Shown one piece after another: positions 1 to 61,000 of a stretch of 61,000 nt of DNA (positions are counted from its first letter, which is position 1; every line of letters begins with the position of its first letter). The stretch is taken from contig JBHLME010000007.1 of the NCBI GenBank assembly GCA_048938445.1, positions 1-61,000 of the forward strand, given 5' to 3'. Origin of the DNA: Promethearchaeota archaeon. Lineage in GTDB: Archaea > Asgardarchaeota > Lokiarchaeia > Sigyniarchaeales > SOKP01. The notes beneath the pieces were generated by a model. That model did not search any database and was not told the origin of the DNA. It saw only the letters and a list, made by a program, of their open reading frames with translations. Both the position numbers and the translations under genes were made by a program.

Positions 1-124
1 CTTTTTTTTTATTAAAATATGTTTTTATTTTAAAATATCATAAAGTTTTATATTTAATGGTCTTTTATTAATTCTTTAGCCAATTGGAACTTCAATGTAT
101 TAATAATAATTTAACAAAAGATTG

Positions 125-1345
125 ATGCAAATGATAAGTAATTCAAAAAAGCAATTAAAAAATAATCAGATTCATTTCAATAGTAAGATTAGTAAAAGAA
201 AACAAAAGTTAATTACCAAATATGGTGGTTTAATTGAACAAGCTATGAATAAAATTGAAACAGAACAAAATCTAGGACGATTTCTTAGAATTGAACTGGG
301 ATCTTATTTCTATGATATTATAGGTGCATGGATTAAATACAAAACAAGAGAAATTGACAAACCTACTTTAATAAACCATTGCATCAATATGTTAGGAAAT
401 AAGTTCATCGATATATTCATTCAAAAATCACTTTCTGTTTTTAAGGAAAGAAAAAGAAATGTCTATCTTACTTTTTTAGTCATTTTTATATCGGTCTATG
501 CTTTCTGCATGACCTATTTCTTAATTTTAATGCCAGAATTTTATCCAGGAACAAAACCTCAAGGAAATTTCATATTTCCGGGAGACGAAAGACAAGAATG
601 GATATTTACAATGATAATGGCTCCAATATCACTCATAACTTTTTCTTATTTTGCCAGTCTAATACTTCCTCGGTTAACTCTTAGAATTTATACAAAATCT
701 GTAAAAAAAAATCAAAAATTCGGGCTTGTCACTCCACAGCACCTTTTCGGACGTTCATTATATCGAAAATTATTTTTTAGAGCATTAGTTATAGGACTTT
801 TTACATATAACCTGAGTTACACCCTGTCATCCCAGATATTATTCGTTTCGTTCATGAAAAGCGTAGATCCTACTGGTGTTAATTTAATTCCCGATCCTGA
901 ATTGATGATACAAATAATGTGGCTCTCCGTGATTCCGTGTATCTTTATAATTATTCCTGTATGGTTAATGATGGATTTGGGATTAACAAGAACTAAAAAA
1001 ATTGAAGGAGTTGAATCAGAAAGCGTAAATCTTGCGGGAAGCAAGTTTTATAAGGGTATAAAAGGATATGCAGGAATTGGGTTTATTTATAATTTAGTCT
1101 TGTTGATATCTATTTGGATAAGTGATGATGTACCTCTCATAAGAATTATAATGCGTGTTATAAGTCCTATTTTAGTCATCAGTTTTATGTTTCCTTTAGT
1201 TGTATTAATTGATTATAGTAATGAGGCATTTAAACGAAAATTGTGGGAAAAATTAAAGAAATATGAAATAAATAAGAAGTTAAAAATAGTTGTAGAAGAG
1301 GAACCAATCGAAAAGTATGAAGAAATTTATGATTACCTAATTTAA
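125..1345 (+). CDS. Hypothetical polytopic membrane protein (soluble N-terminal region, about 6-7 TM helices)
   Basis: Long ORF with ATG at 125 (TTG at 122). Several 20-aa hydrophobic stretches after residue ~110. No recognised motif. Confidence 0.75.
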   Translation: MQMISNSKKQLKNNQIHFNSKISKRKQKLITKYGGLIEQAMNKIETEQNLGRFLRIELGSYFYDIIGAWIKYKTREIDKPTLINHCINMLGNKFIDIFIQKSLSVFKERKRNVYLTFLVIFISVYAFCMTYFLILMPEFYPGTKPQGNFIFPGDERQEWIFTMIMAPISLITFSYFASLILPRLTLRIYTKSVKKNQKFGLVTPQHLFGRSLYRKLFFRALVIGLFTYNLSYTLSSQILFVSFMKSVDPTGVNLIPDPELMIQIMWLSVIPCIFIIIPVWLMMDLGLTRTKKIEGVESESVNLAGSKFYKGIKGYAGIGFIYNLVLLISIWISDDVPLIRIIMRVISPILVISFMFPLVVLIDYSNEAFKRKLWEKLKKYEINKKLKIVVEEEPIEKYEEIYDYLI

Positions 1346-1635
1346 TAGCTGTTAATAATTTCATAAATTTTACATGTTTAAAATTCCTTAGTATCGCCTA
1401 ATTTAAATTATAAATTTAATATTATCTTAAAATATATTTCTTCCCGTTTGATATCATTAGGTGATCATTGAAACTTTGAATGTATTTTTAAAAAAATAAG
1501 TCTTAATAACTCCAAACCTTTGCTCAATAATCGTTAGAAATGTATTTAACTAAGATATGTAACTATCAGAACATCATGCAACTTATTACATTTTATGAAA
1601 CATAATTTTTTAAATATAGACTATAATTTTTATAT

Positions 1636-2367
1636 ATGGTATTAGATTCATTTGTAATCCTAAATGGTACTTTAAGCCTTATAGTAGTAATAAGTTCTTT
1701 TTTAGCGGGGATATTAATTTTACATAAATATAGAAAATATAAACAAAAAACATTTCTCTATGTAGGCTTTACATCCATAGGTTTATTATCATTTTGGTGG
1801 CCTTCATCTCTTTCCTTTTTAATAGCACTATTTGATGATGTAGGATTACAACCATATCCTTCTGTCTATTTCGTTATTATGGTCTTATTATCTGCTCCGA
1901 CCGTGATATCTTGGATGTTAGCTTTAGATTCTCTCATGGAAAAGAGAAATAAATGGAGAAAATTCTTAATAATATTAATATCACTTGAAGTCATATTCTT
2001 TGAATTGATTTTTATAATCATTGCTGTCTTGAATCCTTTATATATAGGAGATTTAATAAGTCCTGTTGATATTTATTTATTTTTACTTGGATTAATTTTC
2101 TTTATTAATGCGGGTTTGATAATCTCATTAGTTACCATCAGTTTTTCTTTAAATTCTATGAAATCCCCCTTACCTGAAATACGACTTAAAGCAATTTTAA
2201 TTCTAATAAGTGGAATGCTTTTCTTAGTATGTACTTTTGCTGATGGAATTATCCACCTAAATATTATAGCTTTAACAGTTATTAGACTCTTACTGATCCT
2301 AACTGTTTTTATAATGTATTGTGGTTTTCATTTACCAAACTTCCTAAAAAAAATCTTATTAAAATAA
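1636..2367 (+). CDS. 7TM integral membrane protein, paralog of 3641-4369
   Basis: Seven hydrophobic segments. Shares KY..K.K.FL..G..SIG, KS..PEI.LK and Y.G..LP...KKI motifs with 3641-4369. Confidence 0.8.
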   Translation: MVLDSFVILNGTLSLIVVISSFLAGILILHKYRKYKQKTFLYVGFTSIGLLSFWWPSSLSFLIALFDDVGLQPYPSVYFVIMVLLSAPTVISWMLALDSLMEKRNKWRKFLIILISLEVIFFELIFIIIAVLNPLYIGDLISPVDIYLFLLGLIFFINAGLIISLVTISFSLNSMKSPLPEIRLKAILILISGMLFLVCTFADGIIHLNIIALTVIRLLLILTVFIMYCGFHLPNFLKKILLK

Positions 2368-2439
2368 CCTTATAATATTATTTTAGTTGCTTTTAAAATT
2401 AGGTTAAAGAAAGGGGCTTTTAGATAATATAAAAATTTC

Positions 2440-3279
2440 TTAAAATAATCCAAGAAAATCTGTAAATTTATCTGTTTTGTAAAGCTCGATATTGAATCTT
2501 TTTTCGACTATATCTGCCAAATATGATAAATATGGAACTGGTATCTGAATTTTAAATTCATTTTCAAAAAATTCTAAGGCTTTTTTCATTGTAAAAGGAT
2601 TTTTTTTATTATAATTCTTGTTAAAACCAATTAAAGCTTCAACTAGCTTAAATATTTTATATATCTCATCTTTAATTATGATTATGCTTATCTCAGGATC
2701 ATTTTCCGAGAAAAATTTTTGAACAATAGCACGTTCAATCTTTAAATCTTTTTCATTGATTAATTTATCATTATCATTAACAACATTTACACCCTCGAGT
2801 ACTAAAAAATCTCCATATTTATTTTTTTCTTTAATATATTCACTTTCATCAATACAAAATAATTCAAGATTAAAGGAGTCAGAAGTAATATTTATGAAAA
2901 ATTCCAAAATATTTCTTGAGAGTAATTCATTATTGGATATAATAGCAATCTTTTTCCCAATGAATATTCCTTTCAACACGTGAACCATTAATGAAGGTAA
3001 TACACTGAGTCGGATTATATCTATATCATAATTTGCAGAAAGCGAAAATGGCTCTTCAGTTTTAATTTTACCCTTAGGTAACTCGATTTTAAAATCACAG
3101 ACATAGCAGTCTTTTATTTTCAGATCTTTGTCGATAAACACTATGAAAGAATGTTCACATATCGTATCTTGTGCTATATCTACAACAGTAACATTACGAT
3201 GGGAGGATTCTACCATGTTATCTTTGATTTGTATTTGCCCCGTTCTTTTACAAGCAGGACAAGAGATATCTACATTCAT
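2440..3279 (-). CDS. Zn-finger (CPAC...CEH) protein with possible DENN-like core, paralog of 4579-5439
   Basis: N-terminal CPAC and CEHSF. Alignable over its full length with 4579-5439 (LPSLMV.VLKGIF.GKKI, IE.AIVQKFFSE.D). Confidence 0.8.
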   Translation of the reverse strand: MNVDISCPACKRTGQIQIKDNMVESSHRNVTVVDIAQDTICEHSFIVFIDKDLKIKDCYVCDFKIELPKGKIKTEEPFSLSANYDIDIIRLSVLPSLMVHVLKGIFIGKKIAIISNNELLSRNILEFFINITSDSFNLELFCIDESEYIKEKNKYGDFLVLEGVNVVNDNDKLINEKDLKIERAIVQKFFSENDPEISIIIIKDEIYKIFKLVEALIGFNKNYNKKNPFTMKKALEFFENEFKIQIPVPYLSYLADIVEKRFNIELYKTDKFTDFLGLF

Positions 3280-3640
3280 GAGGTAATCATTTTTCTATAT
3301 TACTTAAAACTAATTCTAATAATTATTATAAATAATAATCATGCTTTTTATTTTTATGTCAATAACCTTATATAAATAAAATTCGAATTTTTATTATGAT
3401 TTTAATCTCACTATAATTATCATCATTTTGAAGGTATTGTTGTTATGGTGATTGAATATCTCTTTCTCAAAAAAATAGTAAATTCGCTACTAAGTTTTCT
3501 TATATTCAATAATCACTCAAACTATGATTTTAAAAATGAGAAGCTAAAAAGGATATATTTAAAACAAATTATTTGAAGAGATGTGAAAGTTGAAAATTAA
3601 TGAGCCTATAAAATCAATAAAAAAAAGAGGGGAATTTTAT

Positions 3641-4369
3641 TTATTTTATAAAAATTTTTTTTACTCTTTCTGGCAAGATCAATCCCAGATAAAATGAGAG
3701 AGCACTTATAATGGCAATTATTCTGGCAAGTATCACTAGTATAACGATATCTTGTTGAAGCAGATCAATGAGAGTTCCTATGGGGTATAATATAAGAGCA
3801 ATGAGTAAAAATATCCCTTTTAGTTTTATTTCGGGAATATCTGATTTTAAAGTATACATAGCGAAAATAAAGAAAGGTAAGATCCATAATATTAAATTTA
3901 CAAGGTTTAAGAGAATGAATGGTGGGTAAAAAGTCATCTTAACGGCATTATCAACTTCTGCGAGACTTGATGCATTACCAGTGAATATAAAATTATAAAG
4001 CATTATCAAGTAGAAAGAGTACCACGCAACAACCATTATTAAGATGATTTTTCTTCGTTTTTGAAAGGCAAGTTCTGTAATACCGAGATACCAAAGTGTT
4101 GTAAAAATTGCGAGGGGGGTGAATCCTAATAATAAATTAAATTCAACAGGTAATAAAATACCCCCCGTCCCTAAGGAATATATGACATTAACAACAACGG
4201 GAAGGTAGTGAAAATATTGCCCGATGCTCGCCAATCCTATAAAGAGAAAACTTTTAGATTTCAGTGTAAAATATTTTGACGCAATTACTAATGCAACTAA
4301 TATTGAAATTATTAAAAATATAAGAGTACTTATCCCAGTAATTAATTCAAAATCTGTTATTGGTGCCAT
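3641..4369 (-). CDS. 7TM integral membrane protein, paralog of 1636-2367
   Basis: Seven hydrophobic segments and the same shared motifs as 1636-2367; nearly the same length (242 vs 243 aa). Confidence 0.8.
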   Translation of the reverse strand: MAPITDFELITGISTLIFLIISILVALVIASKYFTLKSKSFLFIGLASIGQYFHYLPVVVNVIYSLGTGGILLPVEFNLLLGFTPLAIFTTLWYLGITELAFQKRRKIILIMVVAWYSFYLIMLYNFIFTGNASSLAEVDNAVKMTFYPPFILLNLVNLILWILPFFIFAMYTLKSDIPEIKLKGIFLLIALILYPIGTLIDLLQQDIVILVILARIIAIISALSFYLGLILPERVKKIFIK

Positions 4370-4578
4370 TTTTCTTCAATTTTTAAAATATTTGATGTTA
4401 TTATAATTTTAGTTCATTAATTTAAACTTTTTTTTTGATTTTTTTTGGAGAACATAGTCATTAATAAGAAGTTTCTCCTCTTATTTCTATAATATTATAG
4501 ATGCTTGGAGTTAATATCTAAAAAGAAGGATATATTTATGCTCATAAAGAAATTAATGATTAGCATAGTTCTTTACTA

Positions 4579-5439
4579 CTATAGTACTCCAAAAAAATCA
4601 ATTACTTTATCCGTTCTATGGAGCACAACATTGAACCTTTTTTCTACTACATTTTCCAGAAATTCGAGAAATGGTATTTGCATTTTAAAATTATATTCTT
4701 TTTCAAAAAAATCCAATGCTTGTTTTAAAGTAAAACGTTTTTTTTCATTAAAATTCTTATTAAATTCAATTAAAGCTTGAGATAAAATATATATCTTATT
4801 TATTTCATTTTTAATTAAAATTACACTGATTTTCGAGTCAGGTTCAGAAAAAAACTTCTGCACTATCGCCCCTTCAATTTTTATGTTTTTTTCATTGATA
4901 ATTTTATCCTTATCATTTATAACAGACGTGCTATCAAGAATTAAAGAATCTTTATACAATTTTTTATTTTTTTTATACTCTACTCTATCAGCTGCTCTCA
5001 ATTCAAGAGGAAAAGAATCATTTGTAATGTTTTTAAAGAATCCAAGGAAATTATTAGAAATAAATTCATTGTGAGAAATTATGATGATTTTTTTACCCAT
5101 GAAGATTCCTTTCAGCACGTTGACCATCAATGAAGGTAATAAATTAAGTTTAATGATATCTACATCATAATCTTTAGAAGCAACAAATTCTTCATAGGTT
5201 TTTATTTCTACTATAGGAAGGTCTATTTTAAAATCACAGATAAATGAATCTCTTATGGCCAGATTTCTATCAATATAAGCTACAAAGGAATGTTCACATA
5301 CCAGATCTTCTGCTACATTTACAGCAGTAATACCCCGATTGGATGAAAGTATTATCTCTTTTTTAATTTGTATATATCCCTTTGTATTACATGCTGGACA
5401 AGTTATTTTTATATCTATGAGTGAATCGCTATCTGTCAT
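4579..5439 (-). CDS. Zn-finger (CPAC...CEH) protein with possible DENN-like core, paralog of 2440-3279
   Basis: CPAC and CEHSF motifs; full-length similarity to 2440-3279. Confidence 0.8.
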   Translation of the reverse strand: MTDSDSLIDIKITCPACNTKGYIQIKKEIILSSNRGITAVNVAEDLVCEHSFVAYIDRNLAIRDSFICDFKIDLPIVEIKTYEEFVASKDYDVDIIKLNLLPSLMVNVLKGIFMGKKIIIISHNEFISNNFLGFFKNITNDSFPLELRAADRVEYKKNKKLYKDSLILDSTSVINDKDKIINEKNIKIEGAIVQKFFSEPDSKISVILIKNEINKIYILSQALIEFNKNFNEKKRFTLKQALDFFEKEYNFKMQIPFLEFLENVVEKRFNVVLHRTDKVIDFFGVL

Positions 5440-5592
5440 TCTTAAAAACCAATCTTTTAGATGACATTAATCTCCTTTTACATATTTATTTTTAATTTTT
5501 TTATATATTATAAAATTTAAAAAATGGAATACTTACTTAAAAATTAATTAATCTTCTGAGAAGATTAAACAAAAAACCATTGTTAAATAGTA

Positions 5593-6501
5593 TTATAAAA
5601 GAATATATCCCTTCTCTATTGGTTCTACTAGTTTCTTGTCTAGGAATTTATTTAAATGATAATGAATCATTATCTTTTCAGCAATAATTTCATATTCTTT
5701 AAATACACCATAAAATTTGTATATAATATTCTTATTTCCAAGATCTTCAGCATTCTTCGGAGTTGTTTCAGAAAGTCCCGCTAATATTAAATCGTCTCTT
5801 TCATGAATTTTTGATAAATAATCATTTAACTTGTCTTTTATCACTCTTGAACCAGTAAATAATCCTTTATGACTTGTAATAGCAAATTCAATATCTAATT
5901 TCATTAATTTTTTAATAGATTCTTCAAAATCAATTACACTTGAGTCTATGCCCGCATACCAAGGTCCAAAACTGGTTAAATCGATATCAGAGAGAAAAGC
6001 AATTTTGGAATTTAATTCAAGAAAACAACAATGTCCTGCGGAATGTCCGGGTGTATGAATTACTTTAACCTGTAAATCATCTCCGATTGAAATTATTTCA
6101 TCATCATTAAAAACAGATTCAATACTCGTGTTTACCATGTTTAACATTTTATACAACCCATCATATAAATTCTCTACTGGAGTATCGATAATACCGTAAA
6201 ATTCATCCATTTTTTTGATATCTTCTATTATGTGTTTATCATTAGGATGGCAGTAAAATTTCGCATTCTCTAGCATGTTATTCCCTGCGATATGGTCCTC
6301 ATGCCAATGGCTCAGAAACACTTTATTAATAGGATATTGTTTGCGCAATTTTCTTACTCGTCTATCAGATATTCCTGTATCAAAAAGACATTCTTCAATT
6401 AACAGTGAATTTGAAAAAGGGTATCGACCATCCCTTTCACCAGTAATAAAAAAAATATTCTCATGATCTTCTGAAATGAGGGAAATGAAATCATTCATCA
6501 T
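5593..6501 (-). CDS. MBL-fold metallo-hydrolase
   Basis: FDTG, HxHxDH (SHWHEDH), HTPGHS and a distal SH motif. Confidence 0.9.
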   Translation of the reverse strand: MMNDFISLISEDHENIFFITGERDGRYPFSNSLLIEECLFDTGISDRRVRKLRKQYPINKVFLSHWHEDHIAGNNMLENAKFYCHPNDKHIIEDIKKMDEFYGIIDTPVENLYDGLYKMLNMVNTSIESVFNDDEIISIGDDLQVKVIHTPGHSAGHCCFLELNSKIAFLSDIDLTSFGPWYAGIDSSVIDFEESIKKLMKLDIEFAITSHKGLFTGSRVIKDKLNDYLSKIHERDDLILAGLSETTPKNAEDLGNKNIIYKFYGVFKEYEIIAEKIMIHYHLNKFLDKKLVEPIEKGYILL

Positions 6502-6646
6502 ATAATATTCTTAATAAATACATTACAAAATAAAAGAACTTAATTATTAATAAAATTTTAATTTTCATTTTTTTTATATATTTGATTAAATAATAGCTGC
6601 CTTTATGTAGAAGGACTTTTTATTTCCAAAAAATTCAGCAAATTTC

Positions 6647-8380
6647 TTATTTAAGAAGTAATATAAAATTAGATCCTTCTTTATATCTTCCTTTTATTCG
6701 ATCTTGAACTTTAATCGTTCCTCCATATCCTTCAATTATCGTTTTTACAAGAGAGAGTCCTATTCCCATACCTCCCTCACTCTTATCTTGAATAATACCC
6801 TTTTCGAAAATCTGATTTTTTCTATTGTTTTCGATACCTTTCCCATTATCTATGAATTCAAGTTTTAAGCCGAAATGATCCTTATTATGTATTTTTGATA
6901 TCTTAATCCATATCTTTTTAACATAACTATTATTGTGAATTATTGCATTTTTTAAGATATTTTCAAATGCATCTTGTAATAGAGATCCTCCTCTAACTAT
7001 TATTTCCCCTTCAGGGAATTCTGTAAGGATCTTTATTTTTTTATCATTGAATTGTACATTCATATTAGCTATTGCATTATTAATTAATTCTTTTAGATCA
7101 ATATTTTTTCCTGAATCTATTTCTTTTCCAAAATTAGATAATTGACCTATTCTAGAGACTAATGAAGAACCCTTTGTAGTATTCATCCTTATTATTTTAA
7201 TTAATTCCCGAAAGTCATTTGTTTTTTCCACTATATCTTTATTTACTTCTATTAAATTCAAGGACAATTGTAGGCTATGAAAAACATTTGCTATATCATG
7301 AACTAATAAATCCCTGTAAAAATCTGAACGATCAAGAGCACTTTTCAGTTCTATTTTTTGTTTCTTTAAAGAATTTTTAATGTTTTCTTGTTCTTGGAGC
7401 AATTTATTTAGAATTAAATTACTATAGCTTAATTCTGAGATTATGGTAGCAAATTTAGTTAAAAACTCTATGGTATTAATAATTTTTTCTTTACTCCATC
7501 GAGGCACCTCATCTAACGCTTTTAGATATAATTCCTTATTGAAACCATATTGTTCTGCTTGTTTTTCGAAGAAATCATAATCAATTTCTTCTTCCTTAAA
7601 GAAAAATTGTCCAACAAAAAGTGTTCCCATGCGTTTTTCTCCTACCATTATGGGCGTGGCTATATCCCACATCTTATTCTTACATTTATATATTGAATAT
7701 TTACCTGGTGTGAGATCTTCTATTAGATGTGTATCACTCTCAGTACAATTCTTCAATGTTAATGGATGTACTCTGTGAAATTTAATGCAAATATCTTGCC
7801 AGTTTGTAACTGCAAGGATATTTCCTTTCATATCCATTATTCCAACACCTATTTTCGTAAGCTTATAAAAGTCATCCAAAAGCCCCTGCAATTCAGATTT
7901 ATTTATTAAACTTCCAATATCTTCTTCGGATAACTCATAATTAGGAGAGATAATTTTATTATAATCTATTTTAATTTTATCTAAAAAAGTATCATATCTA
8001 GTTATTTCTCGAATGAGAATTAAGTATAAAGTTCCTTCTTTCCATTCAACTTTTTGTATATTAACTTCTATTGGAATATTTCTATTATTTTTTGTGATTA
8101 AAAAAGATTCAAATTTTTTGGGTTCCCCATTTCTTTTAATAGAATCACTTAAAATCTCATTCATTTCGTTCCAATTATTTGGATGGATTATGTCTTTAAA
8201 TGATATTTTCTTTAATTCATTTTTTTCAAACCCAACTATTTCTTTAGCTTTTCTATTTGAATAAAGAAATTTTCCCTCTTCATCAATTACGAAGTATCCT
8301 TCATTTGCATTTTCGACTAAACTTTTAAAGATATTACTATCCATATATCCAAAATATATCCTTTTGCATAAATTATACAT
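6647..8380 (-). CDS. PAS + PocR-like sensor histidine kinase (cytoplasmic)
   Basis: N-terminal PAS (LVENANEGYFVIDEEGKFLYSN, IIHP). Central PocR-like region (LQGLLDDF, C..FHR.HP....C.ESD, YKC...WDIATPI...G.LFVGQ). H-box HDIAN, N-box NILKNAIIH, DNGKGI, GMGIGL. Confidence 0.9.
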   Translation of the reverse strand: MYNLCKRIYFGYMDSNIFKSLVENANEGYFVIDEEGKFLYSNRKAKEIVGFEKNELKKISFKDIIHPNNWNEMNEILSDSIKRNGEPKKFESFLITKNNRNIPIEVNIQKVEWKEGTLYLILIREITRYDTFLDKIKIDYNKIISPNYELSEEDIGSLINKSELQGLLDDFYKLTKIGVGIMDMKGNILAVTNWQDICIKFHRVHPLTLKNCTESDTHLIEDLTPGKYSIYKCKNKMWDIATPIMVGEKRMGTLFVGQFFFKEEEIDYDFFEKQAEQYGFNKELYLKALDEVPRWSKEKIINTIEFLTKFATIISELSYSNLILNKLLQEQENIKNSLKKQKIELKSALDRSDFYRDLLVHDIANVFHSLQLSLNLIEVNKDIVEKTNDFRELIKIIRMNTTKGSSLVSRIGQLSNFGKEIDSGKNIDLKELINNAIANMNVQFNDKKIKILTEFPEGEIIVRGGSLLQDAFENILKNAIIHNNSYVKKIWIKISKIHNKDHFGLKLEFIDNGKGIENNRKNQIFEKGIIQDKSEGGMGIGLSLVKTIIEGYGGTIKVQDRIKGRYKEGSNFILLLK

Positions 8381-8540
8381 TAATTTATTTTTAAAATTTA
8401 AGTATTCAATATATTAACCAAAAATTCAAAGAATGTATTGAATTATCTGGAGAACAATAAAAAAGATATTTTTATAACAGTTTGAACTCATTAAATGATA
8501 GATAGGAATAACAATGCAAATATAAAATATTTGAAAAATT

Positions 8541-10016
8541 TTAATAGCTCTTAGCTATATAAACAGTGCATTGTGCAGGTTCTCCACAAATTATGCAACT
8601 AGCAAACTCGTGCTTTTCTTCGCCAACCTTTTTTCCTCTGATGAACCCACCAACTTCTTTTTCAATTATTTCAGCACAATGATATCCTTTCATGGCAATA
8701 GAACAAAATCCGCAGCATACAATTTTACCATTTTCAATCGCTTCTTTAGCAGAATCTCGTTCATGACAAACTTCAATTTGATCTTCAAAATCAAGTAATG
8801 ACTTCTTTTTTATTTCTTTCGTGAAATTTTTAGCTATATCATCAATTTTTTTATTTAAATCACTTTCTTTGATAAATAATTTTTTACCATCGTGTCTCTT
8901 TACAATTACAACTTGATTTTTTTCAAGATCTTTAGGACCAATTTCAATTCTAATTGGAACGCCTTTCATCTCCCATAAATAAAATTTACTTCCCGGTGAG
9001 CCTTCAGATTCGTCCAATTTAACTCTGAATTTTAAATTTAATTCATTTGCAACTTTCTTGCATTTCTCTAAAACTTCTTTTTCTTTCCCTTTGACTATAA
9101 TTGGTATGATGACTATTTGAATTGGAGCTAAATCAAAAGGTAAAACTAAGCCTTTATCATCTCCAAGATATGCAATTAATGCACCATAAATCCTACTTAT
9201 CGCTGGTCCATAGCATGTTTGATAGCAATATTTTTTCTGTCCATCAACATCGGTAAACTTCACATTAAATGGCTTAGAAAAATTCTGTCCTAGTAAATGT
9301 GTAGAGGGAAGCTGTAATACTTTCCCAGAGCCCATTAAGGCATCAGCAGCATATGTATGGACTGCGCCCGCAAACTTGTCCCATTCAGGTCTCTGAAAAA
9401 ATATAATTGGTATGCAAAACTCGTCTTGCAGCATTTGATAAGTCATCTCCATATCTTCAAGTACTTGATTTTTAGCTTCTTCTTCAGTGGCAAAACAATT
9501 ATGAGCTTCAATCCAGTGAAATTCTCTCCCTCTAAAAAAAGGACGGGTCATTTTACCCTCATAACGCCAAACTTGACAAGATTGATATCTTTTAAATGGC
9601 AAATCATTATAACTTCTAATCCAATAAGCATACATTTTATATAAAGCAGTCTCGCTTGTAGGACGAAGCGCCAATCGCTCTTCAAAAGGTCCCGAACTTC
9701 CCGCTTCAGTCACCCAAAACACTTCTGGGGCAAAACCCTCCACGTGTTCAGTCTCTAAGTGGAAATTACTTTCTGGGATGAGAGAAGGCATCACAAGAGG
9801 AAGATGTCCATTTTTATCTAAAAGGTCTTCATATTTCTGGTACATTTTTTTTATTGTAATCGTTGCCCAAGGAAGATAACAGACGAATCCTTTGATATTG
9901 TATCTAATATCTGCGAGTTCACATTTATTTATTAAATCCGTATACCACGCAGAAAAATCTTCCTCTTTCGAAACAGTGATTCCCGTGATAGGTGCTTCTT
10001 TTTTCTTTTTTGCCAT
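8541..10016 (-). CDS. proS: Proline--tRNA ligase, archaeal/eukaryotic type
   Basis: FSAWY, HVEGFAPEV, LRPTSET, FFRGREFHW.EAH, HLLGQNFSK, WEMKGVPIRIEIG and C-terminal AKSY. ATG at 10016 (GTG alternative at 10025). Confidence 0.97.
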   Translation of the reverse strand: MAKKKKEAPITGITVSKEEDFSAWYTDLINKCELADIRYNIKGFVCYLPWATITIKKMYQKYEDLLDKNGHLPLVMPSLIPESNFHLETEHVEGFAPEVFWVTEAGSSGPFEERLALRPTSETALYKMYAYWIRSYNDLPFKRYQSCQVWRYEGKMTRPFFRGREFHWIEAHNCFATEEEAKNQVLEDMEMTYQMLQDEFCIPIIFFQRPEWDKFAGAVHTYAADALMGSGKVLQLPSTHLLGQNFSKPFNVKFTDVDGQKKYCYQTCYGPAISRIYGALIAYLGDDKGLVLPFDLAPIQIVIIPIIVKGKEKEVLEKCKKVANELNLKFRVKLDESEGSPGSKFYLWEMKGVPIRIEIGPKDLEKNQVVIVKRHDGKKLFIKESDLNKKIDDIAKNFTKEIKKKSLLDFEDQIEVCHERDSAKEAIENGKIVCCGFCSIAMKGYHCAEIIEKEVGGFIRGKKVGEEKHEFASCIICGEPAQCTVYIAKSY

Positions 10017-10244
10017 CGTAATCACGATTATAAATATATTAAAAATTAAATATTTAACGTATAGATTAACAAAATCTAATTATGACCTAAAGTTGTATTG
10101 TCCAAATTTAGGATTTGTTAAAATATAGTAATGTTACTATTGAATTGATGACAAATTTAGATATATTTTTGAATAAACATTACAAAATTTAATGTTTTAA
10201 TGCAATTCAATATCTTCTTAATTAAAGTATTACTATGGTGAAAT

Positions 10245-10793
10245 ATGAGTGAGAAATTATTGAATGATGGGATAATTGCTGCTTATACCAAGCGACTTGA
10301 AAATATGAATAAATATAAATTCACTGAAAAAGGAGATGAACTTTATATCTCGACTTTAGTCGCAGAGGTAGAACAAATTAAAGATCTCCACGTTAAAAGT
10401 AATATTGGTGATATATCGATTGAATGTGATGCTCCTAAAGATTTGGGGGGTTCTGGAAATTATTCAACCGCTATGAAATTACTCTTAGCATCCTTAGCAA
10501 ATTGCCTGGAAATCTCAGGTTTATTATATTTTACTTTCGCTAATGTAAAGATTAATTCATTAAAGGTAAAAGTCGAGGGAACTTATGATAAACGGGCTGT
10601 TTTGAATAATAAACAGGCCCCTTTACCGGGATTTTATAATTATAAAATTACTTGGTATATTGACTCAGATGAGAAACTAAAAAAAATTCAGCAGGTGCTC
10701 AAAAAAGTGGAGAGAAATTGCCCTGTTAGAGGATCTCTAGACCGACCTCATGAATTTTCAGAAGAATTAGTAATTGTAAATAAAAACGAGTAA
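10245..10793 (+). CDS. OsmC/Ohr family protein
   Basis: D.P..LGG.G, LLASLANC and a second Cys in ERNCPV. Confidence 0.85.
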   Translation: MSEKLLNDGIIAAYTKRLENMNKYKFTEKGDELYISTLVAEVEQIKDLHVKSNIGDISIECDAPKDLGGSGNYSTAMKLLLASLANCLEISGLLYFTFANVKINSLKVKVEGTYDKRAVLNNKQAPLPGFYNYKITWYIDSDEKLKKIQQVLKKVERNCPVRGSLDRPHEFSEELVIVNKNE

Positions 10794-10803
10794 TAATAAG
10801 ACA

Positions 10804-11553
10804 TTATTCTTTATCATGTAATAATCTTGCGTTAGTAATGATCATCTTGTCTGTAAGCTTTACTGTATATTTTTTTGACTCCAAGTATTTCTTTAACTCC
10901 GCACCAACATTCTTAATTTTTTCTTTATCATCTTCGGGAGTTATTATTAACTCAAGTACGGTATGAGCTGATTTAAACGCATCATCTTTTAAACTTTCAT
11001 CTAAAGGTTTAATTATTATATTGTCAGCGCCCGCAATTTTTCCGATTTTCTTTATTTCTGATTCTAAAGGGCCAATAGCAAAAAATTCATGATTTTTAGC
11101 CTCAAATTTTTCTGCAACTATAGCTTCTAATGCATTTCTAGTTACTTGATCATAAAAAGCCGTTAATTCTTGACTGCTAATAGCTCTATATTTTCCAGAT
11201 ATCAGTGATTCCTTATCTTTAATGAAATCAATAAAAATATCAAAATAATTATCATCAATTTTTTCAAAGTTTTCTACATGTCTCACAAAATCAGTTAAAT
11301 TATCGATGAGATCATAATAAAATTTCAATTTTGACTTGATATCAAGTTTATCACGCATTTCTTTTATTTCAGGGTAATATTTTTTTAAGATTAAATTGAT
11401 TTGTTTAGTAATATTTGCACAAGTCAAGGCAAAATCATCCACGTGCTTGATTGACCTTTCTTTCATTAATTCAAATAATTTCTCATCCAGCACTGTCAAT
11501 CCACTGAAAATTTCATTGATTTTTTCTAAATACTTTTTCTCGATGTAAGACAA
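10804..11553 (-). CDS. Hypothetical protein
   Basis: 249-aa ORF with TTG start and protein-like composition; no motif recognised. Confidence 0.7.
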   Translation of the reverse strand: MSYIEKKYLEKINEIFSGLTVLDEKLFELMKERSIKHVDDFALTCANITKQINLILKKYYPEIKEMRDKLDIKSKLKFYYDLIDNLTDFVRHVENFEKIDDNYFDIFIDFIKDKESLISGKYRAISSQELTAFYDQVTRNALEAIVAEKFEAKNHEFFAIGPLESEIKKIGKIAGADNIIIKPLDESLKDDAFKSAHTVLELIITPEDDKEKIKNVGAELKKYLESKKYTVKLTDKMIITNARLLHDKE

Positions 11554-11690
11554 GTTCTCATACCTGATTTTTTAATTACCTCTATAAAAATGATAAAAGC
11601 ACACCCTTAAATTATTAATGAAAAGAAAAAATTCTTATATTCATGTTTCAAATGAGAAATTTATTTAAAAAGTAATCGATAACTAATGGT

Positions 11691-12038
11691 ATGACGCAAG
11701 AAATAGTATATAATTATATTGATGGTAATGGGAATAAGTTTGTTATTAAAGCGAAGTCTATTGAGTATAATCCCGTGAAACCCGCATTTAGTTCAAGCGG
11801 ATTATATGATGGAGGAGATTATGTAAAGAAAAAAATTACTAATGTTCAATATGATGAAATTATTGCAATAATCAATGAAGCCGTAAGAAAAAAAGAATAT
11901 CACATTAAAAATCGAGTAAAATTGAGTGGTATGATCATTATAAACGATGGATCTAATGAAAAAATCTATATCTTAGCTCCCCTTTCAGAACATGTTATTA
12001 ATATAGAAAAAAAGTTAAAAAAGATAGTTAATATTTAA
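11691..12038 (+). CDS. Hypothetical protein
   Basis: 115-aa ATG ORF filling the gap between flanking genes; contains YIDGNGN and SSSGLYDGG. Confidence 0.7.
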   Translation: MTQEIVYNYIDGNGNKFVIKAKSIEYNPVKPAFSSSGLYDGGDYVKKKITNVQYDEIIAIINEAVRKKEYHIKNRVKLSGMIIINDGSNEKIYILAPLSEHVINIEKKLKKIVNI

Positions 12039-12149
12039 TCTCATTTGATTAAAAAAAAGAGATTATATTTTAAATGACTCAAAAAATAATAACCGAATAA
12101 TCAAGATAATATAAAATTATTCCAACTTAATAAGATTTTTTTATCTAGA

Positions 12150-13010
12150 TTACTGTAAATAATTTACTAGATTTTTTATTGCTGTACAGGTTTTTTTAAA
12201 ATCTGATAAGTAATTTGAAACTTGAAAAACCGTCAAATCTTTATAGGGGTAAAATATCGTTGAAACGTCATTTTTACTTTTAAATTTAAAAATTCCCATA
12301 TCCACAGCACCAAAATGAAGAATACCTTTCATAGCTTGTCGTAACTTCTTATTATCATTTAAATTATTAACAAAAGGTTGATCTAATATTCCATAAGCAT
12401 TTAATGTTTCACGACACGATCCTAATTGAGAAGTTGTTTCCACCGAAAGACAGTATTTAAGTAACATATCTATAATAAAATTCATTTCTATTATGTCTTT
12501 TAAAGAAGAATCTGGAAGTTTTTCAACGATTTTATTAATAAGGATTTCTAAACTGTTCTCTCTTTCTAATAAAGGTGCAAAAAAATAGTCTCCTCCCTTA
12601 TGTCTTTCCCAGGAGCATGCTCTTCCATAAATAAAAGGAATGGGGATGCGAAAGTTTAAAACTCCCGTCCAAGTAGAGACAATCCCATAACTTATCTTAA
12701 GTGGAATGCGGATGTTCCTATATATTAACTTAAGTATGTTCCCATTATTATTAAAGACTATTTTTATCTTATCTTCATAAATTGCTCTAATATGATTAAT
12801 CTCTTTATTAATTTTTTTCAGTTCTTTTTTTGATTTATCAGCTTTTAGGCCTTCTAATTCTTCAATTGCTTTACTAAAGTTCAATCCGTAAATAACATGT
12901 TCTGGAGGATTTTCAATTTCAAATCCAGAAATATATGATTTGATGACTTTTTGAGCAAGATCGTCTTGAGATTCGGTCAAGAATTCATTATCAAATTCTA
13001 ATTCTTCCAT
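12150..13010 (-). CDS. Hypothetical protein
   Basis: 286-aa ATG ORF; no motif recognised. Confidence 0.7.
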   Translation of the reverse strand: MEELEFDNEFLTESQDDLAQKVIKSYISGFEIENPPEHVIYGLNFSKAIEELEGLKADKSKKELKKINKEINHIRAIYEDKIKIVFNNNGNILKLIYRNIRIPLKISYGIVSTWTGVLNFRIPIPFIYGRACSWERHKGGDYFFAPLLERENSLEILINKIVEKLPDSSLKDIIEMNFIIDMLLKYCLSVETTSQLGSCRETLNAYGILDQPFVNNLNDNKKLRQAMKGILHFGAVDMGIFKFKSKNDVSTIFYPYKDLTVFQVSNYLSDFKKTCTAIKNLVNYLQ

Positions 13011-13191
13011 AATTATATATACTCACATTTAATATTTGTCTTTTTTAAATTAATTCTCTATACTTTAAAAAATTAATTTACTTTGAATGTAAAGTATTAA
13101 TAAAAGGATAATGAATATAGAATTTTTATATTAAAATTAAAGAAAAAAACTAGAATTAAATCCCTTTTAGGAATATTTTATAGTTGCTTCC

Positions 13192-14109
13192 TTACAACTT
13201 GTTTTTTATCTGTTTGCTTCGTGAACGTAGAGTGACCTCGGTGACTTTAGCTACTTCACTTACTTCGGCTTGTGTTTTGCGGCAATTGCTTGCCTTAGCG
13301 GCCATATAAATGACTGAAGCGGCTAATCCCTTTGGATCCTTGCCAGTTCGAAGTAATCCGTTCTTGCTTGCTTGAACGAGCATGTTGATTGCCATCTTTT
13401 GCGTTTCCATTGGTAAATCAAGATCATTTCCAAATCGAAATACTAATTGTTCCGCGGTGATCGGCTTGTATTTCAAGTTAAGTTCAGGTAATACCTCCTT
13501 TACCACCATGCCCAAACTGCGGTGAACAGTTCTCCTTGGAGTCATTGATGCTTCGCATACTTCTTCAAGTAATCGTGGAAATTCATGAACTCTAATTGCT
13601 GCATAGAGAGATGCGGCGATGAAACCATCAATGGATCGACCCATTGTTAATTTCTTTTTTGCCACTACTGAATATATCTTCCATGAAGTTTCCTTAATGT
13701 ATTCCGGAACATTCAATTTGGAAGTAAGCATTTTTAATTTTGGCTTGGCTTCCCAGAAATTTCTTTCAATGCTAGAAATTAGTGAATTTTGAATTTTTGA
13801 TAATCTTGAAAATAAAGTCTTACCTTTAGCACCAATTAATCTACCTTTTGAATCAATCTTAGAGTTTGGGAGCATCGTTCGTGGTCCAAATTCTCTCCAT
13901 CGGGGCTCAGTTCGCCTGCGTTTGTTTACTTCTTCAACTGTATACGCACGTCTTTCATTCCCGACGAGATTACGGCCGATAATCATCCCACAATTCAAGC
14001 AAACATTATCCCCATCTCTAGATTCAACCGATGGATTGTCGCAACAGATCTCGGATTCCTCTGATGAACGTGTGTTCATTCGAAGTCGTTCCTTGTAGTT
14101 GTATGACAT
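13192..14109 (-). CDS. tfb: Transcription initiation factor IIB
   Basis: Zn ribbon (CCDN...CLNCG), two cyclin repeats (GRSIDGFIAASLY...PRLLEEV; GKDPKGLAASVIY), TQAEVSEVAKVTEVTLRSR. ATG at 14109 (GTG alternative at 14118). Confidence 0.95.
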   Translation of the reverse strand: MSYNYKERLRMNTRSSEESEICCDNPSVESRDGDNVCLNCGMIIGRNLVGNERRAYTVEEVNKRRRTEPRWREFGPRTMLPNSKIDSKGRLIGAKGKTLFSRLSKIQNSLISSIERNFWEAKPKLKMLTSKLNVPEYIKETSWKIYSVVAKKKLTMGRSIDGFIAASLYAAIRVHEFPRLLEEVCEASMTPRRTVHRSLGMVVKEVLPELNLKYKPITAEQLVFRFGNDLDLPMETQKMAINMLVQASKNGLLRTGKDPKGLAASVIYMAAKASNCRKTQAEVSEVAKVTEVTLRSRSKQIKNKL

Positions 14110-14237
14110 TTTTATCACTTCTTTACATTTTTGATGTATATGTTTTCGGATGCATTTAATTTTTTTATTCTTAGAATGTCAATGATCAAAATCGATACTT
14201 CATAATTGGTTTTCTACATAATTAGTGTCAAATTCCA

Positions 14238-14245
14238 TATATAAA
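14238..14245 (-). promoter_or_regulatory. Possible TATA box for tfb
   Basis: TTTATATA on the minus strand about 130 nt upstream of the tfb ATG. The AT-rich background makes this weak. Confidence 0.3.
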
Positions 14246-14492
14246 TTTATCAATTTTTTTTTATAATCATTTACTTTTTCTTAAATAAATTATAAATCAC
14301 TTTAGTATTTAAATGTACCATACTTAATTTTTGTTGTAACGCCGTAAAACAGACTATAAATGGGAAAAAAATGGGAAAATAATTTACGCTTGTATGAAAA
14401 TCTTTAACAAATTTGTAGAGAAATAGTAAGAAAAAATGGATAAATGATCAATCTCGATAATTTATTCTTAGTAAATTTTACAAATTCCTATA

Positions 14493-16217
14493 TTAATGGA
14501 TGATTTCTCTTACCTTTTCAAAAATATAATTCGTTTTAACACCAGCAGGGCATTTAACCAAGCATAGGCCACATAAAGTACATGCATGAAATATTTCATT
14601 AATGAGCTCATTCAATTTTAATTCTCCATGAACTAAACCATTTAAAATACTTAATCTGCCCCTGGGACTATAGGCTTCTTGTAAATAATGGATTTTAGAT
14701 GGACATGACACCGTACAAAACCCGCATCTCATGCAATTCAATTCAAGCAACTTTTTAGGTTGATTTTTAAGTTTTCTAATACCTCTAATTTTATGGATTT
14801 TCCTGGAATCTCCCTTTCCAATGCCAGGGTTTAAAATACAATTTGGATCAAACAAATTTTTGATGTTTTTCATCATTTCTACTACATGTTTTCCATGTTC
14901 TAATTCAAGATAAGGAGACTTGATTTTTCCTATTCCATGCTCTCCAGTTAGCGTACCTCCAGCAGGTAGTATTATTTCTTTATATAAATAATCAATTGCT
15001 TTTTCAAATTCTTTAACGTCATTCTCATTATTTTCATTAAATAAGAATGTAGGATGTAAATTTCCTTCCATGTGGCAAATTAGAGTTACTTTAAGATTTT
15101 TTGCACTGATTTTAGAGGGGATATCCCAGATTTTTTTTACAATATCAACAAAATCAGTAATTTGAATAGTACAATCCTCTACACAGCAAGTAGGAGCTAA
15201 TCGAGATAATGCAGGTAGATTTGATTTTCGAGCATTTATTAACCTATCTCTTTCTTCTAACGTATTAGCTGTTTTATAAAAAATTGGATTTCTCTTTTTG
15301 ATTAATTCTAAAATAACTACAAATTCTTCCTTAACAGCTTCCAAATTATTACCATCTACTTCTGCTATCAAGACATGTCCTACAGGATAACTTGAGAATT
15401 CCCCACCTAAATATTCATAGACTGCGGTTATCGTAGATTTATCCAAATATTCTAATAAATTCGTTACTATTCCTTTTTTTCTTAATTCCATTGAGATATC
15501 TGCGATATCTTCAATATTTTCAAATATAAAAAAGCCTAACTTTCTTTCTTTTGGAAATGGGCGAATTTTCAATCCAATTTTAGTTATTATTCCTAGTGTT
15601 CCTTCTGATCCAATAAATAAGTCTTTTAAGTTGTATGAAGAAACTGACTTTAAGACTCTTGTTCCTAATTTTATAATTTCTCCATTCGGTAATGCTACTT
15701 CAATATATAAAACATAGTTTTTTGTAACTCCATATTTGAAAGCTTGTACCCCTCCAGCATTACCCGCAACCATTCCCCCGATAGTTGCGACAGAGCTAGA
15801 ACCAGGATCCGGTGGAAAAAAATACCCTTTAAGTTTTAATTCTTCATTCAAATCGTCGCAAATTACACCAGGCTCCAACTCAACTATGTTATTTTCAATA
15901 CTTATCTTAAGTATTTTATTCATTTGACTCAGGTCAATTACAATACCTTTATATGGAGTCATAGTACCTGCAGATAAACTGGTACCACTTCCTCGAGGTG
16001 TTACCGGGATTTTATGTTCATTTGCTAATTTTAAAATTTTAGAGATTTGATTTGCAGATTGAGGGAGTAATACGACATCTGGAATCCATTCTTTGTAAAA
16101 TATAGAACCCCCAAAAGCATAAGTCCACCTTATTTCGAATTCATCAAAATAATACTCTTTTCCAACTATATCTTTTAATTGAAGTAATAAATTCTCAGAT
16201 AATTCATTATAGGTCAT
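14493..16217 (-). CDS. GlcD/D-lactate dehydrogenase-like FAD-linked oxidoreductase with fused 2x[4Fe-4S] domain
   Basis: PRGSGTSL, FPPDPGS, TIGGMVAGNAGG, FIGSEGTLGIIT, GNLHP, GEHGIG, LNPG. C-terminal CMRCGFCTVSC and CTLCGLCLVKC. Confidence 0.9.
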   Translation of the reverse strand: MTYNELSENLLLQLKDIVGKEYYFDEFEIRWTYAFGGSIFYKEWIPDVVLLPQSANQISKILKLANEHKIPVTPRGSGTSLSAGTMTPYKGIVIDLSQMNKILKISIENNIVELEPGVICDDLNEELKLKGYFFPPDPGSSSVATIGGMVAGNAGGVQAFKYGVTKNYVLYIEVALPNGEIIKLGTRVLKSVSSYNLKDLFIGSEGTLGIITKIGLKIRPFPKERKLGFFIFENIEDIADISMELRKKGIVTNLLEYLDKSTITAVYEYLGGEFSSYPVGHVLIAEVDGNNLEAVKEEFVVILELIKKRNPIFYKTANTLEERDRLINARKSNLPALSRLAPTCCVEDCTIQITDFVDIVKKIWDIPSKISAKNLKVTLICHMEGNLHPTFLFNENNENDVKEFEKAIDYLYKEIILPAGGTLTGEHGIGKIKSPYLELEHGKHVVEMMKNIKNLFDPNCILNPGIGKGDSRKIHKIRGIRKLKNQPKKLLELNCMRCGFCTVSCPSKIHYLQEAYSPRGRLSILNGLVHGELKLNELINEIFHACTLCGLCLVKCPAGVKTNYIFEKVREIIH

Positions 16218-16250
16218 AATTTTTAATTTAGGTCATTTTAATTATTAATA

Positions 16251-17141
16251 TTAGGCATCCAATGTACTAAATTCATTACCTTTAAATCCCCATGATTTTA
16301 AGATGTTTTCTGCACCATTTATTTTATCTTCTATGAATTCTTTTACCGATACAATTGAATCGCAATGACCAACTGCCATAGAATGAATTGGACTATCTTT
16401 CAAGGTCAAATGAAATATTTTCTTGTAGAATTTTTCATCAAAGATATCTTGATTGATGCATCTCTTTTTCCATGAATTTGGAGCTAAACTTTCTCTTGTT
16501 GCAATAATAGCACTACCAAAACATACAGCATCTGCACCCATTGCTAATGCTGCTAAAAAACCGCGTGCATCACCAATGCCCCCAGCGGCAATAATGGGTA
16601 TTTTTAACATCTTTTTTGCCATGGTCATATTGATGAGAGTCGTGTTTTGAAAAGGATTTTTGAATCCCGTTCCCTCGAGTCCAACAAGCGTGATGGCATC
16701 TGCACCCGCTTTTTCAGCAGATAATGCATGTTTCATAGTTGAACATTTATGAAACCAATAGCACCCTGCTTTATGTAATTTTTTACCGATATTAGTAGCT
16801 TGATAGGCTGATGTAGTAAAAATTTTGATACCTTCCTCAATTGCTATATCCACGAAATCCATGTAAGATTTTTCATCACGACCGTGTCCTAATTTTTCAA
16901 TCATGAATGGTGGCATGACGGAAAAATTCACTCCGAAGGGTTTATCTGTTAATTTTTTCATTTTTTTTAGTTCATTTTGAAATTCTTCATTAGTATTATA
17001 GTTTAATGCCGTTATAATACCAAATCCACCGGCATTTGAAAAAGCTGCAGCAAATTCTGCTTTTCCAATCATGGCAAAAGCACCCATCATTATGGGATAT
17101 TTAACATTTAGCATTTTAGTAATTTTAGTATTCCATATCAT
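16251..17141 (-). CDS. Nitronate monooxygenase / FabK-like flavin oxidoreductase
   Basis: KYPIMMG, SNAGGFG, TDKPFGVN, GADAI...G.EG, PIIAAGGIGDARG...ALAMGADAV..G. Confidence 0.88.
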   Translation of the reverse strand: MIWNTKITKMLNVKYPIMMGAFAMIGKAEFAAAFSNAGGFGIITALNYNTNEEFQNELKKMKKLTDKPFGVNFSVMPPFMIEKLGHGRDEKSYMDFVDIAIEEGIKIFTTSAYQATNIGKKLHKAGCYWFHKCSTMKHALSAEKAGADAITLVGLEGTGFKNPFQNTTLINMTMAKKMLKIPIIAAGGIGDARGFLAALAMGADAVCFGSAIIATRESLAPNSWKKRCINQDIFDEKFYKKIFHLTLKDSPIHSMAVGHCDSIVSVKEFIEDKINGAENILKSWGFKGNEFSTLDA

Positions 17142-17273
17142 TGCTACTCAAATTCAAGCTTTTATGTATCTCCTTAAATTAATAAATACATGTTATTTTA
17201 TATTTACTAGAGGATACTTATTTTAAAAACGTTTGATTTATAATTACATATAAAAATTTTTTTTGAGATTTTC

Positions 17274-17684
17274 ATGGTTAAGGTAATACAAGATCTCTGG
17301 ATACTTACAGAAGATGGAATTGGCGTGTTTAGCCGAATTCAAGATGAAAAATTAAATGAGCAACTATTTTCAATGTTGCTAAGTGCTTTAAATTCATTTG
17401 CAGAAGAAATATCTTCAGGAGGATTATCTAATTTTGAATTGAGTAACAAGCGCTTCAGTATCGTCAAACGTAATTCCTTTATTTTTGTAGTGAGTTCATC
17501 ACCGAAAACAAAAGAAAAGAAGGCAATTGATGAATTAGAAGTTATAATTAACAAGTTTTTTAAGAAATTTGGGGAAGCTTTAAAAACTTGGAATAATAAT
17601 ATCTCCCTTTTTGAAGGTTTTGAATCAGATATAGATGATTCGTTAGAAGATACGATTAAAAAATTTCAAAATGCGTTTTGGTAA
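17274..17684 (+). CDS. Longin-like domain protein
   Basis: 136 aa with a beta-beta-alpha-beta-beta-beta-alpha pattern (LWILTEDGIGVF; LFSMLLSALNSFAEEI; FIFVVSS; LEVIINKFFKKF), typical of Asgard longin/roadblock-like proteins. Confidence 0.65.
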   Translation: MVKVIQDLWILTEDGIGVFSRIQDEKLNEQLFSMLLSALNSFAEEISSGGLSNFELSNKRFSIVKRNSFIFVVSSSPKTKEKKAIDELEVIINKFFKKFGEALKTWNNNISLFEGFESDIDDSLEDTIKKFQNAFW

Positions 17685-17789
17685 TTTAATCTTTTTCCTT
17701 TCTTATTTATGTTTTATAGAAATAAAATTTAAGATTAAGACATTCTTTTAATTTATTTAGATATCAAATAAAAAAATAAAGGATTCTTA

Positions 17790-18140
17790 ATGAATCAAAA
17801 TAATCCTAATTTTAAAGACCAAGAATTGAATAAAACTTCGTCAATTAATACTGAAGAAAAGGCTGAAAAAAGAATGACTGAAAAAATCAACTTATTATCT
17901 TCAGAACAAATAAACCAATTTATTAATAAATTATCATCTCCGGGATTTTTAGGTTCAATTCATTTAAAAAAAGAAACTGGTCAAAATCCTAGCTTAGTAA
18001 AGAGTCTATTGTATAAAAATCTTGAAACTAATCTGACTAAATCATTAAAAAATCCATTAAATTATCCAGTGACACGATTTTTAATATTACTAATGATACT
18101 TTTTAATATATTATGGATTTTATTTTTCTATATACTATAG
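17790..18140 (+). CDS. Small tail-anchored membrane protein
   Basis: Hydrophilic body and a single C-terminal hydrophobic helix (FLILLMILFNILWILFFYIL). Confidence 0.65.
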   Translation: MNQNNPNFKDQELNKTSSINTEEKAEKRMTEKINLLSSEQINQFINKLSSPGFLGSIHLKKETGQNPSLVKSLLYKNLETNLTKSLKNPLNYPVTRFLILLMILFNILWILFFYIL

Positions 18141-18296
18141 TAATGAATTTCAAGATATTTTTTTTAAGAATTTTTATCTCTATCAATTATAGAAAAAATC
18201 TTTATCAATATCTATAAATTTTAATGAGATACACTAATAGTATAATTATCAAAAAACATGTTTTTAAAATAAAAGAGCTTTTAGGTTTAATAATTT

Positions 18297-19760
18297 TTGA
18301 TTTACGACGTCATTATTATTGGAGGAGGCGTGATTGGTTGTTGTATTGCTCGCACGCTTTCTAAATATGATATTTCTGTTGCACTTTTAGAGAAAGAAGC
18401 CGATATTGCTTCAGGAACAACTAAAGCAAATTCTGGTGTTGTACATGCTGGATATGCAGCAGATAGAAAGTATATAAAGCGTAGTTTATGTATAAGAGGC
18501 AATCAGTTATATACAAAAGCTCATAAGGAATTACAATTTCCTTTTAAAAGAATAGGTTCGTTTGTAGTTGCTTTAGAAGATGAACAAATCGAACATTTAG
18601 ATGAATACAAGCGACTTGGCACTCAAGATGGTGTACCCGGATTAGAATTAATACTAGATAAAGAAAAGATCCTCAAGATGGAACCTAATTTGACACCTGA
18701 AGTAAAAGGTGTCTTGTATGCTCCATCTGCGGGAATAGTAAGTCCCTACGAATTAACTTTTGCTTTAGCAGATAATGCTGCAATGAATGGTGTAAAGTTT
18801 TTTCGAAATCAAGAAGTTATTAAAATAAGACATCAAGATTATATATTTAATATAAAAACCAGAACAGATGAATTTAAAGGAAATCATCTAATTAATGCTG
18901 CGGGTCTTAATTCTTCAAACATTTCTAAAATGTTAGGATTGGATTATTTTGATATCATACCAAGAAAGGGAGAATATATCTTATTCGACAGAAATCAATT
19001 ACACCTAAATAAAATTTTATTTCCCTCCCCCACAAAAGTATCCAAGGGAATACTCGTATGTCCAACCTTACATGGTAATGTATTTGTTGGACCTAATGCA
19101 CAAAACATTGTGGATATTGAAGACCTTTCCACTACCACGGCAGGTTTAAAAGAAGTGTTAGAAGGAGGACAAAAACTAGTACCGAACTTGCCAATAAGAA
19201 GTTCAATCAGAAATTTTGCTGGTTTAAGGGCTGTTCCAGATACCATGGATTTTATTATAGATAATACTGATGTATATGGATTTATCAATGTAGCGGGAAT
19301 TCTCTCTCCTGGATTGACTTCTTGCTTTTCCATCGCTGAGAGAGTTGAGGAGTTTCTTGAATTATTAGGACTTGAAATGAAAATAAAGGAAGATTATAAT
19401 CCCAACCGACCAAAACCTGAACACTTTATTAATCTCTCAAGGGAACAAATCGATAAAAAAATTAAGAATAATCCCGCATGGGGAAGAATTGTGTGTCGTT
19501 GTGAGTCGGTTGCAGAACAAGAAATAATCAACGCAATACACGCACCAGTTGGAGCAAGAACGGTAGATGGTGTGAAATTTCGATGTAGACCGGGAATGGG
19601 GCGATGTCAAGGGGGTTTCTGTAGACCTAGAGTAATGGAAATATTATCGAGAGAGCTAAAAATTCCATATGAAGAAATCACTAAAAGAGGAGAAGACACG
19701 AATATAGTAATTGGTAAGACAAAAGATAGAATATTAAGAAAGATTGAATGGGGGAGATAA
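18297..19760 (+). CDS. FAD-dependent glycerol-3-phosphate dehydrogenase-type subunit with C-terminal BFD-like [2Fe-2S] domain
   Basis: IIGGGVIG, GTTKANSGVVHAG, PRKGEY, FAGLRA, SPGLTS. C-terminal CRCE...GRCQGGFC. Confidence 0.85.
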   Translation: MIYDVIIIGGGVIGCCIARTLSKYDISVALLEKEADIASGTTKANSGVVHAGYAADRKYIKRSLCIRGNQLYTKAHKELQFPFKRIGSFVVALEDEQIEHLDEYKRLGTQDGVPGLELILDKEKILKMEPNLTPEVKGVLYAPSAGIVSPYELTFALADNAAMNGVKFFRNQEVIKIRHQDYIFNIKTRTDEFKGNHLINAAGLNSSNISKMLGLDYFDIIPRKGEYILFDRNQLHLNKILFPSPTKVSKGILVCPTLHGNVFVGPNAQNIVDIEDLSTTTAGLKEVLEGGQKLVPNLPIRSSIRNFAGLRAVPDTMDFIIDNTDVYGFINVAGILSPGLTSCFSIAERVEEFLELLGLEMKIKEDYNPNRPKPEHFINLSREQIDKKIKNNPAWGRIVCRCESVAEQEIINAIHAPVGARTVDGVKFRCRPGMGRCQGGFCRPRVMEILSRELKIPYEEITKRGEDTNIVIGKTKDRILRKIEWGR

Positions 19761-19766
19761 AACTCA

Positions 19767-21095
19767 TTGAAGAATTACAACACTGATGTGGCAATTATTG
19801 GTGGGGGTTCAGCGGGATTGGCAGCCGCTATAGTTATTAAGAAAGCAGGATTAAATGCCTTGATAATTGAGAGAGATAGGGAACTAGGTGGTATAACTCT
19901 TCAATGCATACATAATGGGTTCGGAATTCATGAATTTAAAGAAGAATTGACAGGTCCAGAATTCGTGCAACGATTCATTAATGAAGCAATAAAGCTTGAC
20001 ATCCCCTATAAACTAGATACGATGGTCATAAAAATAGAGAAAAATAAAACAATTTATGCTGTAAGTAATAAAGAAGGGCTCATTAAAATCAAACCTAAAG
20101 CCATCATTCTGGCCATGGGGTGCCGTGAGAGGACGAGAGGAAATATTAATATGCCTGGATTCAGACCAGCAGGAATATACACTGCTGGACAAGCTCAAAG
20201 ATTCGTGAATGTGGAGGGATATTTACCAGGAAATACTTATGTTATCTTAGGTAGTGGTGATATTGGGATGATTATGGCTCGAAGATTAACTTGGGAAGGT
20301 TGTAAAGTTCAAGCAGTAGTGGAAATTCAACCATATGTAAGTGGACTTTTAAGAAATGAAGTGCAATGCCTTGAAGATTATGATATTCCCCTAATAACAA
20401 GTTATACTGTGACGAAAATACATGGAAGACATAGAGTAAAAGGTGTAACGATTTCTAAGGTTGATAGGCGATTTGATAGGATAATCGGAACAGACAGATT
20501 TATCGAGTGTGATACTCTATTATTATCAGTTGGGCTCATACCTGAAAATGAATTAACTCAAAATGCAGGTGCGAACATCTCCCAAAATGGTGGGCCTATA
20601 GTTGATAATAATTTAGAAACAACAATCGATGGGATCTTTGCTTGTGGAAATGTATTACAAGTGCACGATTTAGTTGATTTAGTGGTTGCTGAAGCAAAAA
20701 GAGCTGGATTTAATGCTATTGACTATGTTCAAAATAGATATGGTAAGGACTTAGGAAAAAAAGAGCAAATAATATGTCAACCAGGAGAAAATGTTAATTA
20801 TGTTAAGCCAGATTTAATTAACAAATCTGAGATTTCGAAAGATATAATCTTCTCATTGAGGGTAAAAAGACCTGATAGAAGAATCCTAATCCAATTTAAG
20901 GATGAGAATAACAAAGTTGTATATAAAAGAAAGAAGCGATATGTAATTCCTAGTGAAATGATCGAGTTAAATTTAAATTTAGAAGAGATTGGATTAATTA
21001 GTGATTGTAATAACTTAATAATTGAAGTAATACCTCAACCAGAAGTATTGATTGATAATAAAGAAGAATTTGAAAGGTGGAGGTCGGACGTGTAA
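19767..21095 (+). CDS. Pyridine nucleotide-disulphide (NAD(P)/FAD) oxidoreductase, partner of the G3PDH-type subunit
   Basis: IIGGGSAGLAAA, QCIHNGFG, ELTGPE, AMGCRER, ILGSGDIG, FACGNVLQVHDLVD. Starts 6 nt after the previous gene. Confidence 0.88.
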   Translation: MKNYNTDVAIIGGGSAGLAAAIVIKKAGLNALIIERDRELGGITLQCIHNGFGIHEFKEELTGPEFVQRFINEAIKLDIPYKLDTMVIKIEKNKTIYAVSNKEGLIKIKPKAIILAMGCRERTRGNINMPGFRPAGIYTAGQAQRFVNVEGYLPGNTYVILGSGDIGMIMARRLTWEGCKVQAVVEIQPYVSGLLRNEVQCLEDYDIPLITSYTVTKIHGRHRVKGVTISKVDRRFDRIIGTDRFIECDTLLLSVGLIPENELTQNAGANISQNGGPIVDNNLETTIDGIFACGNVLQVHDLVDLVVAEAKRAGFNAIDYVQNRYGKDLGKKEQIICQPGENVNYVKPDLINKSEISKDIIFSLRVKRPDRRILIQFKDENNKVVYKRKKRYVIPSEMIELNLNLEEIGLISDCNNLIIEVIPQPEVLIDNKEEFERWRSDV

Positions 21096-21098
21096 ACT

Positions 21099-21479
21099 AT
21101 GTCAAAATCAATACCTGAAGGAGAAAAGACAGTACGATGCATTGTATGTCCTACGGGATGTGAAATTCATGTTAAAAATGTTAATGGCGAACTTATCGTA
21201 GAAGGGCATACATGTAAAAGAGGAGAAGAGTATGCTAAAGATGAATTCATTGCACCAAAAAGAATTTTAACATCAACAATGAGAGTAAATAATGGCCTTT
21301 TACCATTAATTCCAATTCGAACAAATCAACCAGTGTTAAAAGAGAAATTAAATGACATTTTGAAAGAAATTGCTGTTAAAGTTGTTGACGCACCAATCAA
21401 AATGGGTGACGTGCTCATAAAGGATGTACTTTCCCTAGGAGTTGACATTATTGCCAGTCGTGATTTAGTTAAAATATAA
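21099..21479 (+). CDS. DUF1667-type small Cys-containing protein (third gene of the operon)
   Basis: CIVCPTGC...C.RG..YA, P.R.LTST, APIKMGDV. Starts 3 nt after the previous gene. Confidence 0.85.
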   Translation: MSKSIPEGEKTVRCIVCPTGCEIHVKNVNGELIVEGHTCKRGEEYAKDEFIAPKRILTSTMRVNNGLLPLIPIRTNQPVLKEKLNDILKEIAVKVVDAPIKMGDVLIKDVLSLGVDIIASRDLVKI

Positions 21480-21604
21480 ATCAGTTTGTATAATAAAATT
21501 TAAAGTTCTAAGGAAATTTTTTTTAAACCTTAATCCTAATTTTTAGATATTAAGATTAATTTCTATAAATAAAAGTAAAATATAATGAACGTTTTGATTT
21601 TTGA

Positions 21605-22081
21605 ATGAATGGGTATGAGAATCCAGAATTAGATGAGATTTATAAAATTAATGAAAATATCTATATTGGTGCTTATTGGCCAAGGTTAAACTTTAAAAAA
21701 ATGAGTAATGAAGGGATCACTGCTATTGTTAATTTAATGGAACACCGTCATTATAGACCTCCTCTTCGCAGATTTAAATATTTATATAAAGGTTTTCCGG
21801 ATAATACATACCCCCCTCATGAATATTTAGATGAAATTTTACATTTTATGGAAGAACATATTAAAAAGAAAAATGGAAAGGTCTTAGTACACTGTGCTAT
21901 GGGGATCTCTAGAAGTGGAGGAATTGTAGTCGCATATCTCTTAAAGGAAAATAAAAATTGGAGTTGGAATGATGCGGTAGATTATGTAAGAAAATCGCGA
22001 GAAATATATCCTGCTATTGAAATCAAGGAATCAATTTTAGATTATTTCGAATCATTAGAAGGATATCGAAGGGAAGCTTAA
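21605..22081 (+). CDS. Dual-specificity phosphatase
   Basis: HCx5R signature VLVHCAMGISRS, followed by AYL...AV.YV...R. Confidence 0.92.
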   Translation: MNGYENPELDEIYKINENIYIGAYWPRLNFKKMSNEGITAIVNLMEHRHYRPPLRRFKYLYKGFPDNTYPPHEYLDEILHFMEEHIKKKNGKVLVHCAMGISRSGGIVVAYLLKENKNWSWNDAVDYVRKSREIYPAIEIKESILDYFESLEGYRREA

Positions 22082-22178
22082 AATATATTATACCTCTTTT
22101 TTAAAAGTGAAAATAATAAATCATTTAGATAATTTTGTAATATAATTAATAGAATTAAATTAGATAAGGTTAAAAAAA

Positions 22179-23438
22179 ATGGGAAATTTATCAAGAAAAA
22201 TTGTGTTAGTTGGAGCCGGAATGAGTAAATTTGGACAACATTTCCCGGTGAAAAGAAATCCTGATCTTTGGGTTGATGCATGGATCGATGCAGTAAAAAG
22301 TGTTGATAATGGTATTGAACCTAAGGATGTAGATGCCTGTTATGTCGGTAATTTCACAGCGGATTTATTTAATCATCAAGGTCATTTAGGTCCTAATATG
22401 GCAAATCTTGTAGGGCTTACACCAAAACCAGCTCCTCGATTTGAAGGAGCATGTGCTAGTAGTGGTATTGCCTTAAGACAGGCAATGCTAGCAATCGCTT
22501 CTGGTGTTCACGATGTGATTGCTGTATGCGGAGTAGAAACAATGTCAGAAGTTCCAACAACGATTGTTACGGATGCATTAGCTGCTGCTGCTGATACGAC
22601 TTATGAATATCCTGCTGGAGCAACCTTCCCAGGATTATATGCTGCTGTTGCTTCAGCACATTTTAAAGAGTATGGTACAACTCCCGAAGATTTAATGAGA
22701 GTGGGAATCAAGAATCACGAGAATGGAAAGGAAAATCCGTTTGCTCAAATGCAACAGTCAATTAAAGAAATTATGGAAAGTAAAAAAGCACGATTTGAAA
22801 GTCAAGGAAGAGAAGTTCCAGATTGGAAAGATGAATTCGATTTTCTTTCCAGTTCTGCGAATCCTTATATTGCATCACCATTAAGATTATTTGATTGCTC
22901 TTTAATTACTGATGGGGCTGCCTGCTTGTTCCTGGCAGGAGCAGATGTTGCTAAACAATTTACCGATACACCTATATGGATAACTGGTACGGGGCAAGGA
23001 AGCGCATCTTTATCATTACATGATAGAAGTTCTTTAACAAGTTTTATTGCTACAAAAGAAGCATCAAAGCAGGCATATCAAATGTCAGGATTAACTCCCA
23101 AAGATATTCAAATAGCTGAAGTTCACGATTGTTTCACGATTGCAGAAATTTTAGCAATGGAGGACTTAGGCTTCTATGAAAAAGGTAAGGCAACGGAAGC
23201 TATAAAGAATGGTGAAACTAAAAGGGATGGAACTCTCCCTATTAACACATCTGGGGGTTTAAAGTCAAAAGGACATCCTGTAGGTGCAACGGGAGCAGCT
23301 CATGCCGTAGAAATTTTCAAACAAATGAGAGGACGTGCTGAAAGAAATCGTCAAGTTAAATTTGATGTTGAAAGAGCATTAACTCATAATCTGGGGGGCT
23401 CTGGAGGTACATGTGTAGTAACAATTTATCAAAAATAA
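22179..23438 (+). CDS. Thiolase (archaeal/SCP-x-type acetyl-CoA acyltransferase)
   Basis: EGACASS, PLRLFDCS.ITDGAA, EVHDCFTIAE, GHPVGATG, HNLGG. Confidence 0.93.
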   Translation: MGNLSRKIVLVGAGMSKFGQHFPVKRNPDLWVDAWIDAVKSVDNGIEPKDVDACYVGNFTADLFNHQGHLGPNMANLVGLTPKPAPRFEGACASSGIALRQAMLAIASGVHDVIAVCGVETMSEVPTTIVTDALAAAADTTYEYPAGATFPGLYAAVASAHFKEYGTTPEDLMRVGIKNHENGKENPFAQMQQSIKEIMESKKARFESQGREVPDWKDEFDFLSSSANPYIASPLRLFDCSLITDGAACLFLAGADVAKQFTDTPIWITGTGQGSASLSLHDRSSLTSFIATKEASKQAYQMSGLTPKDIQIAEVHDCFTIAEILAMEDLGFYEKGKATEAIKNGETKRDGTLPINTSGGLKSKGHPVGATGAAHAVEIFKQMRGRAERNRQVKFDVERALTHNLGGSGGTCVVTIYQK

Positions 23439-23450
23439 GGTGGTCATAAA

Positions 23451-23876
23451 ATGTCAGAAAACAGTAAAGAAATAACAGTCTATAATTACTTAGATTTTTT
23501 GAATAAAAAAGAATTGAAAGGTTCAAAGTGCAAGAAATGTGGAGAACTTTTTGCTCCTCCTAGAAAATTGTGTAGTACATGTGGATCAATTGATATGGAG
23601 TGGGTAAAAATGTCGGGTAAAGGTACTTTAGCTGCCTTTTCGTGTATTAGCGTTGGTACAAAATTTTTTGTAGATAAGGGGTATTCCACGAAAAAACCAT
23701 ATTGTTTTGGTGTTGTAAAACTCGATGAAGGACCAATGATTTCAGCACAATTAGTAGGTGTCGATGAATCTAAACCAGAGACCATAAAAATTGGAACCCC
23801 CCTTAAAATAAAATTCTTGGAAACGCCAATACCTGGAGATGAACCGAGAATTGATTTAGGATTTGAACCTATTTAG
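23451..23876 (+). CDS. DUF35-type Zn-ribbon/OB-fold thiolase partner
   Basis: CKKCG...PPR..CSTC, SGKG, V.LDEG. Directly downstream of the thiolase, with AAGGTGG before the start. Confidence 0.92.
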   Translation: MSENSKEITVYNYLDFLNKKELKGSKCKKCGELFAPPRKLCSTCGSIDMEWVKMSGKGTLAAFSCISVGTKFFVDKGYSTKKPYCFGVVKLDEGPMISAQLVGVDESKPETIKIGTPLKIKFLETPIPGDEPRIDLGFEPI

Positions 23877-24038
23877 AATAATCTTTAATAATTTTAATAT
23901 TTTTTAATTTTATCTCTTTTTTTTTGATGGAATAATATTACATTATTTCAAATTAGTTTTTCCAAAAGTATATTTAGAGAATCTTTTATTATATTTTTAC
24001 ACAGATTTTAATTTCACAATAATAGAGGTAAACCAATC

Positions 24039-24431
24039 ATGTCTGAATTTGAGCAAAATGTTTTAAAAAAACTTGATGAAATTAACCAAAAACTTGATAA
24101 AGTTTTAAAAATGGGTGAATCTCACCAAACTCCTGCACCAGCATCACCCACTCCTACACCAGCTCCCGCAGCTCCTGTCCATCAACCGCCCGCTTCCAGC
24201 TCAACTCCTGGGATCACTAATGTGAGCCCTTCTGCTTTAGTGGAAAGACAAACGGAAATGGAAAAAGCTATTGAAAAACCGCCATTAGAAGGACGTAGAG
24301 TTTGTCCGGCTTGTGGAGGTACCACCTTTAATACTGTAGAAGATAAAACTCAATTACTAAGTGCAATGGGTGGCATAAAGATATATGCAAAAAAAAATAT
24401 TTGTAAGGGATGCGGAAAAGAAGTTCCCTAA
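24039..24431 (+). CDS. Small protein: N-terminal coiled segment, Pro-rich linker, C-terminal Zn ribbon
   Basis: LKKLDEINQKLDKVL; TPAPASPTPTPAPAAP; CPACG...CKGCG. Confidence 0.8.
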   Translation: MSEFEQNVLKKLDEINQKLDKVLKMGESHQTPAPASPTPTPAPAAPVHQPPASSSTPGITNVSPSALVERQTEMEKAIEKPPLEGRRVCPACGGTTFNTVEDKTQLLSAMGGIKIYAKKNICKGCGKEVP

Positions 24432-24439
24432 TTTAGTTC

Positions 24440-24456
24440 TTTTTCTTTTTTTTTTT
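24440..24456 (+). terminator. Oligo(dT) archaeal-type terminator
   Basis: TTTTTCTTTTTTTTTTT run beginning 9 nt after the stop of 24039-24431. Confidence 0.4.
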
Positions 24457-24643
24457 GTATTATTATTCAAAATGAATTAATATACAAATAATATAAACAT
24501 AGAAAATCTAATAGATATTAGTTTTTAATTCTTATTATGTTCATGACCTCCTATTTTTTTGATTTATTTTTAATATACAAAAGAGTTATATATAAACGAT
24601 AACTTACTTGAGTTATTAAAACAATGAATTAAAGGGTGAATAC

Positions 24644-25288
24644 ATGAGTTTATTAGATAAAATTAAAGGATTGATAGGAAGTAATGAAATACAAGAAATC
24701 ATTAAAGAATTCAGCGATACTATTGATGCGGAAAAAAAATTAGTTAAAGAATCAAGACAACGAATTAGTAGCCTTATAGCATATTCAAAGGTTGAAACAC
24801 CCACCTTAAGAGAAGCTATCGAATCATTAGGAAATACTTTTGAAAACATTGATAATGCTAGAGAAGAAAAAATTGATCAAATGCAAGAAAAGTTCATCCA
24901 ACCTCTAAATCTCTTATTGGAAGAATTTAAAACTTTATCAATGGAATTACGTGAATCAGATAAAGCTAAAAAGGATTTAGATAAAGCAAAAGCTAAACTA
25001 ACTAAATTGAAGGGAAAACCAAAGGAAAAAATGAAACCATATCAAGTAGAAGATGCAGAAGATGCAGTAGGTAAAGCTGCACAAGAAGTATTGACAAAAG
25101 AAAAAGAAGCAAAGGAAGCAAGCGAAATATTCAATCGGAAAAAATTAGAGACTATGAAAGCGGTTTTAGATGATGTAATTTCAATTGAAAAAGATTTTCA
25201 TGAAAAAGTAATAAAATTTATGGCAACTGCCCAGAAAAAGACTGAAGCAATCGATTTAGAAGAAAAACCAGCTGAACTGCCCGAATAA
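24644..25288 (+). CDS. All-helical coiled-coil protein, BAR-domain-like
   Basis: 214 aa in three long amphipathic helices; FIQPL kink followed by Lys-rich DKAKKDLDKAKAKLTKLK. Confidence 0.65.
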   Translation: MSLLDKIKGLIGSNEIQEIIKEFSDTIDAEKKLVKESRQRISSLIAYSKVETPTLREAIESLGNTFENIDNAREEKIDQMQEKFIQPLNLLLEEFKTLSMELRESDKAKKDLDKAKAKLTKLKGKPKEKMKPYQVEDAEDAVGKAAQEVLTKEKEAKEASEIFNRKKLETMKAVLDDVISIEKDFHEKVIKFMATAQKKTEAIDLEEKPAELPE

Positions 25289-25376
25289 AAAATAAAAATA
25301 ATTTTTTTTATTTTTTATTTTATTTTTTTAAAACTTGATATATTTTCCCCTTAAGATCTTTAATATGTTACTTTAA

Positions 25377-26783
25377 TTATTCAATTAAAAGTCCACGTTG
25401 TTTGAGTCCTTCTCTCATGTCTGCTTGAAATGGTCCTGGAGTTCCTTCGATAAAAGCATCAACAATATCTTGGTTTTCAATAACTCTAGAATCTCGCTTT
25501 TTTGCCTTCTCTTCAGCCAGTGATGAAATTACCATCTTTGCTATTGATTGAAATTGAGGTGGTGATAATTGTATTAATTCATTGAAAATTTCTTTAGTTT
25601 CAGGAATCCATTTAATTCCATCTCCTTGTTCTACTTTTTCTTTTGCATGACCAATCCCAAATTCACGGCTGGTTATGATATCATCAAGATAATTTTGAAT
25701 GGAATCAACATATTTTGTTGTTGCTTCTTCATTTAATATCACGGCTTTTTTTGCCCATTCCTTACAATAATTACATTCATCACACATCGCGATACAGTTT
25801 TGTTTTTTAAAAAAATCTATGAACCCATTTAATTTATTGTTATCAATATATAATTTAGCTGTAGATTCCTTTCCCAGCGTTCTACCTATTCCCGCGTTGG
25901 GATCAGTCTGTTCTAAGCCTCCATGTGACATTGAAAATCCTTGAATGATATCCACGAGATTACCATCATACTTTCTTTCGGAAAATGCTTTTACCGCTCT
26001 GACAATCCAATCTGTTGACATTCGCCTTCCAGCGATTTTAAAATCAGTTATTCCAATTTCTTCATAATGAGATAAATCCTCAGGACGGACCCAACGACAT
26101 TTGATAATTTCTTCTGGTTGAGAATATTTAATAATATTACAATTTAAAATGCATGTATCTATATAATTTCGCTCAAATTCTTGATGTGTTTGAGATGCGT
26201 GTCCTAATGTATTATAATGATAATGCCGAAAAGGGCACTGATATAAACAACCATCTGTTAAAAGCAAAACTATTTTACACTTTATTGCTTCTTTAATTTT
26301 ACTCAATGTTTTGAAATCCCGATTAATCATCACATCGGGCGTTATTTCGTCAGCACCGAGCATTTCATAGAACTTAGCACGGTTTACACTATTTACATGT
26401 GATATCGTAGAAACTCGGACTTTTAACTTTGGGAATTGCTCTTTAATAAGCTGTATTAAAAATGGAATAGTTACAATCACACTATCGGCTCCAATATCAC
26501 TAATCCATTGAAGATAATTGATAATTTCTTTATGGTAATGTGAATCATATTCCATATTATTCATGCAAGGAGCATTGAGTAAATAAGAAAATTCCATTTT
26601 ATTTTTATGTAATTTTTTGACATATTCTATGATATTCTCTTCAGTTACCTTAGGTAATAAAAAGGAAGGACGACCCCCTCCCACGATGCTATGATCTGTC
26701 ACACCATATAAATCTGCTACGGGATATTTAGCTAATTTATCTATTAACTCAAAATCCCAATTAGTAGCTACGTAGAAATTCAT
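25377..26783 (-). CDS. U32-family Fe-S protein with C-terminal DUF2621/PCP_red-like module
   Basis: GGGRP, YLLNAPC, VST...VNS, INRDF, CLYQCP..HASQ...CILNC, WVRPEDL, FKIAGR, CIAMCDECNYC. ATG at 26783 follows AAGGTGA. Confidence 0.85.
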   Translation of the reverse strand: MNFYVATNWDFELIDKLAKYPVADLYGVTDHSIVGGGRPSFLLPKVTEENIIEYVKKLHKNKMEFSYLLNAPCMNNMEYDSHYHKEIINYLQWISDIGADSVIVTIPFLIQLIKEQFPKLKVRVSTISHVNSVNRAKFYEMLGADEITPDVMINRDFKTLSKIKEAIKCKIVLLLTDGCLYQCPFRHYHYNTLGHASQTHQEFERNYIDTCILNCNIIKYSQPEEIIKCRWVRPEDLSHYEEIGITDFKIAGRRMSTDWIVRAVKAFSERKYDGNLVDIIQGFSMSHGGLEQTDPNAGIGRTLGKESTAKLYIDNNKLNGFIDFFKKQNCIAMCDECNYCKEWAKKAVILNEEATTKYVDSIQNYLDDIITSREFGIGHAKEKVEQGDGIKWIPETKEIFNELIQLSPPQFQSIAKMVISSLAEEKAKKRDSRVIENQDIVDAFIEGTPGPFQADMREGLKQRGLLIE

Positions 26784-26883
26784 TAAATTCACCTTCTTTA
26801 ATTTCAGTTTTTTTCATAGTTTTTAATTTTTAATAAAAAATTTAATTAAATATTAACTTTTTTCAAAATTTCACCAATTTTTA

Positions 26884-28938
26884 TTATTTAATTGCAATCT
26901 CATGAGCCTTTGCGTTTAGGGGTAATAATGGTGCACATGCCATTAGCTTTGTGACATCACCCTCGACAACATACGTTCCAGACATAGTTGCTTGGATTGG
27001 ATCTGATTCTCCTGAATTAACCTTTTTAATCGTATTAAAATTTGTTTTGTGGATGATAGTTGGTACCTCAGGTCCAGAATATTCACCCATTCCCCAAGCC
27101 ATCTTACTATTATTAATATATTGCCAGTAATTCATCTCAGGTTTATCAGTTATAGAATATTGGAATACTAATGTCCCAATAGGTTCTAACATTTGCTCTA
27201 TATCTGGCAATTCATTATAAGCTTTCATAAAGCGTGTAAGATAAGCTTCCCATTCTTCTTTTGTCTCTAATTTTATTTCTTCTTTCATCTGCATTTTTTT
27301 TTTCACCTCCTTTCTTTTTTGATTAGAAATTTGTTTATCATTTATATTTCCCTCATCTTTGGCTTTCTGAGGAAGTAATTCACTGCTAAATGGTAAAGAC
27401 TTGACTGCATATATCTCCTCTTCACTCATGTAGCGCGTTAAATCAATATTCCTTTCGATTAAAAAATCAATATAATCATGCTTAAACGGTTGAGGAACTA
27501 ATTCAATTATAATTGCTATTAATAATTCTTTATTTACTTGTTTTAAACCTTGTTTTTCTGCTGTTCTCTCTGCAGTAAATCCTATTCCCTTTATGGCAGC
27601 ATTCTGTATCTCTTTAGGAATAATTGTCATGACTTCATTTAAGAATGCTTGTGCTTCTGGATCCCATTCTATTCCAAAATATGTATCTGATTCTATATCT
27701 TTAGCAGGAACCTTCAATTTTCTTTCTTCTTTAGGTACAAACATTTCCCAAGTATTAAGATAATCATAGAGATATGACATGAATTCTTTATAAGTCTCTG
27801 TATTCCCTCCTTCAGGTTGAGAATATGCTTTCTTCACAAAATTATTACAATAAAAACATGTAACTCCACAAGATTCTGCACATCTAAGTCCTCCGTGAGG
27901 TAAGTTTTGAATAAAACCGTCTAACTCGTCTCCATCTAATATTGCATCAAAATCAGGAACACTTAACATTATACTTTGGTTATCTGCATCACAACCCATT
28001 TTTTCTTGCCGTGCTGAAAATTCAGAAAATTGATTTCCCGCCAGTATCAATGGATCTGATACGAATGAATAACCATTAAATATTTCTCCTAGATTACCAC
28101 GGAAATCCTTACTACTATAAGCTTTTAAAACATTAATTAACCATTTAGTCCCATATCTTCTACCAGAAATTTTAAAATAATCCATACCAATATCAATATA
28201 TTTATCGAGATCGGATGGTTGGATCCATCTTCCCATAATGACTTGCTCGGGATTGAAGCATTTTTGATTTTGACAAGCAATGGTTGCCCAATCATTATAA
28301 TATCCTTCTAAACAATCATGAGTTTGACTTGCATGAGAACATTCCGTATAATGGAAAAAGCGATATGGACATTCATTAAGACAACAATCATTAGTGAGTA
28401 ATTCAATATCACATTTTACTTTTTCTCGAATTTCTTTAAGAATTGGAAAATTTCGATTAAGCATTATGGATAAAGTTAAAACACCATCAGAACCGATAAT
28501 TTCTTCCCACTCTAATGCTCTTTTTAAAGAATTTATTTCAGATATTACAGAAACTTTCAATTTTAATTTAGGATAGTAGTTTTTAACAAAATTTGCTAAA
28601 TATGGATCACTCACAGTTAAATAATCCATTTCCATATCATCCATCCAATCCAATTCTTTTAATGCTTTGGTTTGCTCTTCCGAATTAAATTTATAATATC
28701 CCAAGCATTCACCATTCCATAACCATGTAAATTTTAGATTTAAATTATGGACCTTGTTAATAAATGCTTCAATTTCTGATATATCTCTTTTAGCCATTAA
28801 AAAAAAGGGACGACCAGAACCAGTAAAACTCATGTCATATGTCCCATAAAAATCATGAACAGTTTGCTTTAATTTAAAATCGTCCTCTATTAGATTCAAT
28901 AAATCTGGCTTCCAGTTGCATGCTAATGAGATTCTCAA
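26884..28938 (-). CDS. U32-family Fe-S protein fused to DUF2621/PCP_red-like and SCP2-like domains
   Basis: GSGRP, LNRNF, CLNECP..HASQ, WIQPSDL, FKISGR, CAESCGVTCFYC. Then the IEWDPEA module and a C-terminal DPIQATMSGTYVVEGDVTKLM. TTG start after GAGGTGA. Confidence 0.85.
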   Translation of the reverse strand: MRISLACNWKPDLLNLIEDDFKLKQTVHDFYGTYDMSFTGSGRPFFLMAKRDISEIEAFINKVHNLNLKFTWLWNGECLGYYKFNSEEQTKALKELDWMDDMEMDYLTVSDPYLANFVKNYYPKLKLKVSVISEINSLKRALEWEEIIGSDGVLTLSIMLNRNFPILKEIREKVKCDIELLTNDCCLNECPYRFFHYTECSHASQTHDCLEGYYNDWATIACQNQKCFNPEQVIMGRWIQPSDLDKYIDIGMDYFKISGRRYGTKWLINVLKAYSSKDFRGNLGEIFNGYSFVSDPLILAGNQFSEFSARQEKMGCDADNQSIMLSVPDFDAILDGDELDGFIQNLPHGGLRCAESCGVTCFYCNNFVKKAYSQPEGGNTETYKEFMSYLYDYLNTWEMFVPKEERKLKVPAKDIESDTYFGIEWDPEAQAFLNEVMTIIPKEIQNAAIKGIGFTAERTAEKQGLKQVNKELLIAIIIELVPQPFKHDYIDFLIERNIDLTRYMSEEEIYAVKSLPFSSELLPQKAKDEGNINDKQISNQKRKEVKKKMQMKEEIKLETKEEWEAYLTRFMKAYNELPDIEQMLEPIGTLVFQYSITDKPEMNYWQYINNSKMAWGMGEYSGPEVPTIIHKTNFNTIKKVNSGESDPIQATMSGTYVVEGDVTKLMACAPLLPLNAKAHEIAIK

Positions 28939-28942
28939 ATAA

Positions 28943-30094
28943 TCACCTCTTTATGACACCTTTTTCCATATTATTCATTTTATTTTTTATAATGTCTATG
29001 ATTTTATCCTGGTGTTGAATGTTTCCATTATGTAATTTTTTTGCGTATTCTATACAATACTCATCGATTTCGTTTTCTTCGGGATAATGTAATTGATATG
29101 GAAATTTTTCACAAAATTCATTAATAATTTCTGGTTTTAATTGCATCATTGAATTCTTAACCCCATCTCGTGACCAGTAGTTTCCATATGGTTGGGGTAT
29201 GTTCAAAATTTCTTCAAAATTTACTGAAAGTTCTTTATTATCATAATTATTAATAATTCTCACTATTTTATCAGTTGAAAAACCACCAGTATAGAGAACG
29301 TAAGTTTCATATCCCAAATTTTCATATTGTTCAATATTACTTGGTGAAATCCAACCAGATTTTAAGAGATTTTCAGGATTTTCTAACCGTTCTTTCCAAC
29401 AATAAAGTAAGGGATAATCAAATTCATTTTCGACATCGGATAATTCTTCTTGATTAGGGAATACAGGAGAATTTATCGTCCGATGACTTTGCATGTTATG
29501 ATGTTGATACCAATGTATGCAACCCCAATTACAACCAATGTTTAATGGTAAAATGCAGTCAATTTCTTTAGTTTTCTTAAATTCTTGCTTGATCTTGATA
29601 AAATTTTTTAAAATTCTAAAATATCGAATAATATCTGGATGTAGGATAATATTGTCTGCTCCTATTTCAAAAAAAATCTTACCACGGTTCAAGGATGTTA
29701 CATATTGCGAATATGATAAGTATATCTTTGAGGAAAAATAATTTTCTTTAACAAAACCAATGTTATTTGGCGAAGATACAAGTAAGTTTTTATATTCCAA
29801 TCCTTGCAATGTTTCAAATAATTTCTTAGTAGCTTTATATTGTTCCATGTGAGCTTCAAGGTTCCCTTGACAAGTTGAATCAATTCCTGCTATAGGGATG
29901 ATACCATTATCTTGGATTGTTTTAGTATAATTCTTAAATTCTTCAAACGTAGGATTCTTTTTAGGTAAAAAAATTGATCCATTCCCAATTGGATTTTGAG
30001 GTACATGAACAATAACGTGTGAAACTGAGAGGTTCTTTTTTCCAATTTGGGTAATTAAATCTTCATCGTAATCTCCATCAATTATTAACTTCAT
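28943..30094 (-). CDS. Divergent U32-family protein
   Basis: IGNG, VTSLNRG, HPDIIR, CNWGC..H..SH, WISPSNIEQYE align with the two neighbouring U32 proteins. The FKxxGR motif is absent. Confidence 0.7.
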   Translation of the reverse strand: MKLIIDGDYDEDLITQIGKKNLSVSHVIVHVPQNPIGNGSIFLPKKNPTFEEFKNYTKTIQDNGIIPIAGIDSTCQGNLEAHMEQYKATKKLFETLQGLEYKNLLVSSPNNIGFVKENYFSSKIYLSYSQYVTSLNRGKIFFEIGADNIILHPDIIRYFRILKNFIKIKQEFKKTKEIDCILPLNIGCNWGCIHWYQHHNMQSHRTINSPVFPNQEELSDVENEFDYPLLYCWKERLENPENLLKSGWISPSNIEQYENLGYETYVLYTGGFSTDKIVRIINNYDNKELSVNFEEILNIPQPYGNYWSRDGVKNSMMQLKPEIINEFCEKFPYQLHYPEENEIDEYCIEYAKKLHNGNIQHQDKIIDIIKNKMNNMEKGVIKR

Positions 30095-30140
30095 TGTTTA
30101 CTCTTTTTTTTGTTTAATTTTTATTAAAAAAAAATAAATT

Positions 30141-31751
30141 TTATTTATATGAATCAATTCCTGCCTTACAACCCATTGCTAAGAAATCTACCATGGTTCC
30201 ATTGTAGTCATTTTCAATCTTATAGTAGTGGCCATTAGGTGTGAAAGTAACTCCCCAAATTGCTTTCTTAGAATCACTTTGGAGAGGTGTTCTTTCTAGA
30301 AAATCTTTCATTAATGGATGAAAATGTACTGGTACATCTTCAGTTTTATCACATGACATCCCAAAACATAAACGTTCAATTTTATCTGAATTCCAGCTAA
30401 ATGTGTAATTTAAATGAGCGGCCTTCATGCATCCTTCCATCGCTTCCTTTGATACAGCTTTAAATCCCAGGTCTTCAACAAGTGCTACACAATTTTCATA
30501 AGATGATTTGGGTGGTTCTTTAAGCATGAAATAAATATTTACTGTCTTATGTAGAAAATCAAATGCAAATAGACTAAATGCTGTTAATCCATGCCTTTCA
30601 AAGTATTTTTTATAGTTCTTCATGCTTTCTGGTATATATTTCATTGAGAAAATTGGTTCAATTGAACCTGGAACAATAAATGGCCAGATTTTTGATAATC
30701 CTGTACTTGCATCTACATCTACACCATAACCCATCATTTGAAAAGTTTCCATGGTTTCCCTCATCATGCTATGAATCGGATGATCATCTTTTTCAATTAA
30801 TCCCTCATTAACAGCGTGTGTATAAGGATCTGGATCATGAGGCATGAAAAATTCAACATATCTAAGTGCAACATCTCTTTTTTCAACTGGTTTGGTTGTA
30901 GTTCGAATTGAGACTGGTGCTCCTGCAAAGAAATCTTTATAGGCTTCTATGGCTTTCTGAGCCGTGTTCTTATTGAATTTCACTCCTGTTATATCACAAA
31001 TTTTCTCAAAATCTATTAACATTTGATTCAAATCATTTGTACATTTAAAGTTAGATTGTACTTTAGCCAGATATCTATTATAATCAACTCCCATTTTTTC
31101 CAGATCCGCTGCCATAACCGGTTGAAATGCAGTAGGTGTAACTTCAAACAAAGCAACTATGAGATCTACTTCTGCTACAATCTTTCCTTGTCGCTCTTTA
31201 CATTTAATTTCAGTCTTTTCTAATAGTTCAGGTGCTACAACAGGTCTTACCATTTCTGGCATGTTTAAAACAACCTTATCATAGAGTTCTTTTACTTCTG
31301 GGGCCCATTCCATTGTACTAGACACAGCTGAATTATCAGTTATTGAAGCAGATCCAATTACTTTTTCATGAGCAACTACTTGTAGAGGTAATAAAGGAGC
31401 GCAAGCCATTAGTTTAGCCATATCCCCTTCAACCACGTAAATACCTTGCATGGTTGCTTCTATTGGATTTTGTTCTCCGTTAAATACCTTTCTCACGACT
31501 TCAAAATCAGCTTTATGAACGAGTTTAATATAATCTCCATTTTCAGGATTCTCACCCATCCCTCCACGAATACCATTTTTATCAAAAGCGTGCCAAAAGT
31601 TCAACTCTGGATGATCATTTAAACTATATTGGAATATAGTTGGTTCAATATTACTTAAAATCGGAGTAACATCGGGTAAAGCATTAAATGCTTTGGTTAA
31701 TTTTTCTATATAATCAGTCCAATTAGTTAAATCTCGCAATTCATTTATCAT
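30141..31751 (-). CDS. ABBA-type (NphB/CloQ family) aromatic prenyltransferase with N-terminal SCP2-like and DUF2621/PCP_red-like domains
   Basis: The C-terminal ~300 aa follow the NphB/CloQ motif order: DPY..AV.EGL....HPI, YGVD....GLSKIW, F.RHGL....FDF..KTVNIYF, LVEDLGF, YTFSWNSDKIERLCF, G.TFTP.GHYYKIE.DY. Confidence 0.85.
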   Translation of the reverse strand: MINELRDLTNWTDYIEKLTKAFNALPDVTPILSNIEPTIFQYSLNDHPELNFWHAFDKNGIRGGMGENPENGDYIKLVHKADFEVVRKVFNGEQNPIEATMQGIYVVEGDMAKLMACAPLLPLQVVAHEKVIGSASITDNSAVSSTMEWAPEVKELYDKVVLNMPEMVRPVVAPELLEKTEIKCKERQGKIVAEVDLIVALFEVTPTAFQPVMAADLEKMGVDYNRYLAKVQSNFKCTNDLNQMLIDFEKICDITGVKFNKNTAQKAIEAYKDFFAGAPVSIRTTTKPVEKRDVALRYVEFFMPHDPDPYTHAVNEGLIEKDDHPIHSMMRETMETFQMMGYGVDVDASTGLSKIWPFIVPGSIEPIFSMKYIPESMKNYKKYFERHGLTAFSLFAFDFLHKTVNIYFMLKEPPKSSYENCVALVEDLGFKAVSKEAMEGCMKAAHLNYTFSWNSDKIERLCFGMSCDKTEDVPVHFHPLMKDFLERTPLQSDSKKAIWGVTFTPNGHYYKIENDYNGTMVDFLAMGCKAGIDSYK

Positions 31752-32167
31752 ATTCTTAACCTCTTTTATAATTTATTTTCTTTAAATTTTTTTTAATTAT
31801 TTATTACTTTTTCATGAGCTACTACTTGTAATGGTAAAAAGGGAGCGCAAGCCATTAATTTAGTCATATCCCCATCAACCACATAAAGTCCTGCCATAGT
31901 AGCTTGGACAGGATTTTGTTCTCCAGAAAAAACTTTTCTCACGATATCAAAGTTAGCTTTATGGATGAGTTTGATATAATCTGTATCTTCTGTATTTTCA
32001 CCCATCCCTCCTCGAATACCATTTTTATCAAAAGCGTGCCAAAAGTTCAGCTCTGGATGATCATTAAGATTATATTGGAAAATAGTAGGTTCTACATTTG
32101 TTAATAGTGGTTTGATTTCTGGTAAATCATTAAATTCTTTTGTTAACCTTGTTATATAATCCGTCCA
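31356..32167. repeat. Direct repeat of a 366-bp SCP2-like domain (31356-31721 and 31802-32167)
   Basis: Two copies offset by 446 nt. Hand alignment gives 96/122 identical residues. They share the identical stretch cgaataccatttttatcaaaagcgtgccaaaagttca. Confidence 0.9.
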
Positions 32168-33304
32168 TTCGCTAATATCTAATAATTTATGTTCCTTAGA
32201 TGCGGAAACATCAATAGTATCGCTACAAGGACAACGTGTGCATATCGGTAAAAGTTTATCATTTATCATCCCCTGACGAAATTTACGTATTTGATCTGAA
32301 TCCCACACTTCAGTTAATGGTTTCTCAGTTATATTGCCAAAACTTTTTACTATATATGGACAGTTATAGACGGAACCATCTGGTCCCACATTTGGTGTTA
32401 GTGGCGGCATTAAAGTTAATTGACAGATCGGTTGTTCTTGTTCTCTTAGGGTTCTCCTCCAATAAATTTCAGGATGATCCCCAAAAAATTTTGAGAAAAA
32501 CATTACTTGAATTCCAGATTTCTTCCCTTCTTCTTTCGCAGCATTTATACTATTGATTAATTGTTGTTCTGTATATGATAATTCTCCAACATGTCCATTA
32601 ATCTCAACATCCTCACCAATCCATTTTTTCATTAATTTTTTAGATTCTTTTATCTCATCTTCAGTGATTACATGTCCAAAGATAAAATTTACAGATCCTA
32701 CACCTAATTCAGCACCTAATTTAACCATATCGGGCAATACGTTAACATTTTCATTGACAATAGTGCAATGAATCCATGTCGACAAACCTGCATCTACAAG
32801 CATTTTAATAGCATCTATAGATTTTTGGGGCGCTTTTGTTGAACCCCGGATCTTGCCATCTATTTCACCTGGTGCATTCAATGATACCTGAATATTGACA
32901 AAATTCTCTAATGCTGCTAAACGTTTCACAATAGATTCAGTTATCATCGTACCATTTGTAGACATTATTTGATTTATTCCTTGAGCATCAAAATATTCGA
33001 TCATTTCTATCATTTCATTAATAACGAATGGTTCACCCCCTAAATGGAATAAAACCTTCGCATCCTTAAATCCTTCTTTAATTTGCTCTAATGACATGGA
33101 TGGAATCTTACGGCCTTTCATGTGTTTTACAAGGCACATGTAGCAATTTAAATTGCAATTGTAACTAGCATAAAAACACACATCACCAAGACCACCAGAA
33201 AGTCCATTTTCTCCAATTTTTTTTATAACTTCTAAGGGAGTATCCTTTCCCAATGGCATGGCTTCACGAAGTGATACACCACATCCTATTTGTTCTTCAT
33301 TCAT
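31793..33304 (-). CDS. Radical SAM / twitch-SPASM protein with C-terminal SCP2-like domain
   Basis: CNLNCYMC, GGEPF, STNG, IRG, C...PDGSVYNCP..FGNI....L.EVW...CTRC, then the SCP2-like domain. Confidence 0.9.
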   Translation of the reverse strand: MNEEQIGCGVSLREAMPLGKDTPLEVIKKIGENGLSGGLGDVCFYASYNCNLNCYMCLVKHMKGRKIPSMSLEQIKEGFKDAKVLFHLGGEPFVINEMIEMIEYFDAQGINQIMSTNGTMITESIVKRLAALENFVNIQVSLNAPGEIDGKIRGSTKAPQKSIDAIKMLVDAGLSTWIHCTIVNENVNVLPDMVKLGAELGVGSVNFIFGHVITEDEIKESKKLMKKWIGEDVEINGHVGELSYTEQQLINSINAAKEEGKKSGIQVMFFSKFFGDHPEIYWRRTLREQEQPICQLTLMPPLTPNVGPDGSVYNCPYIVKSFGNITEKPLTEVWDSDQIRKFRQGMINDKLLPICTRCPCSDTIDVSASKEHKLLDISEWTDYITRLTKEFNDLPEIKPLLTNVEPTIFQYNLNDHPELNFWHAFDKNGIRGGMGENTEDTDYIKLIHKANFDIVRKVFSGEQNPVQATMAGLYVVDGDMTKLMACAPFLPLQVVAHEKVINN

Positions 33305-33338
33305 ATTTTATTCACTTTTTTTGTCTTTTTTTGGTTTT

Positions 33339-34754
33339 TTATTTTTGATATAATGCAAATTGAACATTGCTCATTTCATCAAATCCTTCTGGATTATTGA
33401 ATCCCAGTCCAGGCATCATCCATCTTGGATTTGCTTTACCATAATTTCTTACAACTTTAAAAAGATCTACCTCTTTGATCTTTGGAGATATATAAAATCT
33501 TGGTTTTAGTAGATTTTCTCCTAATTGTATGATTCCTTCTTCTTCGGCTATTAGCTGAAGGGGTGTATGGGGATAAATTCTCATCCCTACAAAGACTATT
33601 ACATCTCCATCTCCTTGCCACAAGTTCCCTTTATGACTTTTTATTGATTCAAGCCTATCTAAGGAAGCTTGAACCGTTTCGAGAGTCTCTCCCGGACCTC
33701 CAACAATAATATGAATTAATTGTTCTATCTCCAAATCTACACATTTTTCTGATGTAAGGATTGCATCATCGGGAGATCTCTTCTTGTTCATGTTTTCCAA
33801 CATTTCTTCAGATAAGGATTCGATACCTGTTGCAAAATGAACTGCACCACTCTCTTTCATCAAGGGCATTAAATCAAGAAATTCTTTACTTGGAACATAG
33901 TTAGCACCCCATTTTACATCGATTTTAGAGTTTATAATTTCTTGGCAAGTGTTCCTTACATGATTATGATTTAAATTAAATATACTATCAACAAAAAATA
34001 AGTTTTTTATTCCATAATTATTTACCATTAATTCAAGCTCTGTTGCGATACTTTTAGGAGACCGATACCGAACATTTGAACCTTCAATATATCTATAACT
34101 ACAATAAATGCAATTCATTGGGCATCCACGCTTGCTTTGAATGTTTCCCCAAGTAACATTAGATTTTTTCAATGGATCAATAAAATAGGCATCATTTTCC
34201 AATAATTCTCTTGTAGGTATAGGAAGATCATCTAGATTTTCAACACGCCATGGTGGCTTCTGATGATATTTTCCATTTTTATCTATGAAACATATGCCTT
34301 TCTCTAGGTTCCTAATATCTTCATCATTTTCGATTTTCTTTAATATTTCAGCTAATACATATTCTCCATCACCAACCACGCCAATATCATGATTCAAATC
34401 CCTAAGAATTTCTTCTGAAAATATTGAAAAACCCGCGCCACCTAAAATGATAGGGATCTCTGGTTCTACAAGGTCTTTTATAAATTGAATTATATTTTTG
34501 ACCGGTAAGTAAAAAAATAGATTTCCGGGGTATGTCGTTGAGTCAACGTTTCGAATTGAAATACCTATTAATTGCGGAGAAAAATCATCAATTATCTTTG
34601 AAATATCCCTTTTATGATCATTACTTAATGTTAAATCAATCAACTTTACTTCATGACCTTGATTAAGGAGATACGCTGCTATATATGCTTCTCCTATGGG
34701 TGGAACCATGACGTGAACTATTTCCCGACTTCCGGAGATTATTAACACTCTCAT
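33339..34754 (-). CDS. Cobalamin-dependent radical SAM protein (resembles the 'lipid biosynthesis B12-binding/radical SAM' family)
   Basis: PPIG, GISIRNVD, ILGGAGFSIF, QSKRGCPMNCIYC, FVDSIFN, GGPGET, GMRIYPHTPL, LLKPRFYISP. Confidence 0.88.
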   Translation of the reverse strand: MRVLIISGSREIVHVMVPPIGEAYIAAYLLNQGHEVKLIDLTLSNDHKRDISKIIDDFSPQLIGISIRNVDSTTYPGNLFFYLPVKNIIQFIKDLVEPEIPIILGGAGFSIFSEEILRDLNHDIGVVGDGEYVLAEILKKIENDEDIRNLEKGICFIDKNGKYHQKPPWRVENLDDLPIPTRELLENDAYFIDPLKKSNVTWGNIQSKRGCPMNCIYCSYRYIEGSNVRYRSPKSIATELELMVNNYGIKNLFFVDSIFNLNHNHVRNTCQEIINSKIDVKWGANYVPSKEFLDLMPLMKESGAVHFATGIESLSEEMLENMNKKRSPDDAILTSEKCVDLEIEQLIHIIVGGPGETLETVQASLDRLESIKSHKGNLWQGDGDVIVFVGMRIYPHTPLQLIAEEEGIIQLGENLLKPRFYISPKIKEVDLFKVVRNYGKANPRWMMPGLGFNNPEGFDEMSNVQFALYQK

Positions 34755-34787
34755 TCTTTTTTACCTTCCTTTTTCACACTTTAAATT

Positions 34788-36188
34788 TTATTCAATTAAT
34801 TCAATTTCTTCTTCTAAAACATTTTCCACTTTATGATCATGGTCGTTTTCATGCCAACAAAAAGGGAACGATCCAAAAAAATCACCTGTGATATATTCAG
34901 CAGTCACACGACAACCGCCTCCACAATATTTGAGATGATGGCAAGATGCACACTTTCCCTTTATTTTCTTTCTATCCCGAATATCCTTATAGAGTTGGGA
35001 ATTTAATACATCTTCAAAATTATCTTTTAATGCATTTCCAAGGGTTAATTTTGTTGGATATCCAGCAGGATATATTGTTCCATCTATACCAATTCCCATC
35101 ATCGTCCTACAAGCAAGACAACCAACTCCCCATTCAATTGCAGCCAGTTCCTTATCGTCTTTGGGTTGTTCCATAAAAGGCATCATGTCATATATTTCAT
35201 AAGCGGGTAAAGTACCAGCATCACCTTTTTTTATTGTTTCTATAGCATGCTTGTATTTAAAATCATACATCTTTTTGTATTCTTCCGTATTGAGACCAAT
35301 TTCATCCCAATATTCAGCAGCTCGATTTTGTTTTACCACGCATCTAAAATATGGTTGTGAACCCCATTTTTCTGACAATTCTTTAAGTTCTTCAAGCTCA
35401 TCAACATTTTGTTTCATGATTGTAATTGATGAGCAGACAAAAATCCCATATTTCAAACAAACATCAATTGCTTTTTTAGCATATTCTAAGGAATTGGGAA
35501 ATCCTCGAAGTTCATCATTTTTTTTTGGATCAGAACTGTCAAAACTGACGAATACATGACTGATATTGTTTTCCTTACACATTTTGGCAAAATTTTCATC
35601 AAACCTTACACCATTGGTAATGAGCGCATGGATGTAATCCTTATCTTTACAAAATTTCATGATCTCCCCAATATCTTTTCTTAGAGTAGGTTCACCACCA
35701 AACCATACAAAACAAGCATGTCTTCCTTGTTTTCTTAAGCCTTCTTCAACATTTTCTATGATATGGCACCATTCTTTCGCTGATATTTCGGGACGAGGTA
35801 TGTGATCATCCGCTGCACAATGAAGACATTTTTGATTACACTTATCCGTAAGATACATCGCAAAATGGATATTACCTGGATGAAATCCTCTTTCCAACTT
35901 TTGCCAAGACACTTTCAGGCGATCTTTTATATCCTTGAGTTCAATGTATCGATCAACATCAATCCCTAATGATGTCAAGTCTTCAACCATTATGGATTTA
36001 AATGCTTCTGGAATGATATCAAATATCCCCATAACAACATCAGCATCATTAATATAAGCACCATTTCTATCCAGGCATCGATTTTCAGCGGCTTCTACTA
36101 TTAAGGGTTCTACAGAAGGACGGAATCCTTGTGGCATTTGTTCAACAATTCTACCAAACAATACTTGCGTTTCTTTTTCCCATTCCAT
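34788..36188 (-). CDS. Radical SAM/SPASM protein with N-terminal DUF2621/PCP_red-like module
   Basis: CNQKCLHC, FGGEPTLR, TNG, SFD; SPASM CASCHHLKYCGGGCR...PFC. GAGGTGA precedes the start. Confidence 0.9.
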   Translation of the reverse strand: MEWEKETQVLFGRIVEQMPQGFRPSVEPLIVEAAENRCLDRNGAYINDADVVMGIFDIIPEAFKSIMVEDLTSLGIDVDRYIELKDIKDRLKVSWQKLERGFHPGNIHFAMYLTDKCNQKCLHCAADDHIPRPEISAKEWCHIIENVEEGLRKQGRHACFVWFGGEPTLRKDIGEIMKFCKDKDYIHALITNGVRFDENFAKMCKENNISHVFVSFDSSDPKKNDELRGFPNSLEYAKKAIDVCLKYGIFVCSSITIMKQNVDELEELKELSEKWGSQPYFRCVVKQNRAAEYWDEIGLNTEEYKKMYDFKYKHAIETIKKGDAGTLPAYEIYDMMPFMEQPKDDKELAAIEWGVGCLACRTMMGIGIDGTIYPAGYPTKLTLGNALKDNFEDVLNSQLYKDIRDRKKIKGKCASCHHLKYCGGGCRVTAEYITGDFFGSFPFCWHENDHDHKVENVLEEEIELIE

Positions 36189-36199
36189 AAAATTTCACC

Positions 36200-37597
36200 T
36201 CAGATTTGTTTTTGAACAATCGATTTTTCACTAAGATAATCTTCATGTTCATGATCATCATCATGCCAGCAGAAAGGTAGAGCTGCTAAAAAATCACCTG
36301 TTTCATTTTCAGCATGCACCCTACAACCACCACCACACATCTCGAGATGATGACAAGTTGAGCATCTTCCTTTTATCTTCCTATCTCTAATAGCTTTAAA
36401 CATGTCAGAATCCATAATTTCTTGAAAGCTTTGTGTTAAAACATTGCCTAAAGTTAACTGAGAGGGATAATCACAAGGGAAGAAATCTCCATTTACATCG
36501 ATACCCGATACAGACCTACAAGCTTGGCATCCTACACCCCATTCTAATGCAGTTCGTTCTTCATCCGTGCGAGGGCATTCCATAAAGGGAACCATATCAT
36601 AAGTATAAACCTTGTTGAGAAAATTGGCTTCACCTTTCCTAACAGCTTCAACTACATGCTTAAACTTGAAGTCATAAAATTGGCGATATTGATCATAATC
36701 CAATCCGATATCTTCCCAATTTTTCTCTGCTGTTCTTTGCTTGATAACTGCTCTAAAATAAGGTAATGCACCCATAGATTCTAATTTCTCTTGGATTTTA
36801 TCTAACTCATCAAAATTCTCTTGTTGAACTGTGGCGGTACAAATAACGAGATGACCATAGTCAAGTGCTAATTTAATAGCTTTTTCAGCAGCTTCTTGTG
36901 CTTTTGGATGCCCTCTTATTTTAGCAGCCCTTTCGGGATAAACACTATCATAGCTTATGAATACGTGATGCATCTTAACATCAGCACATAGTTTAGCTAA
37001 GTCTTCATTAAATAATAGACCATTTGTAGAAATTGCTTGAAAATATCCTTTTTCACCAGTATATTTAATAAGTTCTTTAATATCATTGCGAAGAGTGGGT
37101 TCTCCTCCAAACCAAATATAGCAACCTCGACGATCTTGTTTGCGTAATGTTTGTTCAACATTTTCTAAAATATCAATCCATTGTTCTGTCGATAATTCTG
37201 GACGTTTACCCATTAATTCAGCAGCACAATGAAGACATTTTTGATTGCATCGATCAGTTAAATACATGGTAAAATGATATACTCCTGGGGCCCATGCTCC
37301 TCCTATATCATCCCATGTGCGAGCATATGCTTTTCTCGCTTCAGATAATTTTATATATCGATCTGTATCAATCCCTAGTTTCGTCAAATCTTGTACAACA
37401 GCAGGTTGAAATGCCTCTGGCGTTATTTCAAATAATGCCGATAATAAATCATCCTTATTGACATATCCAGAATTCCTCAACCGTGCTGTCTTTTCAGCAG
37501 CCTCATGGAGCATTGGTGCTATTGATGCACGGAACATTTCAGGTGTCTGCGCCATGATTACATCATACATTCCTTTAATTTCTTTTTTCCATTCCAT
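36200..37597 (-). CDS. Radical SAM/SPASM protein with N-terminal DUF2621/PCP_red-like module, paralog of 34788-36188
   Basis: CNQKCLHC, FGGEPTLR, STNG; SPASM CQAC...GDFFPC...CSTCHHLEMCGGGCR...PFC. Confidence 0.9.
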   Translation of the reverse strand: MEWKKEIKGMYDVIMAQTPEMFRASIAPMLHEAAEKTARLRNSGYVNKDDLLSALFEITPEAFQPAVVQDLTKLGIDTDRYIKLSEARKAYARTWDDIGGAWAPGVYHFTMYLTDRCNQKCLHCAAELMGKRPELSTEQWIDILENVEQTLRKQDRRGCYIWFGGEPTLRNDIKELIKYTGEKGYFQAISTNGLLFNEDLAKLCADVKMHHVFISYDSVYPERAAKIRGHPKAQEAAEKAIKLALDYGHLVICTATVQQENFDELDKIQEKLESMGALPYFRAVIKQRTAEKNWEDIGLDYDQYRQFYDFKFKHVVEAVRKGEANFLNKVYTYDMVPFMECPRTDEERTALEWGVGCQACRSVSGIDVNGDFFPCDYPSQLTLGNVLTQSFQEIMDSDMFKAIRDRKIKGRCSTCHHLEMCGGGCRVHAENETGDFLAALPFCWHDDDHEHEDYLSEKSIVQKQI

Positions 37598-37702
37598 ATT
37601 AATACACTTCTTTAGGTTTTAAAAATACGTATTTTATTTTTTTAAATTTAAGTTTAAAATGCAAATTATTTTTGAATCTATAATATATTGAAAATTTCAT
37701 TA

Positions 37703-38446
37703 TTAGATTACCCTCATTTGTTTAAAATCTTTATTAAAATCAGAATAATTATTAATTATGAGATGAGGAATATGAAAGGTTGAGTAATAAAAACTTGATC
37801 CCAAAAATCCATGAAGAAAATAAGAAGAAACAGTACTTCCATGAAATTTATTATATTGGAATTCAACTTTTTGATAAAAATTAGTATTTTTTATTTTTGT
37901 TTTTTTCCAAAATCTAAATAAAGTAGGGGCTTTTCCTTTTATTTTGGGAAATTGTCTAATGTAATTCTCAGTAGGATCATTATAGAGGTCACCTTTCTGC
38001 TCAACATTTGGTTTAAGCATGGTGGGTTGATATGTTATGGGAATGGATGATTCTTCTGATGTTTGAGAATCATCATTAGTATTAAGCTCACAAAAATCTA
38101 TATATAGGTATATTTGGAACTTCCTGCTAATAAACACGACTTTTATGTAATGATAAAAGGTCGTGTCAAGGAGAAACAAAAGATTTATTATAATAATAAG
38201 ATCTATCAAATGTCCAAGGGTAAATCCCCCTAGATTAGAAGATGATGGAATAGATGGAATTATCTCAATTCTCGGAAAATATGGAAAAAATAGAGAATTA
38301 CCAGATAAAATATAATCCTGAAAAAATATTGAAAAAACAGAAGTGTTTGTTAATTGTAAATATATGAATATAACTGGAAGCAATGAGAGAAATGAAATAA
38401 CTAAGAATAGTGCTATAAATTTAATGTTTTTTTTCTCTTTATGCAT
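37703..38446 (-). CDS. Hypothetical membrane protein upstream of the operon
   Basis: 247-aa ORF with two hydrophobic segments and atypical composition; no motif recognised. Confidence 0.45.
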   Translation of the reverse strand: MHKEKKNIKFIALFLVISFLSLLPVIFIYLQLTNTSVFSIFFQDYILSGNSLFFPYFPRIEIIPSIPSSSNLGGFTLGHLIDLIIIINLLFLLDTTFYHYIKVVFISRKFQIYLYIDFCELNTNDDSQTSEESSIPITYQPTMLKPNVEQKGDLYNDPTENYIRQFPKIKGKAPTLFRFWKKTKIKNTNFYQKVEFQYNKFHGSTVSSYFLHGFLGSSFYYSTFHIPHLIINNYSDFNKDFKQMRVI

Positions 38447-38753
38447 TTTTTGTCATTTATTCTGTGAGTATTCAAGATTTATTCTAATTTTGAATATAAT
38501 TACACTAGTTGCATTTTTTAAAAAGTTAATGTAAAAAAAAAAAAGTTTAGATTTTGAAAAATAATATTTATTTTGAGAATGCATTACACTTCAAAAACAA
38601 CAATTAAAAGTATTGTTCTTTATAAAATAAAAAATTTTAAATTTATTAGATTTTTTTGTAGTAATCCAAGATGAAAAAAGCATAAAGATTATAATAAGCC
38701 ACTTCTTTTGTATTTAAAGCAAGATTATTCAAACCAAAAGGAATGAACTAAAT

Positions 38754-40199
38754 TTGCGTGTATTACTCATAATGCCAGATTATCCTGATAACAATGGATT
38801 TGGACCCCAAGCAAGTATAATTCTCCCTCCTTTGGGATTAGAATATTTGGCAGCGAATATTGAGGATATTGCTGACGTTTGTATACTTGACGAGCGTTTA
38901 AAAGATACAAATTTAAAAAGCATAGAAAATAAAATCGATACTTTTAAACCAGACTACGTGGGTATTAGTAGTAATTATAGTTTTCAGATTTATAAAGCTC
39001 TTAAAATTGCCAAAATTGCTAAAGAGCATGGTTCTCAAACGATTCTTGGAGGATGGCATCCTACATTAGCTTTTAGTGAAACACTTAATTCTGAATTTGT
39101 CGATATCGTTGTTAGAGGTGAGGGGGAAAACACTTTACGAGAATTGATAAAAAACAATAGTCCAATTGGTATTAAAGGATTATCTTATAAAAATAATGGA
39201 AAACAGATTCATAATCCAGATCGTGAGCTGATGAATTTAAAGAATCTTAAATTTCCCGCTCGTCACTTACGTTCAAAAGAAGCAAAAAGAGCATACAACT
39301 TTTTTGGCATTCCCGTTGAAAGTATCGAAACAAGTAGAGGTTGCCCATTTTCTTGTAATTTTTGTTGTATTCACCATTTTTATAAAGAATCATATAGACA
39401 AAGAAGAATTCAAGAAATTATATTAGAATTAAAATTAGTAGATATCAAAAATCGGGCAAGTATAATATACATTGTTGATGATAATTTCGTTGTGAATAAA
39501 AAATTCACATTGGACTTGTGCGATGCTCTTATTAAATATGGAATTAATAAATATTTCATGTCTCAAGCTCGAGTTGATATGGTTGTAAATCATCCTGTAA
39601 TATTTAAAAAAATGGCAGATGCAGGATTTATTTTCCTATTTTTAGGACTAGAAAGTTTTTCCGACAGAACTTTAATAAAATTAAACAAGCGAATAAAATT
39701 TGAGGAAATAAAATCAGCGATCAAGATTCTTCATGATTTGGGTTACATTATTCAGGGTAACGTTATATTAGCTGCAGATTTACAGGATAGAGAACAAGAT
39801 CTCAAATCTACCATTGAAATCGCAAGTACATTAGACGTAGATATACCCACCTTTTCTTTATTGACTCCATTTCCTGGTACTAAATTAATGGAGCAAGTCA
39901 TAGAAGAAGATCTCTTGCTCACGAGGGATTGGCGGAAATTTAATTGGACCGCCCCTACAATTAAATATCAACATTTATCCCCAGATGATTTAAATATTTA
40001 TTTGAAGAAAGCTTATAAAGAAGTTGGATTCCATCCTAAAGAAGGATTTAAACGTCTCATTCAAATTAGGGGGTTGAAATTTCACATAAAACGTACGATA
40101 AATCAGGCCATGTTTACAGGTATTACAATGATGATAAAAACATTAGCACAAGAACTTAGCAATATGTTTAATAAGAATTCTAATAAAAAATTAGATTAA
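38754..40199 (+). CDS. Cobalamin-dependent radical SAM protein
   Basis: PPLGLEYLAA, GGWHPT, RGEGE, SRGCPFSCNFC, VDDNF, ARVD, GLES, TPFPGT. Confidence 0.92.
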   Translation: MRVLLIMPDYPDNNGFGPQASIILPPLGLEYLAANIEDIADVCILDERLKDTNLKSIENKIDTFKPDYVGISSNYSFQIYKALKIAKIAKEHGSQTILGGWHPTLAFSETLNSEFVDIVVRGEGENTLRELIKNNSPIGIKGLSYKNNGKQIHNPDRELMNLKNLKFPARHLRSKEAKRAYNFFGIPVESIETSRGCPFSCNFCCIHHFYKESYRQRRIQEIILELKLVDIKNRASIIYIVDDNFVVNKKFTLDLCDALIKYGINKYFMSQARVDMVVNHPVIFKKMADAGFIFLFLGLESFSDRTLIKLNKRIKFEEIKSAIKILHDLGYIIQGNVILAADLQDREQDLKSTIEIASTLDVDIPTFSLLTPFPGTKLMEQVIEEDLLLTRDWRKFNWTAPTIKYQHLSPDDLNIYLKKAYKEVGFHPKEGFKRLIQIRGLKFHIKRTINQAMFTGITMMIKTLAQELSNMFNKNSNKKLD

Positions 40200-40250
40200 T
40201 AATTCAGAACTTATATTTATCCTTTTTCACTTACATAGAATAATTTCATT

Positions 40251-41711
40251 TTAAGTAGTTAGGAACATGTTCGCAGTGCTCAATAATAAAATCAAATTAG
40301 CTACCTTAATTGATAACGAAGACAAACTTTTGGTATCATAATTAATTACATTATAATAATAAGAAGTTTTAGTGTGCTTGAAAGAATTTACAACCTCTGG
40401 AAATGAAGTATATTTTAATTTTATTCCAAATTTTTCGGGTGATTCATGAGCTGGAGAACCTGGAAAAATATAAAAGGGTTCGTTCATCATCGTTACTGGT
40501 GTAGAATGGGATGTCCCATATTTTAAACCACATTTTATCGCATATTGATAATCCTTAAGGACGTCAACACGTTTTTGGAATGGAAAACCAATGGTAAGCC
40601 AAATCCTCAAGATTCTATTATATAGGCTAGAATTTTTGATTAAATCATTTATTTGATTTTTAGGAAATTTAAATGTTGGGTCACATATTTTTCGTATTTT
40701 ATATTGAGCTCTTTCTGAAGTTGTTCTAGGAGAAATGCTAACAGATGAATATTTACGTCGAAATGTCTTAGAAAAAATCTCCCACATATCTCTAGGGAAA
40801 GGCAATCGCCAAATTTCTAGATCAGCGGCAATATCTATCTTTTCTTCCTTAATCAGGCTGAAAATTTGTTTCCAGTATTTAAATGTTCCAGGATACGTGC
40901 CATGACCAAAAAAAATACTCGGTATTTTGTAATTATCATTAATTTCTCTGATATCTTCAACCACTTTTTCTGGACTCCTAAGGATTACTTTATTTCGAGC
41001 CGAATTTCTTATTTGAGCTCTTTGTCCTCCACCACAATATGGACAATTAAATGGACATCCCCTTCCTATAGGAAGATTGAGAGAAATTCCCATGAGTCTT
41101 CTACTACATTCAAGATATTGTTGAGCATTATGAAGAAGTGATACATTCACGAAATTCAAATCATCCAAGTTCTTAGCAACATAACTGATTGGATTAACCT
41201 TTATATGATTAGAGGAATTTCTATAAGATAAATTAGGAACAGAATCAAAAGGTTGGTTTTTTTTAAAGTTTTGAATATAATTTAATAAGGGAATTTCACC
41301 TTCTCCCTTAATAACGCCATCAACATTCTTATAATATTTTAGAATTTGTTCATGATAATATGAAGCGCTAAAACCTCCAAGAATAACTCTTGCATTGGGA
41401 TTAACCTCTTTCACTATTTTAGCAACTTCAATAGCGCCATGTGCATTATGAATCCAATGTAAATCTATTCCACATGTATCAAAATCAATAGTTTTTAGAT
41501 AATCAGCTAAAGACCAATTATGATTTAAATAATCCTCTAAAGGATAATTCAGCATTTTTACTCCAAATCCCTCTCTTTCAATCAAATCTGCAATTGCGAA
41601 AACACCCATAGGAATAAAAATGTATGAGCCTCGTTTAAATCTATTATTTTTGCCTTTATAAGGATTGATCTCCCTTGGTGGATGAATAAAAATTATGTCG
41701 TAATGTTTCAC
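40251..41711 (-). CDS. Cobalamin-dependent radical SAM protein (Ta0216-like subfamily)
   Basis: FIHPP, PMG, GIDLHWIHNAHGA, GGFSAS, GEGEIPL, GRGCPFNCPYCGG, PGSP. Confidence 0.88.
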   Translation of the reverse strand: MKHYDIIFIHPPREINPYKGKNNRFKRGSYIFIPMGVFAIADLIEREGFGVKMLNYPLEDYLNHNWSLADYLKTIDFDTCGIDLHWIHNAHGAIEVAKIVKEVNPNARVILGGFSASYYHEQILKYYKNVDGVIKGEGEIPLLNYIQNFKKNQPFDSVPNLSYRNSSNHIKVNPISYVAKNLDDLNFVNVSLLHNAQQYLECSRRLMGISLNLPIGRGCPFNCPYCGGGQRAQIRNSARNKVILRSPEKVVEDIREINDNYKIPSIFFGHGTYPGTFKYWKQIFSLIKEEKIDIAADLEIWRLPFPRDMWEIFSKTFRRKYSSVSISPRTTSERAQYKIRKICDPTFKFPKNQINDLIKNSSLYNRILRIWLTIGFPFQKRVDVLKDYQYAIKCGLKYGTSHSTPVTMMNEPFYIFPGSPAHESPEKFGIKLKYTSFPEVVNSFKHTKTSYYYNVINYDTKSLSSLSIKVANLILLLSTANMFLTT

Positions 41712-41904
41712 CGTGGCTAACCAAATTTTTAATTATGAATAAATTTTTATATATCTGCAATTTAAGAACTATTAAATATCTATGTTTTAATTATTTTTAG
41801 ATATTATTTTAATTGGTTATGGGTTAATTATAAATTAATAAAAAATTTAAGTAAGTATTATGATTATATCTTTAGATAAATAAAAAATAAAGAGAAAAAT
41901 TCAA

Positions 41905-42423
41905 GTGAGTAATATGGATTATAAATCAATGTTTTCTTGTCCTCGTTGCGGTTTAGTTGGAGCCATTTTTTTACTAAAAGTAGGTAAAACGGATATAGTT
42001 ATAAAGCAAAGATGCCCACGACATGGTGGCAGAGCTTTTAGAGTACCTTTGATGCATAAGGACCAATATATTGATCTAGTTCGTGATGCAGTTTTTCGTT
42101 GTTATAAATGCGGTCAAGAAGCAATGGTAAGTTTTATGAAACCTTCTGGACCTTGGGCTATAATCAAATGTTCTTGTCCTGTACATGGAAGAATGCCTGT
42201 TCAAAAAATTTGGAATCCGATTTATGCTGAAATCTCTCAGCTTTCTACAAACCTAGCACAACAACAAGATCAACTACAACCTGTTCAACCACAGCCCGCT
42301 CAACCACAGCCCGCTCAACCACAATCAACTGAAAGTAATTCAAAAAAGTTTTGTGCGGATTGTGGCGGCCCAATTCAAGATTCTGAGAATTATTGTGGCA
42401 CTTGTGGGGCAAAAATAGAATAA
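41905..42423 (+). CDS. Multi-zinc-finger protein (two C3H-type units, Gln/Pro linker, double zinc ribbon)
   Basis: CPRCG...CPRHG; CYKCG...CPVHG; QPAQPQ repeats; FCADCG...YCGTCG. Confidence 0.85.
   Translation: MSNMDYKSMFSCPRCGLVGAIFLLKVGKTDIVIKQRCPRHGGRAFRVPLMHKDQYIDLVRDAVFRCYKCGQEAMVSFMKPSGPWAIIKCSCPVHGRMPVQKIWNPIYAEISQLSTNLAQQQDQLQPVQPQPAQPQPAQPQSTESNSKKFCADCGGPIQDSENYCGTCGAKIE
42271..42323 (+). repeat. 15-bp in-frame tandem repeat (QPQPA)
   Basis: caaccacagcccgct occurs exactly at 42286 and 42301, with a degenerate copy at 42271 and a partial copy at 42316. Confidence 0.85.
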
Positions 42424-42958
42424 TGATTTAAATATTTATTTTTTTATATTTATTTTTTTTTAAAGTCATCGATCTAATTTATTTCACTGAATCTTAATTG
42501 TTTTTTAAGTTAATAATGCTGCAATTGATAAATTTAATAAAAAAAAAAATGATTGGAAAATTAATACTTCTTTTCTATTTAATTATTCATTATCATGAGA
42601 TTATAATAACACGACTTAATGAAATGGTAATAAACCATCATTATTACAATATCTTTAATTATTTAAATATTAAATAGATATGACAAGTATACTGTCTTCG
42701 AGAAAATATAAATAATTTCACTTTTATCATTTAAACTTTGTAATTTATAAACAAACTATTGAGAAAAATTTAAATCATTGCTTAAAAAATAAAAATTGAG
42801 TTAATTATTGATGAAATGAAGTTTTACTCGAGTTTTATTTGAAACGCCATAATATTTAAAATTGTTTTCACTTTTTTATAAATACTATATCATTTATTTT
42901 TTAATTAGATTGTATAAAGATTATAATACATTTTTGTCATAGAATTATTTGAAGAAAT

Positions 42959-44419
42959 ATGAAAACAATACTAATCTATCCTAAACTTGATTTCGTTGGT
43001 ACTCAAGTCCCTACACCTCCTTATTCCATTTTATTTATTGCTGATTATTTGGTTAAACGAAATATTGACGTAGAAGTTTTCGATTTAAGGTATGATTCAT
43101 TAAATAAAGTGATGGATGGGATTTCAAACAATGAACCAGAATACATTGGTGTTTCTGTAATGACAGGACCACAGATATATCATGCATTGGATGCTTGTAG
43201 TACCATAAAGAAAGAATTTAAAGATATAAAAATCGTATGGGGGGGGCTCCATTCAACTATTCTTCCAAATCAAACACTTCAAAATAAGTTAATAGACTTA
43301 TTAATTAGGGGTGAGGGTGAAAGACCTTATTATAACCTAGTAAGTGGTAAACCTTTAAGTCAAATAAAAAATCTTTCTTTAAGAAAAAACGGACAAATCT
43401 TTCATAATCCTAATAATGATTTATTAAATAGTTCGGAATTAAATGAACTATCAATTCCCTGGGATTTAATAAATCCAAGTCTTTATATAAGAAATGGTAA
43501 TTTTACTATCATAACCAGTCGTGGTTGTCCCTATAAATGTAGTTTTTGTTATAATACTTTATTGAATAATTATTGGAGAGGATGGAAATCTGAAAAAGTC
43601 ATTGAAGAACTCGATAAAGCTTTAGATTATGGTGCTAAAAATATAACGTTTTTTGATGATAATTTTTTTGCTAATTCAAAACGAATAAAACCACTTTTTA
43701 AATATTTTAAAACTAGTGATATAAAATGGAAGGCAGAACTGCGAGTTGATCGGTTAAATCATTCATTAGCTGAAGAAGCTAAAAAACATGGTTGTAGTCA
43801 AATGTTTTTTGGTGTAGAATCTGGTTCTCAAAAAGTTTTAAAATTATTAAATAAAAATATTTCTCTAATTGATATATTAAGAAGCGCAAAAATAACGCGT
43901 GATGTTAATATTTTTGCAGATTATAGTTGGATGATCGGTATACCGGGAGAATCCATCAAGGATGTAAAAAAAACTCTATCTTTAGTTAAAAAGGTGAGGG
44001 AGATTAATCCTGATAGTGAATTTTCGATTAAAATTTTGTTTCCTTATCCCAAAACCGAGATTTATGATCGAGCAATAAAAATGGGATTTAAATCTCCAAA
44101 AAACCTCCTCGGTTGGGCGAAAATAAGAAGAGAGAAAGCACCAAACTATTTAAAACATCAAAATTTCTTAGAAATGATTTCAATTACTAGTGCTCTCGTC
44201 GGTAGGAAACTATTTGAACAAGAAAATGCTCCAATTTTCAAATTAATTAGACATCCGGCAAATTTTCGGTGGAATAAAGAAGTTTTCAGTGCTGGATTTG
44301 AGAACTTATTTTTTAAAATATTTAGAAGAATTTTTGAAAAAGTAATAAGTAAGGGAAGTTCAATTGAATATGATCCTTTTAAAAGAGAGCTTGTCTCTGT
44401 AGATAAGAATAATAAATAA
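42959..44419 (+). CDS. Cobalamin-dependent radical SAM protein
   Basis: GVSVMTGPQ, WGGLH, RGEGE, SRGCPYKCSFC, DDNFF, RVD, GVESGS, GIPGE, PYPKT. Confidence 0.92.
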   Translation: MKTILIYPKLDFVGTQVPTPPYSILFIADYLVKRNIDVEVFDLRYDSLNKVMDGISNNEPEYIGVSVMTGPQIYHALDACSTIKKEFKDIKIVWGGLHSTILPNQTLQNKLIDLLIRGEGERPYYNLVSGKPLSQIKNLSLRKNGQIFHNPNNDLLNSSELNELSIPWDLINPSLYIRNGNFTIITSRGCPYKCSFCYNTLLNNYWRGWKSEKVIEELDKALDYGAKNITFFDDNFFANSKRIKPLFKYFKTSDIKWKAELRVDRLNHSLAEEAKKHGCSQMFFGVESGSQKVLKLLNKNISLIDILRSAKITRDVNIFADYSWMIGIPGESIKDVKKTLSLVKKVREINPDSEFSIKILFPYPKTEIYDRAIKMGFKSPKNLLGWAKIRREKAPNYLKHQNFLEMISITSALVGRKLFEQENAPIFKLIRHPANFRWNKEVFSAGFENLFFKIFRRIFEKVISKGSSIEYDPFKRELVSVDKNNK

Positions 44420-44504
44420 ATTTTTTATATCTTTTAAAGAATTATCGTTGTAAAAAAAAAAAAATGAAGTTTAATATTTTTATTTATTAATATAAACTGA
44501 GATT

Positions 44505-44987
44505 TTACATGACTGAGTCGCTCGTTGGAGGTTCAACATCAATTCTGCGCTCTTCTAGTAACTGTTTCATGAGATTTCCAAAAACACTTTTTCTTTGTTC
44601 ATAATCGCCTTTAGGTTCATTTTTATGAGGCTGGAGGACAAATTTCCATTTCTTCATCTTAATATTTCCATGTTTATCTGTGACTAATTGACCTTTTTTG
44701 CGCAGTTTTAATTCTACGATTAATACTCCTGGTTTTTTCTCAACAAAATTAAATATATCATGCCATCTTACCCATTTACTCTTTCCAGCAGAAATATACC
44801 CACTCCTCATAGGATTAAATTTTATTCTCCAAGAAATTCCATTTTCACCAGCTACAAAATAACCATATTCATTATCAAGCCTAACTTTTGAAGTAATTAT
44901 AGGATCTCCAACTGGATAAGTAGCCATCATTTTTTCAAACCTTTCTACACTATCTGAAGAAACTTCCCAATTTGGAATTATTGGCAA
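44505..44987 (-). CDS. Hypothetical protein, possibly PH-like fold
   Basis: 160-aa ORF with TTG start. The beta-rich pattern GYFVAGENGISW...VRWHDI...VLIVEL and a C-terminal helix recall PH-like domains. Confidence 0.6.
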   Translation of the reverse strand: MPIIPNWEVSSDSVERFEKMMATYPVGDPIITSKVRLDNEYGYFVAGENGISWRIKFNPMRSGYISAGKSKWVRWHDIFNFVEKKPGVLIVELKLRKKGQLVTDKHGNIKMKKWKFVLQPHKNEPKGDYEQRKSVFGNLMKQLLEERRIDVEPPTSDSVM

Positions 44988-45301
44988 TTTATATCACTTT
45001 TTTAATATAAGTAGATTTATTTTTTTTTTTCTTTTGTATTAAAGGATTTTATTAAATCACTTATAAGTTCAAGATCTATAAAAAAATTACTATTTTAATA
45101 CTAATAATATTATCATTTTTGTAAAATTAAGATTAATATCTTTAGTATGTTTGTTTATCCTAAATTTTAAAGTGAAAGGTATTATAATTTAAGGTTATAT
45201 GAAAAAATTTCATAAAATTTAAATTAAATTATTATTTTAATTACAAATTCATTATATCCTATTAAGATTAATAGTAATTTCATTTAATATTGGTTATTAA
45301 A

Positions 45302-46234
45302 ATGCCTGATATAATCTTTTCAATAGTATTTCCTTTAGTATTACTTGCTTTTCTTATTATTATATTCGTTAGTGGATTTTCAAAAACTGTTCCAGAACAA
45401 CAATTTATGAGCTTGGATGAATTTATCAAGGATTGGCTTAAGGATCACGGACAAGCTCATAAGTTGGATGAACAATTTGCAAAAATGAAAAAGGATCCGA
45501 GTGGCGCATTTTACATGCCTATAACATATAAAGGTGCTAAACTATTTATCAAATGGGGTTTGTCTGCTAATAAAGTATCGTTTATAAATCTAATAATGTC
45601 TTTTTTTATATTTTATGGAGTAATAATGGCTAGTGATGGGCATAATCTTGGATTATTATTTACAGTTCAACCATTATATGGATCATGGTTTATACTCCTT
45701 GCATTATTGGTTTTATTTACAGGAATAATCGACGGAATAGATGGAGCAATCGCCAGGTTATTGAATAAAAAGTCTAAAAGTGGTGCTTGGTTAGATAATG
45801 TTATTGATAGGGTAAGTGATATATTAATGTTAGTATGCTTAATTCCTTATGGTTTTTCAGGTCTACTTAATCTTGAGCTTAATTTTATTTTTATTTGCTT
45901 TGTCTGGACAAATATATTCATAATTTTTATTTACGAATATATGAGGGCAAGACATGAAGGCCTCGGTCTTCACGAAACAAAACCCTATCCTGGTGAAAGA
46001 ATAACCCGAGTTTTAGTTACGACTACATTTTTTCTTATTTACGGTATTTCAAGTTTCGTTGTTTTACTTACAATTTTGATTAATCCTTCTACTATTACAT
46101 TTTGGACAATTTCTCATTCATTTGTCGTCACTTGGATAATGTTAATTTTCCAAATCACGTTATTTGTCATTATGACGTCATCATCAATACTTCTTGGGAA
46201 ATATAGTTTCCAACAACTAAAAAAAATGGATTAA
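45302..46234 (+). CDS. CDP-alcohol phosphatidyltransferase family protein
   Basis: Signature DGIDGAIAR...S.SGAWLD..IDR.SD, plus AN.VS, Y.RAR.E and ER..R; multiple TM helices. ATG at 45302 (TTG at 45290). Confidence 0.93.
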   Translation: MPDIIFSIVFPLVLLAFLIIIFVSGFSKTVPEQQFMSLDEFIKDWLKDHGQAHKLDEQFAKMKKDPSGAFYMPITYKGAKLFIKWGLSANKVSFINLIMSFFIFYGVIMASDGHNLGLLFTVQPLYGSWFILLALLVLFTGIIDGIDGAIARLLNKKSKSGAWLDNVIDRVSDILMLVCLIPYGFSGLLNLELNFIFICFVWTNIFIIFIYEYMRARHEGLGLHETKPYPGERITRVLVTTTFFLIYGISSFVVLLTILINPSTITFWTISHSFVVTWIMLIFQITLFVIMTSSSILLGKYSFQQLKKMD

Positions 46235-46318
46235 AATCATTGAATATAAAAAAAACTTAATTATAGATTACTAAACAATAAATAAAAAAAGGTTTTTACT
46301 ATTAAGAAAATAAGATTA

Positions 46319-47665
46319 TTGTGTTATGGATTAGTATTATTGTCGTATTTTGTTTTATTACATTTATTTTTTCCATCATCTTGGCCATCAAGTATAAAAA
46401 ATGGGATTGATGCTTTATTTACTAATCCATTAGGTAACTGGTTAGGTATCATTCCATTTATCGGATTAATGGTAGTATTAATGCTTGTGATATATTATGG
46501 TATACATTTCCTCGCATCTTTTGGTTCTGGTTTTAATAGTAAAACAAATACCTTTCCAGAAATTAGTATATTAATTGCTTCTAAAAATGAAAAAATTTTA
46601 TTAGAAAGTACCTTGAATTCTATAATTCAATCTAATTATCCAAAGGAAAAGATTCAAATAATAGTAGTATTAAGTGGTCCTCAAGATGATTCAATAGAGT
46701 ATTGTCAAGAATTTACAGACGCTCAAACCACAATAGATATTAAAATTTTATCTGACGTACTTCCTAAAAAAGGCAAACCTCCTGCTTTAAATCATGGTCT
46801 AAAATATGCAAAAAATGAAATAATAATTCTATATGATTCAGGCTGCATTTTGCAACCAGACACGTTAAAAAATTTAGTAGCACCATTTCAAAAAAAAGAA
46901 ATCCATGCAGTTATCGGACCTGTTTTAGTCAAGAATTGGAAAAAAAACAAAATAACTAAAGGAATATTTCTCGATTATGGTATTGTTTCTGGTGGTGGAT
47001 TATTATTTGAAATTAAAAACAGGTTAGGATCCTCTGCTTATTCATTTGGACGAAATCTAGCAGTTAGTAAAAAAACTCTACTAAAATATGGTGGTTTTAA
47101 TGAAGATTCACTTACAGAAGATCTTTATCTATCCGTGCTTCTGAATTTAGATGGCATCATAATTCGTTATGCTCCTAAAGCAAAAGTATATGAATATGTA
47201 CCAGAAACTTGGGAAATTTTAAAAAAACAACGTACACGCTGGCTTGCTGGATATACAGCGGATGCGCCACAATTAATGTCTATGAAAAGTGAAATAAAAG
47301 ACGGAAAATTTATAATTATTTCAAGGAACCTGACAATGATGCTAATAGGTAATATAGATACATGGATGCCCATAGTTATTGGACTTGTTATATTACATTT
47401 CCTTATTGGAGATTATTACATGCTACTTTGGAGTCTTTCCTGTTTATTCTTTCAATTTGGATATTTGTTCAATTCAATTAGAAAATATTGCGATAAACAC
47501 TATAGTCTCTTGTTTTATTTCTTAGTTAGTGGTTATATTCATCTTTTCATGTTTTTACACCAATTTAAACTCCCAAAAGAATTAAGTTGGGAAAAAACAC
47601 CAATGTTATTAGAAAAACAAGAAGCAGAAATAATTGCTTTATCAACAATTACAACAACAAAATAA
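46319..47665 (+). CDS. GT2 glycosyltransferase, membrane-bound cellulose-synthase-like type
   Basis: ISILIASKNE, YP, GKPPALN.G, GGFNEDSLTED, QRTRW; N- and C-terminal TM helices. Confidence 0.9.
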   Translation: MCYGLVLLSYFVLLHLFFPSSWPSSIKNGIDALFTNPLGNWLGIIPFIGLMVVLMLVIYYGIHFLASFGSGFNSKTNTFPEISILIASKNEKILLESTLNSIIQSNYPKEKIQIIVVLSGPQDDSIEYCQEFTDAQTTIDIKILSDVLPKKGKPPALNHGLKYAKNEIIILYDSGCILQPDTLKNLVAPFQKKEIHAVIGPVLVKNWKKNKITKGIFLDYGIVSGGGLLFEIKNRLGSSAYSFGRNLAVSKKTLLKYGGFNEDSLTEDLYLSVLLNLDGIIIRYAPKAKVYEYVPETWEILKKQRTRWLAGYTADAPQLMSMKSEIKDGKFIIISRNLTMMLIGNIDTWMPIVIGLVILHFLIGDYYMLLWSLSCLFFQFGYLFNSIRKYCDKHYSLLFYFLVSGYIHLFMFLHQFKLPKELSWEKTPMLLEKQEAEIIALSTITTTK

Positions 47666-47759
47666 ATTTTGATTTTTAATTATAAGTAAGTTATCCTAAA
47701 TATTTATAAGATTAATTAAATCAATTTTATAGATTTTTTTTGCTTAAATTAACACCTAA

Positions 47760-48506
47760 TTATTTCTTTTTATCATATTTAGCGATTGCATTGATTGGAA
47801 ATTTAATATTCTTTTTCTTCATTATTAAAATGAGAAGACTAAATATAACAATAGCAACACTAATACTCAATATAAATTTAATAAAATCAATCCTTAAAAC
47901 ATTTATAAGAAATATAAACAATACGATAACTAAAACTGCGTTTAGAACCATTAAAATATGAATAAAATCACTTAAAAAGTTAGGTCTAATATAACGCCGC
48001 TTATTAATACCTTCAATTCCAAATTTTAAACCCATTATAATTAAGAAAGTAGCACTTACCAAAAATATTTCTGAGTATTGTGTAAAAAAGTTAGGAATGA
48101 TGTAATACATGGATGGGAATAGATTTTCTGAATATCTAATTTGACCATGAACAGATAAATGAAATAAAAATTGAGTAATTATCATCACATCCAATGTCAT
48201 AGCGCATATAGGTGTTGTTTTTTCTGGATTTGATTCAAGTATTCGAAGTATAAAAACAAAAGCATACAAAGAAAAAGATGCTAATGCCCAGTTTAAAAAC
48301 ATGAGAGTAATTGAAAATATTGTAAAAATAATCATTTCAATTGGAGGGATGGGATTAGTTTTTGGTATAAAGTTTGATAATACATTCAAAGGATCAAGAA
48401 AGTTCAATAACCATGAGAATCCATAAACTACAGTTAAAAATATCAATATGATAAAAAAAATAACTTGGAATCTAAAGACTATTCGATTTTTTGTTTTGCT
48501 ATTCAT
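47760..48506 (-). CDS. Hypothetical polytopic membrane protein (about 6 TM)
   Basis: 248-aa ORF dominated by hydrophobic helices. Confidence 0.7.
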   Translation of the reverse strand: MNSKTKNRIVFRFQVIFFIILIFLTVVYGFSWLLNFLDPLNVLSNFIPKTNPIPPIEMIIFTIFSITLMFLNWALASFSLYAFVFILRILESNPEKTTPICAMTLDVMIITQFLFHLSVHGQIRYSENLFPSMYYIIPNFFTQYSEIFLVSATFLIIMGLKFGIEGINKRRYIRPNFLSDFIHILMVLNAVLVIVLFIFLINVLRIDFIKFILSISVAIVIFSLLILIMKKKNIKFPINAIAKYDKKK

Positions 48507-48647
48507 TTCATCACGATATATAATAATAATTTATTTAATAAAATAGTAAATGAGTTAATATTATCTTTTAGAATGAATCAGTAAATTTTTCATTACTTTA
48601 TTAAATTTATTAATATTAATATTTTAAAAAATATAGAGTTTTTTAAA

Positions 48648-49949
48648 ATGTTTTTAAAATTTCATGATCTCTTACCAGAAGATTTAAAAAGAAAATTTTT
48701 TGATTTTGAACCAAGAATTTATGATGATGATAAATTTTGTAAAGATTTGGCAGACCAAATTAATTTATCATATAAAAATTGCGAATACTATCAAAAAAAG
48801 CTCTGCAATAAATTCAATTATAAAATTACTGATGAACTTAGTATTGATGATATAGCAACCATTCCCTATATTCCAACAGAAATCTATAAAAAGTCAGGAA
48901 ATCGAACACTGCACCTATTAAAATCACCTCTTGATGATATTGCCCTCTTCTCGTGTTCATCTTCCACATCTGGAGATCCATCGATAGTCCCACGTACCTT
49001 AGAAGATTTTATACAGATTCAATATAATTCAATTAAAGTTTTTTCAGAGTTTTTTCGATGGAAAGAGTTTAAAGATGGTACAAAAAGAAGCCTTGTTTTT
49101 AATTTTTCTCCAGACCGTTTATTTATGACATTAATGGCTAAAAGAAGTTCTAAAGGATTTGAGTATGTAGATAAAGTAAGATATTTTACCGCTTGTATGA
49201 ATAAACCATGGGAATACTACGGTTATGAAGAATATCTAATTAAATTTAAATATTTAAGAACACTCTGGGCGATTATTTCCACTTTTTCGATAAAAGGAGG
49301 TTTTGTGTTAGATGTTAGCAAAATGTTAAAAATTATTGATAATGTGTTAAAAACGGGATATTGGAAAGATACAGAGGTAAGTAAGTTTTTATTCGGAGGA
49401 AGTCCACTTTTAATGAATAACATGCTCACAAAACGATTATTAAAGGAAAATATAACCTATGACCTAGATGGATTATCTGTTGTTGGATGTGGTGGAGGAG
49501 GTTGGGACGGAGTAAAAGGAGAAGCTAAGATGGATACCGTTGAAAAAGTTTCTTTTATCAGTAAATATGAAAAGGTATTTAATATCAAATCAAAGGATAT
49601 AGCGGATATTTATGCCTTTACAGAAGGACCAACACTATTTGGTGGACATTGGTCAGAAAAATATCAAGATTTTTTATTGCATTGTCCTGATACAACTCGT
49701 ATAATTGTAAGAGACCTAAATAAATTAGAACCAATAGAAACAGGTGGAGAAGGTCTTTTAGAAGTAATTACTCCTTATGGTGTTAATGGTTCAATTAATC
49801 AAGCAGTTTTAGTTGATGACATCGTTGAACTGATATCAAAAACTAAATGTCCAGAATGTGGGTATCAAGGTGCCACATTCCGGATCTTAGGACGTTTGAA
49901 AAATGCTCAAGGAAAAAGTTGTTCATCGTTGATTAATTGGATTTATTAA
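48648..49949 (+). CDS. LuxE-like acyl-protein synthetase
   Basis: IPYIP...YK, SSSTSGDPS loop, GGGGWDG, DIYAFTE, IIVRD...LEP..G.EGLLE, DD.V, F.ILGR and C-terminal SCS. Confidence 0.8.
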   Translation: MFLKFHDLLPEDLKRKFFDFEPRIYDDDKFCKDLADQINLSYKNCEYYQKKLCNKFNYKITDELSIDDIATIPYIPTEIYKKSGNRTLHLLKSPLDDIALFSCSSSTSGDPSIVPRTLEDFIQIQYNSIKVFSEFFRWKEFKDGTKRSLVFNFSPDRLFMTLMAKRSSKGFEYVDKVRYFTACMNKPWEYYGYEEYLIKFKYLRTLWAIISTFSIKGGFVLDVSKMLKIIDNVLKTGYWKDTEVSKFLFGGSPLLMNNMLTKRLLKENITYDLDGLSVVGCGGGGWDGVKGEAKMDTVEKVSFISKYEKVFNIKSKDIADIYAFTEGPTLFGGHWSEKYQDFLLHCPDTTRIIVRDLNKLEPIETGGEGLLEVITPYGVNGSINQAVLVDDIVELISKTKCPECGYQGATFRILGRLKNAQGKSCSSLINWIY

Positions 49950-50063
49950 AGATCCTTTTTTTATAGAAATTTTAATATTAAAATTAAGTACAAAGATTTT
50001 TCTATGATGAAATAAGTTAAAATTAAACACAGTAGTTATGGTCAATTTAGGAGTTACCTTTTA

Positions 50064-51509
50064 ATGAAAATATATCTTATCAATCCCGCACCTTTAATAT
50101 TGCTCGATGGACAAAAGGAAACATTATTTTCAGCTTCTGCACCTCCATTAGGATTAATGTATATTGCAGCAAATTTAAAAGATGCGAGTCATGATGTCAT
50201 AATATTAGATCAAGCAGCTTTAAATTATAGCAATAGTGAAATAATACAATCGATAAATAAAGGAGATCCTGATGTAGTAGGTTTTTCAACAATATGCTCC
50301 TCCTTTGAAAATGCGAAACTAATATCAAAAGAAGTAAAAAACTTAAATCCAAACCTGAAAGTCATTTTTGGGAATTATCTTGCTACGTTTTATGCAAGGA
50401 AAATATTAGAAAATTATGATTGGATAGATTTTTGTGTTAGAGGTGAAGGTGAAATTACTTTCAATGAACTCATAGAGGTACTCGATAAAAATAAAGATCT
50501 TGATACGATTGATGGAATTACATTCAGGTTTAATGGTAAAATTAAAGAAAATAAAGATCGTAAACATGTTAAAAATCTCGATAACTTAACGTTTCCTGAT
50601 AGAAACTTGGTACAAATAGCATATAAAAATCGAATTGGTGGAATAGATCTTTCCAAACGCAAATTTACAACAATGGTTTCTTCTAGAGGTTGCCCATTTT
50701 CATGCACTTTTTGTGCTTGTTCAGCATTTACTCAAGGTATATGGAGAACTCGCTCTATTGACAATATTATTGAAGAACTATGTATGTTAGCAGATCAAGG
50801 TTATCGAGAAATCCTATTTGTTGATGATAATTTCACATTAAATAAAAAGAGAATTTTTGAATTTTGTGATAAAGTGAAAAAAGAAAATTTGGATATGGTA
50901 TATATTTGTGATGGAAGAGTCAATAATAGTTCTATTAATTTACTGAGAAAGATGAAACAATCAAATTTCGAGATTTTAATGTTTGGAATAGAAAGCAGTT
51001 CTCAAAGAATTTTAGATTCTTACAATAAAAGAATTACTCCTCAGATGAGTCAGATTGCTATAAAAAATGCCCGAAAAGCAGGTTTTAATGTTATTGTAGG
51101 TTCATTCATGATTGGTGGACTTGATGAGACGTATGAAGAAGCAATTAATACTCTTAAGTTTATATCAAAATTAGATATTGATTTTCCTCACATAATTTTT
51201 ACTCGTGCATTACCTGGGACTCAACTCTTTAATTATTTAATTCAAAATAATTTTATAGATGAGGATAAATACTGGGAAAGTGGAATAGATCTTATAGATT
51301 TACCAAATGCGAAAATGAAACGTGAAGTGATCTATAAAATAATAAAAGATCAATTTCATGTACATTTCTTTAGACCAAACTATTTAATTAAAGCATTTTT
51401 ACGAACAATAATAAGCAAATATCGACAAGAAATTATATTAAGTCATTTAAGTGTTAAAGAATTTGACAAATTTATAAAATTGATAAACAACCCCCCAGAT
51501 TTATTTTAA
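50064..51509 (+). CDS. Cobalamin-dependent radical SAM protein
   Basis: PPLGLMYIAA, RGEGE, FPDR, SRGCPFSCTFC, VDDNF, GIES, LPGT. Confidence 0.92.
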   Translation: MKIYLINPAPLILLDGQKETLFSASAPPLGLMYIAANLKDASHDVIILDQAALNYSNSEIIQSINKGDPDVVGFSTICSSFENAKLISKEVKNLNPNLKVIFGNYLATFYARKILENYDWIDFCVRGEGEITFNELIEVLDKNKDLDTIDGITFRFNGKIKENKDRKHVKNLDNLTFPDRNLVQIAYKNRIGGIDLSKRKFTTMVSSRGCPFSCTFCACSAFTQGIWRTRSIDNIIEELCMLADQGYREILFVDDNFTLNKKRIFEFCDKVKKENLDMVYICDGRVNNSSINLLRKMKQSNFEILMFGIESSSQRILDSYNKRITPQMSQIAIKNARKAGFNVIVGSFMIGGLDETYEEAINTLKFISKLDIDFPHIIFTRALPGTQLFNYLIQNNFIDEDKYWESGIDLIDLPNAKMKREVIYKIIKDQFHVHFFRPNYLIKAFLRTIISKYRQEIILSHLSVKEFDKFIKLINNPPDLF

Positions 51510-51536
51510 ATATGAGCTATTAGAGGTAAACTTCAA

Positions 51537-53042
51537 ATGAAAATTGCACTTATCAATCCTAGTTTGGAAACAAATATCTATACTCCATGGGTTCCACTAG
51601 GAATTTTATATTTAGGAACGATGTTAAAAGAAAATGGATTTAATGTTCAATTATTAGATGCTGGAGCAAAAAATTATGATAAATTTAAAGTTTTAAATTG
51701 GTTAAAACAAATTAAACCTGATATTGTTGGAATTTCTGTCTTTACAGTGGGATTTCTACCTTCTATCAATCTCATAAAAATTATTAAAGAATGGAATCCT
51801 TCTATTAAAATAGTATTAGGGCATTATCATTCGAGTATAGAAGCAGAAAACATAATTCGAAAATATGGTGACCTTGTTGACTATTGTGTGAGAGGAGAGG
51901 GAGAATATACCTTTTTAAAATTATGTGAATTCTTAGATAAGAAACATGATAAATTACCAAAGGAAATAAATGGTCTTGCCTTTCAAGATTTAAATAAGAA
52001 GATCATATTAACTCCAGAAGCACCTCTAATCACGGATTTAGATGCTCTACCTTTTCCAGATAGAACGTTAATTGACTATGATTATAAATGGAATTTTTCA
52101 GGATTTGAATTTTCAAAATCTAAACTTACATCAATAATATCTTCTAGAGGTTGTCCTTTTAATTGTTCTTATTGTGCATGTACAAAATTTGCGAAAAGAC
52201 GATTTCGCCCTAGGAGTCCCGAGAATATAATTGAAGAAATGTTGTTAATAGAAGAACAAGGATATACACAACTTAATTTTGTTGATGATAATTTTACATT
52301 AAAACCTAAAAGAACCATAAAGATCTGTGAATTAATTAAAAAAGAAAAAATTGATATTAATTGGCATACAGACGGTCGAGTTGACCAAACATCTCAAATT
52401 ATGTTGAAATGGATGAGAAAAGCCGGATGTAAATCCATATGGTATGGATTTGAAAGTGCAAATCAGCGAATTCTTGATATTTTTAATAAAAGAACTAAGG
52501 TTTCTCAATTTAATGAAGCAATTCGCAAAGCACGTAAAGCGAATATTGATCTTATTGTTGGATTATTTATGCTCGGGGCTCCAACTGAAACATTAGATGA
52601 AGTAAAAAATACAATAAAATTCGCAGTAAACTCTGACATTGATGTCCCATTTTTCAATGTTGTAGAGATTTTCTCAGGGACAAAATTTTGGGAGGATTAT
52701 TGTTCCAAAGGTATAATTAATTCAAATGATATTGTAAAAGCTAATGTAGGTAATGAAACTTATGAAGTTGAACGGTGGGAAACTACTACAAGAGTGATAG
52801 ATTTCTTGCTAACTCAAGAGGAACGAGATAAAATGCTCAATGAAATTCAAAATGCTTACCAATTATTTTTCTCTTTTGAGAGAAAGAAAATTTTCCTTTT
52901 AAAGATGTTATTCCGCACTATAAGAAGTAAATTCATGATAAATATGGCGCGTAATATAATCAAAAATCATAAAGATGCAATTAATGCAATAACAACATTT
53001 AGGAATTCAAAACCAAAAGGTTTTGGGGTATATGATGAATGA
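51537..53042 (+). CDS. Cobalamin-dependent radical SAM protein
   Basis: PLGILYL, RGEGE, FPDR, SRGCPFNCSYC, VDDNF, RVD, GFES, G.PTET. GAGGT precedes the start. Confidence 0.92.
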   Translation: MKIALINPSLETNIYTPWVPLGILYLGTMLKENGFNVQLLDAGAKNYDKFKVLNWLKQIKPDIVGISVFTVGFLPSINLIKIIKEWNPSIKIVLGHYHSSIEAENIIRKYGDLVDYCVRGEGEYTFLKLCEFLDKKHDKLPKEINGLAFQDLNKKIILTPEAPLITDLDALPFPDRTLIDYDYKWNFSGFEFSKSKLTSIISSRGCPFNCSYCACTKFAKRRFRPRSPENIIEEMLLIEEQGYTQLNFVDDNFTLKPKRTIKICELIKKEKIDINWHTDGRVDQTSQIMLKWMRKAGCKSIWYGFESANQRILDIFNKRTKVSQFNEAIRKARKANIDLIVGLFMLGAPTETLDEVKNTIKFAVNSDIDVPFFNVVEIFSGTKFWEDYCSKGIINSNDIVKANVGNETYEVERWETTTRVIDFLLTQEERDKMLNEIQNAYQLFFSFERKKIFLLKMLFRTIRSKFMINMARNIIKNHKDAINAITTFRNSKPKGFGVYDE

Positions 53043-53129
53043 AAGCGGGATATATAGTGTCTCTTTAAAGTTTTTAAATAAAAAATTGATGATATAAATT
53101 TAAAATTTAATAATTAAAAGTGAAAATAT

Positions 53130-54569
53130 GTGAAAATCGCTTTAATTCTTCCAGTTCCAATGGATTTAAACAGAGAAGATCCTCGACCAATGTTTTCGAG
53201 TTTTGCTGAACCTTTAGGATTATTATATATCGCAGGCGTGTTGATAAATGATGGGTACGATGTTTCAATATTGGATCACGGTGCTACAAATTATACTTTT
53301 TCACAAGTGTTAAATTGGATTAAAAACCAGGATCCAGATGTTTTAGGCATTTCAGTCTTAACCCGATCTTTTCTCTCTGGAATTAAAATAGCACAATTAG
53401 CAAAAGAATGGAATCCAAACATCTCTATAATTTTAGGGAACTTTCAAACTGTATGTGCTGAAAGAATCTTAAAAAAATATGATTTTATTGATTTTTGTGT
53501 GAGAGGTGAGGGGGAACATACTTTAAGAGAATTATTACCATTAATTCAAAATAATAATACTAATTATGAAGATATAAAAGGGATATTTTATCGAAAAAAT
53601 GGAATAATTAAATCTACATCTCCTCGAGAATTAGAAAAAGATATTGATAAGTTTCCGATCCCTGATAGAAAAATGCTCAAAAATAACAAATATAAGATGT
53701 CAATGGGAGGAATAGATATCTCCAATGACAAATCTGGAACTATAATTATGAGTAGAGGATGTTCTTTTCAATGCAGATTTTGTTCAGTAAACCAAAGGAG
53801 TTGGCGTCATCGATCAGCACAAAATATAATCCAAGAGCTAGAAATTTTGGAGTCTGAAGGATATAGGGAAATAATGATAATGGATGATAATTTCACAATA
53901 AATCCTAAATGGGTAAAAGAGATATGCACGCATATTGTAAAAGAAAAAATCGATCTAAATTTTCACTGTGAAGCGAGAGTTGAGGGAACTAAAGAAATGT
54001 ATGATTACATGAATAGAGCTAATTTTAAAACGGTCTTCTATGGTATGGAAAGTGGAAGTCAACGAATATTAGATTATTACAATAAAAATATAACACTTTC
54101 TCAGTGTAAATTAGCCCTAAAAAAAGCAAGAAAAGCAGGAATTGACATGCTAATGTCATCTTTTATTATTGGCTCACCTATCGAGACAATAAATGATATT
54201 CAAACAACAATTAAATTTGCCCTGAATTTAGACATTGATTATGCTATGTTTCATGTTTTTGAGGTATTTCCGGGTATAAAAATCTGGGATGAATTAGTAG
54301 AACAAAATAAATTAGATGAAAATAAATATTGGGAAACTGGTGTGAGAGTCCCCGAACTTCCATTTTATAATATCGATTTGGATTTCTTAACAAATGTAAT
54401 TAAAAGAACCTATAGAAAATTTTACTCTTTATCAAGACCAAATTTTATATTAAAACAAATCTCGAGGACATTTAAGAGTAGCTATCGTCGTGATAAAATA
54501 TTGAATTTAGCTAAAGATTTTAGATCCGCATTTAGAATGCTAGATTCACTAAGCGAAAAAAGATTCTAA
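53130..54569 (+). CDS. Cobalamin-dependent radical SAM protein
   Basis: EPLGLLYIA, RGEGE, PDR, SRGCSFQCRFC, DDNF, GMESGS, GSPIET, FPG. Confidence 0.92.
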   Translation: MKIALILPVPMDLNREDPRPMFSSFAEPLGLLYIAGVLINDGYDVSILDHGATNYTFSQVLNWIKNQDPDVLGISVLTRSFLSGIKIAQLAKEWNPNISIILGNFQTVCAERILKKYDFIDFCVRGEGEHTLRELLPLIQNNNTNYEDIKGIFYRKNGIIKSTSPRELEKDIDKFPIPDRKMLKNNKYKMSMGGIDISNDKSGTIIMSRGCSFQCRFCSVNQRSWRHRSAQNIIQELEILESEGYREIMIMDDNFTINPKWVKEICTHIVKEKIDLNFHCEARVEGTKEMYDYMNRANFKTVFYGMESGSQRILDYYNKNITLSQCKLALKKARKAGIDMLMSSFIIGSPIETINDIQTTIKFALNLDIDYAMFHVFEVFPGIKIWDELVEQNKLDENKYWETGVRVPELPFYNIDLDFLTNVIKRTYRKFYSLSRPNFILKQISRTFKSSYRRDKILNLAKDFRSAFRMLDSLSEKRF

Positions 54570-54717
54570 TCGTTTTTCTTTAATTATTTGACATTTATAT
54601 TTAATTTTTCTCTCTAATTAATATTTTTATCTCAACAATGGCAAGAATCTTTATCAAATAATAAATAAAAAATAGATATTTTGTAATAAGATTAAAAAGT
54701 ATTAATCAAGGAAAATA

Positions 54718-55311
54718 CTACCAAAAATATGGGGAAAAAAGATTCAAATTTACAATTCCATATATGATTAAAGGTCCTATAATCGCAGATAGTCCTAAAG
54801 CTATGCAATTGAATATAATACTTAAAATACTAAAAACATTTCCTACTTTTTGAACAGTATTTTCTGTTTCAGATTTTCCTTTTGAAGCATTTACTTTTGC
54901 TATAATACTAAACGTTAATCCTAATCCATATAATATCAATGTGGGAATTAAACCTGTATACCTCATGCTCGAAGGGGTAAATAAAGGGAATCCAGACATG
55001 CCAAGATTGCTTAAGAATGATAAAAATAGTACTCCTGAACTGACTATAAGACCCGCTACTAACAATCCTAAGGATATAAGTGAAAAAATTAAACCTTTTT
55101 TAGAATATGGACCTATTGCTGAAGGTTTTGATTGATAGGATGGGATTGTTGAACCTGGTTGTGTTGTACTTGGTTGAGTAGTTGATATTTGGGGTGACCT
55201 CGATTGAGTTGCTTGATCATTCACCTGAGGAGTTGAAATTTGACTTCCACACATAGGGCAATAAATTACATCTGAACCAAGATCAGATGTACCACAATTT
55301 GGACAATACAT
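54718..55311 (-). CDS. Zinc-ribbon + 3TM membrane protein (divergent member of the downstream array family)
   Basis: YCPNCG...YCPMCG, S/T/Q/P linker, IGPYSKKGL.F and E..N.VQKVG echo the array motifs. Confidence 0.8.
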   Translation of the reverse strand: MYCPNCGTSDLGSDVIYCPMCGSQISTPQVNDQATQSRSPQISTTQPSTTQPGSTIPSYQSKPSAIGPYSKKGLIFSLISLGLLVAGLIVSSGVLFLSFLSNLGMSGFPLFTPSSMRYTGLIPTLILYGLGLTFSIIAKVNASKGKSETENTVQKVGNVFSILSIIFNCIALGLSAIIGPLIIYGIVNLNLFSPYFW

Positions 55312-55486
55312 AAATTTTCATCATTTTTTATAATTCTATATAACTCTAACTATTAAAAGAAAATACGATTATTTAAGAGTATTCCTTGATTAAAATTGAT
55401 TTGAATAATTATTAAATAATTGAATTTAATATTTTTATAAATTAAAAAAAAATAATGGGATTTAAAGATATTGATTTAATATTAGA

Positions 55487-56722
55487 TTATATCCAAGTTA
55501 CTAAAGAGGAGCATCCAAGTCCTTCTTTTTTTTCATATCTTCCTAAAACTCTAAACGTTGATCCTTCATACCCACATTCGGGACATTTATTTTTGGAGAT
55601 TAATTCAACGCGATCATCAACACCAACCGCATGTTTTACGGAAGCATTAGATCCGAAGGGTGTTAACACTTCTAAAAAGCCTCTATCTCCTTCTTTTGTT
55701 AATGGTTCTAAGGTATCAATATCTCTCACTAAAATTCGTGCATATGGTGGACAATGGAATACAAAATCTTCATGTTTATCTGACCAATGGCTTCCAAATA
55801 GAATAGGACATTCAGTAAAACTGTACATATCCACAACTCGATTTCTTTCAACTCCAAATAATTCAGAGATTTTTGAAACGAAATATGATTTGGGTATAGG
55901 ATTATATTTTAACTGTGCTTTATGTCCATCCCATCCGCCCCCACCGATTACTACATCAAATCTATCCCCCAAATTGTATTGAATATTATTATCTTCCATG
56001 TATTTCAAAAATTGGAGAATTAAAAGATTGCTCCCCCCCATTGCAGCATATTTTTTCTTTTCTTCCATGGCTTTAAGATTCTTATTTATATATTCTAAAA
56101 ACCGTGATTGTTTGATATAAAAACCTCCTACAATCTTTCCTGTTTTAATAATAGCTTTTAAAGCCTTTAGAATTGAAAAAGTAAATAAATAATCATTTTC
56201 GACCATTGATTCCGCTGCCGTGTAATAGTTTCCACTATAAGCAATTATGGGTCGTTGTTTAGTATATCTCATGCATAGTCTATTTAACATTTTTGGACTT
56301 GGAGAAAATAAGTGAACTCTAGCATTATCCCAATCTCTTGGAATAAAATCTAAAAAGGCTTTTCTTGACATTTCAAGTAAAAAATCCATGTCTTGTTGAT
56401 TAGTTCCAACTAAAGAAGGATCACCGTTGGTTGTAGACGAGCAATTCCAATGTAAGATTTGATCTTCTGGAATTTTTAGTAGTTTTTTATATAAATTCCC
56501 ACTTTCTTTATATGATACTGCTGGAATATAGGGTATTGTTTCTATATCTTTAATGGTATTAAGGTTATCGACTTGGTATCCTTGTTTATTAGCAAGTTCT
56601 CTATATACTGAATTTTTATCTATGGTGTCTGTTATAATTTCACGCATTAGATTAACGAATTCAATATCTTGATAGTTTTTGCTGAGAGCATCAACTATTT
56701 GATTTTGTGTAATTTCTAACAT
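55487..56722 (-). CDS. LuxE-like acyl-protein synthetase, paralog of 48648-49949
   Basis: IPYIP, CSSTTNGDPS, GGGGWDG, DMYSFTE, HWS, ILVRD, GFLEVLTP.G, KCPECGY.G.TFR.LGR, GCSSL. Confidence 0.8.
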   Translation of the reverse strand: MLEITQNQIVDALSKNYQDIEFVNLMREIITDTIDKNSVYRELANKQGYQVDNLNTIKDIETIPYIPAVSYKESGNLYKKLLKIPEDQILHWNCSSTTNGDPSLVGTNQQDMDFLLEMSRKAFLDFIPRDWDNARVHLFSPSPKMLNRLCMRYTKQRPIIAYSGNYYTAAESMVENDYLFTFSILKALKAIIKTGKIVGGFYIKQSRFLEYINKNLKAMEEKKKYAAMGGSNLLILQFLKYMEDNNIQYNLGDRFDVVIGGGGWDGHKAQLKYNPIPKSYFVSKISELFGVERNRVVDMYSFTECPILFGSHWSDKHEDFVFHCPPYARILVRDIDTLEPLTKEGDRGFLEVLTPFGSNASVKHAVGVDDRVELISKNKCPECGYEGSTFRVLGRYEKKEGLGCSSLVTWI

Positions 56723-56953
56723 GTTTTTTATCCCTATTTAAATTTATCTTTTAATGTTTAGGTTATATTCACAATAGTTTTAATACTTACTGATAAAATC
56801 TATGTTCTTGATAAAACTAGAATATATTTGGTATTTAATACAATATTGATTTTTAATTCAATATAAATGTTTTTGAAAACTCAAAAAAATTTTTTAAAAA
56901 TAATATAGTGTGTGGTTACATTAATCGAGATTTAGTAATAATATGGATAAAGT

Positions 56954-57505
56954 CTATATATACCTATATATGCCAGTAAACATTAGAGTATCATATAAAG
57001 CTATATTCCCTATTACTATTGAAACAAATATAATCCCAATAAGCCCCATTACACTTCCCATTTTTTGCATTTTGTTGGTTGATTCAAGCTTTTCTGCTTT
57101 ATTACCATTTGACCTAGCTAAAATACCAAAAACTAATCCAAATACAATTGATACCAACAAGCTTATACCTATTAAGAAAACTATTACAAAATCATACATA
57201 TATATTGAAAAATTTATTGGACTAGGACCAGAATAATAGATATTTACGAAAGTTGAAGAAATTAAGGAAGTTATCCCGAAAGCCAAACTTCTTTTTGAAT
57301 GTATTCCTATTTTCCTTGGAATAGTTGATTTTAGTTGATATCCTGAATCTCGTTTTGGAATCTGCGAACTAGATTGAGTATTCATAATTGTTAGCTGCGA
57401 ACCTGATTGAGAAGTAGTAGTGGTTGTCTTATTTACAGTTCCACATTTTTGACAAAATCTTTGATTTATTTCAATAAATTTCGTGCCACATTTATCGCAA
57501 AACAT
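56954..57505 (-). CDS. Zinc-ribbon + 3TM membrane protein, array copy 1
   Basis: MFCDKCG...FCQKCG, IGIHSKRSLAFGITS, FGILARSNGNKAE, MQK.G.VMGL.GII. Confidence 0.88.
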   Translation of the reverse strand: MFCDKCGTKFIEINQRFCQKCGTVNKTTTTTSQSGSQLTIMNTQSSSQIPKRDSGYQLKSTIPRKIGIHSKRSLAFGITSLISSTFVNIYYSGPSPINFSIYMYDFVIVFLIGISLLVSIVFGLVFGILARSNGNKAEKLESTNKMQKMGSVMGLIGIIFVSIVIGNIALYDTLMFTGIYRYI

Positions 57506-57658
57506 GTAATTTTCACCTTTTATTATTATTGTTAAGTAAATTAAATCTAATTATATTTAAAAATGCATTTTTGGTATGAATTTGAGATTATTTTTTTTGT
57601 TAATATTCCTAAGTTATTAAATAAAAAAAGAAAATATATTTTGTATAATATTGAATAT

Positions 57659-58228
57659 TTAAAAGAATGGAGATGGATAACCTGTTAGAAAGTAGTAAGC
57701 ACTAGATAATACACCAAATAAAACAATGGTACCTATTATTAATGAAACAATTATAATTCCGATAAGCCCCGTTATCTTTCCCGCTTTTTGCATTCCATTA
57801 CTTGATTCGAATGATTCCGCTTTATTACCATTTGACCTCGCTAAAATACCAAAGACCAATCCTACAACTATTAATGCCACTATAGGGATATATGTAAAAA
57901 TAGTCGTGGAAATAGTTACACCAGTAAAATATGACGAAAAGCTAATTGGAAACAAATAAAATAAACTAACAATAGTAGAAGAACCTAAGGAGGTTATCCC
58001 AAAAGCCAAGCTTCTTTTTGAATGCATTCCAATTTTTCTTGAAATAGGTAGCTTTTGTTGATCTACTGAAACTTGTTCTGTGTTTTGCTCACTAGATTGA
58101 GTACTCATTATTGTTAGCTGTGAACCGGATTGGGATGTAGTAGCGGTCATCTTAACTATAGCTCCACATTTTTGGCAAAATTTTTGATCTGGTTCTAATA
58201 AGTCCGCACCACATTTATCGCATGGCAT
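57659..58228 (-). CDS. Zinc-ribbon + 3TM membrane protein, array copy 2
   Basis: Same conserved motifs as copy 1. Confidence 0.88.
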   Translation of the reverse strand: MPCDKCGADLLEPDQKFCQKCGAIVKMTATTSQSGSQLTIMSTQSSEQNTEQVSVDQQKLPISRKIGMHSKRSLAFGITSLGSSTIVSLFYLFPISFSSYFTGVTISTTIFTYIPIVALIVVGLVFGILARSNGNKAESFESSNGMQKAGKITGLIGIIIVSLIIGTIVLFGVLSSAYYFLTGYPSPFF

Positions 58229-58380
58229 AAAATTTTCAACTTTTAATTTTGTAATTAAGTACTTTAATCATTATCAATTTAAAAATACATTTATGTCAAA
58301 AATCTAAGATATACTTACTTTTTTAAATTCCTAATGTCTTATGAAAAAAAATGGAAATGAATGTTATAATGTAGATTTTA

Positions 58381-58965
58381 TTAATAAATTGGATAATAAT
58401 ATGGATAAGGTCTAAGTATATAGAACGCAAGACTTAAGACAGATAATAAAACAATGGTTCCTACTATTAATGAAAACATTATGATTCCGAGAAGCCCCAT
58501 GACTTTTCCCGCTTTTTGCGTTCTATTACTCGATTCGAATAGTTCCGCTTTATTACCATTTGACCTCGCCAAAATGCCAAAAACTAATCCCATGACTAAT
58601 AATACCAAGAGAGCTATAGAAAAAATAATAGATATTAAATTTCTTATACTCGACGACATGTACATGGGGGTAACGATGGTAAATGGATACATTAAATCAT
58701 AAACAACAAAAGAACAAGATCCAAAGGAAGTTATTCCGAAAGCCAAGCTTCTTTTTGAGTGAATTCCAATTTTTCCAGGAATAGATCGTTTTTGTTGATA
58801 TCCAGAAACTTGTTTTGGAATTTGCGAACTTGATTGAGTACTCATTACTGTTAGCTGAGAACCTGATTGATATGTAGTAGCAGTCGTCTTAGTGATAGCT
58901 CCACATTTTTGACAAAATTTTTGATCTAATTCTATAAATTTGGTGCCACATTTATCGCAAAACAT
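58381..58965 (-). CDS. Zinc-ribbon + 3TM membrane protein, array copy 3
   Basis: Same conserved motifs as copy 1. Confidence 0.88.
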   Translation of the reverse strand: MFCDKCGTKFIELDQKFCQKCGAITKTTATTYQSGSQLTVMSTQSSSQIPKQVSGYQQKRSIPGKIGIHSKRSLAFGITSFGSCSFVVYDLMYPFTIVTPMYMSSSIRNLISIIFSIALLVLLVMGLVFGILARSNGNKAELFESSNRTQKAGKVMGLLGIIMFSLIVGTIVLLSVLSLAFYILRPYPYYYPIY

Positions 58966-59139
58966 GTAATTTTCATCTTTAAATTTTTAGTTAATTATTT
59001 TAATCATATTTTAATTAAAAATATTCTCAAAACCAAAATTAAAAACTAAATCTAATTCAAGTTCCTAGTGTCTTATAACAAAAAGAATTTGAATATAATA
59101 GGAATATCGTGGAACTTATTAAAAAGATGGAGGTCTCCT

Positions 59140-59661
59140 CTAATAATAAAAACCAATTATGTGGAACATAATTGTTAACACAAATCCTAATGCCCCAAAT
59201 ATTATTCCAATAAGCCCCATTATTTTTCCCGCTTTTTGAAATTTATTGCTTGCTTCAAATTCTTCTGCTTCATTACCATATGACTTGGCAAATATACCAC
59301 ATGTTAATCCTACTAAAGAAAAAATTACCTGAGATATTATTTGAATATATTGTGGATAGTAATAATATGAAGGATAAACAACAACACTAGATAAATATAA
59401 TCCAATTCCGCTAAGTACTAAAGATACTATTCCAAAAACAAAGCTTCTTTTTGAATGTATTCCAATTTTTCTTGGAATAGGAGTTATTTTCTGATCTTCA
59501 GGAATTTGTTTTGATACTTGCGAACTTGATGGATTAATCAATAGTGATGACTGTGAACTAGATTGACTTACAGTAGAGGTCGTTTTAATTATAGTTCCAC
59601 ATTTTTGACAAAATTTTTGATCTGTTTCAATAAATTTCGTGCCACATTTATCGCAAAAAAT
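59140..59661 (-). CDS. Zinc-ribbon + 3TM membrane protein, array copy 4, start codon changed ATG->ATT
   Basis: The frame stays open 40 codons upstream of the tracked start (59541) and reads IFCDKCGTKFIETDQKFCQKCG. ATT sits where the paralogs have ATG. Confidence 0.75.
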   Translation of the reverse strand: MFCDKCGTKFIETDQKFCQKCGTIIKTTSTVSQSSSQSSLLINPSSSQVSKQIPEDQKITPIPRKIGIHSKRSFVFGIVSLVLSGIGLYLSSVVVYPSYYYYPQYIQIISQVIFSLVGLTCGIFAKSYGNEAEEFEASNKFQKAGKIMGLIGIIFGALGFVLTIMFHIIGFYY

Positions 59662-59832
59662 GTAATTTTCATCTTCTAATTTTTAATTAAATAACTTAAT
59701 CATGATATAAATAAAAATACTTTTATGTCAAAAATTTGATATTAGTATTTATTTTTAAAATTCTTATTCTATAATTTAAGAAAGAAAATACAGAAAATAA
59801 TGGAATTATTATAGAATTCATTATTTATACGG

Positions 59833-60372
59833 TTAAACAATAGATCGGAAAATGGTGTAATCTAATCTAAGTACATCGAATAATACCATATTTCCAATCC
59901 CTAATGCGCTAAAAATAATTCCTAAAAGACCCATTACCTTTCCTGCTTTTTGCATTTCATTATGTGGTTCGAACACTTCCGCCTTATTGCCGTTTGATCT
60001 AGCTAAAATACCGAAGACCAATGCAGCAACAATAAATAAAGCCTTGATAATTAATTGGATGAAAAATGGAAAATAGGTAGAAAAATATAGTGAATTCATG
60101 CCCATTATCCCCCCAACTAAATTAAGTCCTAAAGAAGTTATCCCAAAAGCAAGACTTCTTTTTGAATGTATTCCAATTTTTCTTGAAATAGATGTTTTTT
60201 GCTGATCTCCAGAAATATGTTTTGGAACTTGCGGACTTGATTGTGTATTCATTATTTTTAGCTGTGAATCAGATTGAGATATAGTAGAGGGCTTCTTGGT
60301 AATAGCTCCACAATTCTGACACAATTCTTGATTAGATTCTATTAATTTCGTGCCACATTTATTACAAAACAT
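59833..60372 (-). CDS. Zinc-ribbon + 3TM membrane protein, array copy 5
   Basis: MFCNKCG...LCQNCG and the same conserved TM motifs. Confidence 0.88.
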   Translation of the reverse strand: MFCNKCGTKLIESNQELCQNCGAITKKPSTISQSDSQLKIMNTQSSPQVPKHISGDQQKTSISRKIGIHSKRSLAFGITSLGLNLVGGIMGMNSLYFSTYFPFFIQLIIKALFIVAALVFGILARSNGNKAEVFEPHNEMQKAGKVMGLLGIIFSALGIGNMVLFDVLRLDYTIFRSIV

Positions 60373-60527
60373 GCAATATTTATCTTTCTTTTTTAGTTAA
60401 GTAATTAAATCCCATTCTATAAAAATATTTTATGATAAAATTTGGAGCTTCTTTTCAAACATCCTAATGATTTATAACAATAAAAAAAGATTTTTCTATT
60501 TAATTTTTTTTTTGAAAATGGATAGTA

Positions 60528-61000
60528 TTACAGATATCTAGCAAAGTTAAAAATATAGTAATCAAAATCAAGTATATCTAATAATACCATGTCAAATATC
60601 CCTAATGAACAAAATATAATTCCAAGAAGCCCCATTACCATTCCAGCTTTTCGCATGCCATTTAGAGATTCAAATTCTCTTGCCTTATTACCATTCGACC
60701 TAGCCAAGATTCCAAATACCAATGCTGCAACTAGGATTAATGCTCGGATGATCAAAGTTGTTATCCAAGATGTGATACCATATTAATGATACATGTGATA
60801 TCCTTCTGACTTTAGAGGAGATAAAAATATTATTCCCGCAGCTAAATTTAATCCTAAAGTGGTTATTCCGAAAGCTAAACTTCTTATTGAATGTTTTCCA
60901 ATATCTTTTGGTACATGTGGTTTTTGTTGGTATTCAGATTGTGAGCTTGTTTGAGTATTCATTGCTGTTAGTTGGGAACCGGATTGAGTTGTTGATGAAG
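60528..61000 (-). pseudogene. Array copy 6: 5' end outside the window, in-frame TAA at 60785-60783
   Basis: One frame reads ...QSGSQL...IGKHSIRSLAFGITTLG...YHMYH*YGITSWITTLIIRAL...FGILARSNGNKA. Confidence 0.75.

Follow-up and report, generated by a model that had tools for sequence, protein, structure and literature searches.

The conserved partner of the LuxE-type gene LuxE_A is a gene pair for a CDP-alcohol phosphatidyltransferase (CDPOH) and a membrane glycosyltransferase (GT2), and not the trio of B12-binding radical SAM (rSAM) genes that follows it. The DNA analyzed here (the window) is a 61,000-nucleotide stretch of a Promethearchaeota archaeon, in which two LuxE-like genes bracket three tandem B12-rSAM genes. 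The LuxE-like pair and the trio are probably separate optional additions to a gene island rather than a carrier-and-tailoring team. The account that we somewhat favor places the window in a modular Lokiarchaeial island that would make a glyco-phospholipid or glycoconjugate. LuxE_A would serve there as an acylating module that needs no LuxC, the trio as an independent cassette for tailoring, and LuxE_B as part of another module.

Gene content of the window

The coordinates of the two LuxE-like genes and the three B12-rSAM genes are exactly those of the original prediction. The LuxE-like genes are on facing strands, and the trio genes all share the orientation of the first copy. Each junction from LuxE_A to LuxE_B is spanned by short contigs of an independent study, and a search of RNA runs gave none containing the stretch. 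The genes discussed below are as follows.

25377..44419, left part of the island: two U32 proteins, an unknown 383-aa protein, an ABBA prenyltransferase, three SPASM rSAMs and four B12-rSAMs (Pfam)
45290..46234, +, CDPOH: CDP-alcohol phosphatidyltransferase, archaetidylinositol-phosphate-synthase-like (PF01066, 46.6 bits); first gene of the conserved core
46319..47665, +, GT2: membrane glycosyltransferase of the QxxRW type (PF13641, PF13632, PF00535); second core gene
47760..48506, -, unk248: multi-pass membrane protein
48648..49949, +, LuxE_A: LuxE-type acyl-protein synthetase homologue, 433 aa (PF04443, 88.4 bits)
50064..51509, +, B12_5: B12-binding rSAM enzyme, trio gene 1 (PF02310 and PF04055)
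51537..53042, +, B12_6: B12-binding rSAM enzyme, trio gene 2 (PF02310 and PF04055)
53130..54569, +, B12_7: B12-binding rSAM enzyme, trio gene 3 (PF02310 and PF04055)
54718..55311, -, ZnTM copy 1: zinc ribbon, P/S/T/Q-rich linker and membrane hairpin (sub-cut-off Zn-ribbon Pfam match)
55487..56722, -, LuxE_B: second LuxE-type paralogue, of another subfamily, 411 aa (PF04443, 79.2 bits)
56954-57505, 57659-58228, 58381-58965, 59140-59541 and 59833-60372, -: five more tandem ZnTM paralogues (ORF and Pfam scan)

CDPOH, GT2, unk248 and the ZnTM proteins are membrane proteins; the LuxE and B12 enzymes are soluble. The small zinc-ribbon membrane gene between the third rSAM gene and LuxE_B was absent from the original prediction, as were the further four B12-rSAMs and three SPASM rSAMs of the window.

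The CDPOH-GT2 core

In 32 of the 38 loci that could be tested, CDPOH and GT2 precede LuxE_A in the same orientation, and GT2 is present in 43 of the 44 genomes that have LuxE_A. GT2 orthologues occur in 57 of 134 genomes of the family, including all 13 that carry the trio. CDPOH is a multi-pass membrane protein that scores 70.5 bits against the NCBIfam AIP synthase model (cut-off 180). In GT2 the residues Q304-R305-x-R307-W308 are invariant (alignment A7), and the longest sequence matches in the PDB are to the cellulose synthase BcsA. The likeliest product of the pair is a phosphate-linked membrane lipid that carries sugar, or a lipid-anchored glycan, although GT2 could instead make a free polysaccharide.

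The left-part module adjoins CDPOH-GT2-LuxE_A in six loci (L012, L016, L018, L027, L030 and L043); L014 and L032 have a more partial version, and the module also occurs in G153, a genome of the same genus. Island neighbors elsewhere include sulfotransferases, more GT2s, a hexapeptide acyltransferase, UDP-galactopyranose mutase, an alpha/beta hydrolase and rSAMs.

LuxE_A and LuxE_B

Both proteins score well above the gathering threshold of PF04443 (24.9 bits) and are 40% identical to each other (171/428, E 3e-93). All of the motifs originally reported for the pair are found in their alignment: CSS(S/T)T.GDPS, GGGGWDG, D.Y.FTE, HWS, KCPECGY.G.TFR.LGR and the terminal (S/G)CSSL..WI. A family profile matched the PDB LuxE chain 7xc6_E with an E value of 1.7e-24, equating C425 and R416 of LuxE_A with Cys364 and Arg355. 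Of the 70 members of the family that were aligned, 69 keep C425 and 69 keep R416. The CSS..W tail is near-invariant among the Asgard subfamilies. In the AF2 model of LuxE_A (pLDDT 88.4) the tail that bears the cysteine, residues 421-433, is disordered, and residues 19-421 superpose on residues 5-337 of PaaK1 (Z 27.4), which corresponds to the PaaK N-domain fold only. Because the alignment ends at PaaK1 residue 337, the PaaK C-terminal subdomain is missing. That subdomain has a role in CoA use in PaaK.

The position of the catalytic Lys238 of LuxE is occupied by Asp in LuxE_A and LuxE_B, with a Lys three residues later. The alternation is strict across the family, with K290 alone in 55 sequences, K287 alone in 14, and both in none. 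The Asp-type motif is compatible with LuxE function, since bacterial Asp-type proteins are linked to LuxC: among clostridial relatives, 58 of 76 LuxE-like ORFs have LuxC within 600 nt (L166-L204), Pfam-confirmed in all five loci examined. LuxE_A and LuxE_B retain the LuxE hallmarks, namely the P-loop, the Arg355 and Cys364 equivalents, and a disordered cysteine-bearing tail, and lack the PaaK C-terminal subdomain; as had been proposed, they are LuxE-type proteins and not ordinary PaaK-like CoA ligases. With these hallmarks kept and that subdomain absent, self-acylation without CoA or ACP is plausible for both.

A different possibility, doubtful but the strongest of the alternatives, is that these proteins are direct ligases that pass an acyl-AMP straight to an acceptor hydroxyl or amine with no obligatory enzyme-bound thioester, in the way of NatL2, ClxA and the GH3 amido synthetases. 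After PaaK and BT_0428, the top structural matches of the model are ClxA (Z 24.9), NatL2 (Z 23.8) and AjiA1, and GH3 amido synthetases appear lower down; NatL2 and ClxA are described as forming esters or amides in PMC7204872 and PMC12519233. The solved chains, however, align over their first 309-337 residues only, so that nothing in the model corresponds to their C-terminal subdomain. The conservation of the tail cysteine and of the CSS..W tail also argues against direct transfer, as does the LuxC coupling of the closest bacterial relatives, which implies a thioester relay.

LuxE_B groups in a separate starred clade with L050 and L059-L063. Its orthologues in L059 and L061 adjoin an unk248-type membrane protein, an unknown 384-aa protein and a HAD phosphatase, and LuxE_B, as a member of this other LuxE subfamily, would belong to a module of that kind (6-TM protein, 384-aa protein and HAD phosphatase). 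Because its module elsewhere differs in this way, its position facing LuxE_A is a local arrangement. The two-sided bracketing of the trio is not conserved: only the window and L050 have a LuxE_B orthologue on the far side of the trio, and L047 has a 31%-identical paralogue from another subfamily. The unk248 protein had no Pfam or NCBIfam matches, and the protein atlas gave no lead. Its relatives (33-41% identity) adjoin LuxE_A or LuxE_B genes in L024, L047, L050, L059, L061 and L062.

ZnTM proteins

The ZnTM proteins have an invariant N-terminal CxxC...CxxC zinc ribbon (alignment A6) followed by a variable P/S/T/Q-rich linker. Twelve copies occur in the genome: seven in the window, two beside the island on contig C144, and three on contig C97, where they adjoin four more B12-rSAMs. 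A ZnTM member is found in 26 of 47 LuxE_A loci versus 2 of 32 other LuxE-like loci. B12 and SPASM rSAMs are typical peptide maturases. This confinement of the family to the islands of its genome, its association with LuxE_A and its combination of conserved ribbon and variable linker might suggest that the island modifies proteins, with the tandem ZnTM proteins as substrates or acceptors that are acylated by the LuxE-like enzymes, modified by the rSAMs in the manner of RiPP maturases, or both. We consider this improbable. At 170-200 aa and with membrane helices, the ZnTM proteins are unlike known precursor peptides, their genes are mainly on the opposite strand, and a recognition-domain protein was not found. 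The conserved operon partners of LuxE_A are, moreover, lipid head-group and sugar transferases.

The B12 radical SAM trio

The three trio proteins all have PF02310 (B12-binding) and PF04055 (Radical_SAM) matches above cut-offs and a CxxxCxxC motif (CPFSCTFC at residue 210 in B12_5). They are mutually similar, as noted originally, at 36-41% identity, versus 25-33% with the four other B12-rSAMs of the window. The best NCBIfam matches are HpnJ for B12_5 (187.5 bits, cut-off 577.6) and BchE for B12_6 (208.8 bits, cut-off 481); B12_7 scores 184.2 bits with BchE and 181.7 with HpnJ, both below cut-off. The nearest solved sequence to B12_6 is AprD4 (6fd2, E 1.2e-21). Since the nearest families, BchE and HpnJ, are non-methylating, ring rearrangement or oxidation of a sugar head group by the trio is predicted to be as likely as C-methylation.

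Orthologues of B12_5 (at least 61% identity) occur in 13 of 134 other genomes of the family, and the order 5-6-7 is retained wherever the fetched flank is long enough to show the trio. The gene before B12_5 in these 13 genomes is LuxE_A in eight, GT2 in four, and another rSAM in one. In G153 the order is CDPOH-GT2-B12_5-B12_6-B12_7, with 46 nt between GT2 and B12_5, and this 94% complete MAG has no PF04443 match, an absence that rests on an incomplete genome. In G173 (98% complete), where the trio is also behind GT2, the sole LuxE-like protein is a 41%-identical paralogue encoded elsewhere.

These arrangements bear on the original prediction, which had LuxE_A, and with it LuxE_B, load an acid onto the C-terminal cysteine and present it to the trio for successive radical modification before release. 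Some substrates of iterative B12-rSAMs such as ThnK, TokK and CysS are thioester-tethered. The acyl-accepting cysteine and flexible tail are kept, the trio is directly downstream of LuxE_A and co-oriented in nine loci, and the genome has no ACP; iterative methylation is known for ThnK, TokK and CysS, according to a review. In L046 and L048, LuxE_A and the trio form a unit apart from CDPOH-GT2, which is on another contig in G274 and G276. Trio-bearing LuxE_A proteins are clustered and basal on a quick LuxE_A tree (4 changes versus 8.7 in shuffles, with none of 500 shuffles as low), and in L054 and L057 more distant LuxE-like genes are each followed by a B12-rSAM. In some lineages LuxE_A and the trio may therefore be directly linked in function.

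As a general account, presentation of a tethered acid to the trio is nevertheless quite unlikely. Of 44 testable LuxE_A loci, 35 are without the trio, and 4 of the 13 trio genomes have it directly behind GT2 without LuxE_A. The expected co-occurrence did not hold up: among genomes with GT2, the trio is in 8 of 43 with LuxE_A versus 5 of 14 without, which is no enrichment (Fisher p 0.27, in a test that overstates independence because the genomes are kin of one family). In the wider B12_5 family, only one of 77 fetched loci (9 of them Bathyarchaeota-type) has a LuxE-like gene nearby, and it is on the same Asgard contig as L047. In the window, the LuxE_A stop is followed by a T7 run, and 114 nt separate LuxE_A from B12_5, versus gaps of 27 and 87 nt within the trio.

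LuxC, LuxD and ACP

The window has neither LuxC nor LuxD, in agreement with the original prediction. A search of the whole genome for the two gave one PF05893 (LuxC) match, on contig C240, and no PF02273 (LuxD) match. There were also no PP-binding (ACP) matches in the genome, which supports the ACP-free part of the proposed tethering; the hand-over of the acid to the trio is unsupported. Among the 90 LuxE-like ORFs of loci L009-L088, only the canonical C240 LuxE has LuxC within 600 nt, and none of the Asgard A/B/C-type ORFs does. That the LuxE-like proteins of the window feed this single LuxC in ordinary reduction of fatty acids to aldehydes, with the rSAM adjacency incidental, is suggested by the LuxC coupling of Asp-type bacterial proteins but is very improbable, as the C240 LuxC directly follows a canonical LuxE of its own, which is full-length (146.7 bits, with the entire profile covered), the tails are CSS plus 5-6 residues versus the CG(A/D) type of canonical Lys-type members (alignment A2), and LuxE_A is tied instead to CDPOH-GT2.

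Proposed role of the island

We propose that the window covers the right-hand side of a modular island found in Lokiarchaeia-type Asgard archaea, and that LuxE_A is an adenylate-forming enzyme of the LuxE type whose LuxC reductase partner has been lost. LuxE_A would activate a carboxylic acid with ATP, park it as a thioester on C425 in its flexible C-terminal tail, and then transfer it to an acceptor that the CDPOH-GT2 core makes or that is associated with this core. If so, acylation would proceed independently of CoA and ACP. The trio would be a separate, optional tailoring cassette with the product of the core, and not the LuxE-bound acid, as its substrate.

Comparison with known systems

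Like the Asgard proteins, LuxE of the bacterial LuxC-LuxE fatty-acid reductase (PDB 7xc6; PMC9157457) belongs to PF04443, has the P-loop Ser/Thr motif, carries the conserved Arg (Arg355) and Cys (Cys364) in a flexible C-terminal motif, and has no ANL/PaaK C-terminal subdomain. It has a LuxC partner, whereas none adjoins any Asgard A/B/C-type gene examined. Besides the displaced lysine, the Asgard proteins differ from P. phosphoreum LuxE in being 40-60 residues longer, with an insertion at about 160-215 and an extra CPECGY hairpin; their tail is CSS..W versus KGCxLS in LuxE, and the pair scores 37.5 and 59.1 bits against the NCBIfam LuxE equivalog (cut-off 550). The closest non-archaeal relatives found, with 29-31% identity to LuxE_A, are from the LuxE-LuxC pairs of non-luminous clostridia such as Clostridium cavendishii and Ruminiclostridium cellobioparum. 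These have the same GGWDG-x-K-G class and CxxC hairpin but, unlike the Asgard proteins, are encoded directly before LuxC, measure about 380 aa and end in CG-type tails.

The PaaK-family AMP ligases PaaK1 (2y27), BT_0428 (4rvo), ClxA (9s3l) and NatL2 (6tm4) share the N-terminal adenylation fold (Z 24-27, rmsd 3.1-3.5 over 300-316 residues). Sequence similarity is limited to the first 120 residues or so, the pair scores 20.8 and 25.7 bits with the PaaK NCBIfam (versus 646), and the subdomain missing from the Asgard proteins is the one that carries the catalytic Lys.

The trio has the class B architecture of the iterative or tandem B12-rSAM methylases (TokK, ThnK, CysS and PoyB), in which several enzymes or steps act on one scaffold, as PMC9204698 describes. 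Sequence similarity is weak (TokK E 3.8e-08, CysS E 6.6e-06), and a carrier-tethered substrate is not indicated here.

In the hopanoid head-group pathway, the GT2 HpnI acts with HpnK and with HpnJ, a B12-rSAM that contracts a ring (PMC13459092 and PMC9204698). The trio matches HpnJ and BchE best among the NCBIfam models (173-209 bits), but these scores are far below the equivalog cut-offs (481-578), so the trio genes are not orthologues; HpnI matches GT2 weakly (45.3 bits). The hopanoid pathway has one B12-rSAM and the HpnK deacetylase, whereas the window has three paralogues and no HpnK-type deacetylase. The lipid here would be archaeal, unlike a hopanoid, and the trio chemistry is predicted. 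What the Asgard island would share with the hopanoid pathway and with the archaeal calditol synthase Cds is a membrane GT2 beside BchE/HpnJ-like B12-rSAMs whose predicted substrate is a lipid-linked sugar.

Gene Content and Assembly of the LuxE-like Region

The window has a G+C content of 0.26-0.35 and contains a TFIIB gene, as identified by Pfam; where the homologues of its proteins are named, nearly all carry Promethearchaeota or other Asgard labels. BAR and longin proteins are eukaryote-signature proteins typical of Asgard archaea, and the window has one BAR-domain protein and a weak longin-domain match. The contig ends at base 61000.

Features in and around the LuxE-like region
17274-17684, plus strand: weak longin-domain match (25.6 bits, just below the Pfam cut-off of 26.1)
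24644-25288, plus strand: BAR-domain protein (PF03114, 43.1 bits)
25377-44419: two U32 proteins, an ABBA prenyltransferase, three SPASM radical SAM proteins (rSAMs) and four more B12-binding rSAMs (Pfam)
45290-46234, plus strand: CDP-alcohol phosphatidyltransferase (CDPOH), upstream of and co-oriented with LuxE_A
46319-47665, plus strand: membrane glycosyltransferase GT2, upstream of and co-oriented with LuxE_A
47760-48506, minus strand: multi-pass membrane protein between GT2 and LuxE_A (unk248)
48648-49949, plus strand: LuxE_A, LuxE-like, 433 aa
50064-51509, plus strand: B12_5, B12-binding rSAM
51537-53042, plus strand: B12_6, B12-binding rSAM
53130-54569, plus strand: B12_7, B12-binding rSAM
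54718-55311, minus strand: small zinc-ribbon membrane gene (ZnTM)
55487-56722, minus strand: LuxE_B, LuxE-like, 411 aa

The pair of LuxE-like genes flanking three tandem B12-rSAM genes, as described in the original prediction, was confirmed at these coordinates. The motifs that it had listed as shared by the pair, from CSS(S/T)T.GDPS to the terminal (S/G)CSSL..WI, are all present in an alignment of LuxE_A and LuxE_B, which are paralogues (40% identical, E 3e-93). Each junction from LuxE_A to LuxE_B is bridged by short contigs of an independent study; these contigs are 176-714 nt long and span one junction each, joints with sides of under 30 letters having been left out. Downstream of the LuxE_A stop codon there is a T7 run. 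An atlas comparison of unk248 gave no lead to this protein, with feature scores of at most 0.85 and TM values of at most 0.41.

Positions 25377-31751, on the minus strand, encode the two U32-family proteins, a 383-aa protein (unk383) and the ABBA aromatic prenyltransferase, which has 536 aa (PF11468, 176.8 bits). These genes adjoin SPASM and B12 rSAMs, and several genomes have this module again next to CDPOH-GT2-LuxE_A. By analogy, the combination of U32, ABBA and rSAM proteins brings to mind an aromatic compound that is prenylated and is hydroxylated without oxygen.

LuxE Nature of Both Proteins

Both proteins match PF04443 well above its cut-off of 24.9 bits (88.4 bits for LuxE_A and 79.2 for LuxE_B) and fall far below the cut-off of 550 for the NCBIfam LuxE equivalog NF052244 (37.5 and 59.1 bits), and thus are members of the family but not equivalogs of the LuxE of luminous bacteria. 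The family profile matches the solved LuxE chain 7xc6_E with E 1.7e-24. In this alignment C425 and R416 of LuxE_A correspond to Cys364, the residue that is acylated, and Arg355, a key residue of the active site, in the LuxC-LuxE structure of PMC9157457. Each of the two is retained in 69 of 70 aligned family members.

The AlphaFold model of LuxE_A has a pLDDT of 88.4 and a pTM of 0.88, with a disordered tail at residues 421-433 (pLDDT below 50). Residues 19-421, the whole of the folded region, align to PaaK1 from residue 5 to residue 337 (of 427) with a Z score of 27.4. The mobile C-terminal subdomain found in PaaK-type ligases thus has no counterpart in the model, and PMC9157457 describes the same absence of the ANL/PaaK subdomain for LuxE. 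The NCBIfam PaaK model gives 20.8 and 25.7 bits against a cut-off of 646.3, in a match spanning only residues ~30-120. On the NCBIfam score and the absent subdomain, the proteins are not the ordinary PaaK-like CoA ligases that the original prediction had named as the case against it.

LuxE has an essential lysine, Lys238, directly after GGGW, according to PMC9157457. The position is Asp in both proteins (D287 in LuxE_A). A lysine three residues further on, K290, alternates strictly with the Lys238 type: 55 sequences have K290 only, 14 have the Lys238 type only, and none has both. In bacterial, mostly clostridial, loci of the Asp type, LuxC lies within 600 nt of 58 of 76 LuxE-like ORFs, as confirmed by Pfam in all five loci examined. 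The Asp variant is therefore compatible with LuxE function, and function has probably been retained despite the replacement, judging from these sequences. The idea of a dead enzyme resulting from the change of Lys238 to Asp is rejected in view of the alternation of the lysines and of the LuxC-linked bacterial proteins. Self-acylation of LuxE_A on its tail cysteine is a reasonable inference from the alignment and the model.

LuxE_A also has a CPEC hairpin at residues 401-404 (about 49848-49859 of the window), and the same motif occurs in LuxE_B. Of 70 family members, 64-66 retain the hairpin, as CxxC or, in members of the Lys238 type, as CxC; the solved LuxE of P. phosphoreum lacks it. Candidate roles are a metal site, redox chemistry, or a relay with the tail cysteine. 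A purely structural role for C425, in a metal site formed by C346, C401, C404 and C425, is disfavoured; the location of C425 in the disordered tail and the retention of C401, C404 and C425 by LuxC-coupled relatives both argue against it.

LuxC, LuxD and Acyl Carrier Protein

The genome (4.6 Mb in 256 contigs, 96.5% complete, 8.2% contamination) has four LuxE-family genes: LuxE_A, LuxE_B, a copy on contig C144 that is 77% identical to LuxE_A, and a canonical full-length LuxE on contig C240. The last is followed directly by the only LuxC of the genome. The original prediction had no LuxC or LuxD accompanying the LuxE-like pair. Within the window there is indeed no LuxC, and LuxD has no match in the genome, but the absence of LuxC does not extend to the genome as a whole, given the gene on C240 beside its own canonical LuxE. 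The genome likewise has no match to the PP-binding domain of acyl carrier protein (ACP).

The C240 pair (L010, 1482-4457) comprises a LuxE of 395 aa and a LuxC of 576 aa and adjoins methylmalonyl-CoA mutase and MeaB. LuxE-LuxC pairs are also found in other Asgard records, for example L205, L213 and L215-L219. Among 90 LuxE-like ORFs in loci L009-L088, only one, that of the C240 pair, has LuxC within 600 nt. Canonical LuxE-LuxC pairs and subfamilies without LuxC are thus both found in Asgard genomes, and the LuxC-less ones have a short, near-invariant CSS..W tail as opposed to the CG-type tails of canonical Lys-type members.

Conservation of the LuxE_A Neighborhood

The comparison covered 78 loci that hold relatives, and BLASTP against the window proteins served to label the ORFs. 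Orthologues of LuxE_A (63-87% identity) occur in 47 of the loci. CDPOH and GT2 lie upstream and co-oriented in 32 of the 38 loci with enough upstream sequence, and the B12_5/6/7 trio directly follows LuxE_A in 9 of the 44 with enough downstream sequence, one of these nine being the C144 copy in the same genome, where the island is duplicated. Otherwise the LuxE_A flanks carry modules of two kinds, a U32/ABBA/rSAM module and one with a sulfotransferase, GT2, rSAM, alpha/beta hydrolase, hexapeptide acyltransferase and UDP-galactopyranose mutase. An orthologue of LuxE_B beyond the trio is found in the window and in locus L050 only; the bracketing is therefore local, and the trio bracketed by two LuxEs was not borne out as a conserved unit. 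In L059 and L061 the LuxE_B orthologues adjoin an unk248-type membrane protein, a 384-aa protein and a HAD phosphatase.

The C144 contig (L009, 1-20000) carries a second copy of nearly the whole island, in the order B12, SPASM, SPASM, unk245, B12, CDPOH, GT2, LuxE_A, B12 trio, ZnTM. Most of its proteins are 65-82% identical to those of the window, with lower values for unk247 and the ZnTM copies. This copy stems either from an ancient duplication or from another organism, the bin being 8% contaminated. None of the five other genomes of the genus has LuxE_A.

The ZnTM family, at 54718-60959 on the minus strand of the window, has an N-terminal CxxC...CxxC zinc ribbon, a variable linker rich in P, S, T and Q, and a conserved membrane hairpin. 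The genome has twelve copies, each of them next to one of these islands or on contig C97; seven are in the window, the last of them truncated. A member is present in 26 of 47 LuxE_A loci as against 2 of 32 other LuxE-like loci, and the ZnTM proteins are island-specific companions.

Contig C97 (L295, 1-20000) starts with a ZnTM fragment, followed by ORFs of 321, 343, 260, 366, 253, 249 and 387 aa and then four ORFs of B12-rSAM size. The sizes and order match the GT2-rSAM-hydrolase module downstream of LuxE_A elsewhere. Judged by ORF size and order, C97 probably carries the window island further, beyond a point in the ZnTM repeats where the assembly broke.

The Trio without LuxE_A

A locus search with B12_5 alone gave two orthologues among 16 loci, and a search of 400 genomes of the phylum was used in its place, counting as orthologues matches of 61% identity or more. 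Thirteen other genomes have an orthologue, every one of them from the same family, which contributes 134 other genomes. The gene upstream of B12_5 is LuxE_A in eight, GT2 directly in four (G153, G168, G171 and G173) and another rSAM in one. In G153, which belongs to the same genus and is 94% complete, the order is B12_1-ABBA-unk383-U32b-U32a-CDPOH-GT2-B12_5-B12_6-B12_7; the genes all point the same way, GT2 and B12_5 are 46 nt apart, and PF04443 has no match anywhere in that 94% complete genome. The only LuxE found in G173 (98% complete) is a paralogue, 41% identical, on another contig.

LuxE_A orthologues occur in 44 of the 134 genomes and GT2 orthologues in 57; GT2 is present in 43 of the 44 LuxE_A genomes and in all 13 trio genomes. 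Given GT2, the trio is found in 8 of 43 genomes with LuxE_A and 5 of 14 without it (Fisher p 0.27, a descriptive value only, the genomes being kin), or in 9 of 44 and 4 of 13 if G275, whose LuxE_A is cut by a contig end, is counted. The wider B12_5 family (E 1e-120 or better) is present in 27 of 43 and 8 of 14, respectively. In 77 loci fetched for the wider B12_5 family a LuxE-like gene was seen nearby once, on the same Asgard contig as L047. The co-occurrence counts show no sign that the trio depends on LuxE_A. The proposed association of LuxE with B12-rSAMs across genomes thus found no enrichment once GT2 was taken into account, and G153 has the trio without a LuxE. We somewhat favor the view that the trio and LuxE_A both depend on the CDPOH-GT2 core, as independent modules rather than as a carrier and its tailoring enzymes.

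A closer tie in some lineages is possible on three grounds. In a quick IQ-TREE tree, the LuxE_As that come with the trio group together close to the base of their clade, with 4 changes where shuffling gives 8.7 on average and none of 500 shuffles goes as low; the deep nodes of this tree are unsafe because of several long branches (L051_13422, L057, L080). L046 and L048 have LuxE_A and the trio as a unit away from CDPOH-GT2, and in G274 and G276 that core pair is found on a separate contig. A B12-rSAM also comes after more distant LuxE-like genes, in L054 (labelled Helarchaeota) and in L057 (labelled Bathyarchaeia).

Tandem B12-rSAM triples of a second family (43-46% identity to B12_5) occur for example in G262:C85, G261:C18 and at C97:10442-11857 of the genome studied here. 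Where LuxE_A has no trio next to it, many genomes carry this second family on the LuxE_A contig itself, at a distance of about 9 to 29 kb.

Chemistry of the B12-rSAM Trio

The trio enzymes match PF02310 (68.8-83.4 bits) and PF04055 (83.4-98.2 bits) and have CxxxCxxC at residues 206-211, which together identify them as class B (cobalamin-dependent) radical SAM enzymes. They are 36-41% identical to one another and stand in the order 5-6-7 in every fetched flank that shows it. By sequence score their nearest families are BchE (TIGR02026, 181-209 bits against a cut-off of 481.35) and HpnJ (TIGR03471, 173-188 bits against 577.6), of which they are not members.

BchE and HpnJ are non-methylating class B enzymes, so methylation by the trio is not to be assumed. 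Published proposals have HpnJ contracting the glucosamine ring of a hopanoid glycoside made by a GT2 enzyme, HpnI, and the archaeal calditol synthase carrying out a similar contraction (PMC9204698, PMC13459092). By analogy, radical remodelling of a lipid-linked sugar by the trio would be as good a guess as methylation.

Function and Significance

We consider it slightly better than an even bet that the locus is a modular Lokiarchaeial island in which LuxE_A and the trio are separate modules added to a CDPOH-GT2 core. The core would make a membrane-anchored glyco-phospholipid or glycan; LuxE_A would be a LuxC-independent, probably self-acylating acylation module, the trio an independent tailoring cassette, and LuxE_B part of another module.

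Four other explanations were weighed. The LuxE-like proteins could be direct ligases acting without a thioester, which is conceivable though rather doubtful for proteins that have lost the PaaK-type subdomain and keep the tail cysteine almost without exception. Modification of a protein is unlikely; the ZnTM proteins accompany LuxE_A in many loci, and CDPOH and GT2 in most. The original prediction, in which a LuxE-like protein loads itself with a carboxylic acid and presents it to the three rSAMs for sequential modification, is quite improbable: the tail cysteine and the LuxE_A-trio adjacency in nine loci are consistent with it, and the trio directly behind GT2 in four genomes is not what it would lead one to expect. 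That the LuxE-like proteins feed the distant LuxC is very improbable, the one LuxC of the genome standing beside a LuxE of its own.

Within the modular reading a more specific proposal can be made by analogy, tentatively and with odds well below even. The LuxC-less Asgard LuxEs may be CoA- and ACP-independent self-acylating carriers that pass a fatty or other acyl group directly to a membrane-anchored lipid with an inositol-phosphate or amino-sugar group, the product of CDPOH and GT2, or to the ZnTM proteins. The trio would alter the sugar head group through radical chemistry on its ring, as has been proposed for HpnJ and calditol synthase (PMC9204698, PMC13459092). No known prokaryotes are closer relatives of eukaryotes than the Asgard archaea, whose membrane and surface chemistry is, to our knowledge, almost unexplored. 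If the proposal is true, these archaea would have a GPI-like lipid (of the acylated glycosyl-phosphoinositide type) or an S-acyl relay.

The island is present in a large part of one Lokiarchaeial family (GT2 in 57 and LuxE_A in 44 of 134 genomes). Retention of the self-acylating cysteine of LuxE, with loss of the reductase and in a genome without ACP, suggests from sequence an unusual acyl attachment to a membrane glycoconjugate, which would bear on the extent of acyl chemistry in archaea. We found no characterised pathway matching any enzyme of the island and, among the papers that the literature searches listed, none on this combination of genes. The enzymes themselves fall into known superfamilies, and the novelty lies in the clade of LuxEs without LuxC and in the fixed position of that clade within an uncharacterised island of Asgard archaea.
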